Position numbers and translations under genes: made by a program. Positions 1 to 53,071 of a stretch of 53,071 bases of DNA are shown piece after piece (within the stretch, counting starts at the first letter, position 1; each line of letters opens with the position of its first letter). The notes below the pieces were generated by a model. That model had not been told where the DNA came from. It saw only the letters and a list, made by a program, of their open reading frames with translations, and made no database searches. The stretch lies in the IMG/VR virus record IMGVR_UViG_3300032216_000356, positions 1 through 53,071 of that record; one strand, 5' to 3'. The DNA comes from a virus (Duplodnaviria; Caudoviricetes).

Positions 1-278
1 GACTTCTTAAATCCGACCTACGTCGCTTCGAGCTGGGAATATCTAAGATGTTACCTAACGTGCCTCTTAGACAATGTGAATTTGATTGCCTTGTATCTTT
101 TGCCTTTAATCTTGGCTTGGGTACATTTCAGCGATCAACACTCCGTCAAGCGCTTCTTCGTGGCGATAAAAAAGCGGCTATGGAATCGTTAATAAAATAC
201 TGCCGTGCTGGTGGTAAAATACTTAAAGGTCTACAAACTCGTAGATTAGATGAAAAAGCACTCTTTGAAGGTAAATAA
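1..278 (+). CDS. Endolysin, GH24 (T4/P22-like) lysozyme, 5' truncated
   Basis: Frame is open from base 3 (LLKSDLRRFE...). Motifs FDCLVSFAFNLGLG and GGKILKGLQTRRLDEKALF match the GH24 C-terminal half. Confidence 0.88.
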   Translation, partial: LLKSDLRRFELGISKMLPNVPLRQCEFDCLVSFAFNLGLGTFQRSTLRQALLRGDKKAAMESLIKYCRAGGKILKGLQTRRLDEKALFEGK

Positions 279-2263
279 TGCCATTAAGTAAACTTGCGTT
301 TAAACCAGGTATCAATAAAGATCAGACTAATTATGCATCTGAGGGTGGATGGTATTCAATGCAATTAACTAGATTTAGATCTGGCTTTCCCGAAAAGTTT
401 GGTGGTTGGACTGTATCTAATTTAAATGCATATAGTGGTAGTGCTAGATGTGTATTTTCTTGGTCTACTACTGATGGGGCTAATATATTAGGTATCGGTA
501 CTAACTCTAAAATTTATGTAGGTGCAGGTACAGCGTTATATGATATAACACCTATTTATGCAACTTATACCCATTCTACAACACCTTCTACAGATAATTG
601 TATTAGTACTACTTCAGGTTCTAAAACTGTCACTGTAATTATTACAGGAAATGGTGCTACTTCATATACATGGGTAGATTTTAGTGGTATCGTAGGTACA
701 GGCTCCCCTCAAAAAATAGGTGGTATTCCAATCACTGAAATGAATAAATCTGTACAAGTTACAGTTATTGACTCTAATACATTTACTTTTGAAGCTACTA
801 CAGCTGCTACATCTACTACATCAGCTCAAGGCGGGACAGCAATTACAGCGGTTATTTATATGGATGGTGGATGGCCAATTACTACAGCAGGTTATGGTTG
901 GAGTACTTCTACTTGGGGCCGTTTAACTTGGGGTTCTGGATCTACAACACCTGTTTTCCAACCAGCACGTCTAGTATTTATGGATAAGTTTAATAATGAT
1001 TTAATATTTAATACTAGCTACGATACATTAAGTACTTCAGGCGGAGATATTTATTATTGGGTTTACAATACGACATTTAGTAATCGTGCTACATTATTGT
1101 CTGCTGTATCGGGTGCAGTTGCTGTCCCGCAAAAAGTAACTAAAATATTATTTTCACCTCAAGGTTTTTTATTTGCATTTGGGTGCACTAATTATGATCC
1201 AACCGCATCTGCTCCTAATTATTTAGGTGATTATGATCCATTACTTATTAGATGGTCTAATGTAGATCCTGATATAGGCCCTGAACCAGAAAATTGGCAG
1301 CCAACTGTTACTAATACTGCAGGATTTTTAAGAATGCAATCTGGTTCTAGAATTATAACTGCTATTAATACCCGCCAAGAAACTTTAGTATTTACTAATG
1401 TATCATTATCTTCTTTACAATACTTAGGTACACAAGAAGTATTTGGTTTACAAGAGTTATCTCATAACATTTCTATTATTGGCGCAAATGCGGTTGTAGG
1501 ATCTAACAATATCACTTACTGGATGGGTCGAGATAGATTTTATACTTACTCTGGTCGTGTGGATACTTTACCTTGCACATTACGTCAATATATATTTACA
1601 GATATTAATTACACACAAAGTGCTCTTATATTTGCTGGTGTTAACAATAAATTTACAGAAATTATTTGGTTCTATCCTTCAGCTAACTCAAATGAGATTG
1701 ATCGCTATGTTGTATTTAATTATTTAGAAAACATTTGGTACTATGGTCAACTAGAAAGAACTGCATGGATTGATTCTGGTGTATTTAATAACCCTGTCGG
1801 TCTTGATAATGGTTGGGTATATCAGCATGAAAATGGTACCGATGATGGGCAACCTAATGGAGCATCCCCACTTCCTATTACGTCTTATATTCAATCTGCT
1901 GACGTTGATATTGAGGACGGAGATAAATATATGCTTATTCGACGTATTATTCCTGATGTTAACTTTGGTGGATCTGAAACAAATAATCCTGTAACAGGCG
2001 CTGCAATTACACCTCAAGCAACTATTACTGTAGGCGTACGTAATTTTCCAGGCGCTGCTCAATCAACAACTAATGCAGAAGGTAATACAACATCAGCAGA
2101 TATAGTTACTGCATCAGCAACAATTGACCAATATACAAATCAAGTATTTATACGTGCACGGGGTCGTCAAATGAATTTTAAAATTGGTTCAGACACAGTA
2201 GGTACTCAATGGCAACTAGGTTTACCTAGAGTTGATGCACGTCCAGATGGAACAAGATCATAA
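278..2263 (+). CDS. Tail/head-closure (stabilisation, P22 gp10/T7 tubular-B-like) protein
   Basis: 661 aa, beta-rich, with IRWS and YWMGRDRFYTYSG motifs and a C-terminal ARGRQMNFKI...WQLG typical of podovirus tail nozzle proteins. It precedes the ejection genes. Confidence 0.65.
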   Translation: MPLSKLAFKPGINKDQTNYASEGGWYSMQLTRFRSGFPEKFGGWTVSNLNAYSGSARCVFSWSTTDGANILGIGTNSKIYVGAGTALYDITPIYATYTHSTTPSTDNCISTTSGSKTVTVIITGNGATSYTWVDFSGIVGTGSPQKIGGIPITEMNKSVQVTVIDSNTFTFEATTAATSTTSAQGGTAITAVIYMDGGWPITTAGYGWSTSTWGRLTWGSGSTTPVFQPARLVFMDKFNNDLIFNTSYDTLSTSGGDIYYWVYNTTFSNRATLLSAVSGAVAVPQKVTKILFSPQGFLFAFGCTNYDPTASAPNYLGDYDPLLIRWSNVDPDIGPEPENWQPTVTNTAGFLRMQSGSRIITAINTRQETLVFTNVSLSSLQYLGTQEVFGLQELSHNISIIGANAVVGSNNITYWMGRDRFYTYSGRVDTLPCTLRQYIFTDINYTQSALIFAGVNNKFTEIIWFYPSANSNEIDRYVVFNYLENIWYYGQLERTAWIDSGVFNNPVGLDNGWVYQHENGTDDGQPNGASPLPITSYIQSADVDIEDGDKYMLIRRIIPDVNFGGSETNNPVTGAAITPQATITVGVRNFPGAAQSTTNAEGNTTSADIVTASATIDQYTNQVFIRARGRQMNFKIGSDTVGTQWQLGLPRVDARPDGTRS

Positions 2264-2457
2264 TGGCTGAATATATTTTAAAAACAAAAGCACCTAATTT
2301 ACCTATACCTACTATTACTTATAGTCAGACGTATCAAGAAACTTATAGTAATACAGAAAGGCTTTATTTTAATACTTTAGATGCCGCTAATGGGCAAACA
2401 ATTCAAGCAGTTAATAATTTAAATACAATGATGTGGCTTAATACAGGAAGTTTCTAA
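2263..2457 (+). CDS. Small virion-associated hypothetical protein
   Basis: TAATG-coupled to both neighbours in the tail operon. Confidence 0.55.
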   Translation: MAEYILKTKAPNLPIPTITYSQTYQETYSNTERLYFNTLDAANGQTIQAVNNLNTMMWLNTGSF

Positions 2458-2792
2458 TGGCATACGCAAATATAACTCCGTTACAATTAGGTCAAGCAGC
2501 GATGACAACATCGTATGCTACGATATATACAGTGCCTACTAATACAAGAACTTATGTAAAAGATATTACGATTGTTAATACTACGGCAGCTTCTGTTAAT
2601 ATTTATGTGAGTTTAGTAGCTAGTGGTGGCACAGCTGGAACTTCTAATGCTATTTTTTATAGTAATGCATTGCCTGCTAATACTACTGTTCAGTGGACAG
2701 GTTCTCAAATTATGAATGAAGGTGGTACAATCCAAGTTAAAGCGTCAGCAACTGGCTGTACAATAACAACAACTGGCGGAGAAGCAGTCTAA
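2457..2792 (+). CDS. Putative tail/virion structural protein
   Basis: 111 aa, Thr/Ala-rich beta-strand protein, translationally coupled. Confidence 0.55.
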   Translation: MAYANITPLQLGQAAMTTSYATIYTVPTNTRTYVKDITIVNTTAASVNIYVSLVASGGTAGTSNAIFYSNALPANTTVQWTGSQIMNEGGTIQVKASATGCTITTTGGEAV

Positions 2793-3568
2793 TGAGTATT
2801 CAATATTTTCCTCCTATTGCGGGTTCTACTAGTTCTGTTGCTTCAGCGCCTTGGGAAATACAAGTTGCTCGTGGTCTAGTTTCTGGTGCTAGTCAACTTA
2901 ATATTTTTGCTTATTCGGATACTGTTAAAACCACTTTTTATACTTTGTGGGAACTAACTGGCACTACGCAATACGCATTTCCTACATCTGCGGTAACAAT
3001 GACTCTTGTTAGTACTTCTGCCTCTGACAATACAAGAGCAACAATTCTTGTTAGTGGGCTTGATTCAAGTTGGAACTTAATAACTGAAACTGTAACTTTA
3101 AATGGTACAACAAATGTAACCACAACTAATAGTTTTTTACGTATTAATTCTATGATTATGACAAGTACGGGTACAGGACAAACTACTAACGTAGGCACAA
3201 TTACAGCAAAAAATGGTGGCATTACCTACTCTCAAATTAACATAGGGGTAGGTAGGTCTCAAGCTGGGGTATATTCAGTACCTAATGGCTATACCATGTA
3301 CCTTACTTCAATTAATGCTTTTAATGGTGACGCTGCGGCAGGCAATGCAATTAATTATCAAGTAAAAAGCACTAATAATGCGCAAACTAATCCAGTAACA
3401 TTAACTGTATTACAAACAGCTTGGGATCAAAGATACCAAGTAATAAGAAATAATCCATTTCCATATACCCAAAAAACCGATCTTCAATGGCAGTTTTCCA
3501 CCGCAAGCGGAACGCATATTGTAGGATTGATTTTGCAAGGTGTTTTAATATCCAATACAGCATCTTAA
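2792..3568 (+). CDS. Putative tail fibre/spike-associated structural protein
   Basis: 258 aa, Thr/Ser-rich, in the structural operon. Confidence 0.5.
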   Translation: MSIQYFPPIAGSTSSVASAPWEIQVARGLVSGASQLNIFAYSDTVKTTFYTLWELTGTTQYAFPTSAVTMTLVSTSASDNTRATILVSGLDSSWNLITETVTLNGTTNVTTTNSFLRINSMIMTSTGTGQTTNVGTITAKNGGITYSQINIGVGRSQAGVYSVPNGYTMYLTSINAFNGDAAAGNAINYQVKSTNNAQTNPVTLTVLQTAWDQRYQVIRNNPFPYTQKTDLQWQFSTASGTHIVGLILQGVLISNTAS

Positions 3569-3604
3569 TATGATACAATTACCCAAAATTAAGGACTTTT
3601 CTTT

Positions 3605-5329
3605 ATGGACTATACATCAAATCAATCAGCACAAGGTTTAGCATCTTTAGGTCGAAATAACGATTCGATGCTTGTTCACATGACCCCAAGAGAAGTAGGG
3701 GGCTTACAACAATTAGCTATGGCTCATGGTGGGTCTTTAACTATTAATCCTCAAACAGGTCTTCCTGAAGCTGGCTTTTTAGATTCTATTATTCCTTTAG
3801 TAGGGGGCGCAGCTTTATCTCCATTTATGGGTCCTATGGCAGCTGGTCTTTTAGTAGGCGGTGTAACTGCATTAGCATCAGGTGATATTAGTAAAGGTCT
3901 TATGGCCGGTCTTGGTGGTTTTGGTGGCGCTGACTTAGCTAAAACATTTGGTGCTATGGGCGCTAGTGGCGGTATTCCAGTAGGCGCGGGTACAGATGCT
4001 GTAAAAGCAGGGATTGCTGACAGTCTCCCAATGGGTGCAGCTGAAAATATTAGTATGTTTACTCCAAATGGTGTTGCTGGTGCTCAATCCGGTATATTAG
4101 GTGGTGCTCAATCTTCTTTAGGTCCTTTACAAGCAGGAGCTAATACTCCTAATTTATATCAAGGTGCTAAAAGTATGTTTGACACTGCTGGTACACAAAA
4201 TCAAATTTTAGGTGGTATTGGGCCACAAACAGTTGCTGGTGGTGGAGGTTCTTCTGCAACTACAGAATTAGCTAAATCATTAGGTGGTACAGGTAATACT
4301 TATGGTGAAATAGGTAAAGGTATCGGAGATTTTGCTTCTGATCCATTAGGTCAATGGGATAAATTTAAACAAGCAGGGGGTACTCCGATGAAGTTAGCTG
4401 GCCCTGCAGTAGGTTTAGCATTAAGTGGCATGGAACCTGAAGTACCAGAACCGTATGTAGATCCTGATAAAGGTAAATGGAGAGGTCCTCAAGGTCAACT
4501 TAATTTAAGTGATAAATGGAGTACAGGTTTACGATTAGCAGCACAAGGTGGAGAAATTAAATCGTATCAATTAGGAGGTCCTGTAGGTAATCCTTCTGTA
4601 GGCGGTGGCTTAGCTGATTTATATAATAGACCTGAAGGTCAAACAATGGAAAATATTTCTGAAGATGGGTATGGTATTGCCCGTTTAAATAATTTAGCTT
4701 CACAAGAATCTATGCAAGGTGCTAGAACATTAGGTTATGCTGACGGTGGAGGAGTAGTTGCTAGCGATAAAGGTATGAATATGAATGGTCTTCCTACTTT
4801 AAATTTAAATTTTGTTAGTAAACCTGCAGATCCTATACTTGATAAAATTCAAACAGATCGTAATAGCCCTTTTGGTTCTATGATGGGTAGTGCTATTCGT
4901 AGTACAAATAATAATCCTTTTGGATTTGTAACAAGCAATACGGGAAATAGTAGTAGTCCTTTTATGAATATGATGGCATTAGGGGGTAAAGACAATTCAG
5001 CTCTAGCTCCAGCCCCAACACCTAAGTCATATGCATTAAATCTTATTTCAGGTAAACAAGAACCTCAATATGCTCATGGTGGATATTTAAATGGTCAAGG
5101 TGATGGTATGTCTGATTCTATCCCTGCTACTATTGAAGGTAAGCAACCAGCTCGATTAGCAGATGGTGAATTTGTAGTCCCTGCAGATGTTGTAAGTCAT
5201 ATCGGTAATGGGTCATCTAAAGCAGGGTCAAAAAGACTTTATGCTATGTTAGATAAAGTAAGACAGGCTAGAACAGGAACTAAAAAGCAAGGTAAAGAAA
5301 TTAATCCTGCTAAATACATGCCTGCATGA
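3605..5329 (+). CDS. Internal virion/ejection protein
   Basis: Gly/Ala-rich with a hydrophobic segment. N-terminal GRNNDSMLVH..INPQTGLPE and C-terminal GDGMSDSIPA..ARLADGEFVVPADVV motifs are typical of podovirus ejection proteins. Confidence 0.65.
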   Translation: MDYTSNQSAQGLASLGRNNDSMLVHMTPREVGGLQQLAMAHGGSLTINPQTGLPEAGFLDSIIPLVGGAALSPFMGPMAAGLLVGGVTALASGDISKGLMAGLGGFGGADLAKTFGAMGASGGIPVGAGTDAVKAGIADSLPMGAAENISMFTPNGVAGAQSGILGGAQSSLGPLQAGANTPNLYQGAKSMFDTAGTQNQILGGIGPQTVAGGGGSSATTELAKSLGGTGNTYGEIGKGIGDFASDPLGQWDKFKQAGGTPMKLAGPAVGLALSGMEPEVPEPYVDPDKGKWRGPQGQLNLSDKWSTGLRLAAQGGEIKSYQLGGPVGNPSVGGGLADLYNRPEGQTMENISEDGYGIARLNNLASQESMQGARTLGYADGGGVVASDKGMNMNGLPTLNLNFVSKPADPILDKIQTDRNSPFGSMMGSAIRSTNNNPFGFVTSNTGNSSSPFMNMMALGGKDNSALAPAPTPKSYALNLISGKQEPQYAHGGYLNGQGDGMSDSIPATIEGKQPARLADGEFVVPADVVSHIGNGSSKAGSKRLYAMLDKVRQARTGTKKQGKEINPAKYMPA

Positions 5330-5739
5330 AGTCAGTACAAATAGTAGCGCCAAGCCATATCCATTTAGTATGGCCAACAGTGCGTGGATTACTTAATATT
5401 GCAATTATAAATTTTGATAATGCTGATTATGATGTTGAGCATTTAAAAGTTTTACTAATAAAAGAATATCAATTATTGTTTGTAGTATTAGAAAATGAAA
5501 ATATTATTGGTGCATTTACAGTAGAGATAATTAATCAACCTAACCATAAAATTGCGCATACAACATGTATGGGTGGAAAAGGATTGTTTGATAGTAATAC
5601 AGTAAAACAATATGAAGACTGGTGTAAAGGGAATGGTATTACAAAAATTAGAGCTTATGCTCAAGATTCACAAGCAAGATTATTTAAAATTAAATTAGGA
5701 CTTGAAAAAGTCACAAACGTAGTGGAGAAAACTTTATGA
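5326..5739 (+). CDS. Possible acetyltransferase-fold virion assembly protein
   Basis: 137 aa located between ejection genes, where podoviruses often carry a GNAT-like gene. Fold inferred from position and general pattern only. Confidence 0.4.
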   Translation: MKSVQIVAPSHIHLVWPTVRGLLNIAIINFDNADYDVEHLKVLLIKEYQLLFVVLENENIIGAFTVEIINQPNHKIAHTTCMGGKGLFDSNTVKQYEDWCKGNGITKIRAYAQDSQARLFKIKLGLEKVTNVVEKTL

Positions 5740-6821
5740 TTAATTTGTTTAACTGGGTAGAAAAGTTTATTGACTTTTTTACATTAGGTGTAGGTGGAGG
5801 CTCTAAAGGAGGTGGAGGTGGAGGTAATTCTACTCAAACTTCTTATTCTACTAACTTACCTGAATATGCAAAACCATTTTACGAAGAACTATTAAAACAA
5901 ACTGGTAAGCAAGTTTATTCTACTGATACTGAGGGTAACGTAACAGGCGTTAATCCATACACACCATATACAGGCGAGCGTGTAGCTGCATTTAGTCCAG
6001 GTCAGACAGCAGTTCAAGGTGAAGTAGCTGGAATGAAAACACCAGGTCAATTTGGTTCTGCAGCTTCTGGATTAAATTTAGGTCAAACAATGGGTTTTGG
6101 TGCTGGTGCTGCGGGTTTAGGCCAAGCATTTTCATATGATCCTAGTAAAACTCCTATATTTAGTAGATCTGCGGCTTCTTATTATGCTGATCCTTATGCT
6201 TCTGGTGTTACAGATATTGCAGTTCGTGAAGCGGAAAGAAAAGGCGAGTTAGATAAAACAGCTGGTGCACTAGGTGCTATTAATCGTGGCACATTTGGTG
6301 GCGCTAGAAATACATTAATGCAAGCTGAACAACAACGTAATTTAAATCAAAATATTGGTGATATTAGAGCTAAAGGCGCTGAACAAGCATATCAAAATGC
6401 TCAACAACAATTTAATGCAGATGTAAATAGACAACAACAGGCTCAGCAATATGGCGCTAGTTTAGGTTCACAAATTGGTCTTGCTGGTCTTCAAGCTGGT
6501 ATTGATACTTCAGGTAAACAAGGCGCGTTAGGTGCAGCAGAACAAACAGCTAATCTTGAAAGACTCAAAGCACAAGCTGCTTCAGCAGGGGAACAACAAG
6601 CTTATCAACAACAAATTGATGACCTTAAATATCAACAATTCATGGACCAACAAAACTATCAAAAATCTCAACTTGATTATTTATCACAAATTCTTCGTGG
6701 TAATGCAGCAGCTCTCGGCACAACTCAAGTATCTTATGCACCAGCACCAAGTTTAGCTTCACAATTAGGTGGTGTAGGTTTAGCAGGACTTGGTCTTTAT
6801 AACGTTTTAAATAAAGGATAA
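5736..6821 (+). CDS. DNA transfer/pilot (ejection) protein
   Basis: GGGSKGGGGG N-terminus, Q/A-rich coiled coil, GTFGGAR motif and a hydrophobic C-terminus. Confidence 0.65.
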   Translation: MINLFNWVEKFIDFFTLGVGGGSKGGGGGGNSTQTSYSTNLPEYAKPFYEELLKQTGKQVYSTDTEGNVTGVNPYTPYTGERVAAFSPGQTAVQGEVAGMKTPGQFGSAASGLNLGQTMGFGAGAAGLGQAFSYDPSKTPIFSRSAASYYADPYASGVTDIAVREAERKGELDKTAGALGAINRGTFGGARNTLMQAEQQRNLNQNIGDIRAKGAEQAYQNAQQQFNADVNRQQQAQQYGASLGSQIGLAGLQAGIDTSGKQGALGAAEQTANLERLKAQAASAGEQQAYQQQIDDLKYQQFMDQQNYQKSQLDYLSQILRGNAAALGTTQVSYAPAPSLASQLGGVGLAGLGLYNVLNKG

Positions 6822-6823
6822 GT

Positions 6824-8524
6824 ATGAACATCGTTAAGCTACAGAATATGCTACGAGGCGTCGCTGATGATGCTTTAATTAATTATGTTCAAAATCCATC
6901 AGGTGAAGTTCCTAGTTACTTAGCTTTATCCGAATTACAACGACGTAAAGATACACGTGCGCAATATGAAGCACAAAAAGCTCCAGAAACAAGTGTTGCA
7001 GAAGATTTAGAACAACAAACATCTCAACAAGATCAAGGTGGCCTTGCAATGCTAGCTGGTCAATCTCAACCGCAAGGTATATCTGAAGGTGTTGCTGGTA
7101 TGCCTGTTGATGAAAATATGTATCAAGATAAAAATTTTGCTGCTGGCGGTATTATTGCATTTGATGATGGTGGTGATGTTAAAAATTATGCTGGCCCTGA
7201 AGGCAGCTATGTACGGTCAGAAGACTATGACCCTATGGAACAATATAGAAAAACTAGACAACTTGGCGCAGCTAATTTAGTAGCTAGAAAATATAATGCT
7301 CCTACACAGTCAGTAACTGAAGCAGGTATTAAGACACCTTATGATGATGCAATTGCTTATTATAAATCTTTACCGTCATTGTCTGATAAGAAAACAATAC
7401 TTCCAGGTGGCATGATTGCAGGGGAAGGTGGGTCACAATATGATAAAGCACTAAGTGATCTTGAAGCTCGTAGAGCTGCTTGGCTATCTGGATCAAAAGA
7501 CCCATATACTAAAAACTCTCCTATAGGTTCTAAACTTAATCCTTATGGTACAGAACTTACTAAAGGTGAAGTAGCTATTAATGATAAACTTGGAATTGAG
7601 GGTGATAAGCAAGCTAAATTAAATGATAAAAAGCATATGACAGGATTAGAGCTTTTATCAGAAGAAGAGAAAGCTAAGCTAAATAAAGGTAAACCTAAAG
7701 TTGAAGTTCCTGTAAAAGATAAACCTATAAATGTATTGCCTGAAGATGAAACTAAAGCCCCTATTACAGCTGAGTCACAAATTGAAAGGCTTAAAAAACT
7801 TTTAGGTGATGATCCTAGTAGAACAGAACTTAAAGATAAACTTAGTGCTATGGAAAAACGTGCTGCTAAACAAGAAGAATTAGCTCCATGGATGGCTCTT
7901 ACAGAAGCTGGATTTAAAACGATGCAAGGTACATCACCATACGCATTAGCTAACGTAGGTGCAGGAGCTGAAGCTGGTCTTAAATCATATGGCGCTGCTC
8001 AAGATAAACTTGCTGCATTAGAAGAAAAAAGATACGCTCTTATGAATGAAGCTGCTAAAGCTGATCGCGCAGAGAAACTTGCTGTTGTATCTAAAGGTTT
8101 TGAAAGTGAAGATGCTGCGTTGGCAAGGGCACAGAAAGATAGAATTGCTAATATGAATGCTGATCTTGAAAAAGAAAAATTGAAGATAACTAAAGAGCTT
8201 GGTTATGCTAAGATCAATTCTGATGCTAAGTTATTACAGCAAGCTAACTTTGGATTAAAAGATCAAGCAGCTATTGATAAGTATGTTAAAACTAAACTAG
8301 GTGATACTAATGCAATGATGTTATCCACTTTAAAAAATACTGATCCAACTAAATTAACACCTAAGAGAAAACAACTTTTAGATAGTTTACTTAAACAGGA
8401 ACAATCTTATATCCAAGAAGCTGAACAAAAATTCTCAGTAAATGCTTTATCAGGAAGAGCTAAACCTGGTATGGCTAATACTCAATTTAAATCTAGTGAT
8501 TTCACAGTAGAGGCACTAGACTAA
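6824..8524 (+). CDS. Internal virion/ejection protein
   Basis: 566 aa, helical/coiled-coil, with FAAGG-type motifs, positioned just before the giant ejection protein. Confidence 0.55.
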   Translation: MNIVKLQNMLRGVADDALINYVQNPSGEVPSYLALSELQRRKDTRAQYEAQKAPETSVAEDLEQQTSQQDQGGLAMLAGQSQPQGISEGVAGMPVDENMYQDKNFAAGGIIAFDDGGDVKNYAGPEGSYVRSEDYDPMEQYRKTRQLGAANLVARKYNAPTQSVTEAGIKTPYDDAIAYYKSLPSLSDKKTILPGGMIAGEGGSQYDKALSDLEARRAAWLSGSKDPYTKNSPIGSKLNPYGTELTKGEVAINDKLGIEGDKQAKLNDKKHMTGLELLSEEEKAKLNKGKPKVEVPVKDKPINVLPEDETKAPITAESQIERLKKLLGDDPSRTELKDKLSAMEKRAAKQEELAPWMALTEAGFKTMQGTSPYALANVGAGAEAGLKSYGAAQDKLAALEEKRYALMNEAAKADRAEKLAVVSKGFESEDAALARAQKDRIANMNADLEKEKLKITKELGYAKINSDAKLLQQANFGLKDQAAIDKYVKTKLGDTNAMMLSTLKNTDPTKLTPKRKQLLDSLLKQEQSYIQEAEQKFSVNALSGRAKPGMANTQFKSSDFTVEALD

Positions 8525-8528
8525 TATA

Positions 8529-11500
8529 ATGGCACGCTATAAAGTAACAGGTCCTGACGGGAAACAATATTTAATTAATGGTCCTGCAGGGGCTAGTAAA
8601 GAACAAATTTTAGGCGTGCTTCAAGAAAAACTTAGTACACCAATAGAAGAACCTAAACAAACTACAACAGACGTAGCACCAGACGCAACGCTTGGTGAAG
8701 ATTTAAAAGATTTAGGTATTAGTGCTACACAAGGTATCCTAGGTCTTAAAGAAGGTGTAACTGGTATCGCTGACATTCCTACATTTGGTATGGCAGGTAA
8801 AGGTGTAGCCGCAGCTGAGAAAGCTATATTTGGTGGTACTTCCCAAGAAGCAAAAGAAAAACTTCAACAACTTAAATCTGCAGAAGCTCAACAACAAGAA
8901 AAAGAAATTGCTGAAACTAAAGGCTTTGTTCCTACAGCTAAAGCATATCTACAAAGACCTGGTGCATTAGCTGGTGTTATTACTGAATCTGTTCCTAGTA
9001 TGCTAGGCGGTGCAGGTATTGCACGAGGTGTTATTGCTGGTACAGCTAAAAAAGTTGCTCCTCTTATTGCCGGTGCTATTGGTGAAGGCGCTATTACATC
9101 TGGTTCTATTGCTGAATCTGTTCGACAAAAATCTGAAGACGGTTTATTATCTCCTGGCCAAGTAGGCGCAGCTACACTTGCTGGTGTTTTTACTGGCGGT
9201 TTAGGTGTATTTGGTGGTAAGGTTGCTCAAAAATTAGGTATTGCAGATATAGATACTTTACTTGCTGGTGGTGCTTCTGAAGCACAAAAAAAAGGTATTT
9301 TAAAAGCAGCTATTGAAGGCGTTTTATCTGAAGGTGTATTAGAAGAGTTACCTCAATCCTTACAAGAACAAGCTATGCAAAACTTAGCTGAAGGAAGGCC
9401 ATGGAGCGAAGGTATATCTGAAGCTGGTGCAAGTGGTATGCTAGCTGGTATGTTTATGGGTGGCCCTGCTAGTGCATTAGCACAAATTAAAACTAATAAA
9501 CAAATTGCGTTAGATAACTTTAAACCGCCTGTTAAAACTGAAGAGGAGGAAAAGAAACCTGCTACAATATTAACTAAGGAGGAACCTTCTGGTCAAGAAA
9601 GCCTAGCAAGTACAATACTTAAAAGAGCTAAGGTTAATGTCGAGGGTGCAATTGATGAGCAACTTAAATCAAGAAAATCTAGAAAGGGCATTCCAATATC
9701 TGGAGGATCCACAGATGGAGCTGCCGGAATCACTGAAACAGATGACGGAGCTGGATTGGTTAGCAGCGGAATTAATACTCAGTCAACTCAGGCTGGAGCA
9801 GGAACACAGCCAAGTACATTAACACCTGAACAATTAGCAACTGATATTAATAAATCTGGTTTAGAATTTAAAAACCCTGCTCAATTAAGAAAATATATTA
9901 CATCTAAAGCAACTAAAGTTGGTCTTGCTCAATTAGAGTTAGATAATAAAGGTTTAGTTAAAGACCTCTTTGACCAATATAAAGAACAGCTAAAAGAAAA
10001 ACCACTAGCTGAACGAGTACTCAATCTAGAAAATCAACAAGAGTTAGATCAACAGCAACTTGATAATCTACATCCATATCTAAAAACAATAAGTCCTTAT
10101 GCTAAAGAAGCTCCTCTTAATAAAGAAAATGGTATTAAGTCTGCGGCTATTGAAGATGCATTTGATACTATAGATACAGCTAATATTAAAGCTGTTAAAC
10201 AAGCATTAGTTAATCTTGCGAGGGATAAAACAACTCAAGCATTAGCAGATAGAAAAGCTAATATTGATAAATTAATGCAAGAACAAAGAATTACTCGTAC
10301 AAAAGCTACAGAGATAGTAGGTCCTGCTGAAGATTATACTTATTCAAGTTTACGCCCTACCGAGTTCATGTCTAAAGATGAACTTAATGTTTTAATAAAA
10401 GAAAATGAAGGTACTAGAAAATTAAACAATGACAGAGCAGCAGAAGCTAAAGCTCGTGAAGACTTTATTAATACGCTAACTGAAGACGAAAGAGCATCAT
10501 TAGAACAACAAAAATACGATGCAATCAATAGAGAATTAGAATCTAATAGACAGCAAGTTATTAATGAGCAATTACTCAAGAAACAAGAGACTCAGAAAAA
10601 ACAAGTTGCTGCTGAAGTAGAAGAACAAACACAAGAAGTAGCTGCTAAACCTATAGCAGATGTTATGCCTTTGACTGAAACAGAAGGTCAGATTCTTGGT
10701 AAGGGTGAGCGGATTGTTAATAAGGCTGTTAATTCTGCTCTATCTAATAATAAACCATTCCTTGATGTACTTAAAGATATTGCTGGCGGAGAGTTCAATA
10801 AATACTTTTCATATCAAACAGTAGCTGATATGTTGCAACAAAAAATATCTGTACTATCTAAACCAAAAGGTATGGGTGTGAAAGGTACGCAATTACCTAC
10901 AATTAAGTACGGTACTGTTGAAAAAGGTAAACCAGGTAAGTTTGATCCAGCTACTAACACAATTACAATTGACCCTAATAATGCTAAAAACCTAGATATG
11001 GGTCGGGTCATTACGCATGAAACATTGCACTATATGCTAGATCATATTATTGATAATCCTAAAAACTTATCTGAAGGTCAAAAGAATTCTCTTAAGCGTT
11101 TAAAAGAACTTCATAAACAAGTTAAAGATAAGTTAGGCAATCAGTTCGATATTCCTAATCTAAAAGAATTTGTTGCAGAAGCATTTACTAATAGTGAATT
11201 TCAAAAAGCTCTAGCTAGCCTTCGTCCAGCGCCAGGTAGTAAGTTATATAGAACTGCAGCTGATATTGTATGGAAGATTTCTAAAGCGATTGTTGGTGCA
11301 TTAGGACTACGTTTAAATACTGTTAAGCCTGTCATACTAGAAGAAACAATTGACATGGTATCTAGCATCATTACTGATAAAGCATATACATTACCTACGG
11401 CAACTATGATAGGTAAGAAAGTATCCTACGCGCCTAAACAAGCAGGGCAACCTAAAGCTGTTGTTGATCCAAAACAACGTAAGAAAGACCTAACAGTACA

Positions 11501-14500
11501 TGAATATCATAAACCATCTACTACAGAAGTAGTAAAGAAAACCTTTGTTGGAGAACCTGCTAGAGATAAGCTTATTACTAAGTTCCAAAATAATAGATAT
11601 GCAATTAAGAAATGGCAAAAAGATTTACAGAAGGCTGGACTCATTTCATTTGCTGGTGATGGTTTTACTAACATCAATGACCACATTACTTTAGCATTTG
11701 GTGAGGCTAACTTTAGACAAAAAGAATATTTAGATCCTCATATCCAAGCTTTACAAGGCGCATTAAACGATTTTGCTAAGAGTACTAATATGTCTATTGG
11801 AGAGGCACTAGGTACATTACATGCATATTCTGAAGCTCTACATGAACCTGAACGTCGTCATATTAAATTTTTAAAGCATGTACCATTAAGCACTAAAAAA
11901 AATATTAAAGTTGGTAATAAAGTATATAGCGCAGCAGATGAACGAGCAGCTATTTTAGAGGCGATATCATCCAACGAAGATTTGTCCGATACTGACGTTA
12001 CTTCAATGCGTAACTATTTAGAATGGTTAGTTAGTAACTATAAAGATGCAGCTGGTCAAGGTTCTTATACAGGACCTAATGCTTTAATTGAGCAAAGCGC
12101 GGACTATAACGTAGCTGGTGGATTAAACTCTCAAGATGTTGCAGCTATGCTAGATGAATATAATAATGATCCATATAAAGAACAAGTTGATAATATTCTT
12201 AACTTATTAAAACCTATTCAAGATGCCTCTATTGAATTAAATAAACAAGGCAACTATTGGGGTAATGGCGCTAATAATATTAAAAGATTCTATAATTGGG
12301 AACACTATGTACCATTAAAAGGTCGTCCTAATAGCAAGATGCCTAATAATATTGATGGATTAGAGTTACAAGATAAGCGATTAAGTAATGAACTTAAAGA
12401 CGGTGTTATGCCTATGGAAGGCCGTACAACAGATGCAACTAATCCAATTGTCCAAGTTATGATAGATAGCGCATTATCTGCTGCTCGTGCTGGCCGTGCG
12501 GGATTAACTCAATCAATTAAAAATGCTATAGATAAAAAACTATTAGATGGTAAAGTAGTAGCTCATTATACTTCTCAAGAAATATATAAGGGCCTAGATG
12601 AAAAAGGCGAGCAGTTAATGAAGCAACGTAGCAACATTTTACATTACAACAAAGATGGTTCTTTAGATATTCTTCATATTGCAGACCCTCATATCTTAGA
12701 ATCTATACGTCGTACATATCAAACAGGACATCCTGTATTAGATTTAGTTAATTCATTTACAAGTGGATTAGGCCAGTTACATACTCGATACAATCCTAGT
12801 TTCCCTATACTAAACTTTGTACGTGATACTTTAACCAATGCATTTGTTATGGCGGTAGATATAAATCCTATGGAAGCATTTAAATATCTTGGCGCTGTAA
12901 GTTCAACAGTTGTGAATGGTGGATTATTTAAAGCAAATAAAGTAGCTAGGCTTTATGGTAAAGGTGATATTGCGTCCTTACGTACTATGGCAAAATCAGA
13001 TAAATACGTCCAAGATATGCTTGAATTCATAGAGCATGGAGGCCTTGTTTCTGTTGTAGAAGGGCTATCGGTTAAGGCGCAGTTAAATAGGCTTTATAAA
13101 GAACTTAATAAAAGTAAAGTAGCTATGCTAAAAGAACAAATTGATCCTATATTTGATGCTTGGACTTATACTTTTGAATTGGCTGCAAGAGCGGGCGCGT
13201 ACCATGTCGTTAAATCAAATGCATTAGCAAACGGTAAATCTATGGAAGAAGCAATACAAATGGCTACTGTTTATGCTAAACAACTTGCTAACTTTGAAGA
13301 AGTAGGTGAATGGGGTAAAGGTTTAGGCGCTATGTTTATGTTCTTCCGTCCATCTGCTACAGGCGCTGTTCGTGCATTTGAATCTATCGGTCCTATGTTA
13401 CGTAGTTGGGAATCAGTAAAAGCAAATCTACCAGATACGATTACTAAAAATCCTGAGGCATTGGCTAAGTATGAAGAAAATTGGAGAAAACAAAGCCGTG
13501 CAGCTACAGGTGTAACGATGGCTTTAATGGGCGCAGGTGTTACTATTTATATGATGTCTGCTGGTTTATCAGGCGATGACGATGATGACCGCAATAAAAT
13601 GCTCAACGATGACTTATCACGTTGGACTCGATTTGCACGATTCGATATTGGTACAGGTGATAATGGTGAAGAACGAGTAATTCAAATACCATGGGGTTTT
13701 GGTATGGGTGCTTTTGCTGCAGCAGGTGCTCAGATAGCGGGCGCTACAATGTCTCCATCTAATAGCATGGCTAGTGCACTAGGTAATTTAATTAATATTG
13801 GTCTAGATTCATTCTTGCCTTTACCTATATCTAGAATTAACCCTACAGATAATTTTCCAGCATTTGCTATGGATTCTCTTACACCATCAGCTGTTAGACC
13901 GTTCCTTGAATATACGATGAATAAGAATTCGTTTGGACAAGAAATTTATAATAATAGAAAATCTAGATATGGTGATGCATATACTGGCGGAGATAATGTT
14001 CCTGATATGTATAAAGATGCTTCTCGTATGTTATTTAATGCTACAGATGGCGGAATTGATTGGACTCCAAATACAATGTATTTCTTTGCTAATAACTATA
14101 TAGATGGTGTTACTCGTTTAGCACAAGATGGATATGGACTTGGTTTAACAGTAACAGGACAAAAGAGTTTTGACCCTAAAAAAGATTTAGTTATATTAGA
14201 TAGTTTCTTAAGTAATAAATCAAATGTTGATGCTAGAGAGTTTGCTAAGACAGAACAAAAGGTTACTGAGATAGAAAAAATTCTTAATACATTTAAGTCT
14301 TCTGACCCAGAAAGATATGTTGATTATATGATTGATCACCCATATGATGCAGCGATGGTAGAGGTTTATAATAAATTAACTTCTGGGGACCTTAAAAAAC
14401 TAAGAGAACAAGCAAATGTAATTAGAAGATTCCCTGATCTTACACCGAAAGAACGTGCTGACTTCTTAGAAGAAAATAAACGTATGCAGAATATGATTAA

Positions 14501-14549
14501 AGCAAATATTGTAGATACAGTTAATATGTATAAAGAAATGGAAGACTAA
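8529..14549 (+). CDS. Large polyvalent (ejected) protein with zincin metallopeptidase domain and LPD38-like C-terminus
   Basis: 2006 aa. N-terminal Gly/Ala hydrophobic helices, central ITHETLH (about 11016) plus EFVAEAF zincin motif, and a C-terminal region with FNFVRD-like and IPWGFG motifs. Confidence 0.7.
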   Translation: MARYKVTGPDGKQYLINGPAGASKEQILGVLQEKLSTPIEEPKQTTTDVAPDATLGEDLKDLGISATQGILGLKEGVTGIADIPTFGMAGKGVAAAEKAIFGGTSQEAKEKLQQLKSAEAQQQEKEIAETKGFVPTAKAYLQRPGALAGVITESVPSMLGGAGIARGVIAGTAKKVAPLIAGAIGEGAITSGSIAESVRQKSEDGLLSPGQVGAATLAGVFTGGLGVFGGKVAQKLGIADIDTLLAGGASEAQKKGILKAAIEGVLSEGVLEELPQSLQEQAMQNLAEGRPWSEGISEAGASGMLAGMFMGGPASALAQIKTNKQIALDNFKPPVKTEEEEKKPATILTKEEPSGQESLASTILKRAKVNVEGAIDEQLKSRKSRKGIPISGGSTDGAAGITETDDGAGLVSSGINTQSTQAGAGTQPSTLTPEQLATDINKSGLEFKNPAQLRKYITSKATKVGLAQLELDNKGLVKDLFDQYKEQLKEKPLAERVLNLENQQELDQQQLDNLHPYLKTISPYAKEAPLNKENGIKSAAIEDAFDTIDTANIKAVKQALVNLARDKTTQALADRKANIDKLMQEQRITRTKATEIVGPAEDYTYSSLRPTEFMSKDELNVLIKENEGTRKLNNDRAAEAKAREDFINTLTEDERASLEQQKYDAINRELESNRQQVINEQLLKKQETQKKQVAAEVEEQTQEVAAKPIADVMPLTETEGQILGKGERIVNKAVNSALSNNKPFLDVLKDIAGGEFNKYFSYQTVADMLQQKISVLSKPKGMGVKGTQLPTIKYGTVEKGKPGKFDPATNTITIDPNNAKNLDMGRVITHETLHYMLDHIIDNPKNLSEGQKNSLKRLKELHKQVKDKLGNQFDIPNLKEFVAEAFTNSEFQKALASLRPAPGSKLYRTAADIVWKISKAIVGALGLRLNTVKPVILEETIDMVSSIITDKAYTLPTATMIGKKVSYAPKQAGQPKAVVDPKQRKKDLTVHEYHKPSTTEVVKKTFVGEPARDKLITKFQNNRYAIKKWQKDLQKAGLISFAGDGFTNINDHITLAFGEANFRQKEYLDPHIQALQGALNDFAKSTNMSIGEALGTLHAYSEALHEPERRHIKFLKHVPLSTKKNIKVGNKVYSAADERAAILEAISSNEDLSDTDVTSMRNYLEWLVSNYKDAAGQGSYTGPNALIEQSADYNVAGGLNSQDVAAMLDEYNNDPYKEQVDNILNLLKPIQDASIELNKQGNYWGNGANNIKRFYNWEHYVPLKGRPNSKMPNNIDGLELQDKRLSNELKDGVMPMEGRTTDATNPIVQVMIDSALSAARAGRAGLTQSIKNAIDKKLLDGKVVAHYTSQEIYKGLDEKGEQLMKQRSNILHYNKDGSLDILHIADPHILESIRRTYQTGHPVLDLVNSFTSGLGQLHTRYNPSFPILNFVRDTLTNAFVMAVDINPMEAFKYLGAVSSTVVNGGLFKANKVARLYGKGDIASLRTMAKSDKYVQDMLEFIEHGGLVSVVEGLSVKAQLNRLYKELNKSKVAMLKEQIDPIFDAWTYTFELAARAGAYHVVKSNALANGKSMEEAIQMATVYAKQLANFEEVGEWGKGLGAMFMFFRPSATGAVRAFESIGPMLRSWESVKANLPDTITKNPEALAKYEENWRKQSRAATGVTMALMGAGVTIYMMSAGLSGDDDDDRNKMLNDDLSRWTRFARFDIGTGDNGEERVIQIPWGFGMGAFAAAGAQIAGATMSPSNSMASALGNLINIGLDSFLPLPISRINPTDNFPAFAMDSLTPSAVRPFLEYTMNKNSFGQEIYNNRKSRYGDAYTGGDNVPDMYKDASRMLFNATDGGIDWTPNTMYFFANNYIDGVTRLAQDGYGLGLTVTGQKSFDPKKDLVILDSFLSNKSNVDAREFAKTEQKVTEIEKILNTFKSSDPERYVDYMIDHPYDAAMVEVYNKLTSGDLKKLREQANVIRRFPDLTPKERADFLEENKRMQNMIKANIVDTVNMYKEMED

Positions 14550-14764
14550 GCTATAAGCCAAACTCTAACACCTAAGTGGTTTTCTTTAGTAGTAATATAA
14601 GCTCTAACTTTTACTTTAGCCCTCTTAGCTCCGCGCTCTACTGCATATAACATCTCAGCAGTATTAAGTGTAGGAATAAAAAAGCTTTCTCCGATTCGCA
14701 TATAATCAAAGGGAAATAACCATTCAGGTTCACGTAGCTGACTCAACTTCCATACCTTTCGCAC
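14546..14764 (-). CDS. Small conserved phage protein (possible DNA-binding)
   Basis: FPFDYMRIGESFFIP...GVRVW pattern. Last gene of the minus block, overlapping the convergent gene. Confidence 0.55.
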   Translation of the reverse strand: MRKVWKLSQLREPEWLFPFDYMRIGESFFIPTLNTAEMLYAVERGAKRAKVKVRAYITTKENHLGVRVWLIA

Positions 14765-17699
14765 CTAAAATTCTATCTACAAATTCTTTTCGTTTAAATC
14801 CGTAGCATCGTACATTATATTCATCGCTTCCTGTATATTTCCATCCTGCAGTCATACGAATACGTTTTTCAAATAACTCAATACCTGTATCTTTAATACC
14901 GTTTTTAAACTCCATTATGTTTGCATTTTTATCTGTGACTAAATATCCATTAAATACACTACGTGAAATGTAGATAGTACCATTGTCCTCAATTCTAATA
15001 ACTAATGGGGCTTTTGGTTCTTCATACATCTTACCGCCTTTAACTACTAAAGTACCCGCATGATTTTTAATTAGGAACTCAGATAATAAGTTCTCATAGT
15101 CCATTGTATTAACTTGAATAATATTTTGTTTAATATTTTTAATTTCCTTAACAATCTTTTGATAAATTCTTTCTACTCCAAAGTCATCTAGGATTTGATA
15201 CTGATTACATATGTCTCCAGCGCCCATAGAAAAAGTAATTAAATTATGATAGAACCTATCTGCTGGATCAAAACCAATATCATCAATAAATCTATCTAAC
15301 CACTTTTGAAATATAGGTCCATACTTCTGATCTTCATCATTAAAGTCTCTAATAATATTACCTTTAGCTTCCATATCATATAAAGATTTAATAAACATAG
15401 ATCCTGCATGACCAAAGTTATGTTTCATAGTTTCAAATATTTGCCTACCTAAAGATTCATCATCTCTAATGGCTTCTGGTTGAGTAATCATAAATTCAAT
15501 AAGACGCGCAACTTCACCATTAGGATCAGCTTTAGCTGCAGCTAGCTTGTCATAAATAGACCTATTAGAAGTCATAACTGCAATCATGTTAGCTGAAGCT
15601 TCATAAGCACGTTCAGCATTGAAAGAACCTTCCGCTCTAATTTTAGCTTTACCTGACGATAATGCATGAATCGTATTAGATAAATCGTCTGCTGTCATAT
15701 TTGTAATTTCGTCTAGAGCTAAAGGTAGGTTATGTAAAGCATTAAGTCTAGACTTTAATCCATTGAATGTAGTATTTTGTTTACCAGTATGAATATGTAA
15801 TGCCTCAGGATCTCCCCACATACTTAATGCAGAATATAGCGCACCTGTCTTAGCCGCACCAGCTTTACCTGTTAAACATATTGTGCCGCCAGCTGTTGAA
15901 GAATAAGCCATAAGTGGAGAAGCAAACCCAGCTAACATAAAGAAAGCATGTAGTTCCATACCTGGCAGATTAAGTTTATTAGCTGCTTTTTTCCAATTAT
16001 CAAATGAACCTTTCTCAAACAATAAAGGCCCCACAACTCGCGTAGGTACCGATACTGGGACATTAAGTACCTCTCCCGTTCTAAGATATTCTTTATCGCC
16101 TAATACAAAGGATGTATGGTCTTTATCTGTCCAGCCCATTTGAGTACGCATAATATCGTCTCTACCTTTGTTTTCTAAGTACTGACCCCATTTAGTTATA
16201 TAGTCCATAAAATGTAATACGTTCCCTCTGTTAATAATTACTGATTTACTTGCTAATATATCCATCATCTTATCTGGCGAGTATGCACACTTGATTGGAA
16301 ATAAAAATTCTCTGGCAGCATTATGTTTATACTCTACTCTAATTAATAAACAATCGCCATCAACATCATTTCTAAGTTTCTTTAATGCCCATACATTCTG
16401 CTCACATATTTGAATTGGGTTACTATCAATTAATTGTTTTGTTGCTTTATCATATTCAGGAGGCATCTCTTTAAATATACCCCCATTAGGTCCAGCAAAA
16501 AAAGGTAACAAAGATGGAGGTAAACTAAATGAAGTTGTTGTAGTTACTGTAGTTACTGTTTGTTCTACTGCACTGAATATAGCTTCATTGTTTACTTCAG
16601 TAATAGGAATAATAGGTGTTTCTCGTAGCTTACGAGCGAAGATAAGAGGATTAGTAATTGCGCCTTTCTTAGGACATCCTTGGCAACCTTCTGAATTAGC
16701 ATTTTCAAATGAAGTACATGGATGAACACCACCAAATGTAGCTGCCTTTAAGATGGTAGCTTCACGATTATAATTCTTTGCTTTTTCTGATATGGTATGA
16801 ATAGCTGTTTCAGAATCTATACATCGACTAGCTACGGTTAACCCTGCTGTCCATAAGTCATAAGATACATCGTCAGGATTCTCATATAAATGTTTAATCT
16901 GATTACACCCAACACCTTTTATACTTAAATCTAATAGCTTTTCAAAACTAGATTCCCAATTACTAGCACCTTGCGCTTCACGTTCTTCTTGAGTCATGCC
17001 TTTTTTAGCAGCTTTTAAAACAGCTTCAAGAGACAAATCTTTAGGGCTTACACTATCTAAAAATTCTTTGAACTCATCAAATACATAGACAGGTAATGCG
17101 TCGCTTAATACTTTTGTTTCTGCTGGTGGATTAGCTTTCCAGTTTGTGCAATTAGGTGTTCGTGTAATTCGTGCCGCATCTGCTGTAACTTGAGCATCAA
17201 TCTTTAGTCCATTATCTAAACAATATTTTTTAAATACTTCAGCATAAAGTTTCCATTCTTCAATAGGAATATCTTTATCAAAAGCCCACCATGCCCACAT
17301 ACCTCGACCTGAATCAAGCTTAATGGGTGGCGGTAAATTAAATTCTATTATGAAAGAATCAAGTGCGGTTTCAGCTTCCTCTTTAGTTAAATATTTCTTA
17401 TCATTTTTTTCATCATCAGGTATATCTTCTTGAGGATCTACATCTAAGTCTACAAAAAATGATCTAGAATATATCGCATCATCCTTAGCTCTTTTGTATC
17501 CCTTAAACGTACTATGTGTAACATAAATACTTGTACCTTCAGGTTTTAATTCATTAATTTTAGGCTCAATGTCATTAATAGATTCGACATAATAATGCCT
17601 TGTTCTTGCATCTTCATTAGGCTCAATGGTGGCTATACAATATACACCTTGTGAGGGAAGTACCTTCCTATAAAATTCTGTTATACCAATCATATACAA
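14730..17699 (-). CDS. Primase-helicase (AEP/RepB-like primase + PriCT-like + DUF927-type helicase)
   Basis: FFVDLD and DSGRG AEP-like motifs, Cys cluster CTSF..CQGC, Walker A GKAGAAKT, Walker B LALDE, and the MGW..FVLG signature. Confidence 0.78.
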   Translation of the reverse strand: MYMIGITEFYRKVLPSQGVYCIATIEPNEDARTRHYYVESINDIEPKINELKPEGTSIYVTHSTFKGYKRAKDDAIYSRSFFVDLDVDPQEDIPDDEKNDKKYLTKEEAETALDSFIIEFNLPPPIKLDSGRGMWAWWAFDKDIPIEEWKLYAEVFKKYCLDNGLKIDAQVTADAARITRTPNCTNWKANPPAETKVLSDALPVYVFDEFKEFLDSVSPKDLSLEAVLKAAKKGMTQEEREAQGASNWESSFEKLLDLSIKGVGCNQIKHLYENPDDVSYDLWTAGLTVASRCIDSETAIHTISEKAKNYNREATILKAATFGGVHPCTSFENANSEGCQGCPKKGAITNPLIFARKLRETPIIPITEVNNEAIFSAVEQTVTTVTTTTSFSLPPSLLPFFAGPNGGIFKEMPPEYDKATKQLIDSNPIQICEQNVWALKKLRNDVDGDCLLIRVEYKHNAAREFLFPIKCAYSPDKMMDILASKSVIINRGNVLHFMDYITKWGQYLENKGRDDIMRTQMGWTDKDHTSFVLGDKEYLRTGEVLNVPVSVPTRVVGPLLFEKGSFDNWKKAANKLNLPGMELHAFFMLAGFASPLMAYSSTAGGTICLTGKAGAAKTGALYSALSMWGDPEALHIHTGKQNTTFNGLKSRLNALHNLPLALDEITNMTADDLSNTIHALSSGKAKIRAEGSFNAERAYEASANMIAVMTSNRSIYDKLAAAKADPNGEVARLIEFMITQPEAIRDDESLGRQIFETMKHNFGHAGSMFIKSLYDMEAKGNIIRDFNDEDQKYGPIFQKWLDRFIDDIGFDPADRFYHNLITFSMGAGDICNQYQILDDFGVERIYQKIVKEIKNIKQNIIQVNTMDYENLLSEFLIKNHAGTLVVKGGKMYEEPKAPLVIRIEDNGTIYISRSVFNGYLVTDKNANIMEFKNGIKDTGIELFEKRIRMTAGWKYTGSDEYNVRCYGFKRKEFVDRILGAKGMEVESAT

Positions 17700-17783
17700 T
17701 GCTTTCTATTTTTAGAGACAACACTGCCCCATCACACTTAATGTGTGTTTTTAAAATTATTACCGCGAAACTTTATTTTACTA

Positions 17784-18086
17784 CTAAATATCTACAGAGT
17801 CTAAATATTGCTGAGCTATAGAAAGAGTAGGTGCAGGTAACTTCCCACTATCAAACCCTTTAGTAACTTCTTCAATAAATTTATTAACTCGTATCTTATT
17901 TTTATTTCTTATATATTGACCCCTGAACCAACTATGTATCGTGTACCGTGATACGCTTAACTTACGTGCAACATATAGCGTAGGTAGGTTTGCTTTGACA
18001 CATAGTTTAGCCAACTGAACCCCAAGGTTATTAGGGTTCAAAGTCTGTAGGTTCGCTAAAAAATCTTGACTATAGGGTCTTGCCAT
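17784..18086 (-). CDS. HTH DNA-binding protein
   Basis: VARKLSVSRYTIHSWFRG helix-turn-helix pattern. Confidence 0.7.
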   Translation of the reverse strand: MARPYSQDFLANLQTLNPNNLGVQLAKLCVKANLPTLYVARKLSVSRYTIHSWFRGQYIRNKNKIRVNKFIEEVTKGFDSGKLPAPTLSIAQQYLDSVDI

Positions 18087-18994
18087 TAACTTTTAACCGA
18101 CCATTTCTTCATCACTTCGCTAGCATTATTTACTGGCTGAGGTGCTGCTTGGTTTGAAGGACGTAGTACAGGTTCAGATGCATCTACATCAGATGTAGGG
18201 TCTGATACTGTTGCTGTTACTGGAGTACTTGTTGCTGTTACTACAGCTTCGGCTGTACCTTCATCATTTTGAAATACAGTTAATTTAACGGCTGACTCAG
18301 CTGCTGCTGATTTACCTTGTCGTTGTAATACTTCCAATATACTTGCATCAACTGCCGCGGCTGGAGAGAACAATAACTTAGGTGTTGAGGCCTTAGCATC
18401 AAATTGCATCTTAGTTACTACTCGACCTGCGCTTACATTGTTGTTAGCTAATAATTGAACGTATGGTCTGAATGGATATTTACCGCCTTCTTCTTTACCA
18501 AAACATGATGTCGCAGGTAAAACTAATTGCATAACATCACCAGCTGGATCAGAAGGTAATACAACGGCCATTCTCCATGATAGACGACATGCTGTACCCG
18601 TACCGTTAGCACCTGAATTTTTAGCGCTAAACTGACATGTATCGCATGACTTAGACTGTGGTGTTTTAACATCAACATCAGGAATACGGCTATCACTTGA
18701 CCAACATGTCGGGCTAATTTTCTCGCCTTCTTTATATGATTGTGCATAGAACGTTCTTGAAGCTGTGTGAGCCATCTTAACGATGATTACATCCATAAAA
18801 TTATTTTCAGCAACACTAACTTCTTTGCCGCCAACTACTTTACGGAATGCTTTACCACGAATTGAAATACGTTTGTTACCTTGATTGATAGCACCCCCAG
18901 CAACGGCTAGTGTATCTTCATCTAACCCTGTCTGAATTAATGTGCCACTATTTTGTAATATTACTGATAATTCACTACTCATTTTATTCTCCAC
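18086..18994 (-). CDS. Putative ssDNA-binding/annealing protein
   Basis: RISIRG, CWS..CDTC..GTAC motifs and a low-complexity tail, located in the replication module. Confidence 0.55.
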   Translation of the reverse strand: MENKMSSELSVILQNSGTLIQTGLDEDTLAVAGGAINQGNKRISIRGKAFRKVVGGKEVSVAENNFMDVIIVKMAHTASRTFYAQSYKEGEKISPTCWSSDSRIPDVDVKTPQSKSCDTCQFSAKNSGANGTGTACRLSWRMAVVLPSDPAGDVMQLVLPATSCFGKEEGGKYPFRPYVQLLANNNVSAGRVVTKMQFDAKASTPKLLFSPAAAVDASILEVLQRQGKSAAAESAVKLTVFQNDEGTAEAVVTATSTPVTATVSDPTSDVDASEPVLRPSNQAAPQPVNNASEVMKKWSVKS

Positions 18995-19404
18995 TAATTT
19001 GACTTAATTGTCGGTTTGCGTACTGTTATTGCGAATTCTCGCAAAGTGCTGATGCCAGGGGGCAGGCCGTCATCTTGACGTGTCGTCATAAATTCTTTGA
19101 AATTGGTCTGGCTAATACGTTGTTGCAAGAGATCGAGTGCGTTGTTTTCCACAACGAATTGCTTAAAGTTATCCCAGTCGCCACAAGTATAAGTTTCTTT
19201 CAAAGACTTTATAATAGTCCCACTCCCTGTACGTATGCTATCAGCATTTATTTCATTGCAGGCTACTAACATTGCCTGTTCCAATTGGTCTAAGTCCGTT
19301 TTTAATTCAGAGTCCTTAGTTTCCCACTGGTTCTTCAGTGTATTCCTTTCATTTCTAATTGTCAAGTATGTTGTAACTAAATCATCTAACTTCATGTCGC
19401 TCAT
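18994..19404 (-). CDS. Conserved phage replication-module protein
   Basis: Coiled-coil N-terminus with DWD..LLQQRI..PPG. RBS AAGGAG. Confidence 0.55.
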   Translation of the reverse strand: MSDMKLDDLVTTYLTIRNERNTLKNQWETKDSELKTDLDQLEQAMLVACNEINADSIRTGSGTIIKSLKETYTCGDWDNFKQFVVENNALDLLQQRISQTNFKEFMTTRQDDGLPPGISTLREFAITVRKPTIKSN

Positions 19405-19498
19405 TTATTTCTCCTTCGATATATGCGATTAATAAACTAACTAAAAATATTACTGCAATAAAACTTAAAAAACATATAACTACATACTCTTCACTCAT
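19382..19498 (-). CDS. Small single-TM membrane peptide (38 aa; not in ORF track)
   Basis: MSEEYVVICFLSFIAVIFLVSLLIAYIEGEINERHEVR with AAGGAG RBS, filling the gap between flanking genes. Confidence 0.5.
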   Translation of the reverse strand: MSEEYVVICFLSFIAVIFLVSLLIAYIEGEINERHEVR

Positions 19499-20237
19499 CT
19501 TTTCTCCTTAAAAATCCGAACGGGCATTTAGACTTCTTCTTAAAAAACTTACTTTTTATTATCTCTACATACTCTTTAGCCATTTCATAATTTCTTTCTA
19601 AAGTATTTCCTGGCATATATTTTTTAGTAGTTGCGCTAGCCCATGCAATTTTATTTATATCTTTATCTATCACTCTTGTAAGAACCACATTCTTATCTGT
19701 AACAAAACGTACATAATATAGAGGGTCACCACGTTTAATAACTATAGGTTTTTTATCATCTAATATTTCTACTGCAAATTCAACTACTCTTATCCATTTA
19801 GATATATCGTATGTACCCGTTATTAAATTTATATTATTTGACATTTTTGTTTTATGCATTGTTGCTTCTAGTTGTTCAAGCATTACGGGTTCATCACTAA
19901 AAAATACATAATGAAACTTAAGACTTAACATACTATAAGTACTATTTTGATCTAATCTAGCATCTACATTTTTATTAAAAAAATCTTGATCATATTCTTT
20001 TGTAGTTATAATTTTAGTCCCATTTATATTTTCTACTTTAATTGTTAAGTCAACAGGGCTTTTAATCAAAAAACAATTCTTATAATAGTCTTGGAATGCG
20101 GGGCACTTTAAATACTCAGCTCCTTTATCTCTTGATTTAATAATATCTTTAAGGACAGGTTCTGGAGCATAAAATCCTAGTTGTTTCCATTCTTCATCTT
20201 CTTCATAGACGCTATATTTAATTTCTATACTACTCAT
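19491..20237 (-). CDS. Hypothetical accessory protein
   Basis: 248 aa, AT-rich, with KCPAFQDY and a C-terminal SKCPF. Confidence 0.55.
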   Translation of the reverse strand: MSSIEIKYSVYEEDEEWKQLGFYAPEPVLKDIIKSRDKGAEYLKCPAFQDYYKNCFLIKSPVDLTIKVENINGTKIITTKEYDQDFFNKNVDARLDQNSTYSMLSLKFHYVFFSDEPVMLEQLEATMHKTKMSNNINLITGTYDISKWIRVVEFAVEILDDKKPIVIKRGDPLYYVRFVTDKNVVLTRVIDKDINKIAWASATTKKYMPGNTLERNYEMAKEYVEIIKSKFFKKKSKCPFGFLRRKDE

Positions 20238-21799
20238 GCTTCTATTTCCTCTCTATATAAGTCGACTAGCTTACTGTGCATATCCACCTTGCCTTGTAAC
20301 ATCTGATACATTTTCTTTTCGATTTCTGAACCTTGTAAGTGAACGACAGTCATCTTATTCTTTTGTCCTACACGATCTATTCGAGCTACGCATTGTAGGT
20401 ATGTTTCAACTGATAACACAGGAGACCAGAATACAACCGTGTTTGCCGCAGTTAACGTCACACCGTGAGAAGCGGCTTGTGGTTGAATGATTAAAGTTTT
20501 AGGATCTTCACTTGTTTGAAATCTAGTAATGATTGCCGCACGTTCGGTAGCTGATACTGACCCATTAATAATTTCATTAGTGATACTGTGTTTGTTTAGA
20601 TACCTTGAAAGTACTTCGATAGTATGCCGATACGGTACAAAGATAATAGTCTTATGTTCTGTTTCATCTAGTACCTCTTGTAAAGCCGCTAAGCGTGGAG
20701 ATATATCAAACTCAACAACTTCTTTTTTATCTGTATATACTGCGCCACCTGATATTTGTAATAGTTTATTAACGTTAGCTGCCGCATTAACTGCTGTAAC
20801 TTGAGCCCCCGCAGCTTCAATAAGCATATCGTTTTTTAAAACTTTATAATACTTTTCTACTTGCGGTGTAAGTGGTACATCTCTTGTTTGATACATAACA
20901 TCAGGCAAATCTAGACAATCTGCTTTAGCATATCGAATAGAAGGTTGAAGGGCTTTAAAGATTTCATCTTTAGCATTACGTTTTGGTAGCCATTTAAATC
21001 GAGTGACTTGATACATAACTTTATCGCGCCAACCTGCTGATACTTTAGGTACTCTATTAGGGCATACAAGCTTTGCTAAACCAAATGCATCAAGTGGTGA
21101 TTGTGCGGCAGGTGTGCCAGTTAGCATCCATAGTCGCGTAGAAGGTTTTAAAATTTTAGATAGTGTTTTCCATCTAGCGGTAGTAGGAGTTTTATATGCA
21201 TTGGCTTCATCGACTACTACTAAATCAAAATCTGCATTTGCAATAGCATCTCTGACTACAGCTACGCCATCGTAATTAATAATAACAAACTCATAGTCGC
21301 CGTTAATAATCTTTACTCGCTTCTCAGCTGGGCCGTGTGCAACTGCTGAGGTTCTATGCATACATGTATTAAAGACATCACCTTGCCAAGCTGAATACAT
21401 AATTGAAAGAGGACAAATAATTAATACTCGTTTAATTTCTCCTTGTTTCATTAAATAATCAGCCGCCCATAATACAGATGAAGTTTTACCTGTCCCTGCT
21501 TCATTGAAGCAAAAGGCTTTACGATTTATAGATAAGAATTCTGCGGTGGTTTTTTGATGATTGAATGGTTCGTAGAGACCTGGCCAGTTGTAATCTCTAA
21601 CCATAGGTGAAGGTAAGTAGTTTCTAAAGGATATTAATTGATTGAGTCTAGTCATTTCATCTAGACCCCAGTACACTAAAACATCAGCAAGATTACCTCG
21701 CTTTTCTAGCACCTCACTTTTTTCAATATTATCTGTAATGTGAGATACGATATGTTCAGGAACAGTGAGTTTTACTGCTTGGTTATCTAATATTTCCAT
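20234..21799 (-). CDS. SNF2-family (SF2) helicase
   Basis: EAGTGKT, VVVDEA, LTGTP, HGVTLT and QCVARIDRVGQ motifs. Confidence 0.9.
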   Translation of the reverse strand: MEILDNQAVKLTVPEHIVSHITDNIEKSEVLEKRGNLADVLVYWGLDEMTRLNQLISFRNYLPSPMVRDYNWPGLYEPFNHQKTTAEFLSINRKAFCFNEAGTGKTSSVLWAADYLMKQGEIKRVLIICPLSIMYSAWQGDVFNTCMHRTSAVAHGPAEKRVKIINGDYEFVIINYDGVAVVRDAIANADFDLVVVDEANAYKTPTTARWKTLSKILKPSTRLWMLTGTPAAQSPLDAFGLAKLVCPNRVPKVSAGWRDKVMYQVTRFKWLPKRNAKDEIFKALQPSIRYAKADCLDLPDVMYQTRDVPLTPQVEKYYKVLKNDMLIEAAGAQVTAVNAAANVNKLLQISGGAVYTDKKEVVEFDISPRLAALQEVLDETEHKTIIFVPYRHTIEVLSRYLNKHSITNEIINGSVSATERAAIITRFQTSEDPKTLIIQPQAASHGVTLTAANTVVFWSPVLSVETYLQCVARIDRVGQKNKMTVVHLQGSEIEKKMYQMLQGKVDMHSKLVDLYREEIEA

Positions 21800-21857
21800 A
21801 CTATCCTTAACTAAATTAACTAAGCCTATACAGGCTATACACTACGTCTATCTAACT

Positions 21858-21885
21858 ATTTTACTGCAACTAAACTATATGTCAA
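21858..21885 (-). promoter_or_regulatory. Sigma70-like promoter upstream of helicase
   Basis: Minus strand reads TTGACA-16 nt-TAAAAT in the intergenic gap. Confidence 0.55.
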
Positions 21886-22197
21886 CTATTTATTCTTACG
21901 TTCTCTTTTACTTATTTCAGATATTAGGTTACCTTTGGAATCTCTTTTGAATGAACGGTTCTTAGCCGCAGATTGAATTTTTAAACCGTCTTTATTTGAA
22001 CCACCCTTATCAAGGGCAACTACGTGTGCTACATCTTTACCTTTACGTTTAGGCGACTCTTTTGTTACTGTACCTGTATCCCGCTTATCGATAGCGCGAC
22101 GACCACGTTGTCTTTCCATGCGACGGTCGTGCTCACCCCTAGCAAGTTCTTGCTCATATTCTTTCTTGTAGGGTCGTGGTTTGTTTACGTAAGGCAT
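21886..22197 (-). CDS. HNH-like small basic protein
   Basis: DVAHVVALDKGGSN...NR degenerate HNH motif. Confidence 0.55.
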   Translation of the reverse strand: MPYVNKPRPYKKEYEQELARGEHDRRMERQRGRRAIDKRDTGTVTKESPKRKGKDVAHVVALDKGGSNKDGLKIQSAAKNRSFKRDSKGNLISEISKRERKNK

Positions 22198-22211
22198 GGT
22201 GATATTATATC

Positions 22212-22868
22212 TTAACTCTTATTAAATTCACAGGATTTTACAGGGCAATATCCACATAAAGGTGTAGGATTTGGTGTCCATATGTTAGATGTATATGAAT
22301 AATCAAGCCTTGTAAGTGGCGCTAAGAAGTGGCCCCAAGACTTATCTATGTCTTCTCGTTTATATTCTTCAGGGATAAATTGATTATGCGCTAAAAATAA
22401 TAACCCTGCCTTAATTTTATTTACTTGAGGAAAATGAGCAAACGTCATCAGTGCCATAAGTCTTAATTGTTTTGGGTCTGGGTACTTATTACTTCCTGTT
22501 TTATAGTCTACAATAAACGCAGTATCACCATCAACAATAAGCAAGTCAGTAATACCACGAACCCAACGGTTAGGGTCTTCAAATTCGCAAGGCGTTTTTT
22601 CTTTCGTAAGTGCCATTTCGTGTTCACAATATTTATCTCCTGGGATAGCAAGTAAATCATCTACTAAAGGTCTAAACTTCTGATAGTTTTTAGCAAGCTC
22701 GGTATTACTTCTTACATAGTCTTCTAATGCTTTATGAACCTCTTTACCATAAATAGTTTGAGGGGTATCTTGAAACGTATAATTCTTTAATACTCTAGTC
22801 TCTTGATACTTCTTAGCACAATTCATGTACTCTTTAAGAGATGAATAAGACCATGTAAATTCAGCCAT
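22212..22868 (-). CDS. PD-(D/E)XK nuclease (RecB/Cas4-like exonuclease)
   Basis: WSYSSL, G..VH..LE, GITDLL, IVDYKTG, QL..MA and C-terminal CGYC..C motifs. Confidence 0.85.
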   Translation of the reverse strand: MAEFTWSYSSLKEYMNCAKKYQETRVLKNYTFQDTPQTIYGKEVHKALEDYVRSNTELAKNYQKFRPLVDDLLAIPGDKYCEHEMALTKEKTPCEFEDPNRWVRGITDLLIVDGDTAFIVDYKTGSNKYPDPKQLRLMALMTFAHFPQVNKIKAGLLFLAHNQFIPEEYKREDIDKSWGHFLAPLTRLDYSYTSNIWTPNPTPLCGYCPVKSCEFNKS

Positions 22869-23050
22869 TAGATAGGAGTCCTTCTTGCAATCTCTTTAGC
22901 TATCTTTGCTTTTTTCTTGCCCGCTTCTGCTTTATCTAATAACTCATATAGTTTTTTCACGGGTAATGCTTTCAATCTATCTTTACCTGTTTTAGTTTTA
23001 AACGGATCAGCTTTGCGCTTACTTTTGTGTACTTGTGGTTGTGCCATCAT
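22868..23050 (-). CDS. Hypothetical basic protein
   Basis: Overlap-coupled in the operon. Confidence 0.5.
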   Translation of the reverse strand: MMAQPQVHKSKRKADPFKTKTGKDRLKALPVKKLYELLDKAEAGKKKAKIAKEIARRTPI

Positions 23051-23231
23051 CTACCTTTTGGACTTCGCCTGTTGATTTATTAAGTTCGTACTCAGCTAAC
23101 TTTTCATGTGTTTCTTTATGGTCTTTTAAATGCTTCCTAAAGATTAAGTCAAAGTTCTTTTCAAACATTTCATTGTTTGGTTTTGATTGTAACCAATCGC
23201 CTGTTGATTCATTTCGTGCGGTTTTACTCAT
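23019..23231 (-). CDS. Hypothetical protein
   Basis: ARNESTGDWLQSK..FEKNFDLIF pattern, coupled. Confidence 0.5.
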   Translation of the reverse strand: MSKTARNESTGDWLQSKPNNEMFEKNFDLIFRKHLKDHKETHEKLAEYELNKSTGEVQKVDDGTTTSTQK

Positions 23232-23721
23232 AATTAGTCCTTATGTCTATTAATAAATCTTCAAATGATAATTGATGTCTCTCTTTAGCAAACTCAATAC
23301 TGACTAGATATCGGGTAGCTTCAAAATTCATTACTGCATGTTCTGTCTGTGTATTAAATAAGTAATAGGTGGTAGGTTTATATACAAGTTCTTTTATTTT
23401 AAAAACTTGGTCATAATTTTCGTTGTCTTTAAAAACACATACACTTCTCATATTAGGCGTAAGTAACATATTAATCCCAACACCTCGTCTAGTATCCGTA
23501 TGCCAATCATAACAAGTATATGGGTCTAGTTTAAGAATACCTCCAACGAAATCGTATCGTTGTTTTAGCCATACAAAGAATTCGTCTTGGAATAATATTT
23601 CAGGTGGGATTAGCTTAGCTTTAAAATTAAAATAGTCTAACCATTCATCTGAATTATGTGCAACATCGAGTAACTTACTTGTAATACTAGATTTATTTAA
23701 TAGCTCATAGTAAGGTTTCAC
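23224..23721 (-). CDS. Putative cupin/2OG-Fe(II) oxygenase-like protein
   Basis: WHTD (HxD) plus downstream FNTQTEHAVMN..R pattern. Confidence 0.55.
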   Translation of the reverse strand: MKPYYELLNKSSITSKLLDVAHNSDEWLDYFNFKAKLIPPEILFQDEFFVWLKQRYDFVGGILKLDPYTCYDWHTDTRRGVGINMLLTPNMRSVCVFKDNENYDQVFKIKELVYKPTTYYLFNTQTEHAVMNFEATRYLVSIEFAKERHQLSFEDLLIDIRTNYE

Positions 23722-25589
23722 TAACAGTCTCCATAACTTTTACCATGCTTAGCCTCACACGCTACAGGCAGTTCTTCCGCCCAAGCAGGAGCAGTCGACA
23801 TAATATCAGTAATATATTTTGTAGCCTCATCAATCTCTTGACTAGGGATTACGCAAACAACCGCATCATGTACAGTCAGCACAGGTTTATACTTATCATT
23901 AATCTTAATCATTTGTTCGCCTACTACAATACGAGCAAGGGCTTGAACAACATTTTCAACTACTGAGCCACCCCATAAAGAGATATACCCTTTTCTAGAT
24001 TTATATACAAATTTATCTTTACCCTCAACTTTTTCTTTCTTTAGCTCTGGGTAATGAATATATAATCCATTAGGTAGTTTAATCCCTTCTTTAGTAACGA
24101 GCAAGCATTTATGTTTACCTAAGTAATAAGGTTTCATTTCTTCACCCCAATTAGCCATGTCTGCTAATGCTCTATCACAGTCTGCCCATAGTTTAATAAC
24201 CTTGTCATTAATACGTCTGTATACTTTAACTAAGTTTTGACAATCTTCATCAGGCAAGTCAGCTCCAGGAGGTTGTGTCTTTAGAGTATGTTGTAGTTTA
24301 GACCACCCTGTGCCATAACCTAAACCTAACGTACAAGTTTTACCAACAAATCTTTCTACTGGATCAGATTTAGTGATAGTTCTACCATATACATTTGATG
24401 CAAACTCACAGTAAACATCTCGTTCATCTTTATATAATTGCACAATATCGTCTTGACCAGCTAGCCATACAAGTATCCGAGCTTCAATCTGAGATGAGTC
24501 ACAGTTAATAACTTTATGACCTGACGGAGCTTCAATCGCATTCTTTAATGCTTTCTTTTTCTTATCACGACTTGGTAAGTTTTGGAAGTTAACCTTATCA
24601 CTACCTGCCCAACGCCCTGTATGAGCACCATAATATTTAAGCGGGATAGGAAGTTTAGTCTTATTCCTCGCGCCAATATCCAAGAATCTTTTAATACGTG
24701 ATTCCTCAATCGTTGACTTAGTGCCTAGACGAACAGCACATAACTCTTGAATAAATGGGTCTTGATGCTCTGTTAATTCAATAAACCCTGTATCGTTCTT
24801 AGCCAATGCAAATGTTTCTTTGCCTGTCGTTGGAGAAATTTTCATAGGAACAGGGATATTTAATTCAGTTAAAAGCTCTGCGAATTGTTTATTAGACGCT
24901 AACTTTTTACGGACACATTCCTCGTCTTCACAATTTAGTTTATTCATCAACGCGCCTAGTACCTCTTTCTTTTCCGCTTCGACTTCTTCTAGTCTTGCAG
25001 TTAAAAGGGCATCATCAAGGACAAGGCTTGGTTGTGTATACATTCGAAGGGTAATATCAATTAGCTTTAACTCATTAGTAGGAAAGTCTTGTGATAATAC
25101 ATTATATAATTTATAGGTAAGTTCTACGTCATTCTTACAATATTCACCATATTGTTTTAAATCCTCATGATTAAAGTCTTCTAAGCGTTTACCTTTGGCA
25201 TCTACAACTTCTGTACCTTTTCTACCTAAGTTATAACGTTCCACAAGAGATGCAAGAGAGCCACCAACATCCACACCGTGCTTAGCGCGAGCCATGCCGA
25301 GAGTGTCCAAATAAATAGCAGGAATAATATTGAACACAAACGATAGAATAGCTCCATCAAATTGTGTGTTGTGACATAGCAGGATAGCTTCTCCCCAATT
25401 AATTCGGTCAAGCTCTGCTTTAATATGATTATGTGTGCCTGTAACCCATCGAGTTTCTTGATCGTCAACTTTAATACCCACGCCAATAACTTGGAAGCGT
25501 TCATCGCGTATGTATTCCTCTGTGGTTAGGTTTGATAGACTAAAACCCTGTTCATAAAAGGTTTCAAAGTCGAGTGTGATTAGATTCAT
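23721..25589 (-). CDS. polA: Family A DNA polymerase with 3'-5' exonuclease domain
   Basis: Exo motifs DFET and HN..FD. Polymerase motifs TGRW, NFQNLP, A DSSQIEAR, B R..GKTCTLGLGYG and C VHD. Confidence 0.92.
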   Translation of the reverse strand: MNLITLDFETFYEQGFSLSNLTTEEYIRDERFQVIGVGIKVDDQETRWVTGTHNHIKAELDRINWGEAILLCHNTQFDGAILSFVFNIIPAIYLDTLGMARAKHGVDVGGSLASLVERYNLGRKGTEVVDAKGKRLEDFNHEDLKQYGEYCKNDVELTYKLYNVLSQDFPTNELKLIDITLRMYTQPSLVLDDALLTARLEEVEAEKKEVLGALMNKLNCEDEECVRKKLASNKQFAELLTELNIPVPMKISPTTGKETFALAKNDTGFIELTEHQDPFIQELCAVRLGTKSTIEESRIKRFLDIGARNKTKLPIPLKYYGAHTGRWAGSDKVNFQNLPSRDKKKKALKNAIEAPSGHKVINCDSSQIEARILVWLAGQDDIVQLYKDERDVYCEFASNVYGRTITKSDPVERFVGKTCTLGLGYGTGWSKLQHTLKTQPPGADLPDEDCQNLVKVYRRINDKVIKLWADCDRALADMANWGEEMKPYYLGKHKCLLVTKEGIKLPNGLYIHYPELKKEKVEGKDKFVYKSRKGYISLWGGSVVENVVQALARIVVGEQMIKINDKYKPVLTVHDAVVCVIPSQEIDEATKYITDIMSTAPAWAEELPVACEAKHGKSYGDC

Positions 25590-25858
25590 AAGGTTGCTAA
25601 TATTAGCAGAACAACTACTACTATGACAAGCATTATTCTTTCGTTACGTTTTTCGTGTTTATGAGTTAGGTCAGTTTTATATGGCGCGCCCCACGCTTCT
25701 CTTGCACTTCGTGGTGTTGGTTTTTCAAGGGTGTCAGGCTGAAAAAATCTCCAACCTTTCTTTGCGTTTTTAGCAAATACTTTACGTTGCCATGCTTCAA
25801 ATTCTCTTATTGCTAAACGTGCTTCGGGATTAAAGTTATTATAATTTGCATCTGCCAC
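25586..25858 (-). CDS. Hypothetical protein with C-terminal TM helix
   Basis: Likely GTG start at 25858 with AGGAG RBS (the longer ORF overlaps the upstream gene). Ends in IMLVIVVVVLLILATL. Confidence 0.55.
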   Translation of the reverse strand: MADANYNNFNPEARLAIREFEAWQRKVFAKNAKKGWRFFQPDTLEKPTPRSAREAWGAPYKTDLTHKHEKRNERIMLVIVVVVLLILATL

Positions 25859-25871
25859 AATTTTTCTCCTT

Positions 25872-26066
25872 TTATTTTGCGTATTTTTCAAATTCATTAC
25901 GGCACTCGGTAGAACACCAACGGCGGTCGTCTTTGACTGGGTCTTCACACCATATGCACTTCCCCGTTTGATTAGAAGGTTTTTTGATTTTATCGTGCGC
26001 ATTTCTTACTCCCATATCAATCATGTGTTGCATTAAATCATTGGCTACGTCGGCATCATCACTCAT
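25872..26066 (-). CDS. TraR/DksA-family C4 zinc-finger transcription factor
   Basis: MSDDADVA carries the TraR D-x-x-D-x-A motif, followed by a helix and CIWC...CSTEC. Confidence 0.7.
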   Translation of the reverse strand: MSDDADVANDLMQHMIDMGVRNAHDKIKKPSNQTGKCIWCEDPVKDDRRWCSTECRNEFEKYAK

Positions 26067-26263
26067 CTATTTCTCATTCCATATGGTGTAGCGGGAGGTA
26101 AACTTAAATACCCTTGACGTTCAAGACTTTTTAATCTGTGTAAATTAGTTACGCAATCTTGAATAATATCTTTTCTAGTGCATCTAGGATTTGAAGTCAT
26201 ATATCTTTTAATAAACTCTGCTTGTCTTTGTTCTTCTAATACCGTATACATTAAAACAGACAC
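26063..26263 (-). CDS. Hypothetical protein (possible winged HTH)
   Basis: Coupled small ORF. Confidence 0.45.
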   Translation of the reverse strand: MSVLMYTVLEEQRQAEFIKRYMTSNPRCTRKDIIQDCVTNLHRLKSLERQGYLSLPPATPYGMRNR

Positions 26264-26433
26264 TCTCCTACTAATTGAAATAAATCTTCTTTAACTTCTT
26301 TTGGTTTATCTAGTTTAATTACTTTAACATCAGGATTGTTCTCTGTAAACCACTTAGCCTCCTTGACAGACCAACGATGTTTACGTATAACCTCTCCCTC
26401 GTCATCAATTATTGCATAGCTAAACGGTATCAT
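26251..26433 (-). CDS. Hypothetical protein
   Basis: Coupled small ORF. Confidence 0.45.
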   Translation of the reverse strand: MIPFSYAIIDDEGEVIRKHRWSVKEAKWFTENNPDVKVIKLDKPKEVKEDLFQLVGECLF

Positions 26434-26647
26434 TTTTATCTAATTCTTCATTATGTCTTGCGACTTCGTTAGTTGCATAATTAATTCCTTTGATAATGCC
26501 TAATCGCATCGCTGTATAAAACATCTTAGCATCGGCTTCTTTGCGTTCCCTTTTATACACATCTGCGTATTTATAATATTCAGGGATAGCCATATCAATA
26601 ATGTCCTGTTCAAATCTTTGTTTCTTTTCTGCTAATGTATCAGTCAT
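26420..26647 (-). CDS. Hypothetical protein
   Basis: Coupled small ORF. Confidence 0.5.
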   Translation of the reverse strand: MTDTLAEKKQRFEQDIIDMAIPEYYKYADVYKRERKEADAKMFYTAMRLGIIKGINYATNEVARHNEELDKNDTV

Positions 26648-26853
26648 TAAAAATTCCTTTGTTCAAAACATTCTAAGTGTGACTTTATATAAAAGTTTGG
26701 TCTTATTTCTTCATAAAGTTCACCTTGCACACACTTGAGGTTCATACTATATTTCTTTTGCACATGGATAGATTGCATAACTGCCCATGTAAGCAACGCG
26801 CCTAATATAAATCCTACTATGGTATACCCTGTGCCTTCGTATTTATTATCCAT
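26647..26853 (-). CDS. Small membrane-anchored protein
   Basis: N-terminal TM segment and two Cys, coupled. Confidence 0.5.
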   Translation of the reverse strand: MDNKYEGTGYTIVGFILGALLTWAVMQSIHVQKKYSMNLKCVQGELYEEIRPNFYIKSHLECFEQRNF

Positions 26854-27092
26854 TACAATCCTCCGTTAGCTTCAATCATTCGTTGTGTTGATTCTCTATA
26901 GCTTTTAATCCCTGTAATCTTTTCAGCTTGTGAATCATCTTTGTATAGTGGTGTTATCACTATATTATGTTTTTTTGTAGGCAAGTCTTTTATCCATGAT
27001 AGTTCCTTCGGTCTAGTTTGCATGATAGATGACCATACAAGTTCTCCTTGACTATTGAATTCTTCGATTGCCCATGCGTATGGGTCTTTCAT
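26853..27092 (-). CDS. Hypothetical protein
   Basis: RBS AAGGA, coupled. Confidence 0.5.
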   Translation of the reverse strand: MKDPYAWAIEEFNSQGELVWSSIMQTRPKELSWIKDLPTKKHNIVITPLYKDDSQAEKITGIKSYRESTQRMIEANGGL

Positions 27093-27101
27093 ATGATGTC
27101 C

Positions 27102-27455
27102 TTAGTAAAATACATGGTTGTTTATTATAACACGAGGTTTCATTCCCCATTGGTTGTTGAGTGCAACATTGTGAAAATTTGTTGCGCCTTTAGAATAATC
27201 TCTCGCCTTAAGATTTATTATCTCATAAGCCAGTCTGTAATATATAGTATCTTTTAGAGCCGACGGCTCAGGTGGCTTTAGTTTACCATACCATGAAAAC
27301 TGATAAGGCTTTTTCATTTCTGCGCAAATGTATTGTGGTTTGAATTCAGCTCGTCGATATAATACGTAGCCTACTGCAAGTTTACCTGCTACAGGTTCTC
27401 CCCTTGCTTCCATAAAAATTGTTTGCGCAAGACACGCTAACGCTTGGTCTAACAT
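27102..27455 (-). CDS. SleB-like cell wall hydrolase (Hydrolase_2)
   Basis: CLA.TIF.EARGE, QFSW, GAT.FH and I.NHVFY motifs. Confidence 0.88.
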   Translation of the reverse strand: MLDQALACLAQTIFMEARGEPVAGKLAVGYVLYRRAEFKPQYICAEMKKPYQFSWYGKLKPPEPSALKDTIYYRLAYEIINLKARDYSKGATNFHNVALNNQWGMKPRVIINNHVFY

Positions 27456-27502
27456 AATGACCTCCTTAAAAAGAAACCAGTTACCTAATTTACTTCTTTA
27501 GA

Positions 27503-27763
27503 TTATTTAATATTGGATAAAAACTTTTTGAGTTCCGTGGCGTACCAAACTATCTTACCTGCGTCTTCGGCAGGGTTACCTTTAAGACCAATTCGGCTTG
27601 TGTATTTGAGAATGTTACCTCTGAGATAGCCAATGTATTCTTCACCTGACATCTTGGCTCTGATGTAGTCTATTGTTTCAATTCCACCCTGTGTGTAGTG
27701 TGGTGGGTGGTTTACCATGTCTGCTGTAATAGGTGTTGCGCCTGCGCCTTGTGTTTCTGTCAT
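27503..27763 (-). CDS. DUF3310 / T7 gp1.7-like nucleotide kinase
   Basis: VNHPPHYTQGGIETIDYI...GNILKY..R..K..ED..K..WY. Confidence 0.85.
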   Translation of the reverse strand: MTETQGAGATPITADMVNHPPHYTQGGIETIDYIRAKMSGEEYIGYLRGNILKYTSRIGLKGNPAEDAGKIVWYATELKKFLSNIK

Positions 27764-28047
27764 ACTATCTCCTTTAACTGAGCTAATAACTCTTCTATAT
27801 TACCTTCATTTATTACAATTGCCAAGCCATTTGCCTGTCTTATTAAGTCCATGTTGTATTTTTGCAACGCCGTTAATGTGTTCTTCCCTGCTTTACATTC
27901 TATAGCGATAAATAATCCCTTGTAGCAGGCGATGATGTCAGGTACTCCACTCTTACCATAACCTCCAGTTTGAGGGGAGAAATGATAGCAACCTAGGTCG
28001 TCTAGAATTTGTTTTACTTTCTTTTTTACTTTTGCTTCTGGTGTCAT
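27760..28047 (-). CDS. VRR-NUC domain nuclease (resolvase-like)
   Basis: TPEAKVK, GVPDII and FIAIECKAGK..TALQ motifs. Confidence 0.85.
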   Translation of the reverse strand: MTPEAKVKKKVKQILDDLGCYHFSPQTGGYGKSGVPDIIACYKGLFIAIECKAGKNTLTALQKYNMDLIRQANGLAIVINEGNIEELLAQLKEIV

Positions 28048-28417
28048 GTTTATCCTTATTTAGTGATTCACCTCGTAGTGAATTCAAATCTGTTTCGTGT
28101 AAGACTATAATATATAACGAGGGTGCTACTTGCCATGCTATGTTCTCTAAGTCTTTCATATCGTCAGGGCATATATACAAATCAGGGTCTTGTATTATCC
28201 ATGTATCTACTACTATATTTCCTGTCGGTTCATGATGTTGAGCCTTAGCCTTAGCAAAGGGAAGTTTCATTCTAATAAATATAGGTAACGTGTCATCTGT
28301 AAATTTCCTTGTATAGTTTTTATCTACGCAAACTACGTAGCTACCATCTGTATGCCACATCGGCACTCTCCAATGCTTCTTGAGAATATGGTGTGGCATA
28401 GGGCAATATACTTTCAT
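27953..28417 (-). CDS. Hypothetical protein
   Basis: 154-aa ORF on the operon strand. Confidence 0.5.
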   Translation of the reverse strand: MKVYCPMPHHILKKHWRVPMWHTDGSYVVCVDKNYTRKFTDDTLPIFIRMKLPFAKAKAQHHEPTGNIVVDTWIIQDPDLYICPDDMKDLENIAWQVAPSLYIIVLHETDLNSLRGESLNKDKHDTRSKSKKESKTNSRRPRLLSFLPSNWRLW

Positions 28418-28430
28418 GTAACCCTTTCTA

Positions 28431-29489
28431 TTATGTTAGTCGTTCTACCATTTTACCATTAATTTTAATGTCTATGTTCCATGGTGAAGATTTAAAGTTT
28501 TCTAGATGTGTAAGATGTTTTTTAGTGAAAGTATCATGTTTGACTTGGATATGCTTAGCAAACTTTTTCTTAAAGCCATTAATCCAATCACTAGGTTGAG
28601 CCTGTCTACTCATGTAATAACCAATATTAAATGCTTTCATATACGCATATATAGCTTCAACAGGCTTCTCAAAAAATATCTTATCAGCTATTGATGTTGC
28701 GTTATCTCTTTGCTCTTTACCCCAATAATAATGGTTGTCAGACAAAGGTATAAGTTCATTCGTTACTTCTTCTTTATCTTGGTTAAAAGATTCTTTATCC
28801 ATGCAAGTTATAAAGGCGTATGCACCATTAAGTTTATCTTGATAGATACTCATGGCTTCTTTAGATTTCTTTCTATCTACTGTGTTATATGTGGCTATGT
28901 ATTTTGATGATGGGTGAACCTCCATAGTGTCCATGTTGAATCGCATATGTTTAAAGATTGGTATTCTTATATCTACGCCATTATCTCTACGACCATACAC
29001 AATACCACCATGAGCTATGCTTGATTGAAACACACCATTAGAATAACTATACGCAGAGAATATCATACGCATACCTTGATGAAAGTTATCAGTCACAATC
29101 TCTACTGTGTTATCTGACCTAATAATTAAATCTACCTTAGGGTTCTTAACATCTTTTTCGTAGTAGCCTGTAGGTTCATAGGTTCTTGCATCAGTATTCC
29201 ATTTCTCTTGTTCTCGCCATTTTTTAAGTTCTTTACTATCCATGCTACTTTTCTTGGTATTGAATTCTTCGGTAGTCATAGACTGCATTTCCCACTTGTG
29301 ATAGTAACCCACGTGATACTCTATCTCGCCATTCACTTCTCTCGGATAAAAGTATTTATAGTTATGGTTTCTATCGCTAAAGGGATACTTATCTATTGTC
29401 CCCCTCCAAGGCTTCTGTGTTTCTGTAATACGTTTTAGTCGTTCATACTTTAGTTCGTTATTCATCTTGTGTATGCCTTTCCTTTTCAA
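28431..29489 (-). CDS. Hypothetical early protein
   Basis: 352-aa ORF. Start is probably MNNELK near 29465. Confidence 0.6.
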   Translation of the reverse strand: MKRKGIHKMNNELKYERLKRITETQKPWRGTIDKYPFSDRNHNYKYFYPREVNGEIEYHVGYYHKWEMQSMTTEEFNTKKSSMDSKELKKWREQEKWNTDARTYEPTGYYEKDVKNPKVDLIIRSDNTVEIVTDNFHQGMRMIFSAYSYSNGVFQSSIAHGGIVYGRRDNGVDIRIPIFKHMRFNMDTMEVHPSSKYIATYNTVDRKKSKEAMSIYQDKLNGAYAFITCMDKESFNQDKEEVTNELIPLSDNHYYWGKEQRDNATSIADKIFFEKPVEAIYAYMKAFNIGYYMSRQAQPSDWINGFKKKFAKHIQVKHDTFTKKHLTHLENFKSSPWNIDIKINGKMVERLT

Positions 29490-29512
29490 AAAATGCTTCT
29501 TTGCCTTTGTAT

Positions 29513-29704
29513 TTAATCATCATATTCCTCATTATTTAAAGTTTTTATAATAAACTCTGCCCATGACTTTGCTCGTTTTTCATCAATCAATGAACCAATA
29601 TCTATTCCCATATCATCGGCAACCTCGTTAGCTTCTTGTAAGTCTTTACATTTACCTAAAGAATATATGTCGCCCTCATTGCTTATCCCATACCATTTAC
29701 TCAT
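29513..29704 (-). CDS. Hypothetical early protein
   Basis: RBS GGAGG. Confidence 0.5.
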   Translation of the reverse strand: MSKWYGISNEGDIYSLGKCKDLQEANEVADDMGIDIGSLIDEKRAKSWAEFIIKTLNNEEYDD

Positions 29705-29861
29705 ACTTCCTCCCTAGTTCCTCAAAAATTGTCTCTAATGACTTTGGTTCAAAGTCGTGTTTATTAAAATCAAATATTGTTTTCCTACCATTGGCATGTT
29801 TGACATACCCTTTCACTCTTACACTACTTACTATAATTTCTTTCTGTTTCTTATCACTCAT
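29697..29861 (-). CDS. Hypothetical early protein (54 aa; not in ORF track)
   Basis: MSDKKQKEII...ELGRKYE, with GGAGG RBS, overlapping both neighbours. Confidence 0.5.
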   Translation of the reverse strand: MSDKKQKEIIVSSVRVKGYVKHANGRKTIFDFNKHDFEPKSLETIFEELGRKYE

Positions 29862-30159
29862 CTATTCCTCCTGCTTGTTGAATTACATACTCTAATCTCA
29901 TGTCAGCTAATAATTTCTCTAACTGTTCTATTGTTTTCTTAAATCGTCTAGCATAGTGCCAATTGATACGATGCGATTCTTTACTTCTAACTTTCATTTT
30001 CCATGCTATGTTGTTTATCTGTTGCATGATTGCATTTCTTTCTTTTGCTACTTCTAATGTTTGTGTTGTATGCACTTTAATTTGTTCTCCAATATGAGCA
30101 TTTACTACACCCATGGATTGACCAAAGAATATCCTGTCTTTAGTTCTCATCTTAGTCAT
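29854..30159 (-). CDS. Hypothetical early protein
   Basis: Coupled ORF. Confidence 0.5.
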   Translation of the reverse strand: MTKMRTKDRIFFGQSMGVVNAHIGEQIKVHTTQTLEVAKERNAIMQQINNIAWKMKVRSKESHRINWHYARRFKKTIEQLEKLLADMRLEYVIQQAGGIDE

Positions 30160-31324
30160 TCTTTTTAACTACCTTGCCACTTGGTGCTATGAAGTTATTG
30201 TTCTGTGTCACAAGCCATAACGTAGGGCATTTAACGTTCCACGTTATTTCTGATTCAAGGTATCCGTCTGTGAATACAATGATTGCTTCGGCTTCCACAC
30301 GTTGTTTATTTAGGTGTTCACTTACGCATGAAACGATAGTCCCACCCCCACCCTGTGGTTTAAGTAATTCTTTGATGTTGTCATAATGTTCAGGCATAAA
30401 GACTTGTTCACCATGCACCTCGGTGTCCCACCACAACACACGCACTTTACTTGGCGTTGATACAGAACAAATAGAAGCCAGTTCCGATGCAAACTCTGTG
30501 AGTTCCTGACCACCAATCGAGCCTGATGTATCTATCGCCACAATAAGTTCACCAATACTTTCGTTCTCCATGCTTGGTAAATAAATATCATTAGCCATCT
30601 GACGCTTGTTAAACTTACGCCACGTGTATTCGTCTGAACCTTTGGTTGCACTCGATACAAACTCGCGTAGCACCTCTCGCCAATCCACCTTGGGTTCTAG
30701 CATATCGCCAATCACACGAGGAATCTTAGCACCCATACGACCTGCAAGTATGCCACCCTCACGTAAGGCTTTGTCAATCTTGCTTGACATCTCTTTAGCT
30801 TCTTCATCAGTCATGCTCTGAGCATTTTCAAAGTCATGTTCATCTAGTGTCTTACCTAGTGATTCACCTTTGCCTGAATCCTTGTTTTGTTTCTGTTGTT
30901 TCTTCAAGTCTTCGTATATCTCACGCACCGACCAATTGTGATACTTGGCATCATAGAGACCACCCTCAGGTAACTTACATAAGTCATGGTCTTTAAGATT
31001 CATAATCACATCATTGACTGCATAGTCTGTCGCCACGTTGATAGCTTGTGCATTATCCTTAAACTCTTTCTTGAACCTAGGTATATGCTTTAGTGCAACG
31101 TGTAAGTTCTCATGTAATATCAATGCACGTAACTCTGCATCTGTCAGTTTAGATATAAATTCACGACCATACTTTTTATTAACGCCGTCAGTATATGCCG
31201 TAACATTATCCTCAATAACTGAGTTCTTACCCATGAGCATGACACCTGAATACAATGCCGTCTCACGATGCTTCATCAATGCAATATGAGCTTTCTTTAG
31301 TCTTGTTTCTTGTGAGATACTCAT
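30152..31324 (-). CDS. VWA-domain metallopeptidase (DUF2201-like)
   Basis: TAYTDG, HENLH zinc motif, MIDAS DTSGS, GGGGT and FTDG. Confidence 0.85.
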   Translation of the reverse strand: MSISQETRLKKAHIALMKHRETALYSGVMLMGKNSVIEDNVTAYTDGVNKKYGREFISKLTDAELRALILHENLHVALKHIPRFKKEFKDNAQAINVATDYAVNDVIMNLKDHDLCKLPEGGLYDAKYHNWSVREIYEDLKKQQKQNKDSGKGESLGKTLDEHDFENAQSMTDEEAKEMSSKIDKALREGGILAGRMGAKIPRVIGDMLEPKVDWREVLREFVSSATKGSDEYTWRKFNKRQMANDIYLPSMENESIGELIVAIDTSGSIGGQELTEFASELASICSVSTPSKVRVLWWDTEVHGEQVFMPEHYDNIKELLKPQGGGGTIVSCVSEHLNKQRVEAEAIIVFTDGYLESEITWNVKCPTLWLVTQNNNFIAPSGKVVKKND

Positions 31325-31512
31325 AGCCTTGCCCTCAACATGGTTAATCTTCGTAGTCTTTGGTCACTCTCTTGTATTGGTATTGTTGTTTCAATCCATT
31401 CACCATTTTTATTTTCCCTTAACTCTTGGTTAAACTTTTTCTCAATACCAATATGGTCACCGATGATGTCATACAATAACTTATTCTCATAATCATCTAT
31501 CTCTAATTGCAT
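31321..31512 (-). CDS. Hypothetical protein
   Basis: Small ORF between the AAA and VWA genes. Confidence 0.5.
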   Translation of the reverse strand: MQLEIDDYENKLLYDIIGDHIGIEKKFNQELRENKNGEWIETTIPIQESDQRLRRLTMLRARL

Positions 31513-31524
31513 ATCTATCCCCTA

Positions 31525-32598
31525 TTAAAATAATTCGTGATTCTCAGTAGCCCACTTAGCTATCTCTGCATTGTTACGAGCTAATTTCACACCATTCTTA
31601 CTACGCACCATCATGGTAAAGAATACTGCTTGAATCTCGCTACTCTCAATGCGATTCACAAACTTCATGAATGATGATAAGTCCTCTTGGGTTGCTAGGT
31701 TATCTGTCGCTTGGAACATCAACATGAGAAGTGCTGATGTCTCTGTTGGCATAGCCACGTCACTTGGTTTTTCAATGATGTCTTTGAAACGTGGTAATGA
31801 TTTCTCTACCGATAGGAACGCACTCATATCTGCTGACGCACTCGCACCGATAGTCCCTGCCAACGCACACATGACTGCATTGTCGCCTAGTACCTCTTTG
31901 TTATCCACGATGACTGATGCCTTAGCCAATGAACGTGGTGAACAGAATGATAAGTTCGGCTTACTTGGTTGAAAGATATATGGGTTGTCAGCTTGGTCAC
32001 CCTCTGTATAACTTGCCAATGACCTAGGAAACATATACACCCATGCTCTGATTAACGGATTGATTGCATTGTCCGTTGCCCATTTCAACCACGTATCAAC
32101 ATCAGGCTTCTGCATCTTTAATATACATACACGATTACCTGCATGAGCTAACATACTGTCACCCACTCCGTCTGACGCATTGTTACTTGTCGCGAAAACT
32201 ATCGATTCACGTGGTAGTGAAACGTCACCCACAGTTCTCTCTAACATAAGACGTGTGAATATAACTTGCAATAGCTTTGGTGATTTCATAAACTCATCGA
32301 GTAAGATAACCTTAGGTTTCGGTGAATCTAGTTTAAACAATTTACCCACATAACTATCCAACGTTTTTGTATCATGGTTAGGAATAGTCATAGCTATGTC
32401 TGACATATCTTTTACAGGGCAATCTACATAGATATACTCATACTTGTCCCCTAAGTCTTCCTCCAACATCTTGAGTATTGATGTCTTACCACAACCAGGC
32501 TCAGATTGGATTACAGGCGTAAGTTCCTTACCTATCGTGGGTATGAGTTTTCTTAGTTCATCAATCGTTACATTGTTTACTGTATTTATTGTAGCCAT
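31525..32598 (-). CDS. MoxR-like AAA+ ATPase
   Basis: SEPGCGKT Walker A, ILLDE Walker B, ATSN sensor and SPRS. Confidence 0.85.
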   Translation of the reverse strand: MATINTVNNVTIDELRKLIPTIGKELTPVIQSEPGCGKTSILKMLEEDLGDKYEYIYVDCPVKDMSDIAMTIPNHDTKTLDSYVGKLFKLDSPKPKVILLDEFMKSPKLLQVIFTRLMLERTVGDVSLPRESIVFATSNNASDGVGDSMLAHAGNRVCILKMQKPDVDTWLKWATDNAINPLIRAWVYMFPRSLASYTEGDQADNPYIFQPSKPNLSFCSPRSLAKASVIVDNKEVLGDNAVMCALAGTIGASASADMSAFLSVEKSLPRFKDIIEKPSDVAMPTETSALLMLMFQATDNLATQEDLSSFMKFVNRIESSEIQAVFFTMMVRSKNGVKLARNNAEIAKWATENHELF

Positions 32599-32606
32599 AC
32601 TTCCTC

Positions 32607-33536
32607 CTATAATTTAAATTTAGATAAGATGTCATCAACGTCATTCTTTACTCTGTCACGCACCATATCATTCTCTCTGATTAAATCACTATCTACTCCG
32701 TTAAGTGTTTGTTCTAGTCCTGATACTGCAACACTTAGTTTGCTACTTACTTCATTATCCACAGGCTTGAATTGCTTGAACGTATTGCATAAGTCCTTAG
32801 CCTTTTCCAACGTGGATTCATAAATCTTACGTCGTTTAGTTTTCGTTTCACCTGACTGTGAATTCTTAATTTCATCGACACCACAACAATGCGAAATACT
32901 TTCCATCACTTCCGTTAAGCGTTCTACTTGCTCATTTAAGATACCAGTTATAATGCCCTCGGCTTGTCTTTCATACTGACCTTTCAAGTCCTCTGCTATG
33001 TCATTACTAATCTGACAACGCCAATCATGCGCAGGCACTTCGGCTACGTATAACCTTATCCCAAATTTATTTCTTACCTCTTGCGCACTTGGGTAGTCTG
33101 TCGCATTAAACATATCGCCTGCTTTGAAAGCCATGTTCGATACAATCGCTTGGTAGTTATTTATAAAACTGTCTAGTAACCGATTGAATTCCATCTCGTG
33201 TTCACTAAACTCTTGTTTAAACTTTTCTAGGTTGATGACAGGCAATATGTCTTGCGCATTATTCCACCTAAACGTGCTACGCTTGAGCCAGTTGTATATT
33301 GTCTGTCTGTAATTGCTAACTCGTTTATGGAATTGGTCATCAGCTAATAAGTTCTTTACAAACCTCCCTGCACTACTGTCTGCTTTCTTAGCATGAGTAA
33401 CCTCATCACTTATCCCTCTGTCTTGCTTTGTTGCTGACCATACATTGACATCGACTGATACTAATACTGCCGACGTTGCCAACGATATGATATGGTTCGG
33501 TTGTTGCATCTCAAACTTCAAGATGTTTGCTTCCAT
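32607..33536 (-). CDS. Conserved phage early protein (DUF3150-like, tentative)
   Basis: Helical 309-aa protein with WSATKQD and F..DYP motifs, directly upstream of the AAA/VWA pair. Confidence 0.5.
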   Translation of the reverse strand: MEANILKFEMQQPNHIISLATSAVLVSVDVNVWSATKQDRGISDEVTHAKKADSSAGRFVKNLLADDQFHKRVSNYRQTIYNWLKRSTFRWNNAQDILPVINLEKFKQEFSEHEMEFNRLLDSFINNYQAIVSNMAFKAGDMFNATDYPSAQEVRNKFGIRLYVAEVPAHDWRCQISNDIAEDLKGQYERQAEGIITGILNEQVERLTEVMESISHCCGVDEIKNSQSGETKTKRRKIYESTLEKAKDLCNTFKQFKPVDNEVSSKLSVAVSGLEQTLNGVDSDLIRENDMVRDRVKNDVDDILSKFKL

Positions 33537-33557
33537 GTCTATCTCCTTATGTTGTTG

Positions 33558-33645
33558 TTCACGTTGCCGTGAATTGTTTAATTAACATCATCTATAAGTT
33601 TCTCTCACCACGTTCTAATATTATCGCATAACTTGACATATAAAC
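33558..33645 (-). promoter_or_regulatory. Early promoter cassette copy 1 (extended -10 plus palindrome)
   Basis: Minus strand GTTTATATGTCAAGTTATGCGATAAT, then palindrome TTCACG-N4-CGTGAA. A near-identical copy lies at 36361-36466. Confidence 0.65.
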
Positions 33646-33662
33646 ATAGCACTTGGGATAAA

Positions 33663-34118
33663 CTATATATTTATTTCTATACCTCTATATACATTCATTA
33701 CACTCCATTGGTCATACCCTGCACCTCGTTCTTCAACGTCGTCTGATTCTTCACCGATTCTAATGAACGCACATGACACAGGATTATTTGCATATTCGCT
33801 ACCATCATATTCCTCAGCATATTCCTCAGCTATTTGATATACCCTTTCATGCGATTGCACATCAATAAAAGATTCATACCACTTCAAATCATGCTCATGA
33901 AATACTATAGTTCTATTTAGTTTGTCTATGGTTAGATGTTTATTTATCTCATGGGTCTTATCAAAACATCTCCCTGCTATTGGGTCTTGTTGCATCTCCG
34001 TTAGCATGAGTAAGAATAGTCCATCAGCACTCATAGTTCTCTCTGTCTCAGGTGTGTCATCGCTATACACAATGTCATCGACCTTGACACCATACGCTAC
34101 TTCACTCCGATAGCCCAT
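33663..34118 (-). CDS. Hypothetical early protein
   Basis: Likely start MGYRSEVAY (GGAGG RBS). Contains LKWY and FIRIGEE..D motifs. Confidence 0.6.
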   Translation of the reverse strand: MGYRSEVAYGVKVDDIVYSDDTPETERTMSADGLFLLMLTEMQQDPIAGRCFDKTHEINKHLTIDKLNRTIVFHEHDLKWYESFIDVQSHERVYQIAEEYAEEYDGSEYANNPVSCAFIRIGEESDDVEERGAGYDQWSVMNVYRGIEINI

Positions 34119-34119
34119 G

Positions 34120-34335
34120 TCATTTGTCCTCCACACTTCGTAAGCGTTTAGAATAATAGATAGCATCTTGTATCGCTTGCCACTCAAACATATTCTTTTG
34201 CTTAGCTATCTCAAGTAACTCCTCATCTTGTAATTGTTTCTGATGCCACATCGCGTCTATCTCATCTTGTTCCATGCCTTGTTCCTCCTGTTTAATTAAC
34301 CATTCTTTAACCTTGCCCATGTAATTCTCCCTCAT
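34120..34335 (-). CDS. Hypothetical early protein
   Basis: Likely start MGKVKEW at 34320. Confidence 0.5.
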   Translation of the reverse strand: MRENYMGKVKEWLIKQEEQGMEQDEIDAMWHQKQLQDEELLEIAKQKNMFEWQAIQDAIYYSKRLRSVEDK

Positions 34336-34543
34336 CTAAGTTATCATGCGATTCACCATTGAGTGAACGGATATAATGCAAGAGTTCCCTACATACCTCG
34401 TACCTACCTTGAATAATATCTTCCGTTCCATCGGTCATCATATGGTCTATCCCATTGACCACTTCGGCGTCATGTTTGAGTTCATCTTTTAACCACTCTG
34501 TGATATTAAATACTATTTGCTGATACTTCGGTCTTCTAGCCAT
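34307..34543 (-). CDS. Hypothetical early protein
   Basis: RBS GAGGA. Confidence 0.5.
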   Translation of the reverse strand: MARRPKYQQIVFNITEWLKDELKHDAEVVNGIDHMMTDGTEDIIQGRYEVCRELLHYIRSLNGESHDNLDEGELHGQG

Positions 34544-34545
34544 GA

Positions 34546-34836
34546 TTAGTCCTCACATATGCCATTGGCACAATTCTTAGCTTCAAGGATTTCACGTTCA
34601 AGTTCCTCTACTGCTTTGTTATTTAATACTTCATACGCATATTCTTTAACCTCTGAATACACATCACCCTCGATGACATCTAACTTGCATAGCAACCCTT
34701 TATCTAACACGTGGTCTTTAATGATTGACTGAATGTAAGTCTCGCCTGTTATATCCTCACCCCATGATTCAATCTCGGTGAGCTTTTCTTTAGGCATAGT
34801 TACTTCTACGACTGCTAAAAACTTTATTGTCTCCAT
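34546..34836 (-). CDS. Hypothetical acidic early protein
   Basis: RBS AAGGAG. Very Glu/Asp-rich. Confidence 0.55.
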   Translation of the reverse strand: METIKFLAVVEVTMPKEKLTEIESWGEDITGETYIQSIIKDHVLDKGLLCKLDVIEGDVYSEVKEYAYEVLNNKAVEELEREILEAKNCANGICED

Positions 34837-34837
34837 G

Positions 34838-34999
34838 TTATTCTCCTTGTTTAATATCTACTGTATGAATCTGCCCTGCCTGTTCTTGCCATAACTCAGG
34901 GTGACGCATCGCTTCTAACTCTGCTTCCTTGCTACTGTGTGCTGAGACGTGAACCTCATACACGATACTTTCCTCTAGCTTTACTATATAGTTCTTCAT
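34838..34999 (-). CDS. Hypothetical early protein (53 aa; not in ORF track)
   Basis: MKNYIVKLEESIVYEVHVSA..., with AGGAGG RBS. Confidence 0.5.
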   Translation of the reverse strand: MKNYIVKLEESIVYEVHVSAHSSKEAELEAMRHPELWQEQAGQIHTVDIKQGE

Positions 35000-35013
35000 G
35001 CTAACGTGACCTC

Positions 35014-35352
35014 CTATTGTTGTGCCTTGTTAATTGTTAATCCTACTATCCCTTTGTTACTAACTAAACTCTTTAGTTCGTCTGTGTCTAGCCATATATC
35101 TACGCCACCACTTGGTTTAAGTAATGATTGATGACGTGATGTTGATTGTGAGTATCTATCCTTGTTGCCTACCCACGTGTCCTCATTGTCATCATAAACA
35201 TACATAGGAAAATGGTGTCCATAACTATACACTATATATAACTTTGTCATACCCTCATCATAACTAACCCACTTACCCATAGTATTACTACCTTGAAACT
35301 CCTCTAACCTATTTACATAATCTCTTGCCTTGTTATTTGATACTCGCATCAC
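35014..35352 (-). CDS. Conserved phage early protein
   Basis: YIVYSYGHHFPMY...YSQSTSRHQ pattern. Confidence 0.6.
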   Translation of the reverse strand: MMRVSNNKARDYVNRLEEFQGSNTMGKWVSYDEGMTKLYIVYSYGHHFPMYVYDDNEDTWVGNKDRYSQSTSRHQSLLKPSGGVDIWLDTDELKSLVSNKGIVGLTINKAQQ

Positions 35353-35500
35353 TACCCTCCTTATATTTTCCTGTTAATAAATCTTCATACGTTAAACCCT
35401 GTTCATAAAAGTTTAAACACGCACCACATAACTTACCCTCTAACTTGCCATGTTCTTTTATGTATTCCTCGTTTTCACCACACCATTCACACCCACTCAT
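35333..35500 (-). CDS. Small zinc-finger protein (55 aa; not in ORF track)
   Basis: MSGCEWC...LCGAC, with AAGGAG RBS. Confidence 0.5.
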   Translation of the reverse strand: MSGCEWCGENEEYIKEHGKLEGKLCGACLNFYEQGLTYEDLLTGKYKEGSDASIK

Positions 35501-35511
35501 ATCTATCTCCT

Positions 35512-35709
35512 TTAATTATCTTTGTCGATGACTTCTATCTCAACTCTGAACCCTGCATCTTCTAACCAAGTAATCAACTCACTCTGCACTAGCTTGGCGT
35601 CAATGTAATTCAACTCCTCATCTCCGTTATCTTGCCATTCATCAACGTGTGAAGTGTTAAAGTCATACTCCAAGTTCATCGTTACCTTATACTTCTTTGT
35701 CGCTATCAT
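35512..35709 (-). CDS. Hypothetical acidic early protein
   Basis: RBS AAGGAGG. Confidence 0.5.
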   Translation of the reverse strand: MIATKKYKVTMNLEYDFNTSHVDEWQDNGDEELNYIDAKLVQSELITWLEDAGFRVEIEVIDKDN

Positions 35710-35915
35710 TTTACTATCCCTCCTTTGTTGTTAAGACCTTGTAAGTCTAGTTTGTTTGTGATGACCATGTAATTGCTCTTGTGCATAGGTGCGATAGTAT
35801 GCTTTCGTTGTTTGGCTTCAACCTCGCCACACTTTAAACACGTTGAATAACCTAACGCCCATCTTTGGTGCAACACATGGTCACCACACTTTACACATAG
35901 ATTTTTATACTCCAT
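35706..35915 (-). CDS. C4 zinc-finger protein
   Basis: CVKC...R..LGY.TCLKC. Confidence 0.55.
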   Translation of the reverse strand: MEYKNLCVKCGDHVLHQRWALGYSTCLKCGEVEAKQRKHTIAPMHKSNYMVITNKLDLQGLNNKGGIVK

Positions 35916-35959
35916 AAACCCTCCCTAAATTGCCTAGTATGCCAATGCCTGACACTTCG

Positions 35960-36142
35960 TTAATGAAACAAACTAACCAACAAAATGAACGCTGATATAC
36001 CCCATGCTAAAACCTCTGTAATAATTAGTCTGCGAAGTCTGCTTTTTGGTATGGTTACGTATTCACTCATCTCTACTTCTCGGTTGTATCTTGACATATA
36101 ATCTTGTAGCTTTTTGTTATTGCGATGGTCTGTAAAGTTCAT
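35960..36142 (-). CDS. Small protein with C-terminal TM helix
   Basis: Ends in VLAWGISAFILLVSLFH. Confidence 0.45.
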   Translation of the reverse strand: MNFTDHRNNKKLQDYMSRYNREVEMSEYVTIPKSRLRRLIITEVLAWGISAFILLVSLFH

Positions 36143-36152
36143 GTTATTCCCC

Positions 36153-36335
36153 TTATATTGATGATGCGTTATTGATATATTCTTTTCCGTCTACTTCTGC
36201 CAATACTATACTTAATAAACCTTGTTTGCTTTTTGGCACTCTTAGTTCTGCTATTGCTTTTTGTTTAGCTTGCCATAAGTCGTTTGCCATAACCTCTACA
36301 CTCTTACCTAAAAACTTACAAATATATCCGTTCAT
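36153..36335 (-). CDS. Hypothetical early protein
   Basis: Likely start MNGYICK with AAGGAG RBS. Confidence 0.55.
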   Translation of the reverse strand: MNGYICKFLGKSVEVMANDLWQAKQKAIAELRVPKSKQGLLSIVLAEVDGKEYINNASSI

Positions 36336-36360
36336 GCTTATCTCCTTTGTTATATTGTCG

Positions 36361-36466
36361 TTCACGTTGCCGTGAATTCGGTTAAAGTTTGATGCCTATT
36401 TACTATGTGAGCTGTTACATTCTCTCCCCACATAATACACATTATCTCACAACTTGACATATAAAC
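36361..36466 (-). promoter_or_regulatory. Early promoter cassette copy 2
   Basis: GTTTATATGTCAAGTTGTGAGATAAT...GTGGGGAGAGAA...TTCACGGCAACGTGAA, matching 33558-33645. Confidence 0.65.
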
Positions 36467-36498
36467 CTATAACTTTACATATCTTTTTTATATTTATT

Positions 36499-36863
36499 TG
36501 TTCCACCATGTTCCAAGAATGTTCCATTTTAAACTTGACTTATAGGAACAAAGTTGAGCTAAATTTTTTAGATTTTAATGCTTTGTAAGTCTTTATTTTA
36601 TATAGTTATATTTATATATTATTTATTATTTTTTATTAGTGTTTTTGCAAAATGTTCCAAATGTTCCACGTAAATTTAAGGGGGGTTTCCTTTTCTGAAT
36701 TTTGTTTGCACTGCGAAAAACGACCTCTTGATTCTGTAAACTTTGAAAACTTCACCCCCTACCTAAAAAAGCATGGAACAAATGGAACAAATGGAACAAA
36801 TCAATATAATCAATCACTTATAAACTGCATAGTTTGGAACAAAATGGAACATAGCATGGAACA
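36499..36863. repeat. Iteron-like TGGAACA/TGTTCCA repeat array around an AT-rich tract (candidate replication origin)
   Basis: TGTTCCA at 36499, 36509, 36520, 36653 and 36662. TGGAACA at 36774, 36783, 36792, 36835, 36845 and 36857. Almost pure A/T run at about 36592-36638. Confidence 0.7.
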
Positions 36864-36994
36864 AATCTAATCACGTAAGAATATAACTAACCATACATCA
36901 ACTAAGATACTAATTGTTCACGTCAACGTGAATGGCTAAATAAACTTCTTGGTCATAGTCCAATCTCCCAAACGCAAAACGACCTCGACGACAC

Positions 36995-37090
36995 ATAACT
37001 GGTTTCAAACAAGATGGCAAGCAAAGGGTAGCTACGCATGGTATGTTATATGTAACACCAATACGCTCGCGAGTAATAACTGGTTTCAAA
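36995..37090. repeat. 15-bp direct repeat ATAACTGGTTTCAAA (2 copies)
   Basis: Copies at 36995-37009 and 37076-37090. Confidence 0.7.
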
Positions 37091-37101
37091 AAACTAGGCC
37101 C

Positions 37102-37127
37102 AAAAAAAGGGAGGCCGAAGCCTCCCT
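37102..37127 (-). terminator. Rho-independent terminator with UUCG tetraloop
   Basis: Minus strand AGGGAGGC-TTCG-GCCTCCCT followed by a T run, just after the 37137 stop. Confidence 0.9.
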
Positions 37128-37136
37128 AGTCATTAC

Positions 37137-37742
37137 TTAGCTAACCCATTTACGATTGAATTCACTAATCGCGGTTATTAGCTTTTTGTCATTGGCGGTA
37201 TCATCACCACGCGCTTTAGCATTGGCGCATTTCTTTTTAAGACCGTCTAAAGTATCCTTAACGGTTTCAGCAAACGTCTTAGTTGCACCGCGAACCCTAG
37301 CCACGCCCTCATTCTTAATAGCATGGATAGCTTTCTTAAGATCAGCTAGGCGGTTACTGCAATACTTACTAACTGAATCACGCTCTGCCTTGATCAAAGA
37401 ATGTAATTGCGGATTGCTTTGACGTAATGCACCAAAGGCCTGCGGTGTATATGCCATGATGTTGGCAACGGTGCGGTGATACTTTTCGCCCTTATGGTTA
37501 TCGAAAGCTAACTTATCAACAGGAAGATAATTACCTGATTCAACAATGAAACGCTGATCTATCTTAGGTTGATTCTCTGCAACCCTTAACTGATAACCCG
37601 CAAACAGTTCAGCCTTAACTTCGTCTTGAACCTCATCATCAAAGCTTGGATAAGCCTCATAGACAGTTCGAGCTAGAACCCTTTCGTTGTCTTTGTTAGT
37701 AGCTTGTTGATAACCTATTTGTTTTAAGTTTAATGTAGTCAT
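37137..37742 (-). CDS. Monocistronic first early gene, hypothetical
   Basis: 201 aa, helical, with AGGAG RBS and its own promoter and terminator. Confidence 0.7.
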   Translation of the reverse strand: MTTLNLKQIGYQQATNKDNERVLARTVYEAYPSFDDEVQDEVKAELFAGYQLRVAENQPKIDQRFIVESGNYLPVDKLAFDNHKGEKYHRTVANIMAYTPQAFGALRQSNPQLHSLIKAERDSVSKYCSNRLADLKKAIHAIKNEGVARVRGATKTFAETVKDTLDGLKKKCANAKARGDDTANDKKLITAISEFNRKWVS

Positions 37743-37783
37743 TTGTAATACTCCTAGTTATACAGCAACATTGCTGTGATTGT

Positions 37784-37812
37784 TTTATCTCATAACTGAT
37801 AAGATATGTAAA
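37784..37812 (-). promoter_or_regulatory. Sigma70-like promoter for the 37742 gene
   Basis: Minus strand TTTACA-17 nt-GATAAA with extended TG. Confidence 0.55.
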
Positions 37813-37986
37813 GTTTCAGCACCGCGTGAATGGCTAAATACCCACCCAGCCCCACCCCCCCAAAACGTCAGTTTGGTTCCATGGCGTTCTTCTCCTCTTT
37901 AATCTACACAAACTACTACATCAATTTCCAAACTACCCCCCGTCAACTTGACAAATGGTTAAGAAAAAAATATTTCGCAAAAAATT

Positions 37987-38541
37987 ATGAAAAGTGCTAA
38001 CATGACAAATATGCAAATCATAGATAACTTCCTACCTAGACATCAATGGCTAAGTATATATTCATCGTTAGATAGTGATGATTTTCCTTGGTACCTAAAT
38101 AAAGATACTTCGTATGACGGCGGAGATAATTACAGACAGACTATACATACGTTTTATAAAAACTACCAAGTGAATTCAAGTTGGTTTAATTTAATCGAAC
38201 CACTCATAGTGCAATTTGAAAATAAGACATCCCACAGCATACAAAACCTTATTAGGATAAAATCAAACTTATTATTTAATAGATTAATAGATGAAGAGAC
38301 TAAACAAAAAGTAATTCATCAAGACATGGTAAGCCCAAAACATATTAGCCTATTATATTATCTGCATGATTCTGATGGTGATACGATATTGTATCAAGAT
38401 GACAAAGAAACGGAGGCTAGGAGAGTTATACCTAAGGCTAACCGAGCAGTTATATTTGATTCAAGAATTTGGCATACAGCAGAACTACCTATTAAAAACC
38501 AAACAAGGCAAGTGGTTAACTGTATATTTGAGGTTAAATAG
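37987..38541 (+). CDS. 2OG-Fe(II) oxygenase
   Basis: IIDNFL, FPW, HQD, DGDT, PKANRAVIFD..WH and R.VVN motifs. Confidence 0.8.
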   Translation: MKSANMTNMQIIDNFLPRHQWLSIYSSLDSDDFPWYLNKDTSYDGGDNYRQTIHTFYKNYQVNSSWFNLIEPLIVQFENKTSHSIQNLIRIKSNLLFNRLIDEETKQKVIHQDMVSPKHISLLYYLHDSDGDTILYQDDKETEARRVIPKANRAVIFDSRIWHTAELPIKNQTRQVVNCIFEVK

Positions 38542-38878
38542 CTTTAGGATCGAAGTTATATAGTTCGGAGTAAACGTTTTTAATACGAAGGAATTTAGGA
38601 CCATGCTCATGGAAGTCATCATCACCCCGAACATAGAGAGCTAGGTGAACCATTTCATGTAGGAGAGTTTGAAAGATAGTAGTAAAGTGCCCACAAGCAT
38701 TAGAACTGATTTGGATCTCCATCTCATGCTCATCAAAACAACCGTATATATTAGGATTCTTAATAACTTTGAATTTAACTTTGTGAGATTTAGGCATAGG
38801 AAGGGTATTGAATGGTGCCATTTGACATGCCATATTGTATAGAATTTCTAAGTTCTTTTTGGTTAATGTAGTTTTCAT
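38534..38878 (-). CDS. SprT-like zinc metalloprotease
   Basis: TLLHEMVH...HGPKF. Likely ATG at 38878 (ATGA overlap with the upstream peptide). Confidence 0.8.
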   Translation of the reverse strand: MKTTLTKKNLEILYNMACQMAPFNTLPMPKSHKVKFKVIKNPNIYGCFDEHEMEIQISSNACGHFTTIFQTLLHEMVHLALYVRGDDDFHEHGPKFLRIKNVYSELYNFDPKAI

Positions 38879-38952
38879 AGTGGCATCGTATGAACGTAGT
38901 ATAAAAGCCAAATAAGAGCTACATAGAACACAAATAAAAAGAAGTTTTTCAT
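38875..38952 (-). CDS. Small hydrophobic peptide (25 aa; not in ORF track)
   Basis: MKNFFLFVFYVALIWLLYYVHTMPL. Its stop overlaps the SprT start. Confidence 0.4.
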   Translation of the reverse strand: MKNFFLFVFYVALIWLLYYVHTMPL

Positions 38953-39051
38953 TTTGAACCCCACCCTAAAAACATATTATACTAAAAGACTATACATAAT
39001 AGATAAAACTAGGTTAAAATAAGTTTCATTGCTGCAAATTTAATCAAAAAG

Positions 39052-39687
39052 GTGTATCAGCGACACATGTCAGACCTAAATATTCAAGAAAATCAACAAG
39101 TTACCTCTGAAAACGTGGTAATGTATCCTATTATTGACGATAATATCCCTATTCCTAAGTCTGCACGCGAGGCTTTACCTGAACTATCCAACGAAGAAGA
39201 GCTAGAAATGATGGCTAATACCATTAAATTGATCTCAGACTTAACCGGAGAACAGATTCAGGCTACGCAAGATGATATAAATGAAGCAAAAACAGTAGCT
39301 GAAACGCTAATTAAACATCCTGAAACTAAAATTCAATACAAAAAATATAAAAGTCCTGTATTAGCTTCACTTGCAGGTATGGTTGCAGAGCTAGGAGCTG
39401 ATAATGTAGTAGATGATCTAAAAGAATTAAAGACATTTGTAGTAAATGGGCTTATTAGAGAAGCAACAACCGCAGATAAACCTAAAGAACGTATTACAGC
39501 GCTACGTGCAATTGGTGAGGTAGATGGAGTCGATGCATTTAAAAAACATACTGAGGTTATTCATAAAAATATGTCGATGGATGATATTGAAGATAAGCTT
39601 ACATCACTTGTAAATAAATTACAAAAACGGTTAGACATAAAAGACTCACAAGTTATTGATGCAGAAATTATAAAAGAGGGTAAATAA
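39052..39687 (+). CDS. Putative terminase small subunit
   Basis: Upstream of TerL, with a RITALRAIGEVDGVDAF helix motif. Start may be ATG 39067. Confidence 0.55.
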   Translation: MYQRHMSDLNIQENQQVTSENVVMYPIIDDNIPIPKSAREALPELSNEEELEMMANTIKLISDLTGEQIQATQDDINEAKTVAETLIKHPETKIQYKKYKSPVLASLAGMVAELGADNVVDDLKELKTFVVNGLIREATTADKPKERITALRAIGEVDGVDAFKKHTEVIHKNMSMDDIEDKLTSLVNKLQKRLDIKDSQVIDAEIIKEGK

Positions 39688-40251
39688 ATGTATAAAGATG
39701 CAAAGCTAAAAGATTTTATAAAAGTGTACGATATTATCCCTCAAAAAGACGCTGAAAAAATTCTTAAAGAAGTAAAAAATATACCGTACGAGAGACATAA
39801 CTTCTATTCAGAAAGAACCAGAACTTATAAACAACATGAGATTGAGCCTATGAGATCAGGCGAGACAATACCTTCACATGAGATGCTTATGGATTATATG
39901 TGGCAAGCCGCTGAACAATATGCAGTTAAAGATTTAGCTTCAGATTTTTGGAACGGGTGGAATGGGTTTTCAAGACCTAAATATAATAAGTATATAGAAG
40001 GTGAAGAAATGGCATTTCATTGTGATCATATCCATGATTTATTTGATGGGATTATAAGGGGTATTCCAGTTCTTAGTATGATTGCATCATTTAATGATGA
40101 TTATGAAGGCGGAGAATTAGTAATCAATGGTGAGTCTATTAAATTAAAACAAGGACAGATTATTATATTTCCTTCTGTATTTTTATTTCCTCATAAAGTT
40201 GCTACTGTAACTAAAGGTGAACGATATACTGCTGTTTGCTGGACTTGGTGA
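39688..40251 (+). CDS. 2OG-Fe(II) oxygenase (prolyl-hydroxylase-like)
   Basis: HCD, NDDYEGGE and FPS..LFPHKV..VTKGERY motifs. Confidence 0.88.
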   Translation: MYKDAKLKDFIKVYDIIPQKDAEKILKEVKNIPYERHNFYSERTRTYKQHEIEPMRSGETIPSHEMLMDYMWQAAEQYAVKDLASDFWNGWNGFSRPKYNKYIEGEEMAFHCDHIHDLFDGIIRGIPVLSMIASFNDDYEGGELVINGESIKLKQGQIIIFPSVFLFPHKVATVTKGERYTAVCWTW

Positions 40252-41825
40252 TGTCAGAGAAAAAAGAAATAACACCTGAAGAACAAAAGAAAGAACAAGA
40301 GAAACGAATACTATCACTTATCACTTTCTTAGTAGCACATAAAAAACATTTAGATGAGGAAGAAGCTGCATTAGTTGATTCGTTGGCGGGAGCTACGGAT
40401 GGTAAAATTATCCAAGATGTTGGTAGTACATCATTTTTAGAATTTATACATCACGTATATCCTGGATATATGGTAGGAGCGCATCATAAAAAACTTGCTA
40501 ATATATTTGAAGACATTGCCGCCGGCAAAAAGAAAAGAGTTATTGTTAATATTGCGCCACGACATGGGAAGTCTGAACTTATCTCATATCTTGCACCTGC
40601 TTGGTTTTTGGGAAAGTTTCCTCATAAGAAAATTATTATGGCATCTCATACCGCTGATCTTGCTGTTAATTTTGGTCGTCGGGTACGTAATTTGGTTGGA
40701 AGTGATCCTTATAAAGATATTTTTCCAGCTGTAGAATTACAAGCAGATAGTAAATCAGCATCACGATGGGGAACAAATTATAATGGTGAATACTTTGCAA
40801 TTGGTGTGGGTGGTGCCCTCGCTGGTCGCGGGGCTGATCTTTTTATCATTGATGATCCACATTCAGAACAAGATGCTAAACTTGGACGAGCTGATGTTTT
40901 TCTCCCTGCTTGGGAGTGGTTTCAGTCTGGTCCAATTCAACGTCTTATGCCGGGCGGTGCGATTATTGTTGTGATGACAAGGTGGTCAAAGCTTGATCTG
41001 ACGGGGCAAATTGTAAACCAAATGGTTAAGAATGATGAAGTAGATCAATGGGAAGTCGTTGAATTTCCTGCTATTATTCAAGATAAAGAAGGTAGTGAAA
41101 GCCCTCTTTGGCCTGAGTTTTGGAGTTTAGAAGAATTACAGGCAAAAAAAGCAGCACTTGATGTACGGTATTGGAATGCTCAGTATTTACAAAATCCAGT
41201 ATCAGAAGAAGGTGCATTAATTAAAAGAGAGTGGTGGAAGATATGGGAAGAAGAGAATCCACCGAGTTGTGAATTTACTATTATGTCTTTAGACGCTGCG
41301 CAGGAAGCTAATACTCGCGCTGATTATAATGCACTAACTGTTTGGGGTGTCTTTTTTAACGAAGAAACCAATAACTATAATATAATACTATTAAATTCAA
41401 TTAAGAAACGATTAGAGTTTCCAGAGCTCAAAACACTTTGTATCGAAGAGTATAAAGATTGGGAACCCGATGCATTCTTAGTAGAAAAGAAATCTAACGG
41501 TGCGGCGCTCTATCAAGAGTTTAGACGCATGGGCATTCCTGTCGGTGAATTTACACCAGGTAAAGGGCAAGACAAAATAAGTCGAGTAAATGCCGTGTCA
41601 GATTTGTTTAGAAGTGGTATAGTATGGGCTCCCGATAGACGTTGGGCTCATGAAGTAATTGAAGAATGTAATGATTTTCCGAGTGGTGCTAATGACGACC
41701 TTGTAGATAGTACAACACTTGCATTGATGAGATTTAGACAAGGCGGATTTATTAGGTTACCATCCGACGAACCTGAAGATATAGTTGGATTTAAAAGCTC
41801 AAGAAATAGATTATACGCATTATAA
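40251..41825 (+). CDS. terL: Terminase large subunit
   Basis: APRHGKSE Walker A, IIDDP Walker B, MTRW, YLQNP and nuclease DDLVDS. Likely start 40251 (TGATG overlap). Confidence 0.93.
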   Translation: MSEKKEITPEEQKKEQEKRILSLITFLVAHKKHLDEEEAALVDSLAGATDGKIIQDVGSTSFLEFIHHVYPGYMVGAHHKKLANIFEDIAAGKKKRVIVNIAPRHGKSELISYLAPAWFLGKFPHKKIIMASHTADLAVNFGRRVRNLVGSDPYKDIFPAVELQADSKSASRWGTNYNGEYFAIGVGGALAGRGADLFIIDDPHSEQDAKLGRADVFLPAWEWFQSGPIQRLMPGGAIIVVMTRWSKLDLTGQIVNQMVKNDEVDQWEVVEFPAIIQDKEGSESPLWPEFWSLEELQAKKAALDVRYWNAQYLQNPVSEEGALIKREWWKIWEEENPPSCEFTIMSLDAAQEANTRADYNALTVWGVFFNEETNNYNIILLNSIKKRLEFPELKTLCIEEYKDWEPDAFLVEKKSNGAALYQEFRRMGIPVGEFTPGKGQDKISRVNAVSDLFRSGIVWAPDRRWAHEVIEECNDFPSGANDDLVDSTTLALMRFRQGGFIRLPSDEPEDIVGFKSSRNRLYAL

Positions 41826-41836
41826 GGGAATAAATT

Positions 41837-44371
41837 ATGGCAAATAATATAGATAAAAGTTTAGCACAAGCACCTCAAGGCCTAGAAGAATTAGCAGCAG
41901 GTACACCGGATTTAAGTATTGAAATTGAAAATCCCGAATCAGTCACACTAGACGATGGCAGCATGGAGATTACAATTACTCCTGGTAAAGAAGGTGATGA
42001 TAAATTTAATGCTAACTTAGCAGAAGAATTAAATGAAGGACAACTTACAGAATTAGCAGGAGATTTACTTGGCGAATTTGATGCCGATATATCTTCTCGT
42101 AAAGATTGGTTAACAACTTATGTAGATGGTCTAGAATTACTAGGACTTAAAGTTGAAGACCGCACAGAACCGTGGCCCGGTGCTTGCAATGTGTACCACC
42201 CCTTAATGACAGAAGCGCTGGTTAAGTTCCAAGCTGAAACTATGATGGAGACATTCCCCGCAGCTGGCCCAGTTAAAACACAAATCATCGGTAAACAAAC
42301 TCCAAAAAAAGAAGAAGCCGCACTTCGTGTCCAAGAAGACATGAACTATCAATTAACAGATGTAATGCAAGAATATCGCCCTGAACATGAACGCATGCTA
42401 TGGGGTCTAGGTTTAGCAGGTAATGCATTTAAAAAAGTTTATTATGATCCAAGTTTAGAACGCCAAGTTGCAATGTATGTAACTGCAGAAGATATGGTAG
42501 TACCATATGGCGCATCTAATCTAGAAACATGTGAACGTGTAACTCATGTTATGCGTAAAACAAAAAATGAATTGCATAAACTACAAGTTGCAGGTTTTTA
42601 TCGAGATGTAGATTTAGGTGAACCATATGCAGATGTAGATGAAGCTGAGAAAAAGATTGCTGAGAAACTTGGTTTCAATCCATCAGAAGATGATCGCTAC
42701 AAGATCCTTGAAATGCACGTCAACCTTGATTTAGAAAATGGTGATAGTGAAGATAACATTGCATTGCCTTATGTTATAACATTAGAAAAAGGTACAGGCA
42801 CAATCTTAGCAATTCGTCGTAATTGGAATCCAGATGATGAACTAAAAGCTAAACGTCAACATTTTGTACATTATGGATATATTCCAGGTTTTGGTTTTTA
42901 CTGTTTTGGTTTAATCCATTTAATTGGAGCATTTGCTAAATCAGGTACTATGATTCTTCGTCAATTAGTTGATGCTGGTACATTATCTAATTTACCTGGC
43001 GGGCTCAAGTCTCGTGGGCTACGCATCAAAGGTGACGATACCCCAATTGCTCCAGGTGAATTCCGTGATGTAGACGTACCATCAGGCGCTATCCGCGATA
43101 ACATTTTAATGTTACCTTATAAAGAGCCTTCACAAGTATTACAAGGTTTGATGACTCAAATCATCGAAGAAGGTCGGGCATTTGCAAATGCAGAAGGTCT
43201 TAAAGTATCTGATATGTCTGCAAACGCTCCAGTAGGTACAACACTTGCAATCCTAGAAAGAACATTAAAAGTAACATCAGCTATTCAAGCCCGTATTTAT
43301 TATGCAATGAAACAAGAGTTTAAACTACTTAAAGGCATAATCCGTGATTACACACCTTCAGAGTATAACTATGACCCAGAAGTAGGTGATCGCCGTGCTA
43401 AACAAGCTGATTACGATGATGTAGATGTGATTCCTGTAAGTGATCCTAATGCCGCAACTATGTCTCAAAAGGTTGTACAGTATCAAGCTGTTATGCAAAT
43501 GGCACAAGCTAATCCACAAATCTATGATCAAGTAGAACTTAATAAACAAATGCTAGAAGTATTAGGTATTAAAAATATTGGAAAACTTATTCCATCAGCT
43601 GAAGATCAATCTCCAAAAGATCCTGTATCAGAAAATATGAATATTATTAATGGTAAACCTGTTAAAGCATTTATCTATCAAGATCATCAAGCACATATTG
43701 CAGTTCATATGGCAGCTATGCAAGATCCTAAAATACAGCAAATGGTTGGCCAAAATCCTCAAGCAGGTACTATTCAATCTGCAGCCATGGCACATATTAA
43801 TGAGCACGTTGCTTTTGAATATAGAAAACAACTTGAAGAACAACTAGGTGTTCCATTACCTAAACCTGATGAAACATTACCGCAAGATGTAGAATTTGAA
43901 TTATCTAAAGTAATGGCCGAAGCTGCTAAAAAACTTAATGCTAAATCAACAGCAGAAGCTCAACAAGAACAAGCTCAACAACAATCTCAAGATCCTATTT
44001 TACAAATGCAACAACAAGAACTACAACTTAAAGCTCAAGACTTGCAAATTAAACAGCAAAAAACTATGGCTGATATTCAAGCAGAACAACAACGTCTTGA
44101 ACTTGATAAGATGCGTATTGAATCTCAAGAACGTATTGCCGGAGCTCAACTTGGTGCTGATGTAGTAATGAGTGATAAAGAATTAAAAGCTAAACAACTT
44201 ATGGAAGGTACTCGTTTAGGTATTGATGCAGTTAAGAGTAAAGAACAACTTAATCATCAAAAAGAACAAAGTAATAGACAACATGAGATACAATTTAAAC
44301 AACAGGAACTACAATCTAAACAACAGGAACTACAATCTAAACAACAGGAACCACAACAAACACAGGAGTAA
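41837..44371 (+). CDS. Portal protein with Q-rich coiled-coil barrel
   Basis: 844 aa following TerL, P22-like size, with AFKKVYYD, GFYCFGL and PVGTT motifs and a long Gln-rich C-terminal coil. Confidence 0.85.
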   Translation: MANNIDKSLAQAPQGLEELAAGTPDLSIEIENPESVTLDDGSMEITITPGKEGDDKFNANLAEELNEGQLTELAGDLLGEFDADISSRKDWLTTYVDGLELLGLKVEDRTEPWPGACNVYHPLMTEALVKFQAETMMETFPAAGPVKTQIIGKQTPKKEEAALRVQEDMNYQLTDVMQEYRPEHERMLWGLGLAGNAFKKVYYDPSLERQVAMYVTAEDMVVPYGASNLETCERVTHVMRKTKNELHKLQVAGFYRDVDLGEPYADVDEAEKKIAEKLGFNPSEDDRYKILEMHVNLDLENGDSEDNIALPYVITLEKGTGTILAIRRNWNPDDELKAKRQHFVHYGYIPGFGFYCFGLIHLIGAFAKSGTMILRQLVDAGTLSNLPGGLKSRGLRIKGDDTPIAPGEFRDVDVPSGAIRDNILMLPYKEPSQVLQGLMTQIIEEGRAFANAEGLKVSDMSANAPVGTTLAILERTLKVTSAIQARIYYAMKQEFKLLKGIIRDYTPSEYNYDPEVGDRRAKQADYDDVDVIPVSDPNAATMSQKVVQYQAVMQMAQANPQIYDQVELNKQMLEVLGIKNIGKLIPSAEDQSPKDPVSENMNIINGKPVKAFIYQDHQAHIAVHMAAMQDPKIQQMVGQNPQAGTIQSAAMAHINEHVAFEYRKQLEEQLGVPLPKPDETLPQDVEFELSKVMAEAAKKLNAKSTAEAQQEQAQQQSQDPILQMQQQELQLKAQDLQIKQQKTMADIQAEQQRLELDKMRIESQERIAGAQLGADVVMSDKELKAKQLMEGTRLGIDAVKSKEQLNHQKEQSNRQHEIQFKQQELQSKQQELQSKQQEPQQTQE
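44297..44351 (+). repeat. 21-bp tandem repeat (about 2.6 copies) encoding KQQELQS
   Basis: AAACAACAGGAACTACAATCT x2 plus a partial copy. Confidence 0.85.
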
Positions 44372-44374
44372 TAT

Positions 44375-44569
44375 ATGGACTCAACGCTAGAACTATTATT
44401 GTCTCGAATAGAGGATCAGCGCAAAACAGTATTATTAAATTTAGGGGATGGAGCAGCAAAAGATTTTGCTTCGTATACTAATATGACCGGATATATACGA
44501 GGTTTATCCGTAGCAGAAAGTTTGATTAGAGACCTCGCACAAAAAATGGAGACATATGACGATGAGTGA
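44375..44569 (+). CDS. Conserved small head-module protein
   Basis: Between portal and GroES, with Y....GYIRGL pattern and GGAG RBS. Confidence 0.6.
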   Translation: MDSTLELLLSRIEDQRKTVLLNLGDGAAKDFASYTNMTGYIRGLSVAESLIRDLAQKMETYDDE

Positions 44570-45008
44570 TCAAATACTCACAATGAATAAAAACTTGGTA
44601 GATGCAAATGGTCGACCAATTATTGTTCCAAAGATTGAAGATGTAGAAGCAGAAGATATTCCAATTGATGAACGAGGATTACAATTACCAGAACCAAAAG
44701 GATATAAAATTTTATGTGCAATCCCAGAAGCATCGGATACATATGAAAGTGGTATTGTTAAAGCAGGAAATGTTAAGCATACTGAAGAATTAGCTACTGT
44801 AGTTTTATTTGTAGTTAAACTTGGAGATATGGCTTATTCAGATAAAGAAAGATTTCCTACAGGTTCATGGTGTAAAGAAGGTGATTTTATTTTAACACGT
44901 GCATATGCAGGTACTAGATTTAAAATTCACGGAAGAGAGTTTAGGATTATAAATGACGATACTGTAGAAGGTGTTGTTCAAGATCCTAGGGGATATACTA
45001 GAGCATGA
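44556..45008 (+). CDS. groES: Co-chaperonin GroES-like protein
   Basis: PKGYKIL, T.SGIV, VVKLG, CKEGDFI, YAGTRF and FRIINDD motifs. Confidence 0.85.
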   Translation: MTMSDQILTMNKNLVDANGRPIIVPKIEDVEAEDIPIDERGLQLPEPKGYKILCAIPEASDTYESGIVKAGNVKHTEELATVVLFVVKLGDMAYSDKERFPTGSWCKEGDFILTRAYAGTRFKIHGREFRIINDDTVEGVVQDPRGYTRA

Positions 45009-45484
45009 TAGAACTCACTCCTAAAGAAAAAAGGGCACTAGCTAAAAAAGCATGGGCTCAGGCAAACAGAAGTAAACGTAATGCCACTAATAAACTTTGG
45101 AGAGATAAAAATAAAGAAACAATTGCTGCATACAAAAAAGCTTGGAGAGAACGAAATAAAGAACAACAAGCATTGTATGACAAACTATGGAAAAAATTAA
45201 ATCCTGAAAAAGTTAATGCGCAAGTTTCAAAAAGAAGAACCGCTAAATTAAATCGAATACCTAAATGGTTAAATTTAGAAGCATTAAAAGAAATAGAGGC
45301 TTTATATAAATTAGCCATAAAGAAAACGAAAGAAACAGGAATTAAGTGGCACGTTGATCACATAATTCCATTACAGGGCAAGATTGTAAGTGGGCTGCAT
45401 GTTCCAGCAAATTTACAAGTAATATCAGCAGTAGAAAACTTAAAAAAGAACAACAAATTCACTGAGCATATCAGTGCAAACTAA
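45005..45484 (+). CDS. HNH endonuclease (free-standing)
   Basis: WHVDHIIPLQG..VSGLHVPANLQVI...N..K.N, with a basic N-terminal repeat region. Confidence 0.88.
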   Translation: MIELTPKEKRALAKKAWAQANRSKRNATNKLWRDKNKETIAAYKKAWRERNKEQQALYDKLWKKLNPEKVNAQVSKRRTAKLNRIPKWLNLEALKEIEALYKLAIKKTKETGIKWHVDHIIPLQGKIVSGLHVPANLQVISAVENLKKNNKFTEHISAN

Positions 45485-45494
45485 GGAGAACTAA

Positions 45495-46538
45495 ATGGTT
45501 ACCGAAACAAAAGACGGCATTGTCTTTGAATATCCAGACGATGATGAAATTCCAGGTACTACGGGGAATAAACTATCTGACGAACAAGAAGTTGATTTAA
45601 ATCCTAAACAAGCTGAATCTAAAAAAGAAATTAAGGTAGAAGCTAAGGTTGATGATTTTGATCTTGAAATTGAAGATGATACCCCTATTGCCGATAAAGG
45701 CAAAGAACCTTTACCTAAAGAAAAAGTTGAAGAACTAGAAAACGACACTTTAGAAGATTATTCTGAACGTGTTAAACAACGTATGGCCCAGCTTAAAAAA
45801 GTTTGGCATGATGAAAGACGTGCTAAAGAAGCAGCCGACCGTGAACGTGAAGAAGCTATTCGATATGCTCAAAAAATTGCAGAAGAAAATAAAAAGCTAA
45901 AAACAACGTTACATTCTGGAGAAGCCACTTATATTGAGACACTTAAAAATGCTCTTGAAAGTGAACTTTCTTTAGCTAAAGAATCTTACCGTAAGGCCTA
46001 TGATACAGGCGAAACAGAGAGTATAATTGAAGCACAATCAAAAATGAACGATGCTCAATTTCGCTTATCTCAAGCCAAACAATATGAGCCTCAATTTAAA
46101 AATACTTTACAAGAACCAGAAAATCCTGTATATATACCACAATCACAGATACAAGCTCCTAGACTAAGTGACAAAGACGTTGCTTGGCAGGAAAAGAATG
46201 ATTGGTTTGGAAAAAATAGGACAATGACTTCCTTAGCTTTAGGGGTGCATGAAGACCTTAAATCAGAAGGAGTTGTTATTGGATCTGATGAATATTACCG
46301 TCGTGTTGATAGCACGATGCAAAAACGATTCCCAGAATACTTTGGGGATGCAACGCTAGACGAGGAAAAACCCGCCGAGCGCACAAAACCTTCGACTGTA
46401 GTTGCCCCGGCAACGCGTAGCACCGCGCCAAAAAAAGTGCGTCTGACGAAGACACAAGTAGCGTTAGCCAAGAAATTTGGTTTAACACCGGAGCAGTATG
46501 CAAGAGAAACTTTAAAATTGGAGAGAACAAATGGATAA
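45495..46538 (+). CDS. Putative capsid scaffolding protein
   Basis: Acidic N-terminus, coiled coil, WQEKNDWFG and a C-terminal LT..QVALAKKFGL..EQYA, upstream of the capsid genes. Confidence 0.7.
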   Translation: MVTETKDGIVFEYPDDDEIPGTTGNKLSDEQEVDLNPKQAESKKEIKVEAKVDDFDLEIEDDTPIADKGKEPLPKEKVEELENDTLEDYSERVKQRMAQLKKVWHDERRAKEAADREREEAIRYAQKIAEENKKLKTTLHSGEATYIETLKNALESELSLAKESYRKAYDTGETESIIEAQSKMNDAQFRLSQAKQYEPQFKNTLQEPENPVYIPQSQIQAPRLSDKDVAWQEKNDWFGKNRTMTSLALGVHEDLKSEGVVIGSDEYYRRVDSTMQKRFPEYFGDATLDEEKPAERTKPSTVVAPATRSTAPKKVRLTKTQVALAKKFGLTPEQYARETLKLERTNG

Positions 46539-46977
46539 AAGATTAGACCGTGAACAAGAAGTAAGAAGTGAATTTTTAAGATCTGATAGCTGGAAACCTG
46601 CATCATTATTACCTGAATTTAAAAAGGTACCTGGTTGGGCATATCGCTGGATTCGTACAAGTTTACTAAACGAAGCTGATAATCTAAATGTCTCTACAAG
46701 AATGCGTGAAGGATGGGAACCCGTTAAATTAGCGGACCACCCTGAAATGAAGTTAATGATTGACCAAAATTCTCGCTTCAAAGATGGCGTTGAAATTGGT
46801 GGATTATTACTTTGCAAGATCCCAGAAGAGTTTATTGACCAACGCAAAGCTTACTATGAAAATCAAGCAAAACAGCAAGCTGATGCAGTTGACAATAGCT
46901 TTATGAAACAGAATGATCCACGTATGCCTTTGTTTTCGGACAAAAAAGCTACAACATCATTCGGTAAAGGTAAATAA
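46531..46977 (+). CDS. Conserved head-module protein
   Basis: YRWIR, REGWEPV and GGLLLCKIP motifs. Confidence 0.6.
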   Translation: MDKRLDREQEVRSEFLRSDSWKPASLLPEFKKVPGWAYRWIRTSLLNEADNLNVSTRMREGWEPVKLADHPEMKLMIDQNSRFKDGVEIGGLLLCKIPEEFIDQRKAYYENQAKQQADAVDNSFMKQNDPRMPLFSDKKATTSFGKGK

Positions 46978-47000
46978 TATAAATATATAAGGAGATTAAT

Positions 47001-47621
47001 ATGGCTTATCCAACCATAGACAAGCCTTACGGTTTTAAACCGATCAACCGTGTAGACGGTATTGCATACGCTGGGGCTACTTTACAGTACCCAATTACAG
47101 CTTCTTATGGCACTGCAATCTATTTCGGCGATTCAGTTAAAATTGTGGCAGGCGGTACAATTGAAGTATCTGGCGCAACAACTACGGGCACTATTATCGG
47201 TGTTTTTATGGGTTGTCAATACACAAACTCATCAGGTCAAACAGTTCAAGCTCAATACTATCCAGCAAGTGGCGCAACAAATGCTATTGCTTATGTAGTA
47301 GTTGATCCAATGGCTGAATTTAAAGTAGCAGTAACAACATCTGGTACAACCGGTACAGTAACTTATGCTAATGCAACAATCTTAGGTTGTAACGTTGCAG
47401 AAGTTAAAGGTTCAGGTTCAACAACAACTGGCGACTCTGGTTCTTCAATAGTAAAACCAGCAAACGCTGCAGGTTCAGCAACAACACTCCCATGGAGAGT
47501 AGTTGGCTTAGTTCCAGATACTGCATATTACGTTTCAACTACTTTAGTTTATCCTGAAGTAATTGTTAAAATTAATAACCCACAATTAACAGCCCTTACC
47601 GGCGTTGATTACACAGCTTAA
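47001..47621 (+). CDS. Putative capsid decoration/minor capsid protein
   Basis: Strong RBS, codon use typical of high expression, directly before the MCP. Confidence 0.6.
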   Translation: MAYPTIDKPYGFKPINRVDGIAYAGATLQYPITASYGTAIYFGDSVKIVAGGTIEVSGATTTGTIIGVFMGCQYTNSSGQTVQAQYYPASGATNAIAYVVVDPMAEFKVAVTTSGTTGTVTYANATILGCNVAEVKGSGSTTTGDSGSSIVKPANAAGSATTLPWRVVGLVPDTAYYVSTTLVYPEVIVKINNPQLTALTGVDYTA

Positions 47622-47637
47622 CTAAGGAGAATAAAAC

Positions 47638-48546
47638 ATGGCTATTTCACGTGCACAGCTCCTAAAAGAGCTCTTACCAGGACTAAACGCATTATTTGGT
47701 TTAGAATATAAACGTTACGGCGAAGAACATAAAGAAATCTACGAAACAGAGACTTCAGAACGTTCATTCGAAGAAGAAACAAAACTTTCAGGTTTCTCAG
47801 CAGCACCAGTCAAAAACGAAGGCACATCTATCGCTTATGACAATGCTCAAGAAGCTTGGACAGCTCGATACAATCATCAAACTATCGCTCTTGGCTTCAG
47901 CTTAACTGAAGAAGCTGTAGAAGATAACTTGTATGATACATTATCAGCACGTTACACAAAGGCTTTAGCTCGCGCTATGGCTTACACAAAACAAGTTAAG
48001 GCTGCTGCAGTATTAAATAATGGCTTTAGTACATCATATACTGGTGGCGATGGCGTTTCATTATTTAACACAGCTCACCCTCTTGTTTCTGGTAACACAA
48101 ACAGCAACACTCAATCAACTGCAACAGATTTGAACGAAACTTCATTGGAAAATGCTGTTATTCAAATCGCTGCATGGACTGATGAGCGTGGTCTCTTGAT
48201 TGCTGCTCAACCACGTAAACTTATTGTTCCACCAGCATTGCAATTCGTTGCAACTCGCTTGTTAGAAACTGAGTTACGTGTTGGTACAGCTGACAATGAT
48301 ATCAATGCAATTAAGAATAACGGTTCTATCCCAGAAGGTTACACAGTTAACCACTTCTTGACAGATACAAACGGTTATTTCTTAACAACTGATGTTCCTA
48401 ACGGCATGAAGCACTTTGAACGTACTCCATTGTCTACATCTATGGATGGTGACTTTGATACAGGTAACGTTCGTTACAAGGCTCGTGAACGTTATTCATT
48501 TGGTTGGTCAGATCCTCTTGGTATGTGGGGTTCACCAGGTGCTTAA
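47638..48546 (+). CDS. Major capsid protein
   Basis: MAISRAQLLKELLPGLNALFG...DFDTGNVRYKARERYSFGWSD family signature, followed by a terminator. Confidence 0.9.
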   Translation: MAISRAQLLKELLPGLNALFGLEYKRYGEEHKEIYETETSERSFEEETKLSGFSAAPVKNEGTSIAYDNAQEAWTARYNHQTIALGFSLTEEAVEDNLYDTLSARYTKALARAMAYTKQVKAAAVLNNGFSTSYTGGDGVSLFNTAHPLVSGNTNSNTQSTATDLNETSLENAVIQIAAWTDERGLLIAAQPRKLIVPPALQFVATRLLETELRVGTADNDINAIKNNGSIPEGYTVNHFLTDTNGYFLTTDVPNGMKHFERTPLSTSMDGDFDTGNVRYKARERYSFGWSDPLGMWGSPGA

Positions 48547-48570
48547 TTAGCAACTGGCTATGTACTATTA

Positions 48571-48605
48571 AAGGGGCTTACTTAAAACGTAGGCCCTTTT
48601 TCTTT
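48571..48605 (+). terminator. Rho-independent terminator after MCP
   Basis: GGGCTTAC...GTAGGCCC stem followed by TTTTTCTTT. Confidence 0.75.
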
Positions 48606-48700
48606 ACCTGTTATTCATGGTTTTCTTGATGTTTGTTTTCATTCAATTTGAAATAATGCAGTTGTAGAGTGAAAACTCTATATAACTTAAGGAGAATATT

Positions 48701-48778
48701 ATGAAAGCATGGACTAAACCAGCAGCAACAGAAATGAGATTTGGCTTTGAGGTGACGATGTACGTAATGAACAAGTAA
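48701..48778 (+). CDS. pqqA: Pyrroloquinoline quinone precursor peptide PqqA (25 aa; not in ORF track)
   Basis: ATG AAA GCA TGG...AAG TAA translates to MKAWTKPAATEMRFGFEVTMYVMNK, with the W-x-x-P..R-x-G-F-E-V-T-x-Y PqqA signature and intact E-x-x-x-Y. AAGGAG RBS 6 nt upstream. Confidence 0.96.
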   Translation: MKAWTKPAATEMRFGFEVTMYVMNK

Positions 48779-48794
48779 TAATTCTGTTCTAATT

Positions 48795-48822
48795 AGGGGA
48801 CTAAATGTCCCCTTTTTCTTTT
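48795..48822 (+). terminator. Rho-independent terminator after pqqA
   Basis: AGGGGAC-TAAAT-GTCCCCT followed by TTTTCTTTT. Confidence 0.88.
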
Positions 48823-48870
48823 ATATAATGTGCTATAATACTTGCAAATACTACCAATTCAGGTATTATT

Positions 48871-48935
48871 TGGGAATCCGGGTTACCCGGTTTATTAGAC
48901 TGTCCCGGCAGACGCATATAAGACTAATAAATCTA
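48871..48935 (+). ncRNA. Candidate structured leader RNA
   Basis: CCGGG-TTA-CCCGG hairpin and TTTATTAG/CTAATAAA stem, downstream of promoter-like TGCTATAAT and TTGCAA-16-TATTAT. Confidence 0.35.
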
Positions 48936-48958
48936 ACTTTATATGAAGGAAAATCATT

Positions 48959-49444
48959 ATGTCAAGAACCACGTTCTCAGGCCCAGTTAAATCTGGTACT
49001 AATCGCTATGCTCCATACCAAAATGTAGGCACTACAGTAATAACTCAATCAGTTCCATTTACTTTTGATGCTACATTAACTCAAAACGCAACATTTTATA
49101 TTCCAGCGGGATCTAAGATTCTTAATATGCAAGTTGATGTTATTACAGCATATGACTCAGCTACATCAGCTACTTTAACTGTTGGTAAAACTTCAGGCGG
49201 TACGCAATATGCTTCAGGCGTAAATGCTAAAACATCAGGTCGTACAACACCTACATTTACAACTACTCAGTTAACAAATTTTCAATCAACTCCAATTGAT
49301 GTAGCAGCTTCAACTACAGGATCAGATGCTGTTTCAGCAATTGTAGTTACTATTACTTCAGTGGGTCAACCAACAGCGGGTACAGGTTTCTTTTCAATGC
49401 AATATATCCAATCTGACGACCGCGCAACATTTGGCACACAGTAA
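48959..49444 (+). CDS. Virion structural protein (head fibre/decoration-like)
   Basis: MSRTTFSGPVKSG start, Thr-rich beta protein, with AAGGA RBS. Confidence 0.6.
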   Translation: MSRTTFSGPVKSGTNRYAPYQNVGTTVITQSVPFTFDATLTQNATFYIPAGSKILNMQVDVITAYDSATSATLTVGKTSGGTQYASGVNAKTSGRTTPTFTTTQLTNFQSTPIDVAASTTGSDAVSAIVVTITSVGQPTAGTGFFSMQYIQSDDRATFGTQ

Positions 49445-49452
49445 TTAACTTA

Positions 49453-49476
49453 GGGGGCGCTTAGCCCCCACTTTTT
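49453..49476 (+). terminator. Rho-independent terminator
   Basis: GGGGGC-GCTTA-GCCCCC then ACTTTTT. Confidence 0.65.
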
Positions 49477-49489
49477 AAAGGAATATATT

Positions 49490-52111
49490 ATGTCAGGATG
49501 GACGTTAGTCGACGGAAATAATAATAAGTCTTTGCCATGGACAGGAACGAATAATACTGCGTATATTACTCCTGGTACCCAAACACAAGACCCAGTGGGA
49601 AAGTTCCGTGTTTCCCAACCACAAGCTTTAATTGATACAGACTTTGAATATGGTACTCAACCTACCAAATGGGAGTCAATTTCATTACAAAATAATAGAC
49701 AAAGTGTTTATTACATACCTCAACAACCTTTAAACGTAACAAGCATTACAGGTACAACAACACTTACAATTACTGTGGCTGCTGCTATTACTATTGCTGC
49801 TGGTACACCAATTTATATTCAAAATGCTACTGATCCAAATGCTAACGGATGGTGGTATACAGATACAGGCGTTACAACAGGTACAACATTTACAATTATT
49901 CCTACTTCAGCATGTGCTGCTGGTGAAAAATTTAGCGCTACTTCAACTTATGTTTACTCTGGATATTTTTATTCTAATTGTGGTATCGCAGTTGGTTCTA
50001 ATGCATTTGTAACATCAACTAACACAGTTACAGTAACAACAAGTAACCCACATGGTTTATCTGTAAATAGTTTAATTTATGTTAAAGGTTTAGGCGGGTC
50101 TCCCACTGCTGTTATGGGTGCATTTATAGTTGCTACTGTACCTACAGCTAATACGTTTACATATACATCAACAGGCGCAGCGGGTACTCCAACTAATGCC
50201 GCAGGCAATACATTTTTATATGCACGGCCAGCGGGTTATGTAGAGCCAAGAGCTTTTGATGGCGGCGTAGCATTCTCAGCAGGTGCAGCAGTACCAAATC
50301 AACAACTTATTAGACAAACACGTAGATATTTCCGTTATCAATCTGGTAAAGGTATTCAATTTTCTACAGGTTCATCATTAAAACCGACATTATTTGTTAC
50401 TAGTGTTACATCAGCAACATCTACAGTTACAGTAAATACTCGTTATGCTCATAGCTTGGCAGTGGGTACAGTAATTCAAGTATCTGGTGTTGATCAAGCC
50501 GCATTTAATGGACAATGGACTATTGCTAGTGTACCTACACCAAATTCACTAACATATTCTGTATCTCCTACAGTTTTAGGTACAGTAACAGCTACTGGAG
50601 CACAAATTAGGGTTAATCCTATAAGTTGGTATGGTTCTAGTAATCGATTAGGTTTCTTTGACCAACAAAATGGACTATTTTTTGAATATGACGGTCAAAC
50701 TTTATATGCTGTATGGCGTAGTAGTACAACACAAATTAATGGTAGCGTTTCTGTAACTCAAGGTTCAAGCGCAGTAACAGGTACTGGAACAGCATTTAGT
50801 AATCAGTTATCACCTGGTGATTTTATTGTAATTCGCGGCCAATCATATAAAGTAATTACTATTGCTAGTGATACATCAATGTTTATTAGCCCTGAATATC
50901 GAGGATCTACAATTGCAAATGCTGTTGTTTCTAAAACAATTGACACAAAAGTACCTCAATCAGCATGGTCTGATCCATTAGATGGTACAGGTTCTTCAGG
51001 TTACACACTTGATTTAACTAAAATGCAAATGTTTTATATTGATTATTCATGGTATGGTGCTGGATTTATTAGATGGGGTTTTAGAACATCTAAAGGCCAA
51101 ATTACTTATGTTTACCAACAAACTAATAATAACCAACGTTTTGAAGCATATATGCGTTCAGGTAACATGGCAGCACATTATGAATCAAGCGGATTAGCTC
51201 CAATCACAACATTAACTGCAACTTTATCTTCTGCAACTACAACTTCAATGTCTGTAGGAAGTACAGCTTTATTACCATCTGCTGGTACAGTTAAAGTAAG
51301 TACTGCTACATCAACCGGTGCAATTGAACTTATTTCATATACTGGTAAAACAGCTACTACATTAACAGGTTTAACTAGAGGTGTAACGGGGGGTTCAGCA
51401 GCAACAACCTTTACTTATAGTGCAGCAGCTCCTATTAGTGTTGAATATGCTCTTAATGATACAGCAGCAGCGTTATCTCATTGGGGTTCATCTGTAATTA
51501 TGGATGGCCAGTTTAATGACGATAAATCACTTATTTTTAACTATGGTACTACGACACAGTTACAATTAGCTTCATCAACTACTCAAGTAACTCCAATTAT
51601 AGCAATACGTATTGCACCTTCAGTTGATAATGGTATTACGGGTTTATTAGGGGCTAAAGAAATTATTAACCGCATGCAATTACAATTAGTTGAGTTAGGT
51701 GTTCAAACTGATCTTCCTGTTTTAATTACTTTAATTTTAAATGGTTATGTTACAGGCGGTACATGGACAGCATTTACATCTCCTATATCAGGTGGTGGTA
51801 CAAGTAGTGCATATACTTCTTCATTAGCTCAAGTAGCTGTAAACAGTTTAAATACAGGTACATGCACGGGGGGTGAATCAGTAGCGGCAGCGTTTACAAA
51901 CACAAATGGACAAACAACACTAGACTTATCTCAAGTACGTGATCTTGGTAACTCAATCTTAGGAGGCGGTACAAGTAATACATTACCAACTTCTTATGCT
52001 GGTGTTTACCCAGATGGTCCTGATATTCTATATGTATGTGCCACTAATGTTGTAGGATCTGCAACTCCAAAAATCTTAGCTCGACTAAGTTGGAAAGAAG
52101 CTCAAGCATAA
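49490..52111 (+). CDS. Large Thr/Ser-rich virion protein (fibre/spike-like)
   Basis: 873 aa with repeated beta-barrel units (TVTVTT..PHGL / TVTVNT..AHSL, VATVPT.NTFTY) and a lectin-like IDYSWYGAG core. Confidence 0.65.
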   Translation: MSGWTLVDGNNNKSLPWTGTNNTAYITPGTQTQDPVGKFRVSQPQALIDTDFEYGTQPTKWESISLQNNRQSVYYIPQQPLNVTSITGTTTLTITVAAAITIAAGTPIYIQNATDPNANGWWYTDTGVTTGTTFTIIPTSACAAGEKFSATSTYVYSGYFYSNCGIAVGSNAFVTSTNTVTVTTSNPHGLSVNSLIYVKGLGGSPTAVMGAFIVATVPTANTFTYTSTGAAGTPTNAAGNTFLYARPAGYVEPRAFDGGVAFSAGAAVPNQQLIRQTRRYFRYQSGKGIQFSTGSSLKPTLFVTSVTSATSTVTVNTRYAHSLAVGTVIQVSGVDQAAFNGQWTIASVPTPNSLTYSVSPTVLGTVTATGAQIRVNPISWYGSSNRLGFFDQQNGLFFEYDGQTLYAVWRSSTTQINGSVSVTQGSSAVTGTGTAFSNQLSPGDFIVIRGQSYKVITIASDTSMFISPEYRGSTIANAVVSKTIDTKVPQSAWSDPLDGTGSSGYTLDLTKMQMFYIDYSWYGAGFIRWGFRTSKGQITYVYQQTNNNQRFEAYMRSGNMAAHYESSGLAPITTLTATLSSATTTSMSVGSTALLPSAGTVKVSTATSTGAIELISYTGKTATTLTGLTRGVTGGSAATTFTYSAAAPISVEYALNDTAAALSHWGSSVIMDGQFNDDKSLIFNYGTTTQLQLASSTTQVTPIIAIRIAPSVDNGITGLLGAKEIINRMQLQLVELGVQTDLPVLITLILNGYVTGGTWTAFTSPISGGGTSSAYTSSLAQVAVNSLNTGTCTGGESVAAAFTNTNGQTTLDLSQVRDLGNSILGGGTSNTLPTSYAGVYPDGPDILYVCATNVVGSATPKILARLSWKEAQA

Positions 52112-52368
52112 TGGCTAAAAAAGGCGTATCTTTAGCAGTAGGTAGGGGTGAAAAACTCCCAGTATCACAAGGTGCTGGTCTTACTGCTAAGGGACGTGCT
52201 AAGTATAACAAAGCAACGGGGTCAAACTTAAAAGCCCCGCAACCCCAAGGTGGTCCACGTAAAAAGTCATTCTGTGCAAGGATGTCTGGCATGCCTGGCC
52301 CGATGAAAGATGAAAAAGGCAGACCTACTAGGAAAGCCGCATCACTAAAAAGGTGGAATTGTAAATGA
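52111..52368 (+). CDS. Small basic protein (DUF6321-like)
   Basis: GLTAKGRAKYN, RKKSFCARM and SLKRWNC motifs. TAATG overlap gives start 52111. Confidence 0.65.
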   Translation: MAKKGVSLAVGRGEKLPVSQGAGLTAKGRAKYNKATGSNLKAPQPQGGPRKKSFCARMSGMPGPMKDEKGRPTRKAASLKRWNCK

Positions 52369-52586
52369 GTGCAGAACGTGAAGTTATAGAACATGGTGTA
52401 GAAATTAAACATATTCAATCAGATGTAGATAGTATTATGGAAGATATGGAACAATTAAAAGCTCGTCTTGATGGTATTGAAAAGACACTAGAAGAAATTA
52501 AAGGCGGATGGAAAGTCTTTATTGCTATTGCTACTATTATTTCAGGTATTATTAGCTGGATGGTTACGCACTGGTTAGGAAAATAA
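52365..52586 (+). CDS. Coiled-coil + C-terminal TM protein (holin/XhlA-like)
   Basis: Heptad coil, then KGGWKVFIAIATIISGIISW. Confidence 0.55.
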   Translation: MSAEREVIEHGVEIKHIQSDVDSIMEDMEQLKARLDGIEKTLEEIKGGWKVFIAIATIISGIISWMVTHWLGK

Positions 52587-52587
52587 T

Positions 52588-52974
52588 ATGCCAAGTAAAT
52601 CTAAAGCGCAACATAATTTAATGGCAGCTGCGGCTCACAACCCAGCATTTGCTAAGAAGGTCGGTGTTCCTGTAAGTGTCGCTCAGGAATTTAACAAAGC
52701 GGACAAAGGTAAAAAATTTGGGGGTGGTGGTATGGCTAAATCAGATATGAAAGAAGATACAAAAATGGACATGGCTCAAGACAAAGCTATGATTAAAAAA
52801 GCATTTAAACAACATGACATGCAAGAACACAAAGGTGCTAAAGGCACTAAGTTAGCTCTTAAAAAAGGCGGTATGGCTAAAGGCTGTGGTTACGCTTCAG
52901 GCGGTAAAGTATCTCAACTAGCAAAAGCTAATGGTATTGCTGTTAAAGGTAAAACTAAAGGCACAATTATTTAA
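52588..52974 (+). CDS. Basic virion-associated hypothetical protein
   Basis: MPSKSKAQHNLMAAAAHNP start, repeated xxGG motifs and a terminal GIAVKGKTKG. Confidence 0.6.
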   Translation: MPSKSKAQHNLMAAAAHNPAFAKKVGVPVSVAQEFNKADKGKKFGGGGMAKSDMKEDTKMDMAQDKAMIKKAFKQHDMQEHKGAKGTKLALKKGGMAKGCGYASGGKVSQLAKANGIAVKGKTKGTII

Positions 52975-52983
52975 GGATATATC

Positions 52984-53071
52984 ATGGCAGACAAAGATAA
53001 ACAACCCAAACAAGCAGACTTTGATAAAGCTTGGGAAAATATGAAAACAGGTAAAACTGCACCTACAGAAA
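52984..53071 (+). CDS. Hypothetical protein, 3' truncated
   Basis: AAGGA RBS, MADKDKQPKQADF... open to the window end. Confidence 0.5.
   Translation, partial: MADKDKQPKQADFDKAWENMKTGKTAPTE

What the first reader, a model, noticed from the sequence alone, without database searches (positions are those of the whole stretch)
48701..48778. Phage-encoded PqqA: a PQQ cofactor precursor peptide hidden behind the major capsid gene
Seen: a 25-codon ORF below the ORF-track cut-off, MKAWTKPAATEMRFGFEVTMYVMNK, with a strong AAGGAG RBS and intact E-V-T-M-Y. Established: PqqA is the ribosomally made substrate whose Glu and Tyr (ExxxY) are cross-linked by PqqE/PqqD and processed by PqqB/C and proteases to PQQ, the cofactor of MxaFI/XoxF methanol dehydrogenases. 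One peptide is consumed per PQQ, and methylotrophs often carry several pqqA copies. No other pqq gene is visible in the window. Inference: the phage supplies only the stoichiometric precursor and uses host enzymes to raise PQQ and methanol-oxidation flux during infection, making a minimal RiPP-precursor auxiliary metabolic gene of 78 bp. Such genes are easily missed by annotation. I cannot confirm from here whether phage pqqA has been reported before.
Basis: partly seen in the sequence, partly recalled or inferred. Interest (0 to 1): 0.95.

Follow-up and report, generated by a model that had tools for sequence, protein, structure and literature searches.

The report
Phage-carried PQQ precursor peptide gene

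Summary
ORF 48701-48778 (+) encodes MKAWTKPAATEMRFGFEVTMYVMNK behind AAGGAG. It matches Pfam PqqA (42.6 bits, cut-off 21.1) and TIGR02107 (40 bits, cut-off 20) over their full length.

The window is a whole virus record with terminase, portal, capsid, DNA polymerase and primase/helicase genes. It has no pqqB-E, methanol dehydrogenase repeats or integrase.

pqqA is a roughly 250-nt cassette between the capsid terminator and the next gene's leader. Only 4 of 69 close capsid relatives carry it. Carriers have lower GC (0.40 vs 0.49) and cluster on the capsid tree.

The peptide core is identical to Methylophilaceae PqqA. Intact pqqA occurs in at least 120 viral contigs from six or more phage backgrounds. 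None has pqqB-E nearby, and dN/dS is 0.18. It also occurs, uncalled on its coding strand, in 9 cultured methylophage records.

Best reading: an auxiliary gene that feeds host PqqB-E. The effect on PQQ is inferred, not shown.

Phage pqqA was already reported in 2020 (PMC7678222), so this is a new member of a known kind. Interest is moderate.

The parts
47638..48546 (+). Major capsid protein gene (302 aa), directly upstream of the cassette
   Evidence: Pfam Phage_capsid_4 and Mu-like gpT above cut-off; PHROG major head protein; at least 600 viral contigs encode relatives, and the best 80 are 85-93% identical
48570..48600 (+). Hairpin followed by a U-rich tract after the capsid gene (terminator-like); 5' boundary of the cassette
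   Evidence: Fold -16.6 kcal/mol, z -3.05, 0 of 200 shuffles as good. The consensus scan did not list it. Equivalent hairpins follow the capsid gene in relatives with and without pqqA.
48601..48688 (+). Upstream region of the cassette: extended -10-like TGAAATAAT (48649-48657) and a small hairpin GTAGAG-TGAAAA-CTCTAT (48664-48681); promoter function not shown
   Evidence: Read. The block is shared with L034 and with L071 and L091, which lie in other phage backgrounds. The hairpin motif was found in 4 of 117 viral copies, one of them (L048) a chance match by eye, and in 0 of 122 bacterial copies. The sigma-70 scan found no promoter here.
48689..48694 (+). Shine-Dalgarno AAGGAG, 6 nt before the ATG
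   Evidence: An SD-like motif is present in 109 of 117 viral copies.
48701..48778 (+). pqqA, 25 codons; cross-link residues E17 and Y21
   Evidence: The core from W4 to K25 is identical to PqqA in 13 bacterial loci, 12 of them Methylophilaceae.
48795..48822 (+). Intrinsic-terminator-like hairpin AGGGGAC-TAAAT-GTCCCCT plus T-run; 3' end of the cassette
   Evidence: -13.1 kcal/mol, z -3.5. A terminator-like site lies within 90 nt after pqqA in 56 of 118 viral copies, against 4 of 118 shuffles.
48824..48869 (+). Promoter-like boxes for the next gene: TATAAT 48824-48829, TGCTATAAT 48831-48839, and TTGCAA-16-TATTAT 48842-48869
   Evidence: 9 of 12 matches. These are consensus matches only.
48871..48958 (+). 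Conserved pseudoknotted RNA leader of the next structural gene. It is not part of pqqA but marks the 3' edge of the insertion slot.
   Evidence: see Noticed in passing
48959..49444 (+). 161-aa protein of unknown family. In relatives without pqqA its homologue starts 132-251 nt after the capsid gene.
   Evidence: no Pfam family above cut-off; no PHROG

Best explanation
This is a functional pqqA carried by a tailed phage that most likely infects Methylophilaceae. It is packaged as a small 'moron': an upstream region, a Shine-Dalgarno, a 25-codon ORF and its own terminator. The unit is inserted into a variable slot between the capsid gene's terminator and the leader of the next structural gene. 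During infection the phage makes the PqqA peptide. The host's own PqqD/PqqE cross-link E17 to Y21, and host PqqB, PqqC and a peptidase finish PQQ. One peptide is destroyed for each PQQ made, and Methylophilaceae keep 3-12 pqqA copies against one set of enzyme genes. Precursor supply is therefore the step a phage can raise, or keep going after host transcription falls, with only 78 bp. The likely benefit is sustained PQQ-dependent methanol dehydrogenase activity, and so energy, while progeny are made. Shown here: family membership, viral context, absence of the enzymes, cassette anatomy, purifying selection, repeated acquisition by unrelated phages, and identity with the host-type peptide. Inferred: expression timing, processing by host enzymes, and any effect on PQQ level or burst size.
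For: Family: Pfam 42.6 bits against 21.1 and TIGR02107 40 bits against 20, both full-length.

Viral context: the window is a whole virus record. It has terminase, portal, capsid, virion structural protein, DNA polymerase A, DUF927 primase/helicase, SNF2 helicase and PD-(D/E)XK nuclease genes.

No pqqB-E, PQQ-repeat dehydrogenase or integrase in the window.

Cassette: relatives L250 and L252 go from the capsid terminator almost directly to the leader. The window and L249 have the extra pqqA unit. The distance from the capsid stop to the leader core is 67-127 nt in 20 of 30 loci, and 335 and 492 nt in the two pqqA carriers.

Selection: the 120 viral copies plus the window give 108 distinct nucleotide sequences. 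On the 14 codons not fixed by my search pattern, pS is 0.52, pN is 0.15 and dN/dS is 0.18. All 120 of 120 viral loci have an intact ORF. An SD-like motif is present in 109 of 117.

Not host contamination: 0 of 120 viral loci have PqqB-E nearby, against 46, 38, 31 and 29 of 120 bacterial loci. In 17 contigs of this capsid lineage pqqA follows the capsid gene on the same strand.

Repeated acquisition: Louvain grouping gives 15 communities, six with 11-23 members, labelled by the window, MW202481, P19250A/MEP301, Melnitz, Venkman and one unnamed group. The only DNA the MEP402 region shares with P19250A, MEP301, Venkman and Melnitz is pqqA.

Host link: the window core equals 13 bacterial loci, 12 of them Methylophilaceae. 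49 of 120 viral cores are identical to a bacterial core, all Methylophilaceae or unlabelled. Carriers have GC 0.40 against 0.49 for non-carriers.

Dosage logic: 3-12 pqqA copies against a single pqqBCDEFG in Methylophilaceae (PMC4109929, passages). A 1.3-Mb Ca. Methylopumilus genome has 3 copies.
Against: Only 4 of 69 close capsid relatives with at least 400 nt downstream carry pqqA, so the gene is dispensable for this phage type.

No expression evidence. The laid RNA-library contigs are short. Only one run (X7) covers the ORF, and host pqqA mRNA or other phages could explain that.

No sigma-70 promoter was called in front of the ORF. The upstream block is shared by only 3 other genuine loci.

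The dN/dS and 'all intact' figures come from loci found through an intact FGFEVTMY motif, so decayed copies could not be seen.

Nothing here shows that PQQ turns over fast enough during a latent period for precursor supply to matter.

The record is 83% complete, so a pqq enzyme gene in the missing part cannot be excluded.
Confidence: 0.7

Rival explanations
1. Neutral passenger: a scrap of host DNA picked up by illegitimate recombination into a permissive intergenic slot, carried for a while without benefit.
For: Only 4 of 69 close capsid relatives have it. The same slot holds unrelated ORFs in 7 of 30 loci, so it tolerates insertions. On the capsid tree the label needs 6 changes.
Against: dN/dS is 0.18 with synonymous sites near saturation, and there are 108 distinct nucleotide versions. 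The ORF is intact in 120 of 120 viral loci and in 8 of 8 phage-database loci examined. It occurs in six or more unrelated phage backgrounds. Similarity to host DNA is limited to the ORF plus about 20 nt on either side, so it is not a raw host fragment.
Confidence: 0.1
2. DNA-level role: the pqqA sequence serves as homology for integration into, or recombination with, one of the host's several dispersed pqqA copies. It would act like an attP core, and the peptide would be irrelevant.
For: Hosts carry 3-12 dispersed copies, and 3 in a streamlined genome. In Venkman, MEP301, MW202481 and P19250A the gene lies beside recombination genes (YqaJ, ERF or recombinase).
Against: Nucleotides are not conserved but codons are: pS is 0.52-0.69 against pN 0.15. 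The best host match to the window core is 94% and most are 86-89%. The window has no integrase. Start codon, SD and stop are kept.
Confidence: 0.05
3. The peptide is made but not to raise PQQ. It could be a decoy that ties up host PqqD/PqqE, or a substrate for another modification.
For: Nothing direct. The window variant has a 3-residue N-terminal difference (MKAW against MW) that is shared with L080.
Against: The core W4-K25 is identical to the native Methylophilaceae peptide, which argues for a competent substrate and against an inhibitor. The window has no PqqD match and no PqqE-like match. Host copies also vary at the N-terminus: MKW, MIMW and MTMW.
Confidence: 0.07
4. Assembly chimera or host contamination of the viral contig.
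For: Two 'Acinetobacter phage MD-2021a' records that matched the peptide are of this kind. They carry pqqBCDE with ppk, fur and entB.
Against: The window has phage genes on both sides. In 17 independent contigs of this lineage pqqA follows the capsid gene on the same strand. Cultured, sequenced phage isolates carry it. 0 of 120 viral loci have PqqB-E nearby.
Confidence: 0.01

Closest known systems
PqqA of Methylophilaceae (Pfam PF08042 / TIGR02107), including the orphan extra copies typical of that family
   Same: Same length class, full-length HMM match and E-x-x-x-Y. The 22-residue core is identical to that in Methylophilus, Methylotenera and Methylobacillus loci. Like many host copies it stands alone with its own SD and terminator: 96 of 122 host copies have a terminator-like site.
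   Different: It is encoded in a phage structural module, not in a cell, and no pqqBCDE exists anywhere in the record. It starts MKAW where the common forms start MW.
Viral PqqA of Lake Baikal population VP_266 (Coutinho et al. 2020, PMC7678222; passages and section 9 read)
   Same: A phage-borne pqqA in a virus assigned to Methylophilaceae, proposed as an auxiliary metabolic gene for methanol oxidation.
   Different: That virus is described as T4-like and also carries a methanol dehydrogenase, with radical SAM and SAM-cycle genes in the companion population. The window is a 53-kb phage whose capsid gene resembles those of pelagiphages HTVC027P and HTVC023P, and it carries pqqA alone. That paper states P19250A has none of these genes, but an intact unannotated pqqA is there.
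Classical phage morons and small single-gene AMGs such as cyanophage psbA or hli (recalled; not tested here)
   Same: A host-derived gene with its own terminator, inserted between two genes that are adjacent in relatives and present in only some members of the lineage.
   Different: The product is neither an enzyme nor a structural subunit. It is a consumable ribosomal precursor of a cofactor, and at 78 bp it lies below most gene-caller limits.

Membership tests
PqqA (PF08042 / TIGR02107) | Scores above the curated cut-off of the family models over their full length | tested here: met
   42.6 bits against 21.1, profile positions 1-19 of 19; 40 bits against 20, positions 1-21 of 21; 40.7 bits in the six-frame search
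PqqA (PF08042 / TIGR02107) | Glu and Tyr separated by three residues (the cross-linked pair) in a peptide of about 20-40 residues | tested here: met
   E17-V-T-M-Y21 in a 25-residue ORF. That these two residues become PQQ is established knowledge, not tested here.
PqqA (PF08042 / TIGR02107) | Genomic company of pqqB, C, D and E | tested here: not met
   None in the window and none near the 120 viral copies. This is not disqualifying. Methylophilaceae keep 3-12 pqqA copies for one enzyme cluster, and 74 of 120 bacterial loci also showed no PqqB within the stored stretch.
PqqA (PF08042 / TIGR02107) | Bound by PqqD, cross-linked by PqqE and converted to PQQ | not testable with these tools
   The peptide (25 aa) is below the 30-residue limit of the complex predictor. 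Biochemistry is needed.
Auxiliary metabolic gene of a phage | Lies inside a genuine viral genome with viral genes on both sides | tested here: met
   Capsid gene upstream; 161-aa protein and an 873-aa virion structural protein downstream; whole record is viral
Auxiliary metabolic gene of a phage | Host homologue with a defined metabolic role, kept under purifying selection in phages | tested here: met
   Identical core in Methylophilaceae; dN/dS 0.18 on 14 codons. Caveat: the copies were found through an intact motif.
Auxiliary metabolic gene of a phage | Expressed during infection with a metabolic effect | tested here: inconclusive
   RNA-library contigs cover the ORF in 1 of 4 runs laid. They are short and not attributable to this phage.
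Moron (autonomous insert in a phage late operon) | Inserted between genes that are adjacent in relatives | tested here: met
   20 of 30 relatives have 67-127 nt between the capsid stop and the leader core; the window has 349 nt
Moron (autonomous insert in a phage late operon) | Own terminator and own promoter | tested here: inconclusive
   Terminator present. Promoter: only an extended -10-like TGAAATAAT by eye, not called by the scan.

The most novel reading that the evidence does not exclude
pqqA is a convergently acquired, near-universal signature of phages that infect Methylophilaceae and some other PQQ-dependent methylotrophs. Siphoviruses, podoviruses, T4-like myoviruses and this HTVC023P-like type have each captured the same 70-78-bp gene. 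That would mean supply of the precursor peptide, not of the enzymes, limits PQQ synthesis in infected cells. It would make pqqA one of the smallest auxiliary metabolic genes, a precursor-only RiPP gene in viruses, and a practical host-prediction marker that current annotation pipelines and PHROGs miss entirely.
Probability: 0.5. Interest if true: 0.65.

Novelty: new member of a known kind. Interest (0 to 1): 0.5.

Why it matters
First, it corrects the record. Of the named methylophage records my four searches of the phage collection returned, all 9 carry an intact pqqA: Venkman, P19250A, MEP301, MEP401, MEP402 and four Melnitz isolates. None has it called on its coding strand. The main texts of three of their papers do not mention it. 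The one paper that reports viral pqqA says P19250A lacks such genes.

Second, cultured phage-host pairs exist. The question of whether precursor supply limits PQQ synthesis, and so methanol oxidation, during infection is therefore directly testable.

Third, a 23-25-codon gene that is the only DNA shared among otherwise unrelated methylophages is a cheap host-prediction marker for viromes.

Fourth, it shows that sub-30-codon genes are a blind spot for AMG surveys: PHROGs has no family for it.

Tried and rejected
I then used the pattern search with a degenerate back-translation of FGFEVTMY.

RNA evidence: 24 runs held 10-22% of the sampled words. I laid four (X1, X5, X6, X7). All are contigs, and most pieces are 90-95% alike and lie on the capsid gene. 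X5 and X6 show no cover beyond about 48550. X7 has depth over 48675-48796 and 48858-48979. X1 is probably DNA. No piece bridges capsid gene and pqqA. This says nothing about expression or habitat, and I draw no conclusion from it.

Single-linkage grouping of genomic contexts merged 98 loci into one component because the phages are mosaic. I replaced it with Louvain communities.

The upstream hairpin and extended -10 block looked like a cassette promoter. It is rare: 4 of 117 viral copies, one a chance match, and 0 of 122 bacterial copies. I do not claim it as general.

By eye the ORFs filling the same slot in other relatives looked like homing endonucleases. Pfam gave no family above cut-off for 6 of 6 tested, so I call them only unrelated ORFs.

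Rfam: nothing at gathering score in the whole window, and only far-sub-threshold matches around the cassette.

I considered a complex prediction of PqqA with PqqD/PqqE but did not send it, because the peptide is under the 30-residue minimum. I did not use the search for homologous proteins, the search of protein representatives, structure prediction or the protein atlas; the family assignment did not need them.

Denominator for cultured methylophages: the NCBI taxonomy lists 18 named taxa. Nine (HIM624-A, phiMB624-A, MEP431-434, Venkman EXVC038S, MG-MTP1, RSA-MFP1) were never returned by any search of the phage collection. I cannot tell whether they are absent from the collection or lack pqqA.

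Literature. That phage pqqA is otherwise unreported rests on searches of the held library only. Supplementary tables were closed and may list the gene.

Full report
OBSERVATION. The + strand of the window holds ATG at 48701 and TAA at 48776-48778, followed by a second in-frame TAA. The ORF encodes MKAWTKPAATEMRFGFEVTMYVMNK. AAGGAG sits at 48689-48694, six bases before the start. The peptide matches Pfam PqqA at 42.6 bits (cut-off 21.1, E 5.5e-11, all 19 profile positions). It matches NCBIfam TIGR02107 at 40 bits (cut-off 20, all 21 positions). A six-frame search of the record finds the same place and no other. The gene upstream, 47638-48546, is a major capsid protein.

WHAT THE WINDOW IS. The window is a complete IMG/VR virus record of 53,071 bases, linear, with a CheckV completeness estimate of 83%. 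GC is about 0.37. It encodes the following:
- large terminase (40236-41825)
- portal (41837-44371)
- capsid (47638-48546)
- an 873-aa virion structural protein (49490-52111)
- family A DNA polymerase (23721-25589, minus strand)
- DUF927 primase/helicase (14730-17699, minus strand)
- SNF2 helicase
- PD-(D/E)XK nuclease
- two 2OG-Fe(II) oxygenases

At DNA level its capsid gene resembles those of Pelagibacter phages HTVC027P and HTVC023P, at 66% identity. The record has no tRNA and no tyrosine integrase. It has no PqqD and no PQQ-repeat dehydrogenase. tblastn with PqqB, C, D and E gave nothing better than E = 1.2. The phage therefore carries the precursor gene alone.

ANATOMY: A CASSETTE IN A VARIABLE SLOT. 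The capsid gene is followed by a strong hairpin with a U-rich tail at 48570-48600 (-16.6 kcal/mol, z -3.05). About 100 nt further on comes the Shine-Dalgarno and pqqA. After pqqA comes a clean terminator-like hairpin with a T-run at 48795-48822. TATAAT-type boxes follow at 48824-48869, then a conserved leader and the next gene at 48959.

I compared the window with its nearest relatives. L250 and L252 have capsid proteins 92% and 90% identical and no pqqA. They run from the capsid terminator through a short AT-rich stretch straight into the same leader. The window and L249 have the additional pqqA unit in between. In 30 relatives where the leader core could be located, the distance from the capsid stop to the core falls into classes:
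- 67-127 nt in 20 loci
- 173 nt in one locus
- 335 and 492 nt in the two pqqA carriers (349 nt in the window)
- 743-1004 nt in seven loci, filled with unrelated ORFs that have no Pfam family above cut-off

pqqA is thus one of several alternative cargoes of an insertion hot spot behind the capsid gene, with the layout of a moron.

HOW CONSERVED IS IT IN THIS LINEAGE? This result cuts against a core function. I fetched viral contigs through the capsid protein rather than through pqqA. That returned at least 600 relatives, of which the best 80 (85-93% identical) were kept. Sixty-nine of these had at least 400 nt downstream of the capsid gene, and only 4 of the 69 carry pqqA. A loose six-frame search found no copy elsewhere in these loci.

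Carriers and non-carriers differ in GC. Carriers average 0.401 (n = 15, range 0.373-0.441) and non-carriers 0.487 (n = 65, range 0.387-0.568). I built a capsid tree of 81 rows. I left out three loci that duplicate contigs already present, and partial capsids under 220 residues. On this tree the pqqA label needs 6 changes, against a mean of 14.8 in shuffles, and 0 of 500 shuffles were as low. One clade of 7 carriers has SH-aLRT 95, and the window groups with L080 and L249 at 91. Well-supported branches do not exclude a single origin. The simplest reading is that this widespread capsid lineage infects hosts of differing GC, and that pqqA marks the low-GC subset that infects methylotrophs. That reading is inference.

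IS IT A WORKING GENE, AND WHOSE? All 120 hold one intact PqqA ORF. None has PqqB, C, D or E in the stored stretch, whereas 46, 38, 31 and 29 of 120 bacterial loci found with the same pattern do.

The 120 viral copies plus the window give 108 different nucleotide sequences. On the 14 codons not fixed by the pattern, pS is 0.52, pN is 0.15 and dN/dS is 0.18. On the 8 pattern codons pS is 0.69. Selection is on the peptide, not on the DNA. The caveat is that copies with a damaged core could not be found this way.

An SD-like motif precedes 109 of 117 viral copies. A terminator-like site follows 56 of 118, against 4 of 118 shuffles. Similarity between the window cassette and host loci is confined to the ORF plus about 20 nt on either side.

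The window's core (W4 to K25) is identical to the peptide in 13 bacterial loci. Twelve are Methylophilaceae: Methylophilus 5, Methylotenera 4, Methylobacillus 1 and no genus given 2. Forty-nine of the 120 viral cores equal a bacterial core, and every such core belongs to Methylophilaceae or unlabelled records. The best host nucleotide match to the window core is 94%, in a Methylotenera MAG locus.

HOW WIDESPREAD AMONG PHAGES? A tblastn of the peptide against 50,697 phage records found 12 records. Two 'Acinetobacter phage MD-2021a' contigs are bacterial DNA, with pqqBCDE beside ppk, fur and entB. The other ten are Venkman, P19250A, MEP301, MEP401, MEP402, four Melnitz isolates and a spring-water podovirus, MW202481.

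I opened seven of these records (MEP401 and three Melnitz records were not opened). Each copy is an intact 23-24-codon ORF with an SD-like motif. None is called on its coding strand. In five the place is unannotated, and in Melnitz-1 and MW202481 a 'hypothetical protein' is called on the opposite strand. One search's feature column gives the same picture for all ten.

Grouping the 120 viral loci, six reference loci and the window by shared neighbouring ORFs gives 15 Louvain communities. Six of them have 11-23 members each. A 4.7-kb MEP402 region shares only the pqqA stretch with P19250A, MEP301, Venkman and Melnitz. The same tiny gene has therefore entered many unrelated phage genomes. Some viral peptides resemble the variants of Methylococcales, Methylophaga or other Burkholderiales rather than those of Methylophilaceae.

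MECHANISM. Established knowledge, not tested here: PqqA is the ribosomal substrate from which PQQ is cut. PqqD presents it to the radical SAM enzyme PqqE, which links the Glu and the Tyr. PqqB, PqqC and a peptidase complete the cofactor. One peptide is consumed for each PQQ made.

Methylophilaceae carry 3-12 pqqA copies but a single pqqBCDEFG set (PMC4109929, passages). A 1.3-Mb Ca. Methylopumilus genome keeps three dispersed copies. That pattern indicates precursor dosage matters to these cells. A phage that adds a copy identical in core to the host's, placed in the late structural region, can keep the pathway supplied with 78 bp and no enzyme genes. I put this reading at 0.7. Its weakest points are the lack of expression data, the unknown turnover of PQQ during infection, and the gene's absence from most close capsid relatives.

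RIVALS.
- Neutral passenger (0.1). It is contradicted by codon-level selection and repeated acquisition.
- DNA-level homology for integration (0.05). It is contradicted by synonymous saturation and by the absence of an integrase. However, several siphovirus carriers do place pqqA next to recombination genes.
- Decoy or alternative use of the peptide (0.07). It is contradicted by identity with the native substrate.
- Chimera (0.01). It is excluded by synteny in 17 independent contigs and by presence in cultured isolates.

COMPARISON WITH WHAT IS KNOWN. Membership of the PqqA family is met on score and motif. The usual company of pqqB-E is not met, as is also true of the orphan copies in the hosts.

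Phage-borne pqqA is not new as a kind. Coutinho et al. 2020 (PMC7678222; passages and the whole of section 9 read) reported it in a T4-like Lake Baikal virus of Methylophilaceae, together with a viral methanol dehydrogenase, and proposed the same role. A 2026 paper lists pqqA among virus-encoded phosphorus-cycling genes (PMC13188868, passages).

What I did not find in print is its breadth, using searches of the held library. The Melnitz paper mentions PQQ only as a medium supplement. The main text of the MEP301 paper has no occurrence of PQQ or AMG terms. The MEP401/402 paper lists other AMGs but not pqqA. The Baikal paper states that P19250A encodes none of these AMGs, which the sequence contradicts. 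The Venkman and P19250A papers were not read.

VERDICT. Novelty: a new member of a known kind, namely a phage pqqA in a new phage background, as a minimal cassette. Added value: it is a widespread, convergently acquired and systematically unannotated gene. Interest 0.5.

SIDE FINDING. The leader of the gene after the cassette (48871-48958) is a conserved structured RNA. RNAalifold on 30 leaders gives 14 pairs, 10 of them with compensatory changes. For my 18-pair structure, 92.9% of cells pair, against 79.4% in shuffles. The covariation score is 0.476 against 0.209, with 0 of 500 shuffles as high. Slid controls pair at 28-47%. A third helix abutting the Shine-Dalgarno is kept at 6 bp or more in 30 of 30 leaders, with 12 different sequence pairs. 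Only 6.8% of shuffles reach 6 bp. This helix crosses the first, which makes a pseudoknot. The partner of the 5' CCGGG is unresolved. No Rfam family comes near its gathering score.

Noticed in passing
window 48871-48958 (+), and the same place in 29 related viral loci (alignment A1): A conserved, strongly covarying RNA leader with a pseudoknot lies directly upstream of the 161-aa structural gene. Helix A has 10 pairs, 9 of them with changes on both sides. A 3-pair hairpin CTG-TCCCGG-CAG flips to CAG/CTG in 14 sequences. Helix B abuts the Shine-Dalgarno and is kept in 30 of 30 leaders with 12 sequence variants. The core was found in 30 of 80 capsid-lineage loci, whether or not pqqA is present. 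No Rfam family matches. It looks like an undescribed translational control element of a phage late gene.
   Followed up: partly
between the capsid stop and the leader in L258, L266, L273, L278, L282, L312 and L317 (also L251): The slot that holds pqqA in the window holds 743-1004 nt of unrelated ORFs in 7 of 30 relatives. Some are on the opposite strand and Cys-rich. None of 6 tested reaches a Pfam cut-off. The site is an insertion hot spot.
   Followed up: partly
GenBank phage records KX815270 (P19250A), MT375522 (Venkman), MW452941 (MEP301), OP830906/7 (MEP401/402), MZ577095-98 (Melnitz), MW202481: All carry an intact pqqA that is either unannotated or overlaid by a 'hypothetical protein' called on the opposite strand. 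A published statement that P19250A lacks such AMGs is contradicted by the sequence.
   Followed up: yes
phage-collection records CAKLQF020000010 and CAKLQH020000055 ('Acinetobacter phage MD-2021a'); locus L008: These 'phage' records contain ordinary bacterial chromosome: pqqBCDE, ppk, fur and entB. They would give false positives in AMG surveys.
   Followed up: partly
window 37987-38541 and 39688-40251 (+): Two 2OG-Fe(II) oxygenase genes flank the start of the packaging module. An AMG of this type is also listed for OM43 phages in PMC10580990.
   Followed up: no
window 44556-45008 (+): A 150-aa protein in the head module, between the portal and the capsid gene, matches a PHROG annotated as co-chaperonin GroES (E 6.5e-9).
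   Followed up: no
window 8529-14549 (+): A 2006-aa ORF is the largest in the record. I did not search it against any library.
   Followed up: no
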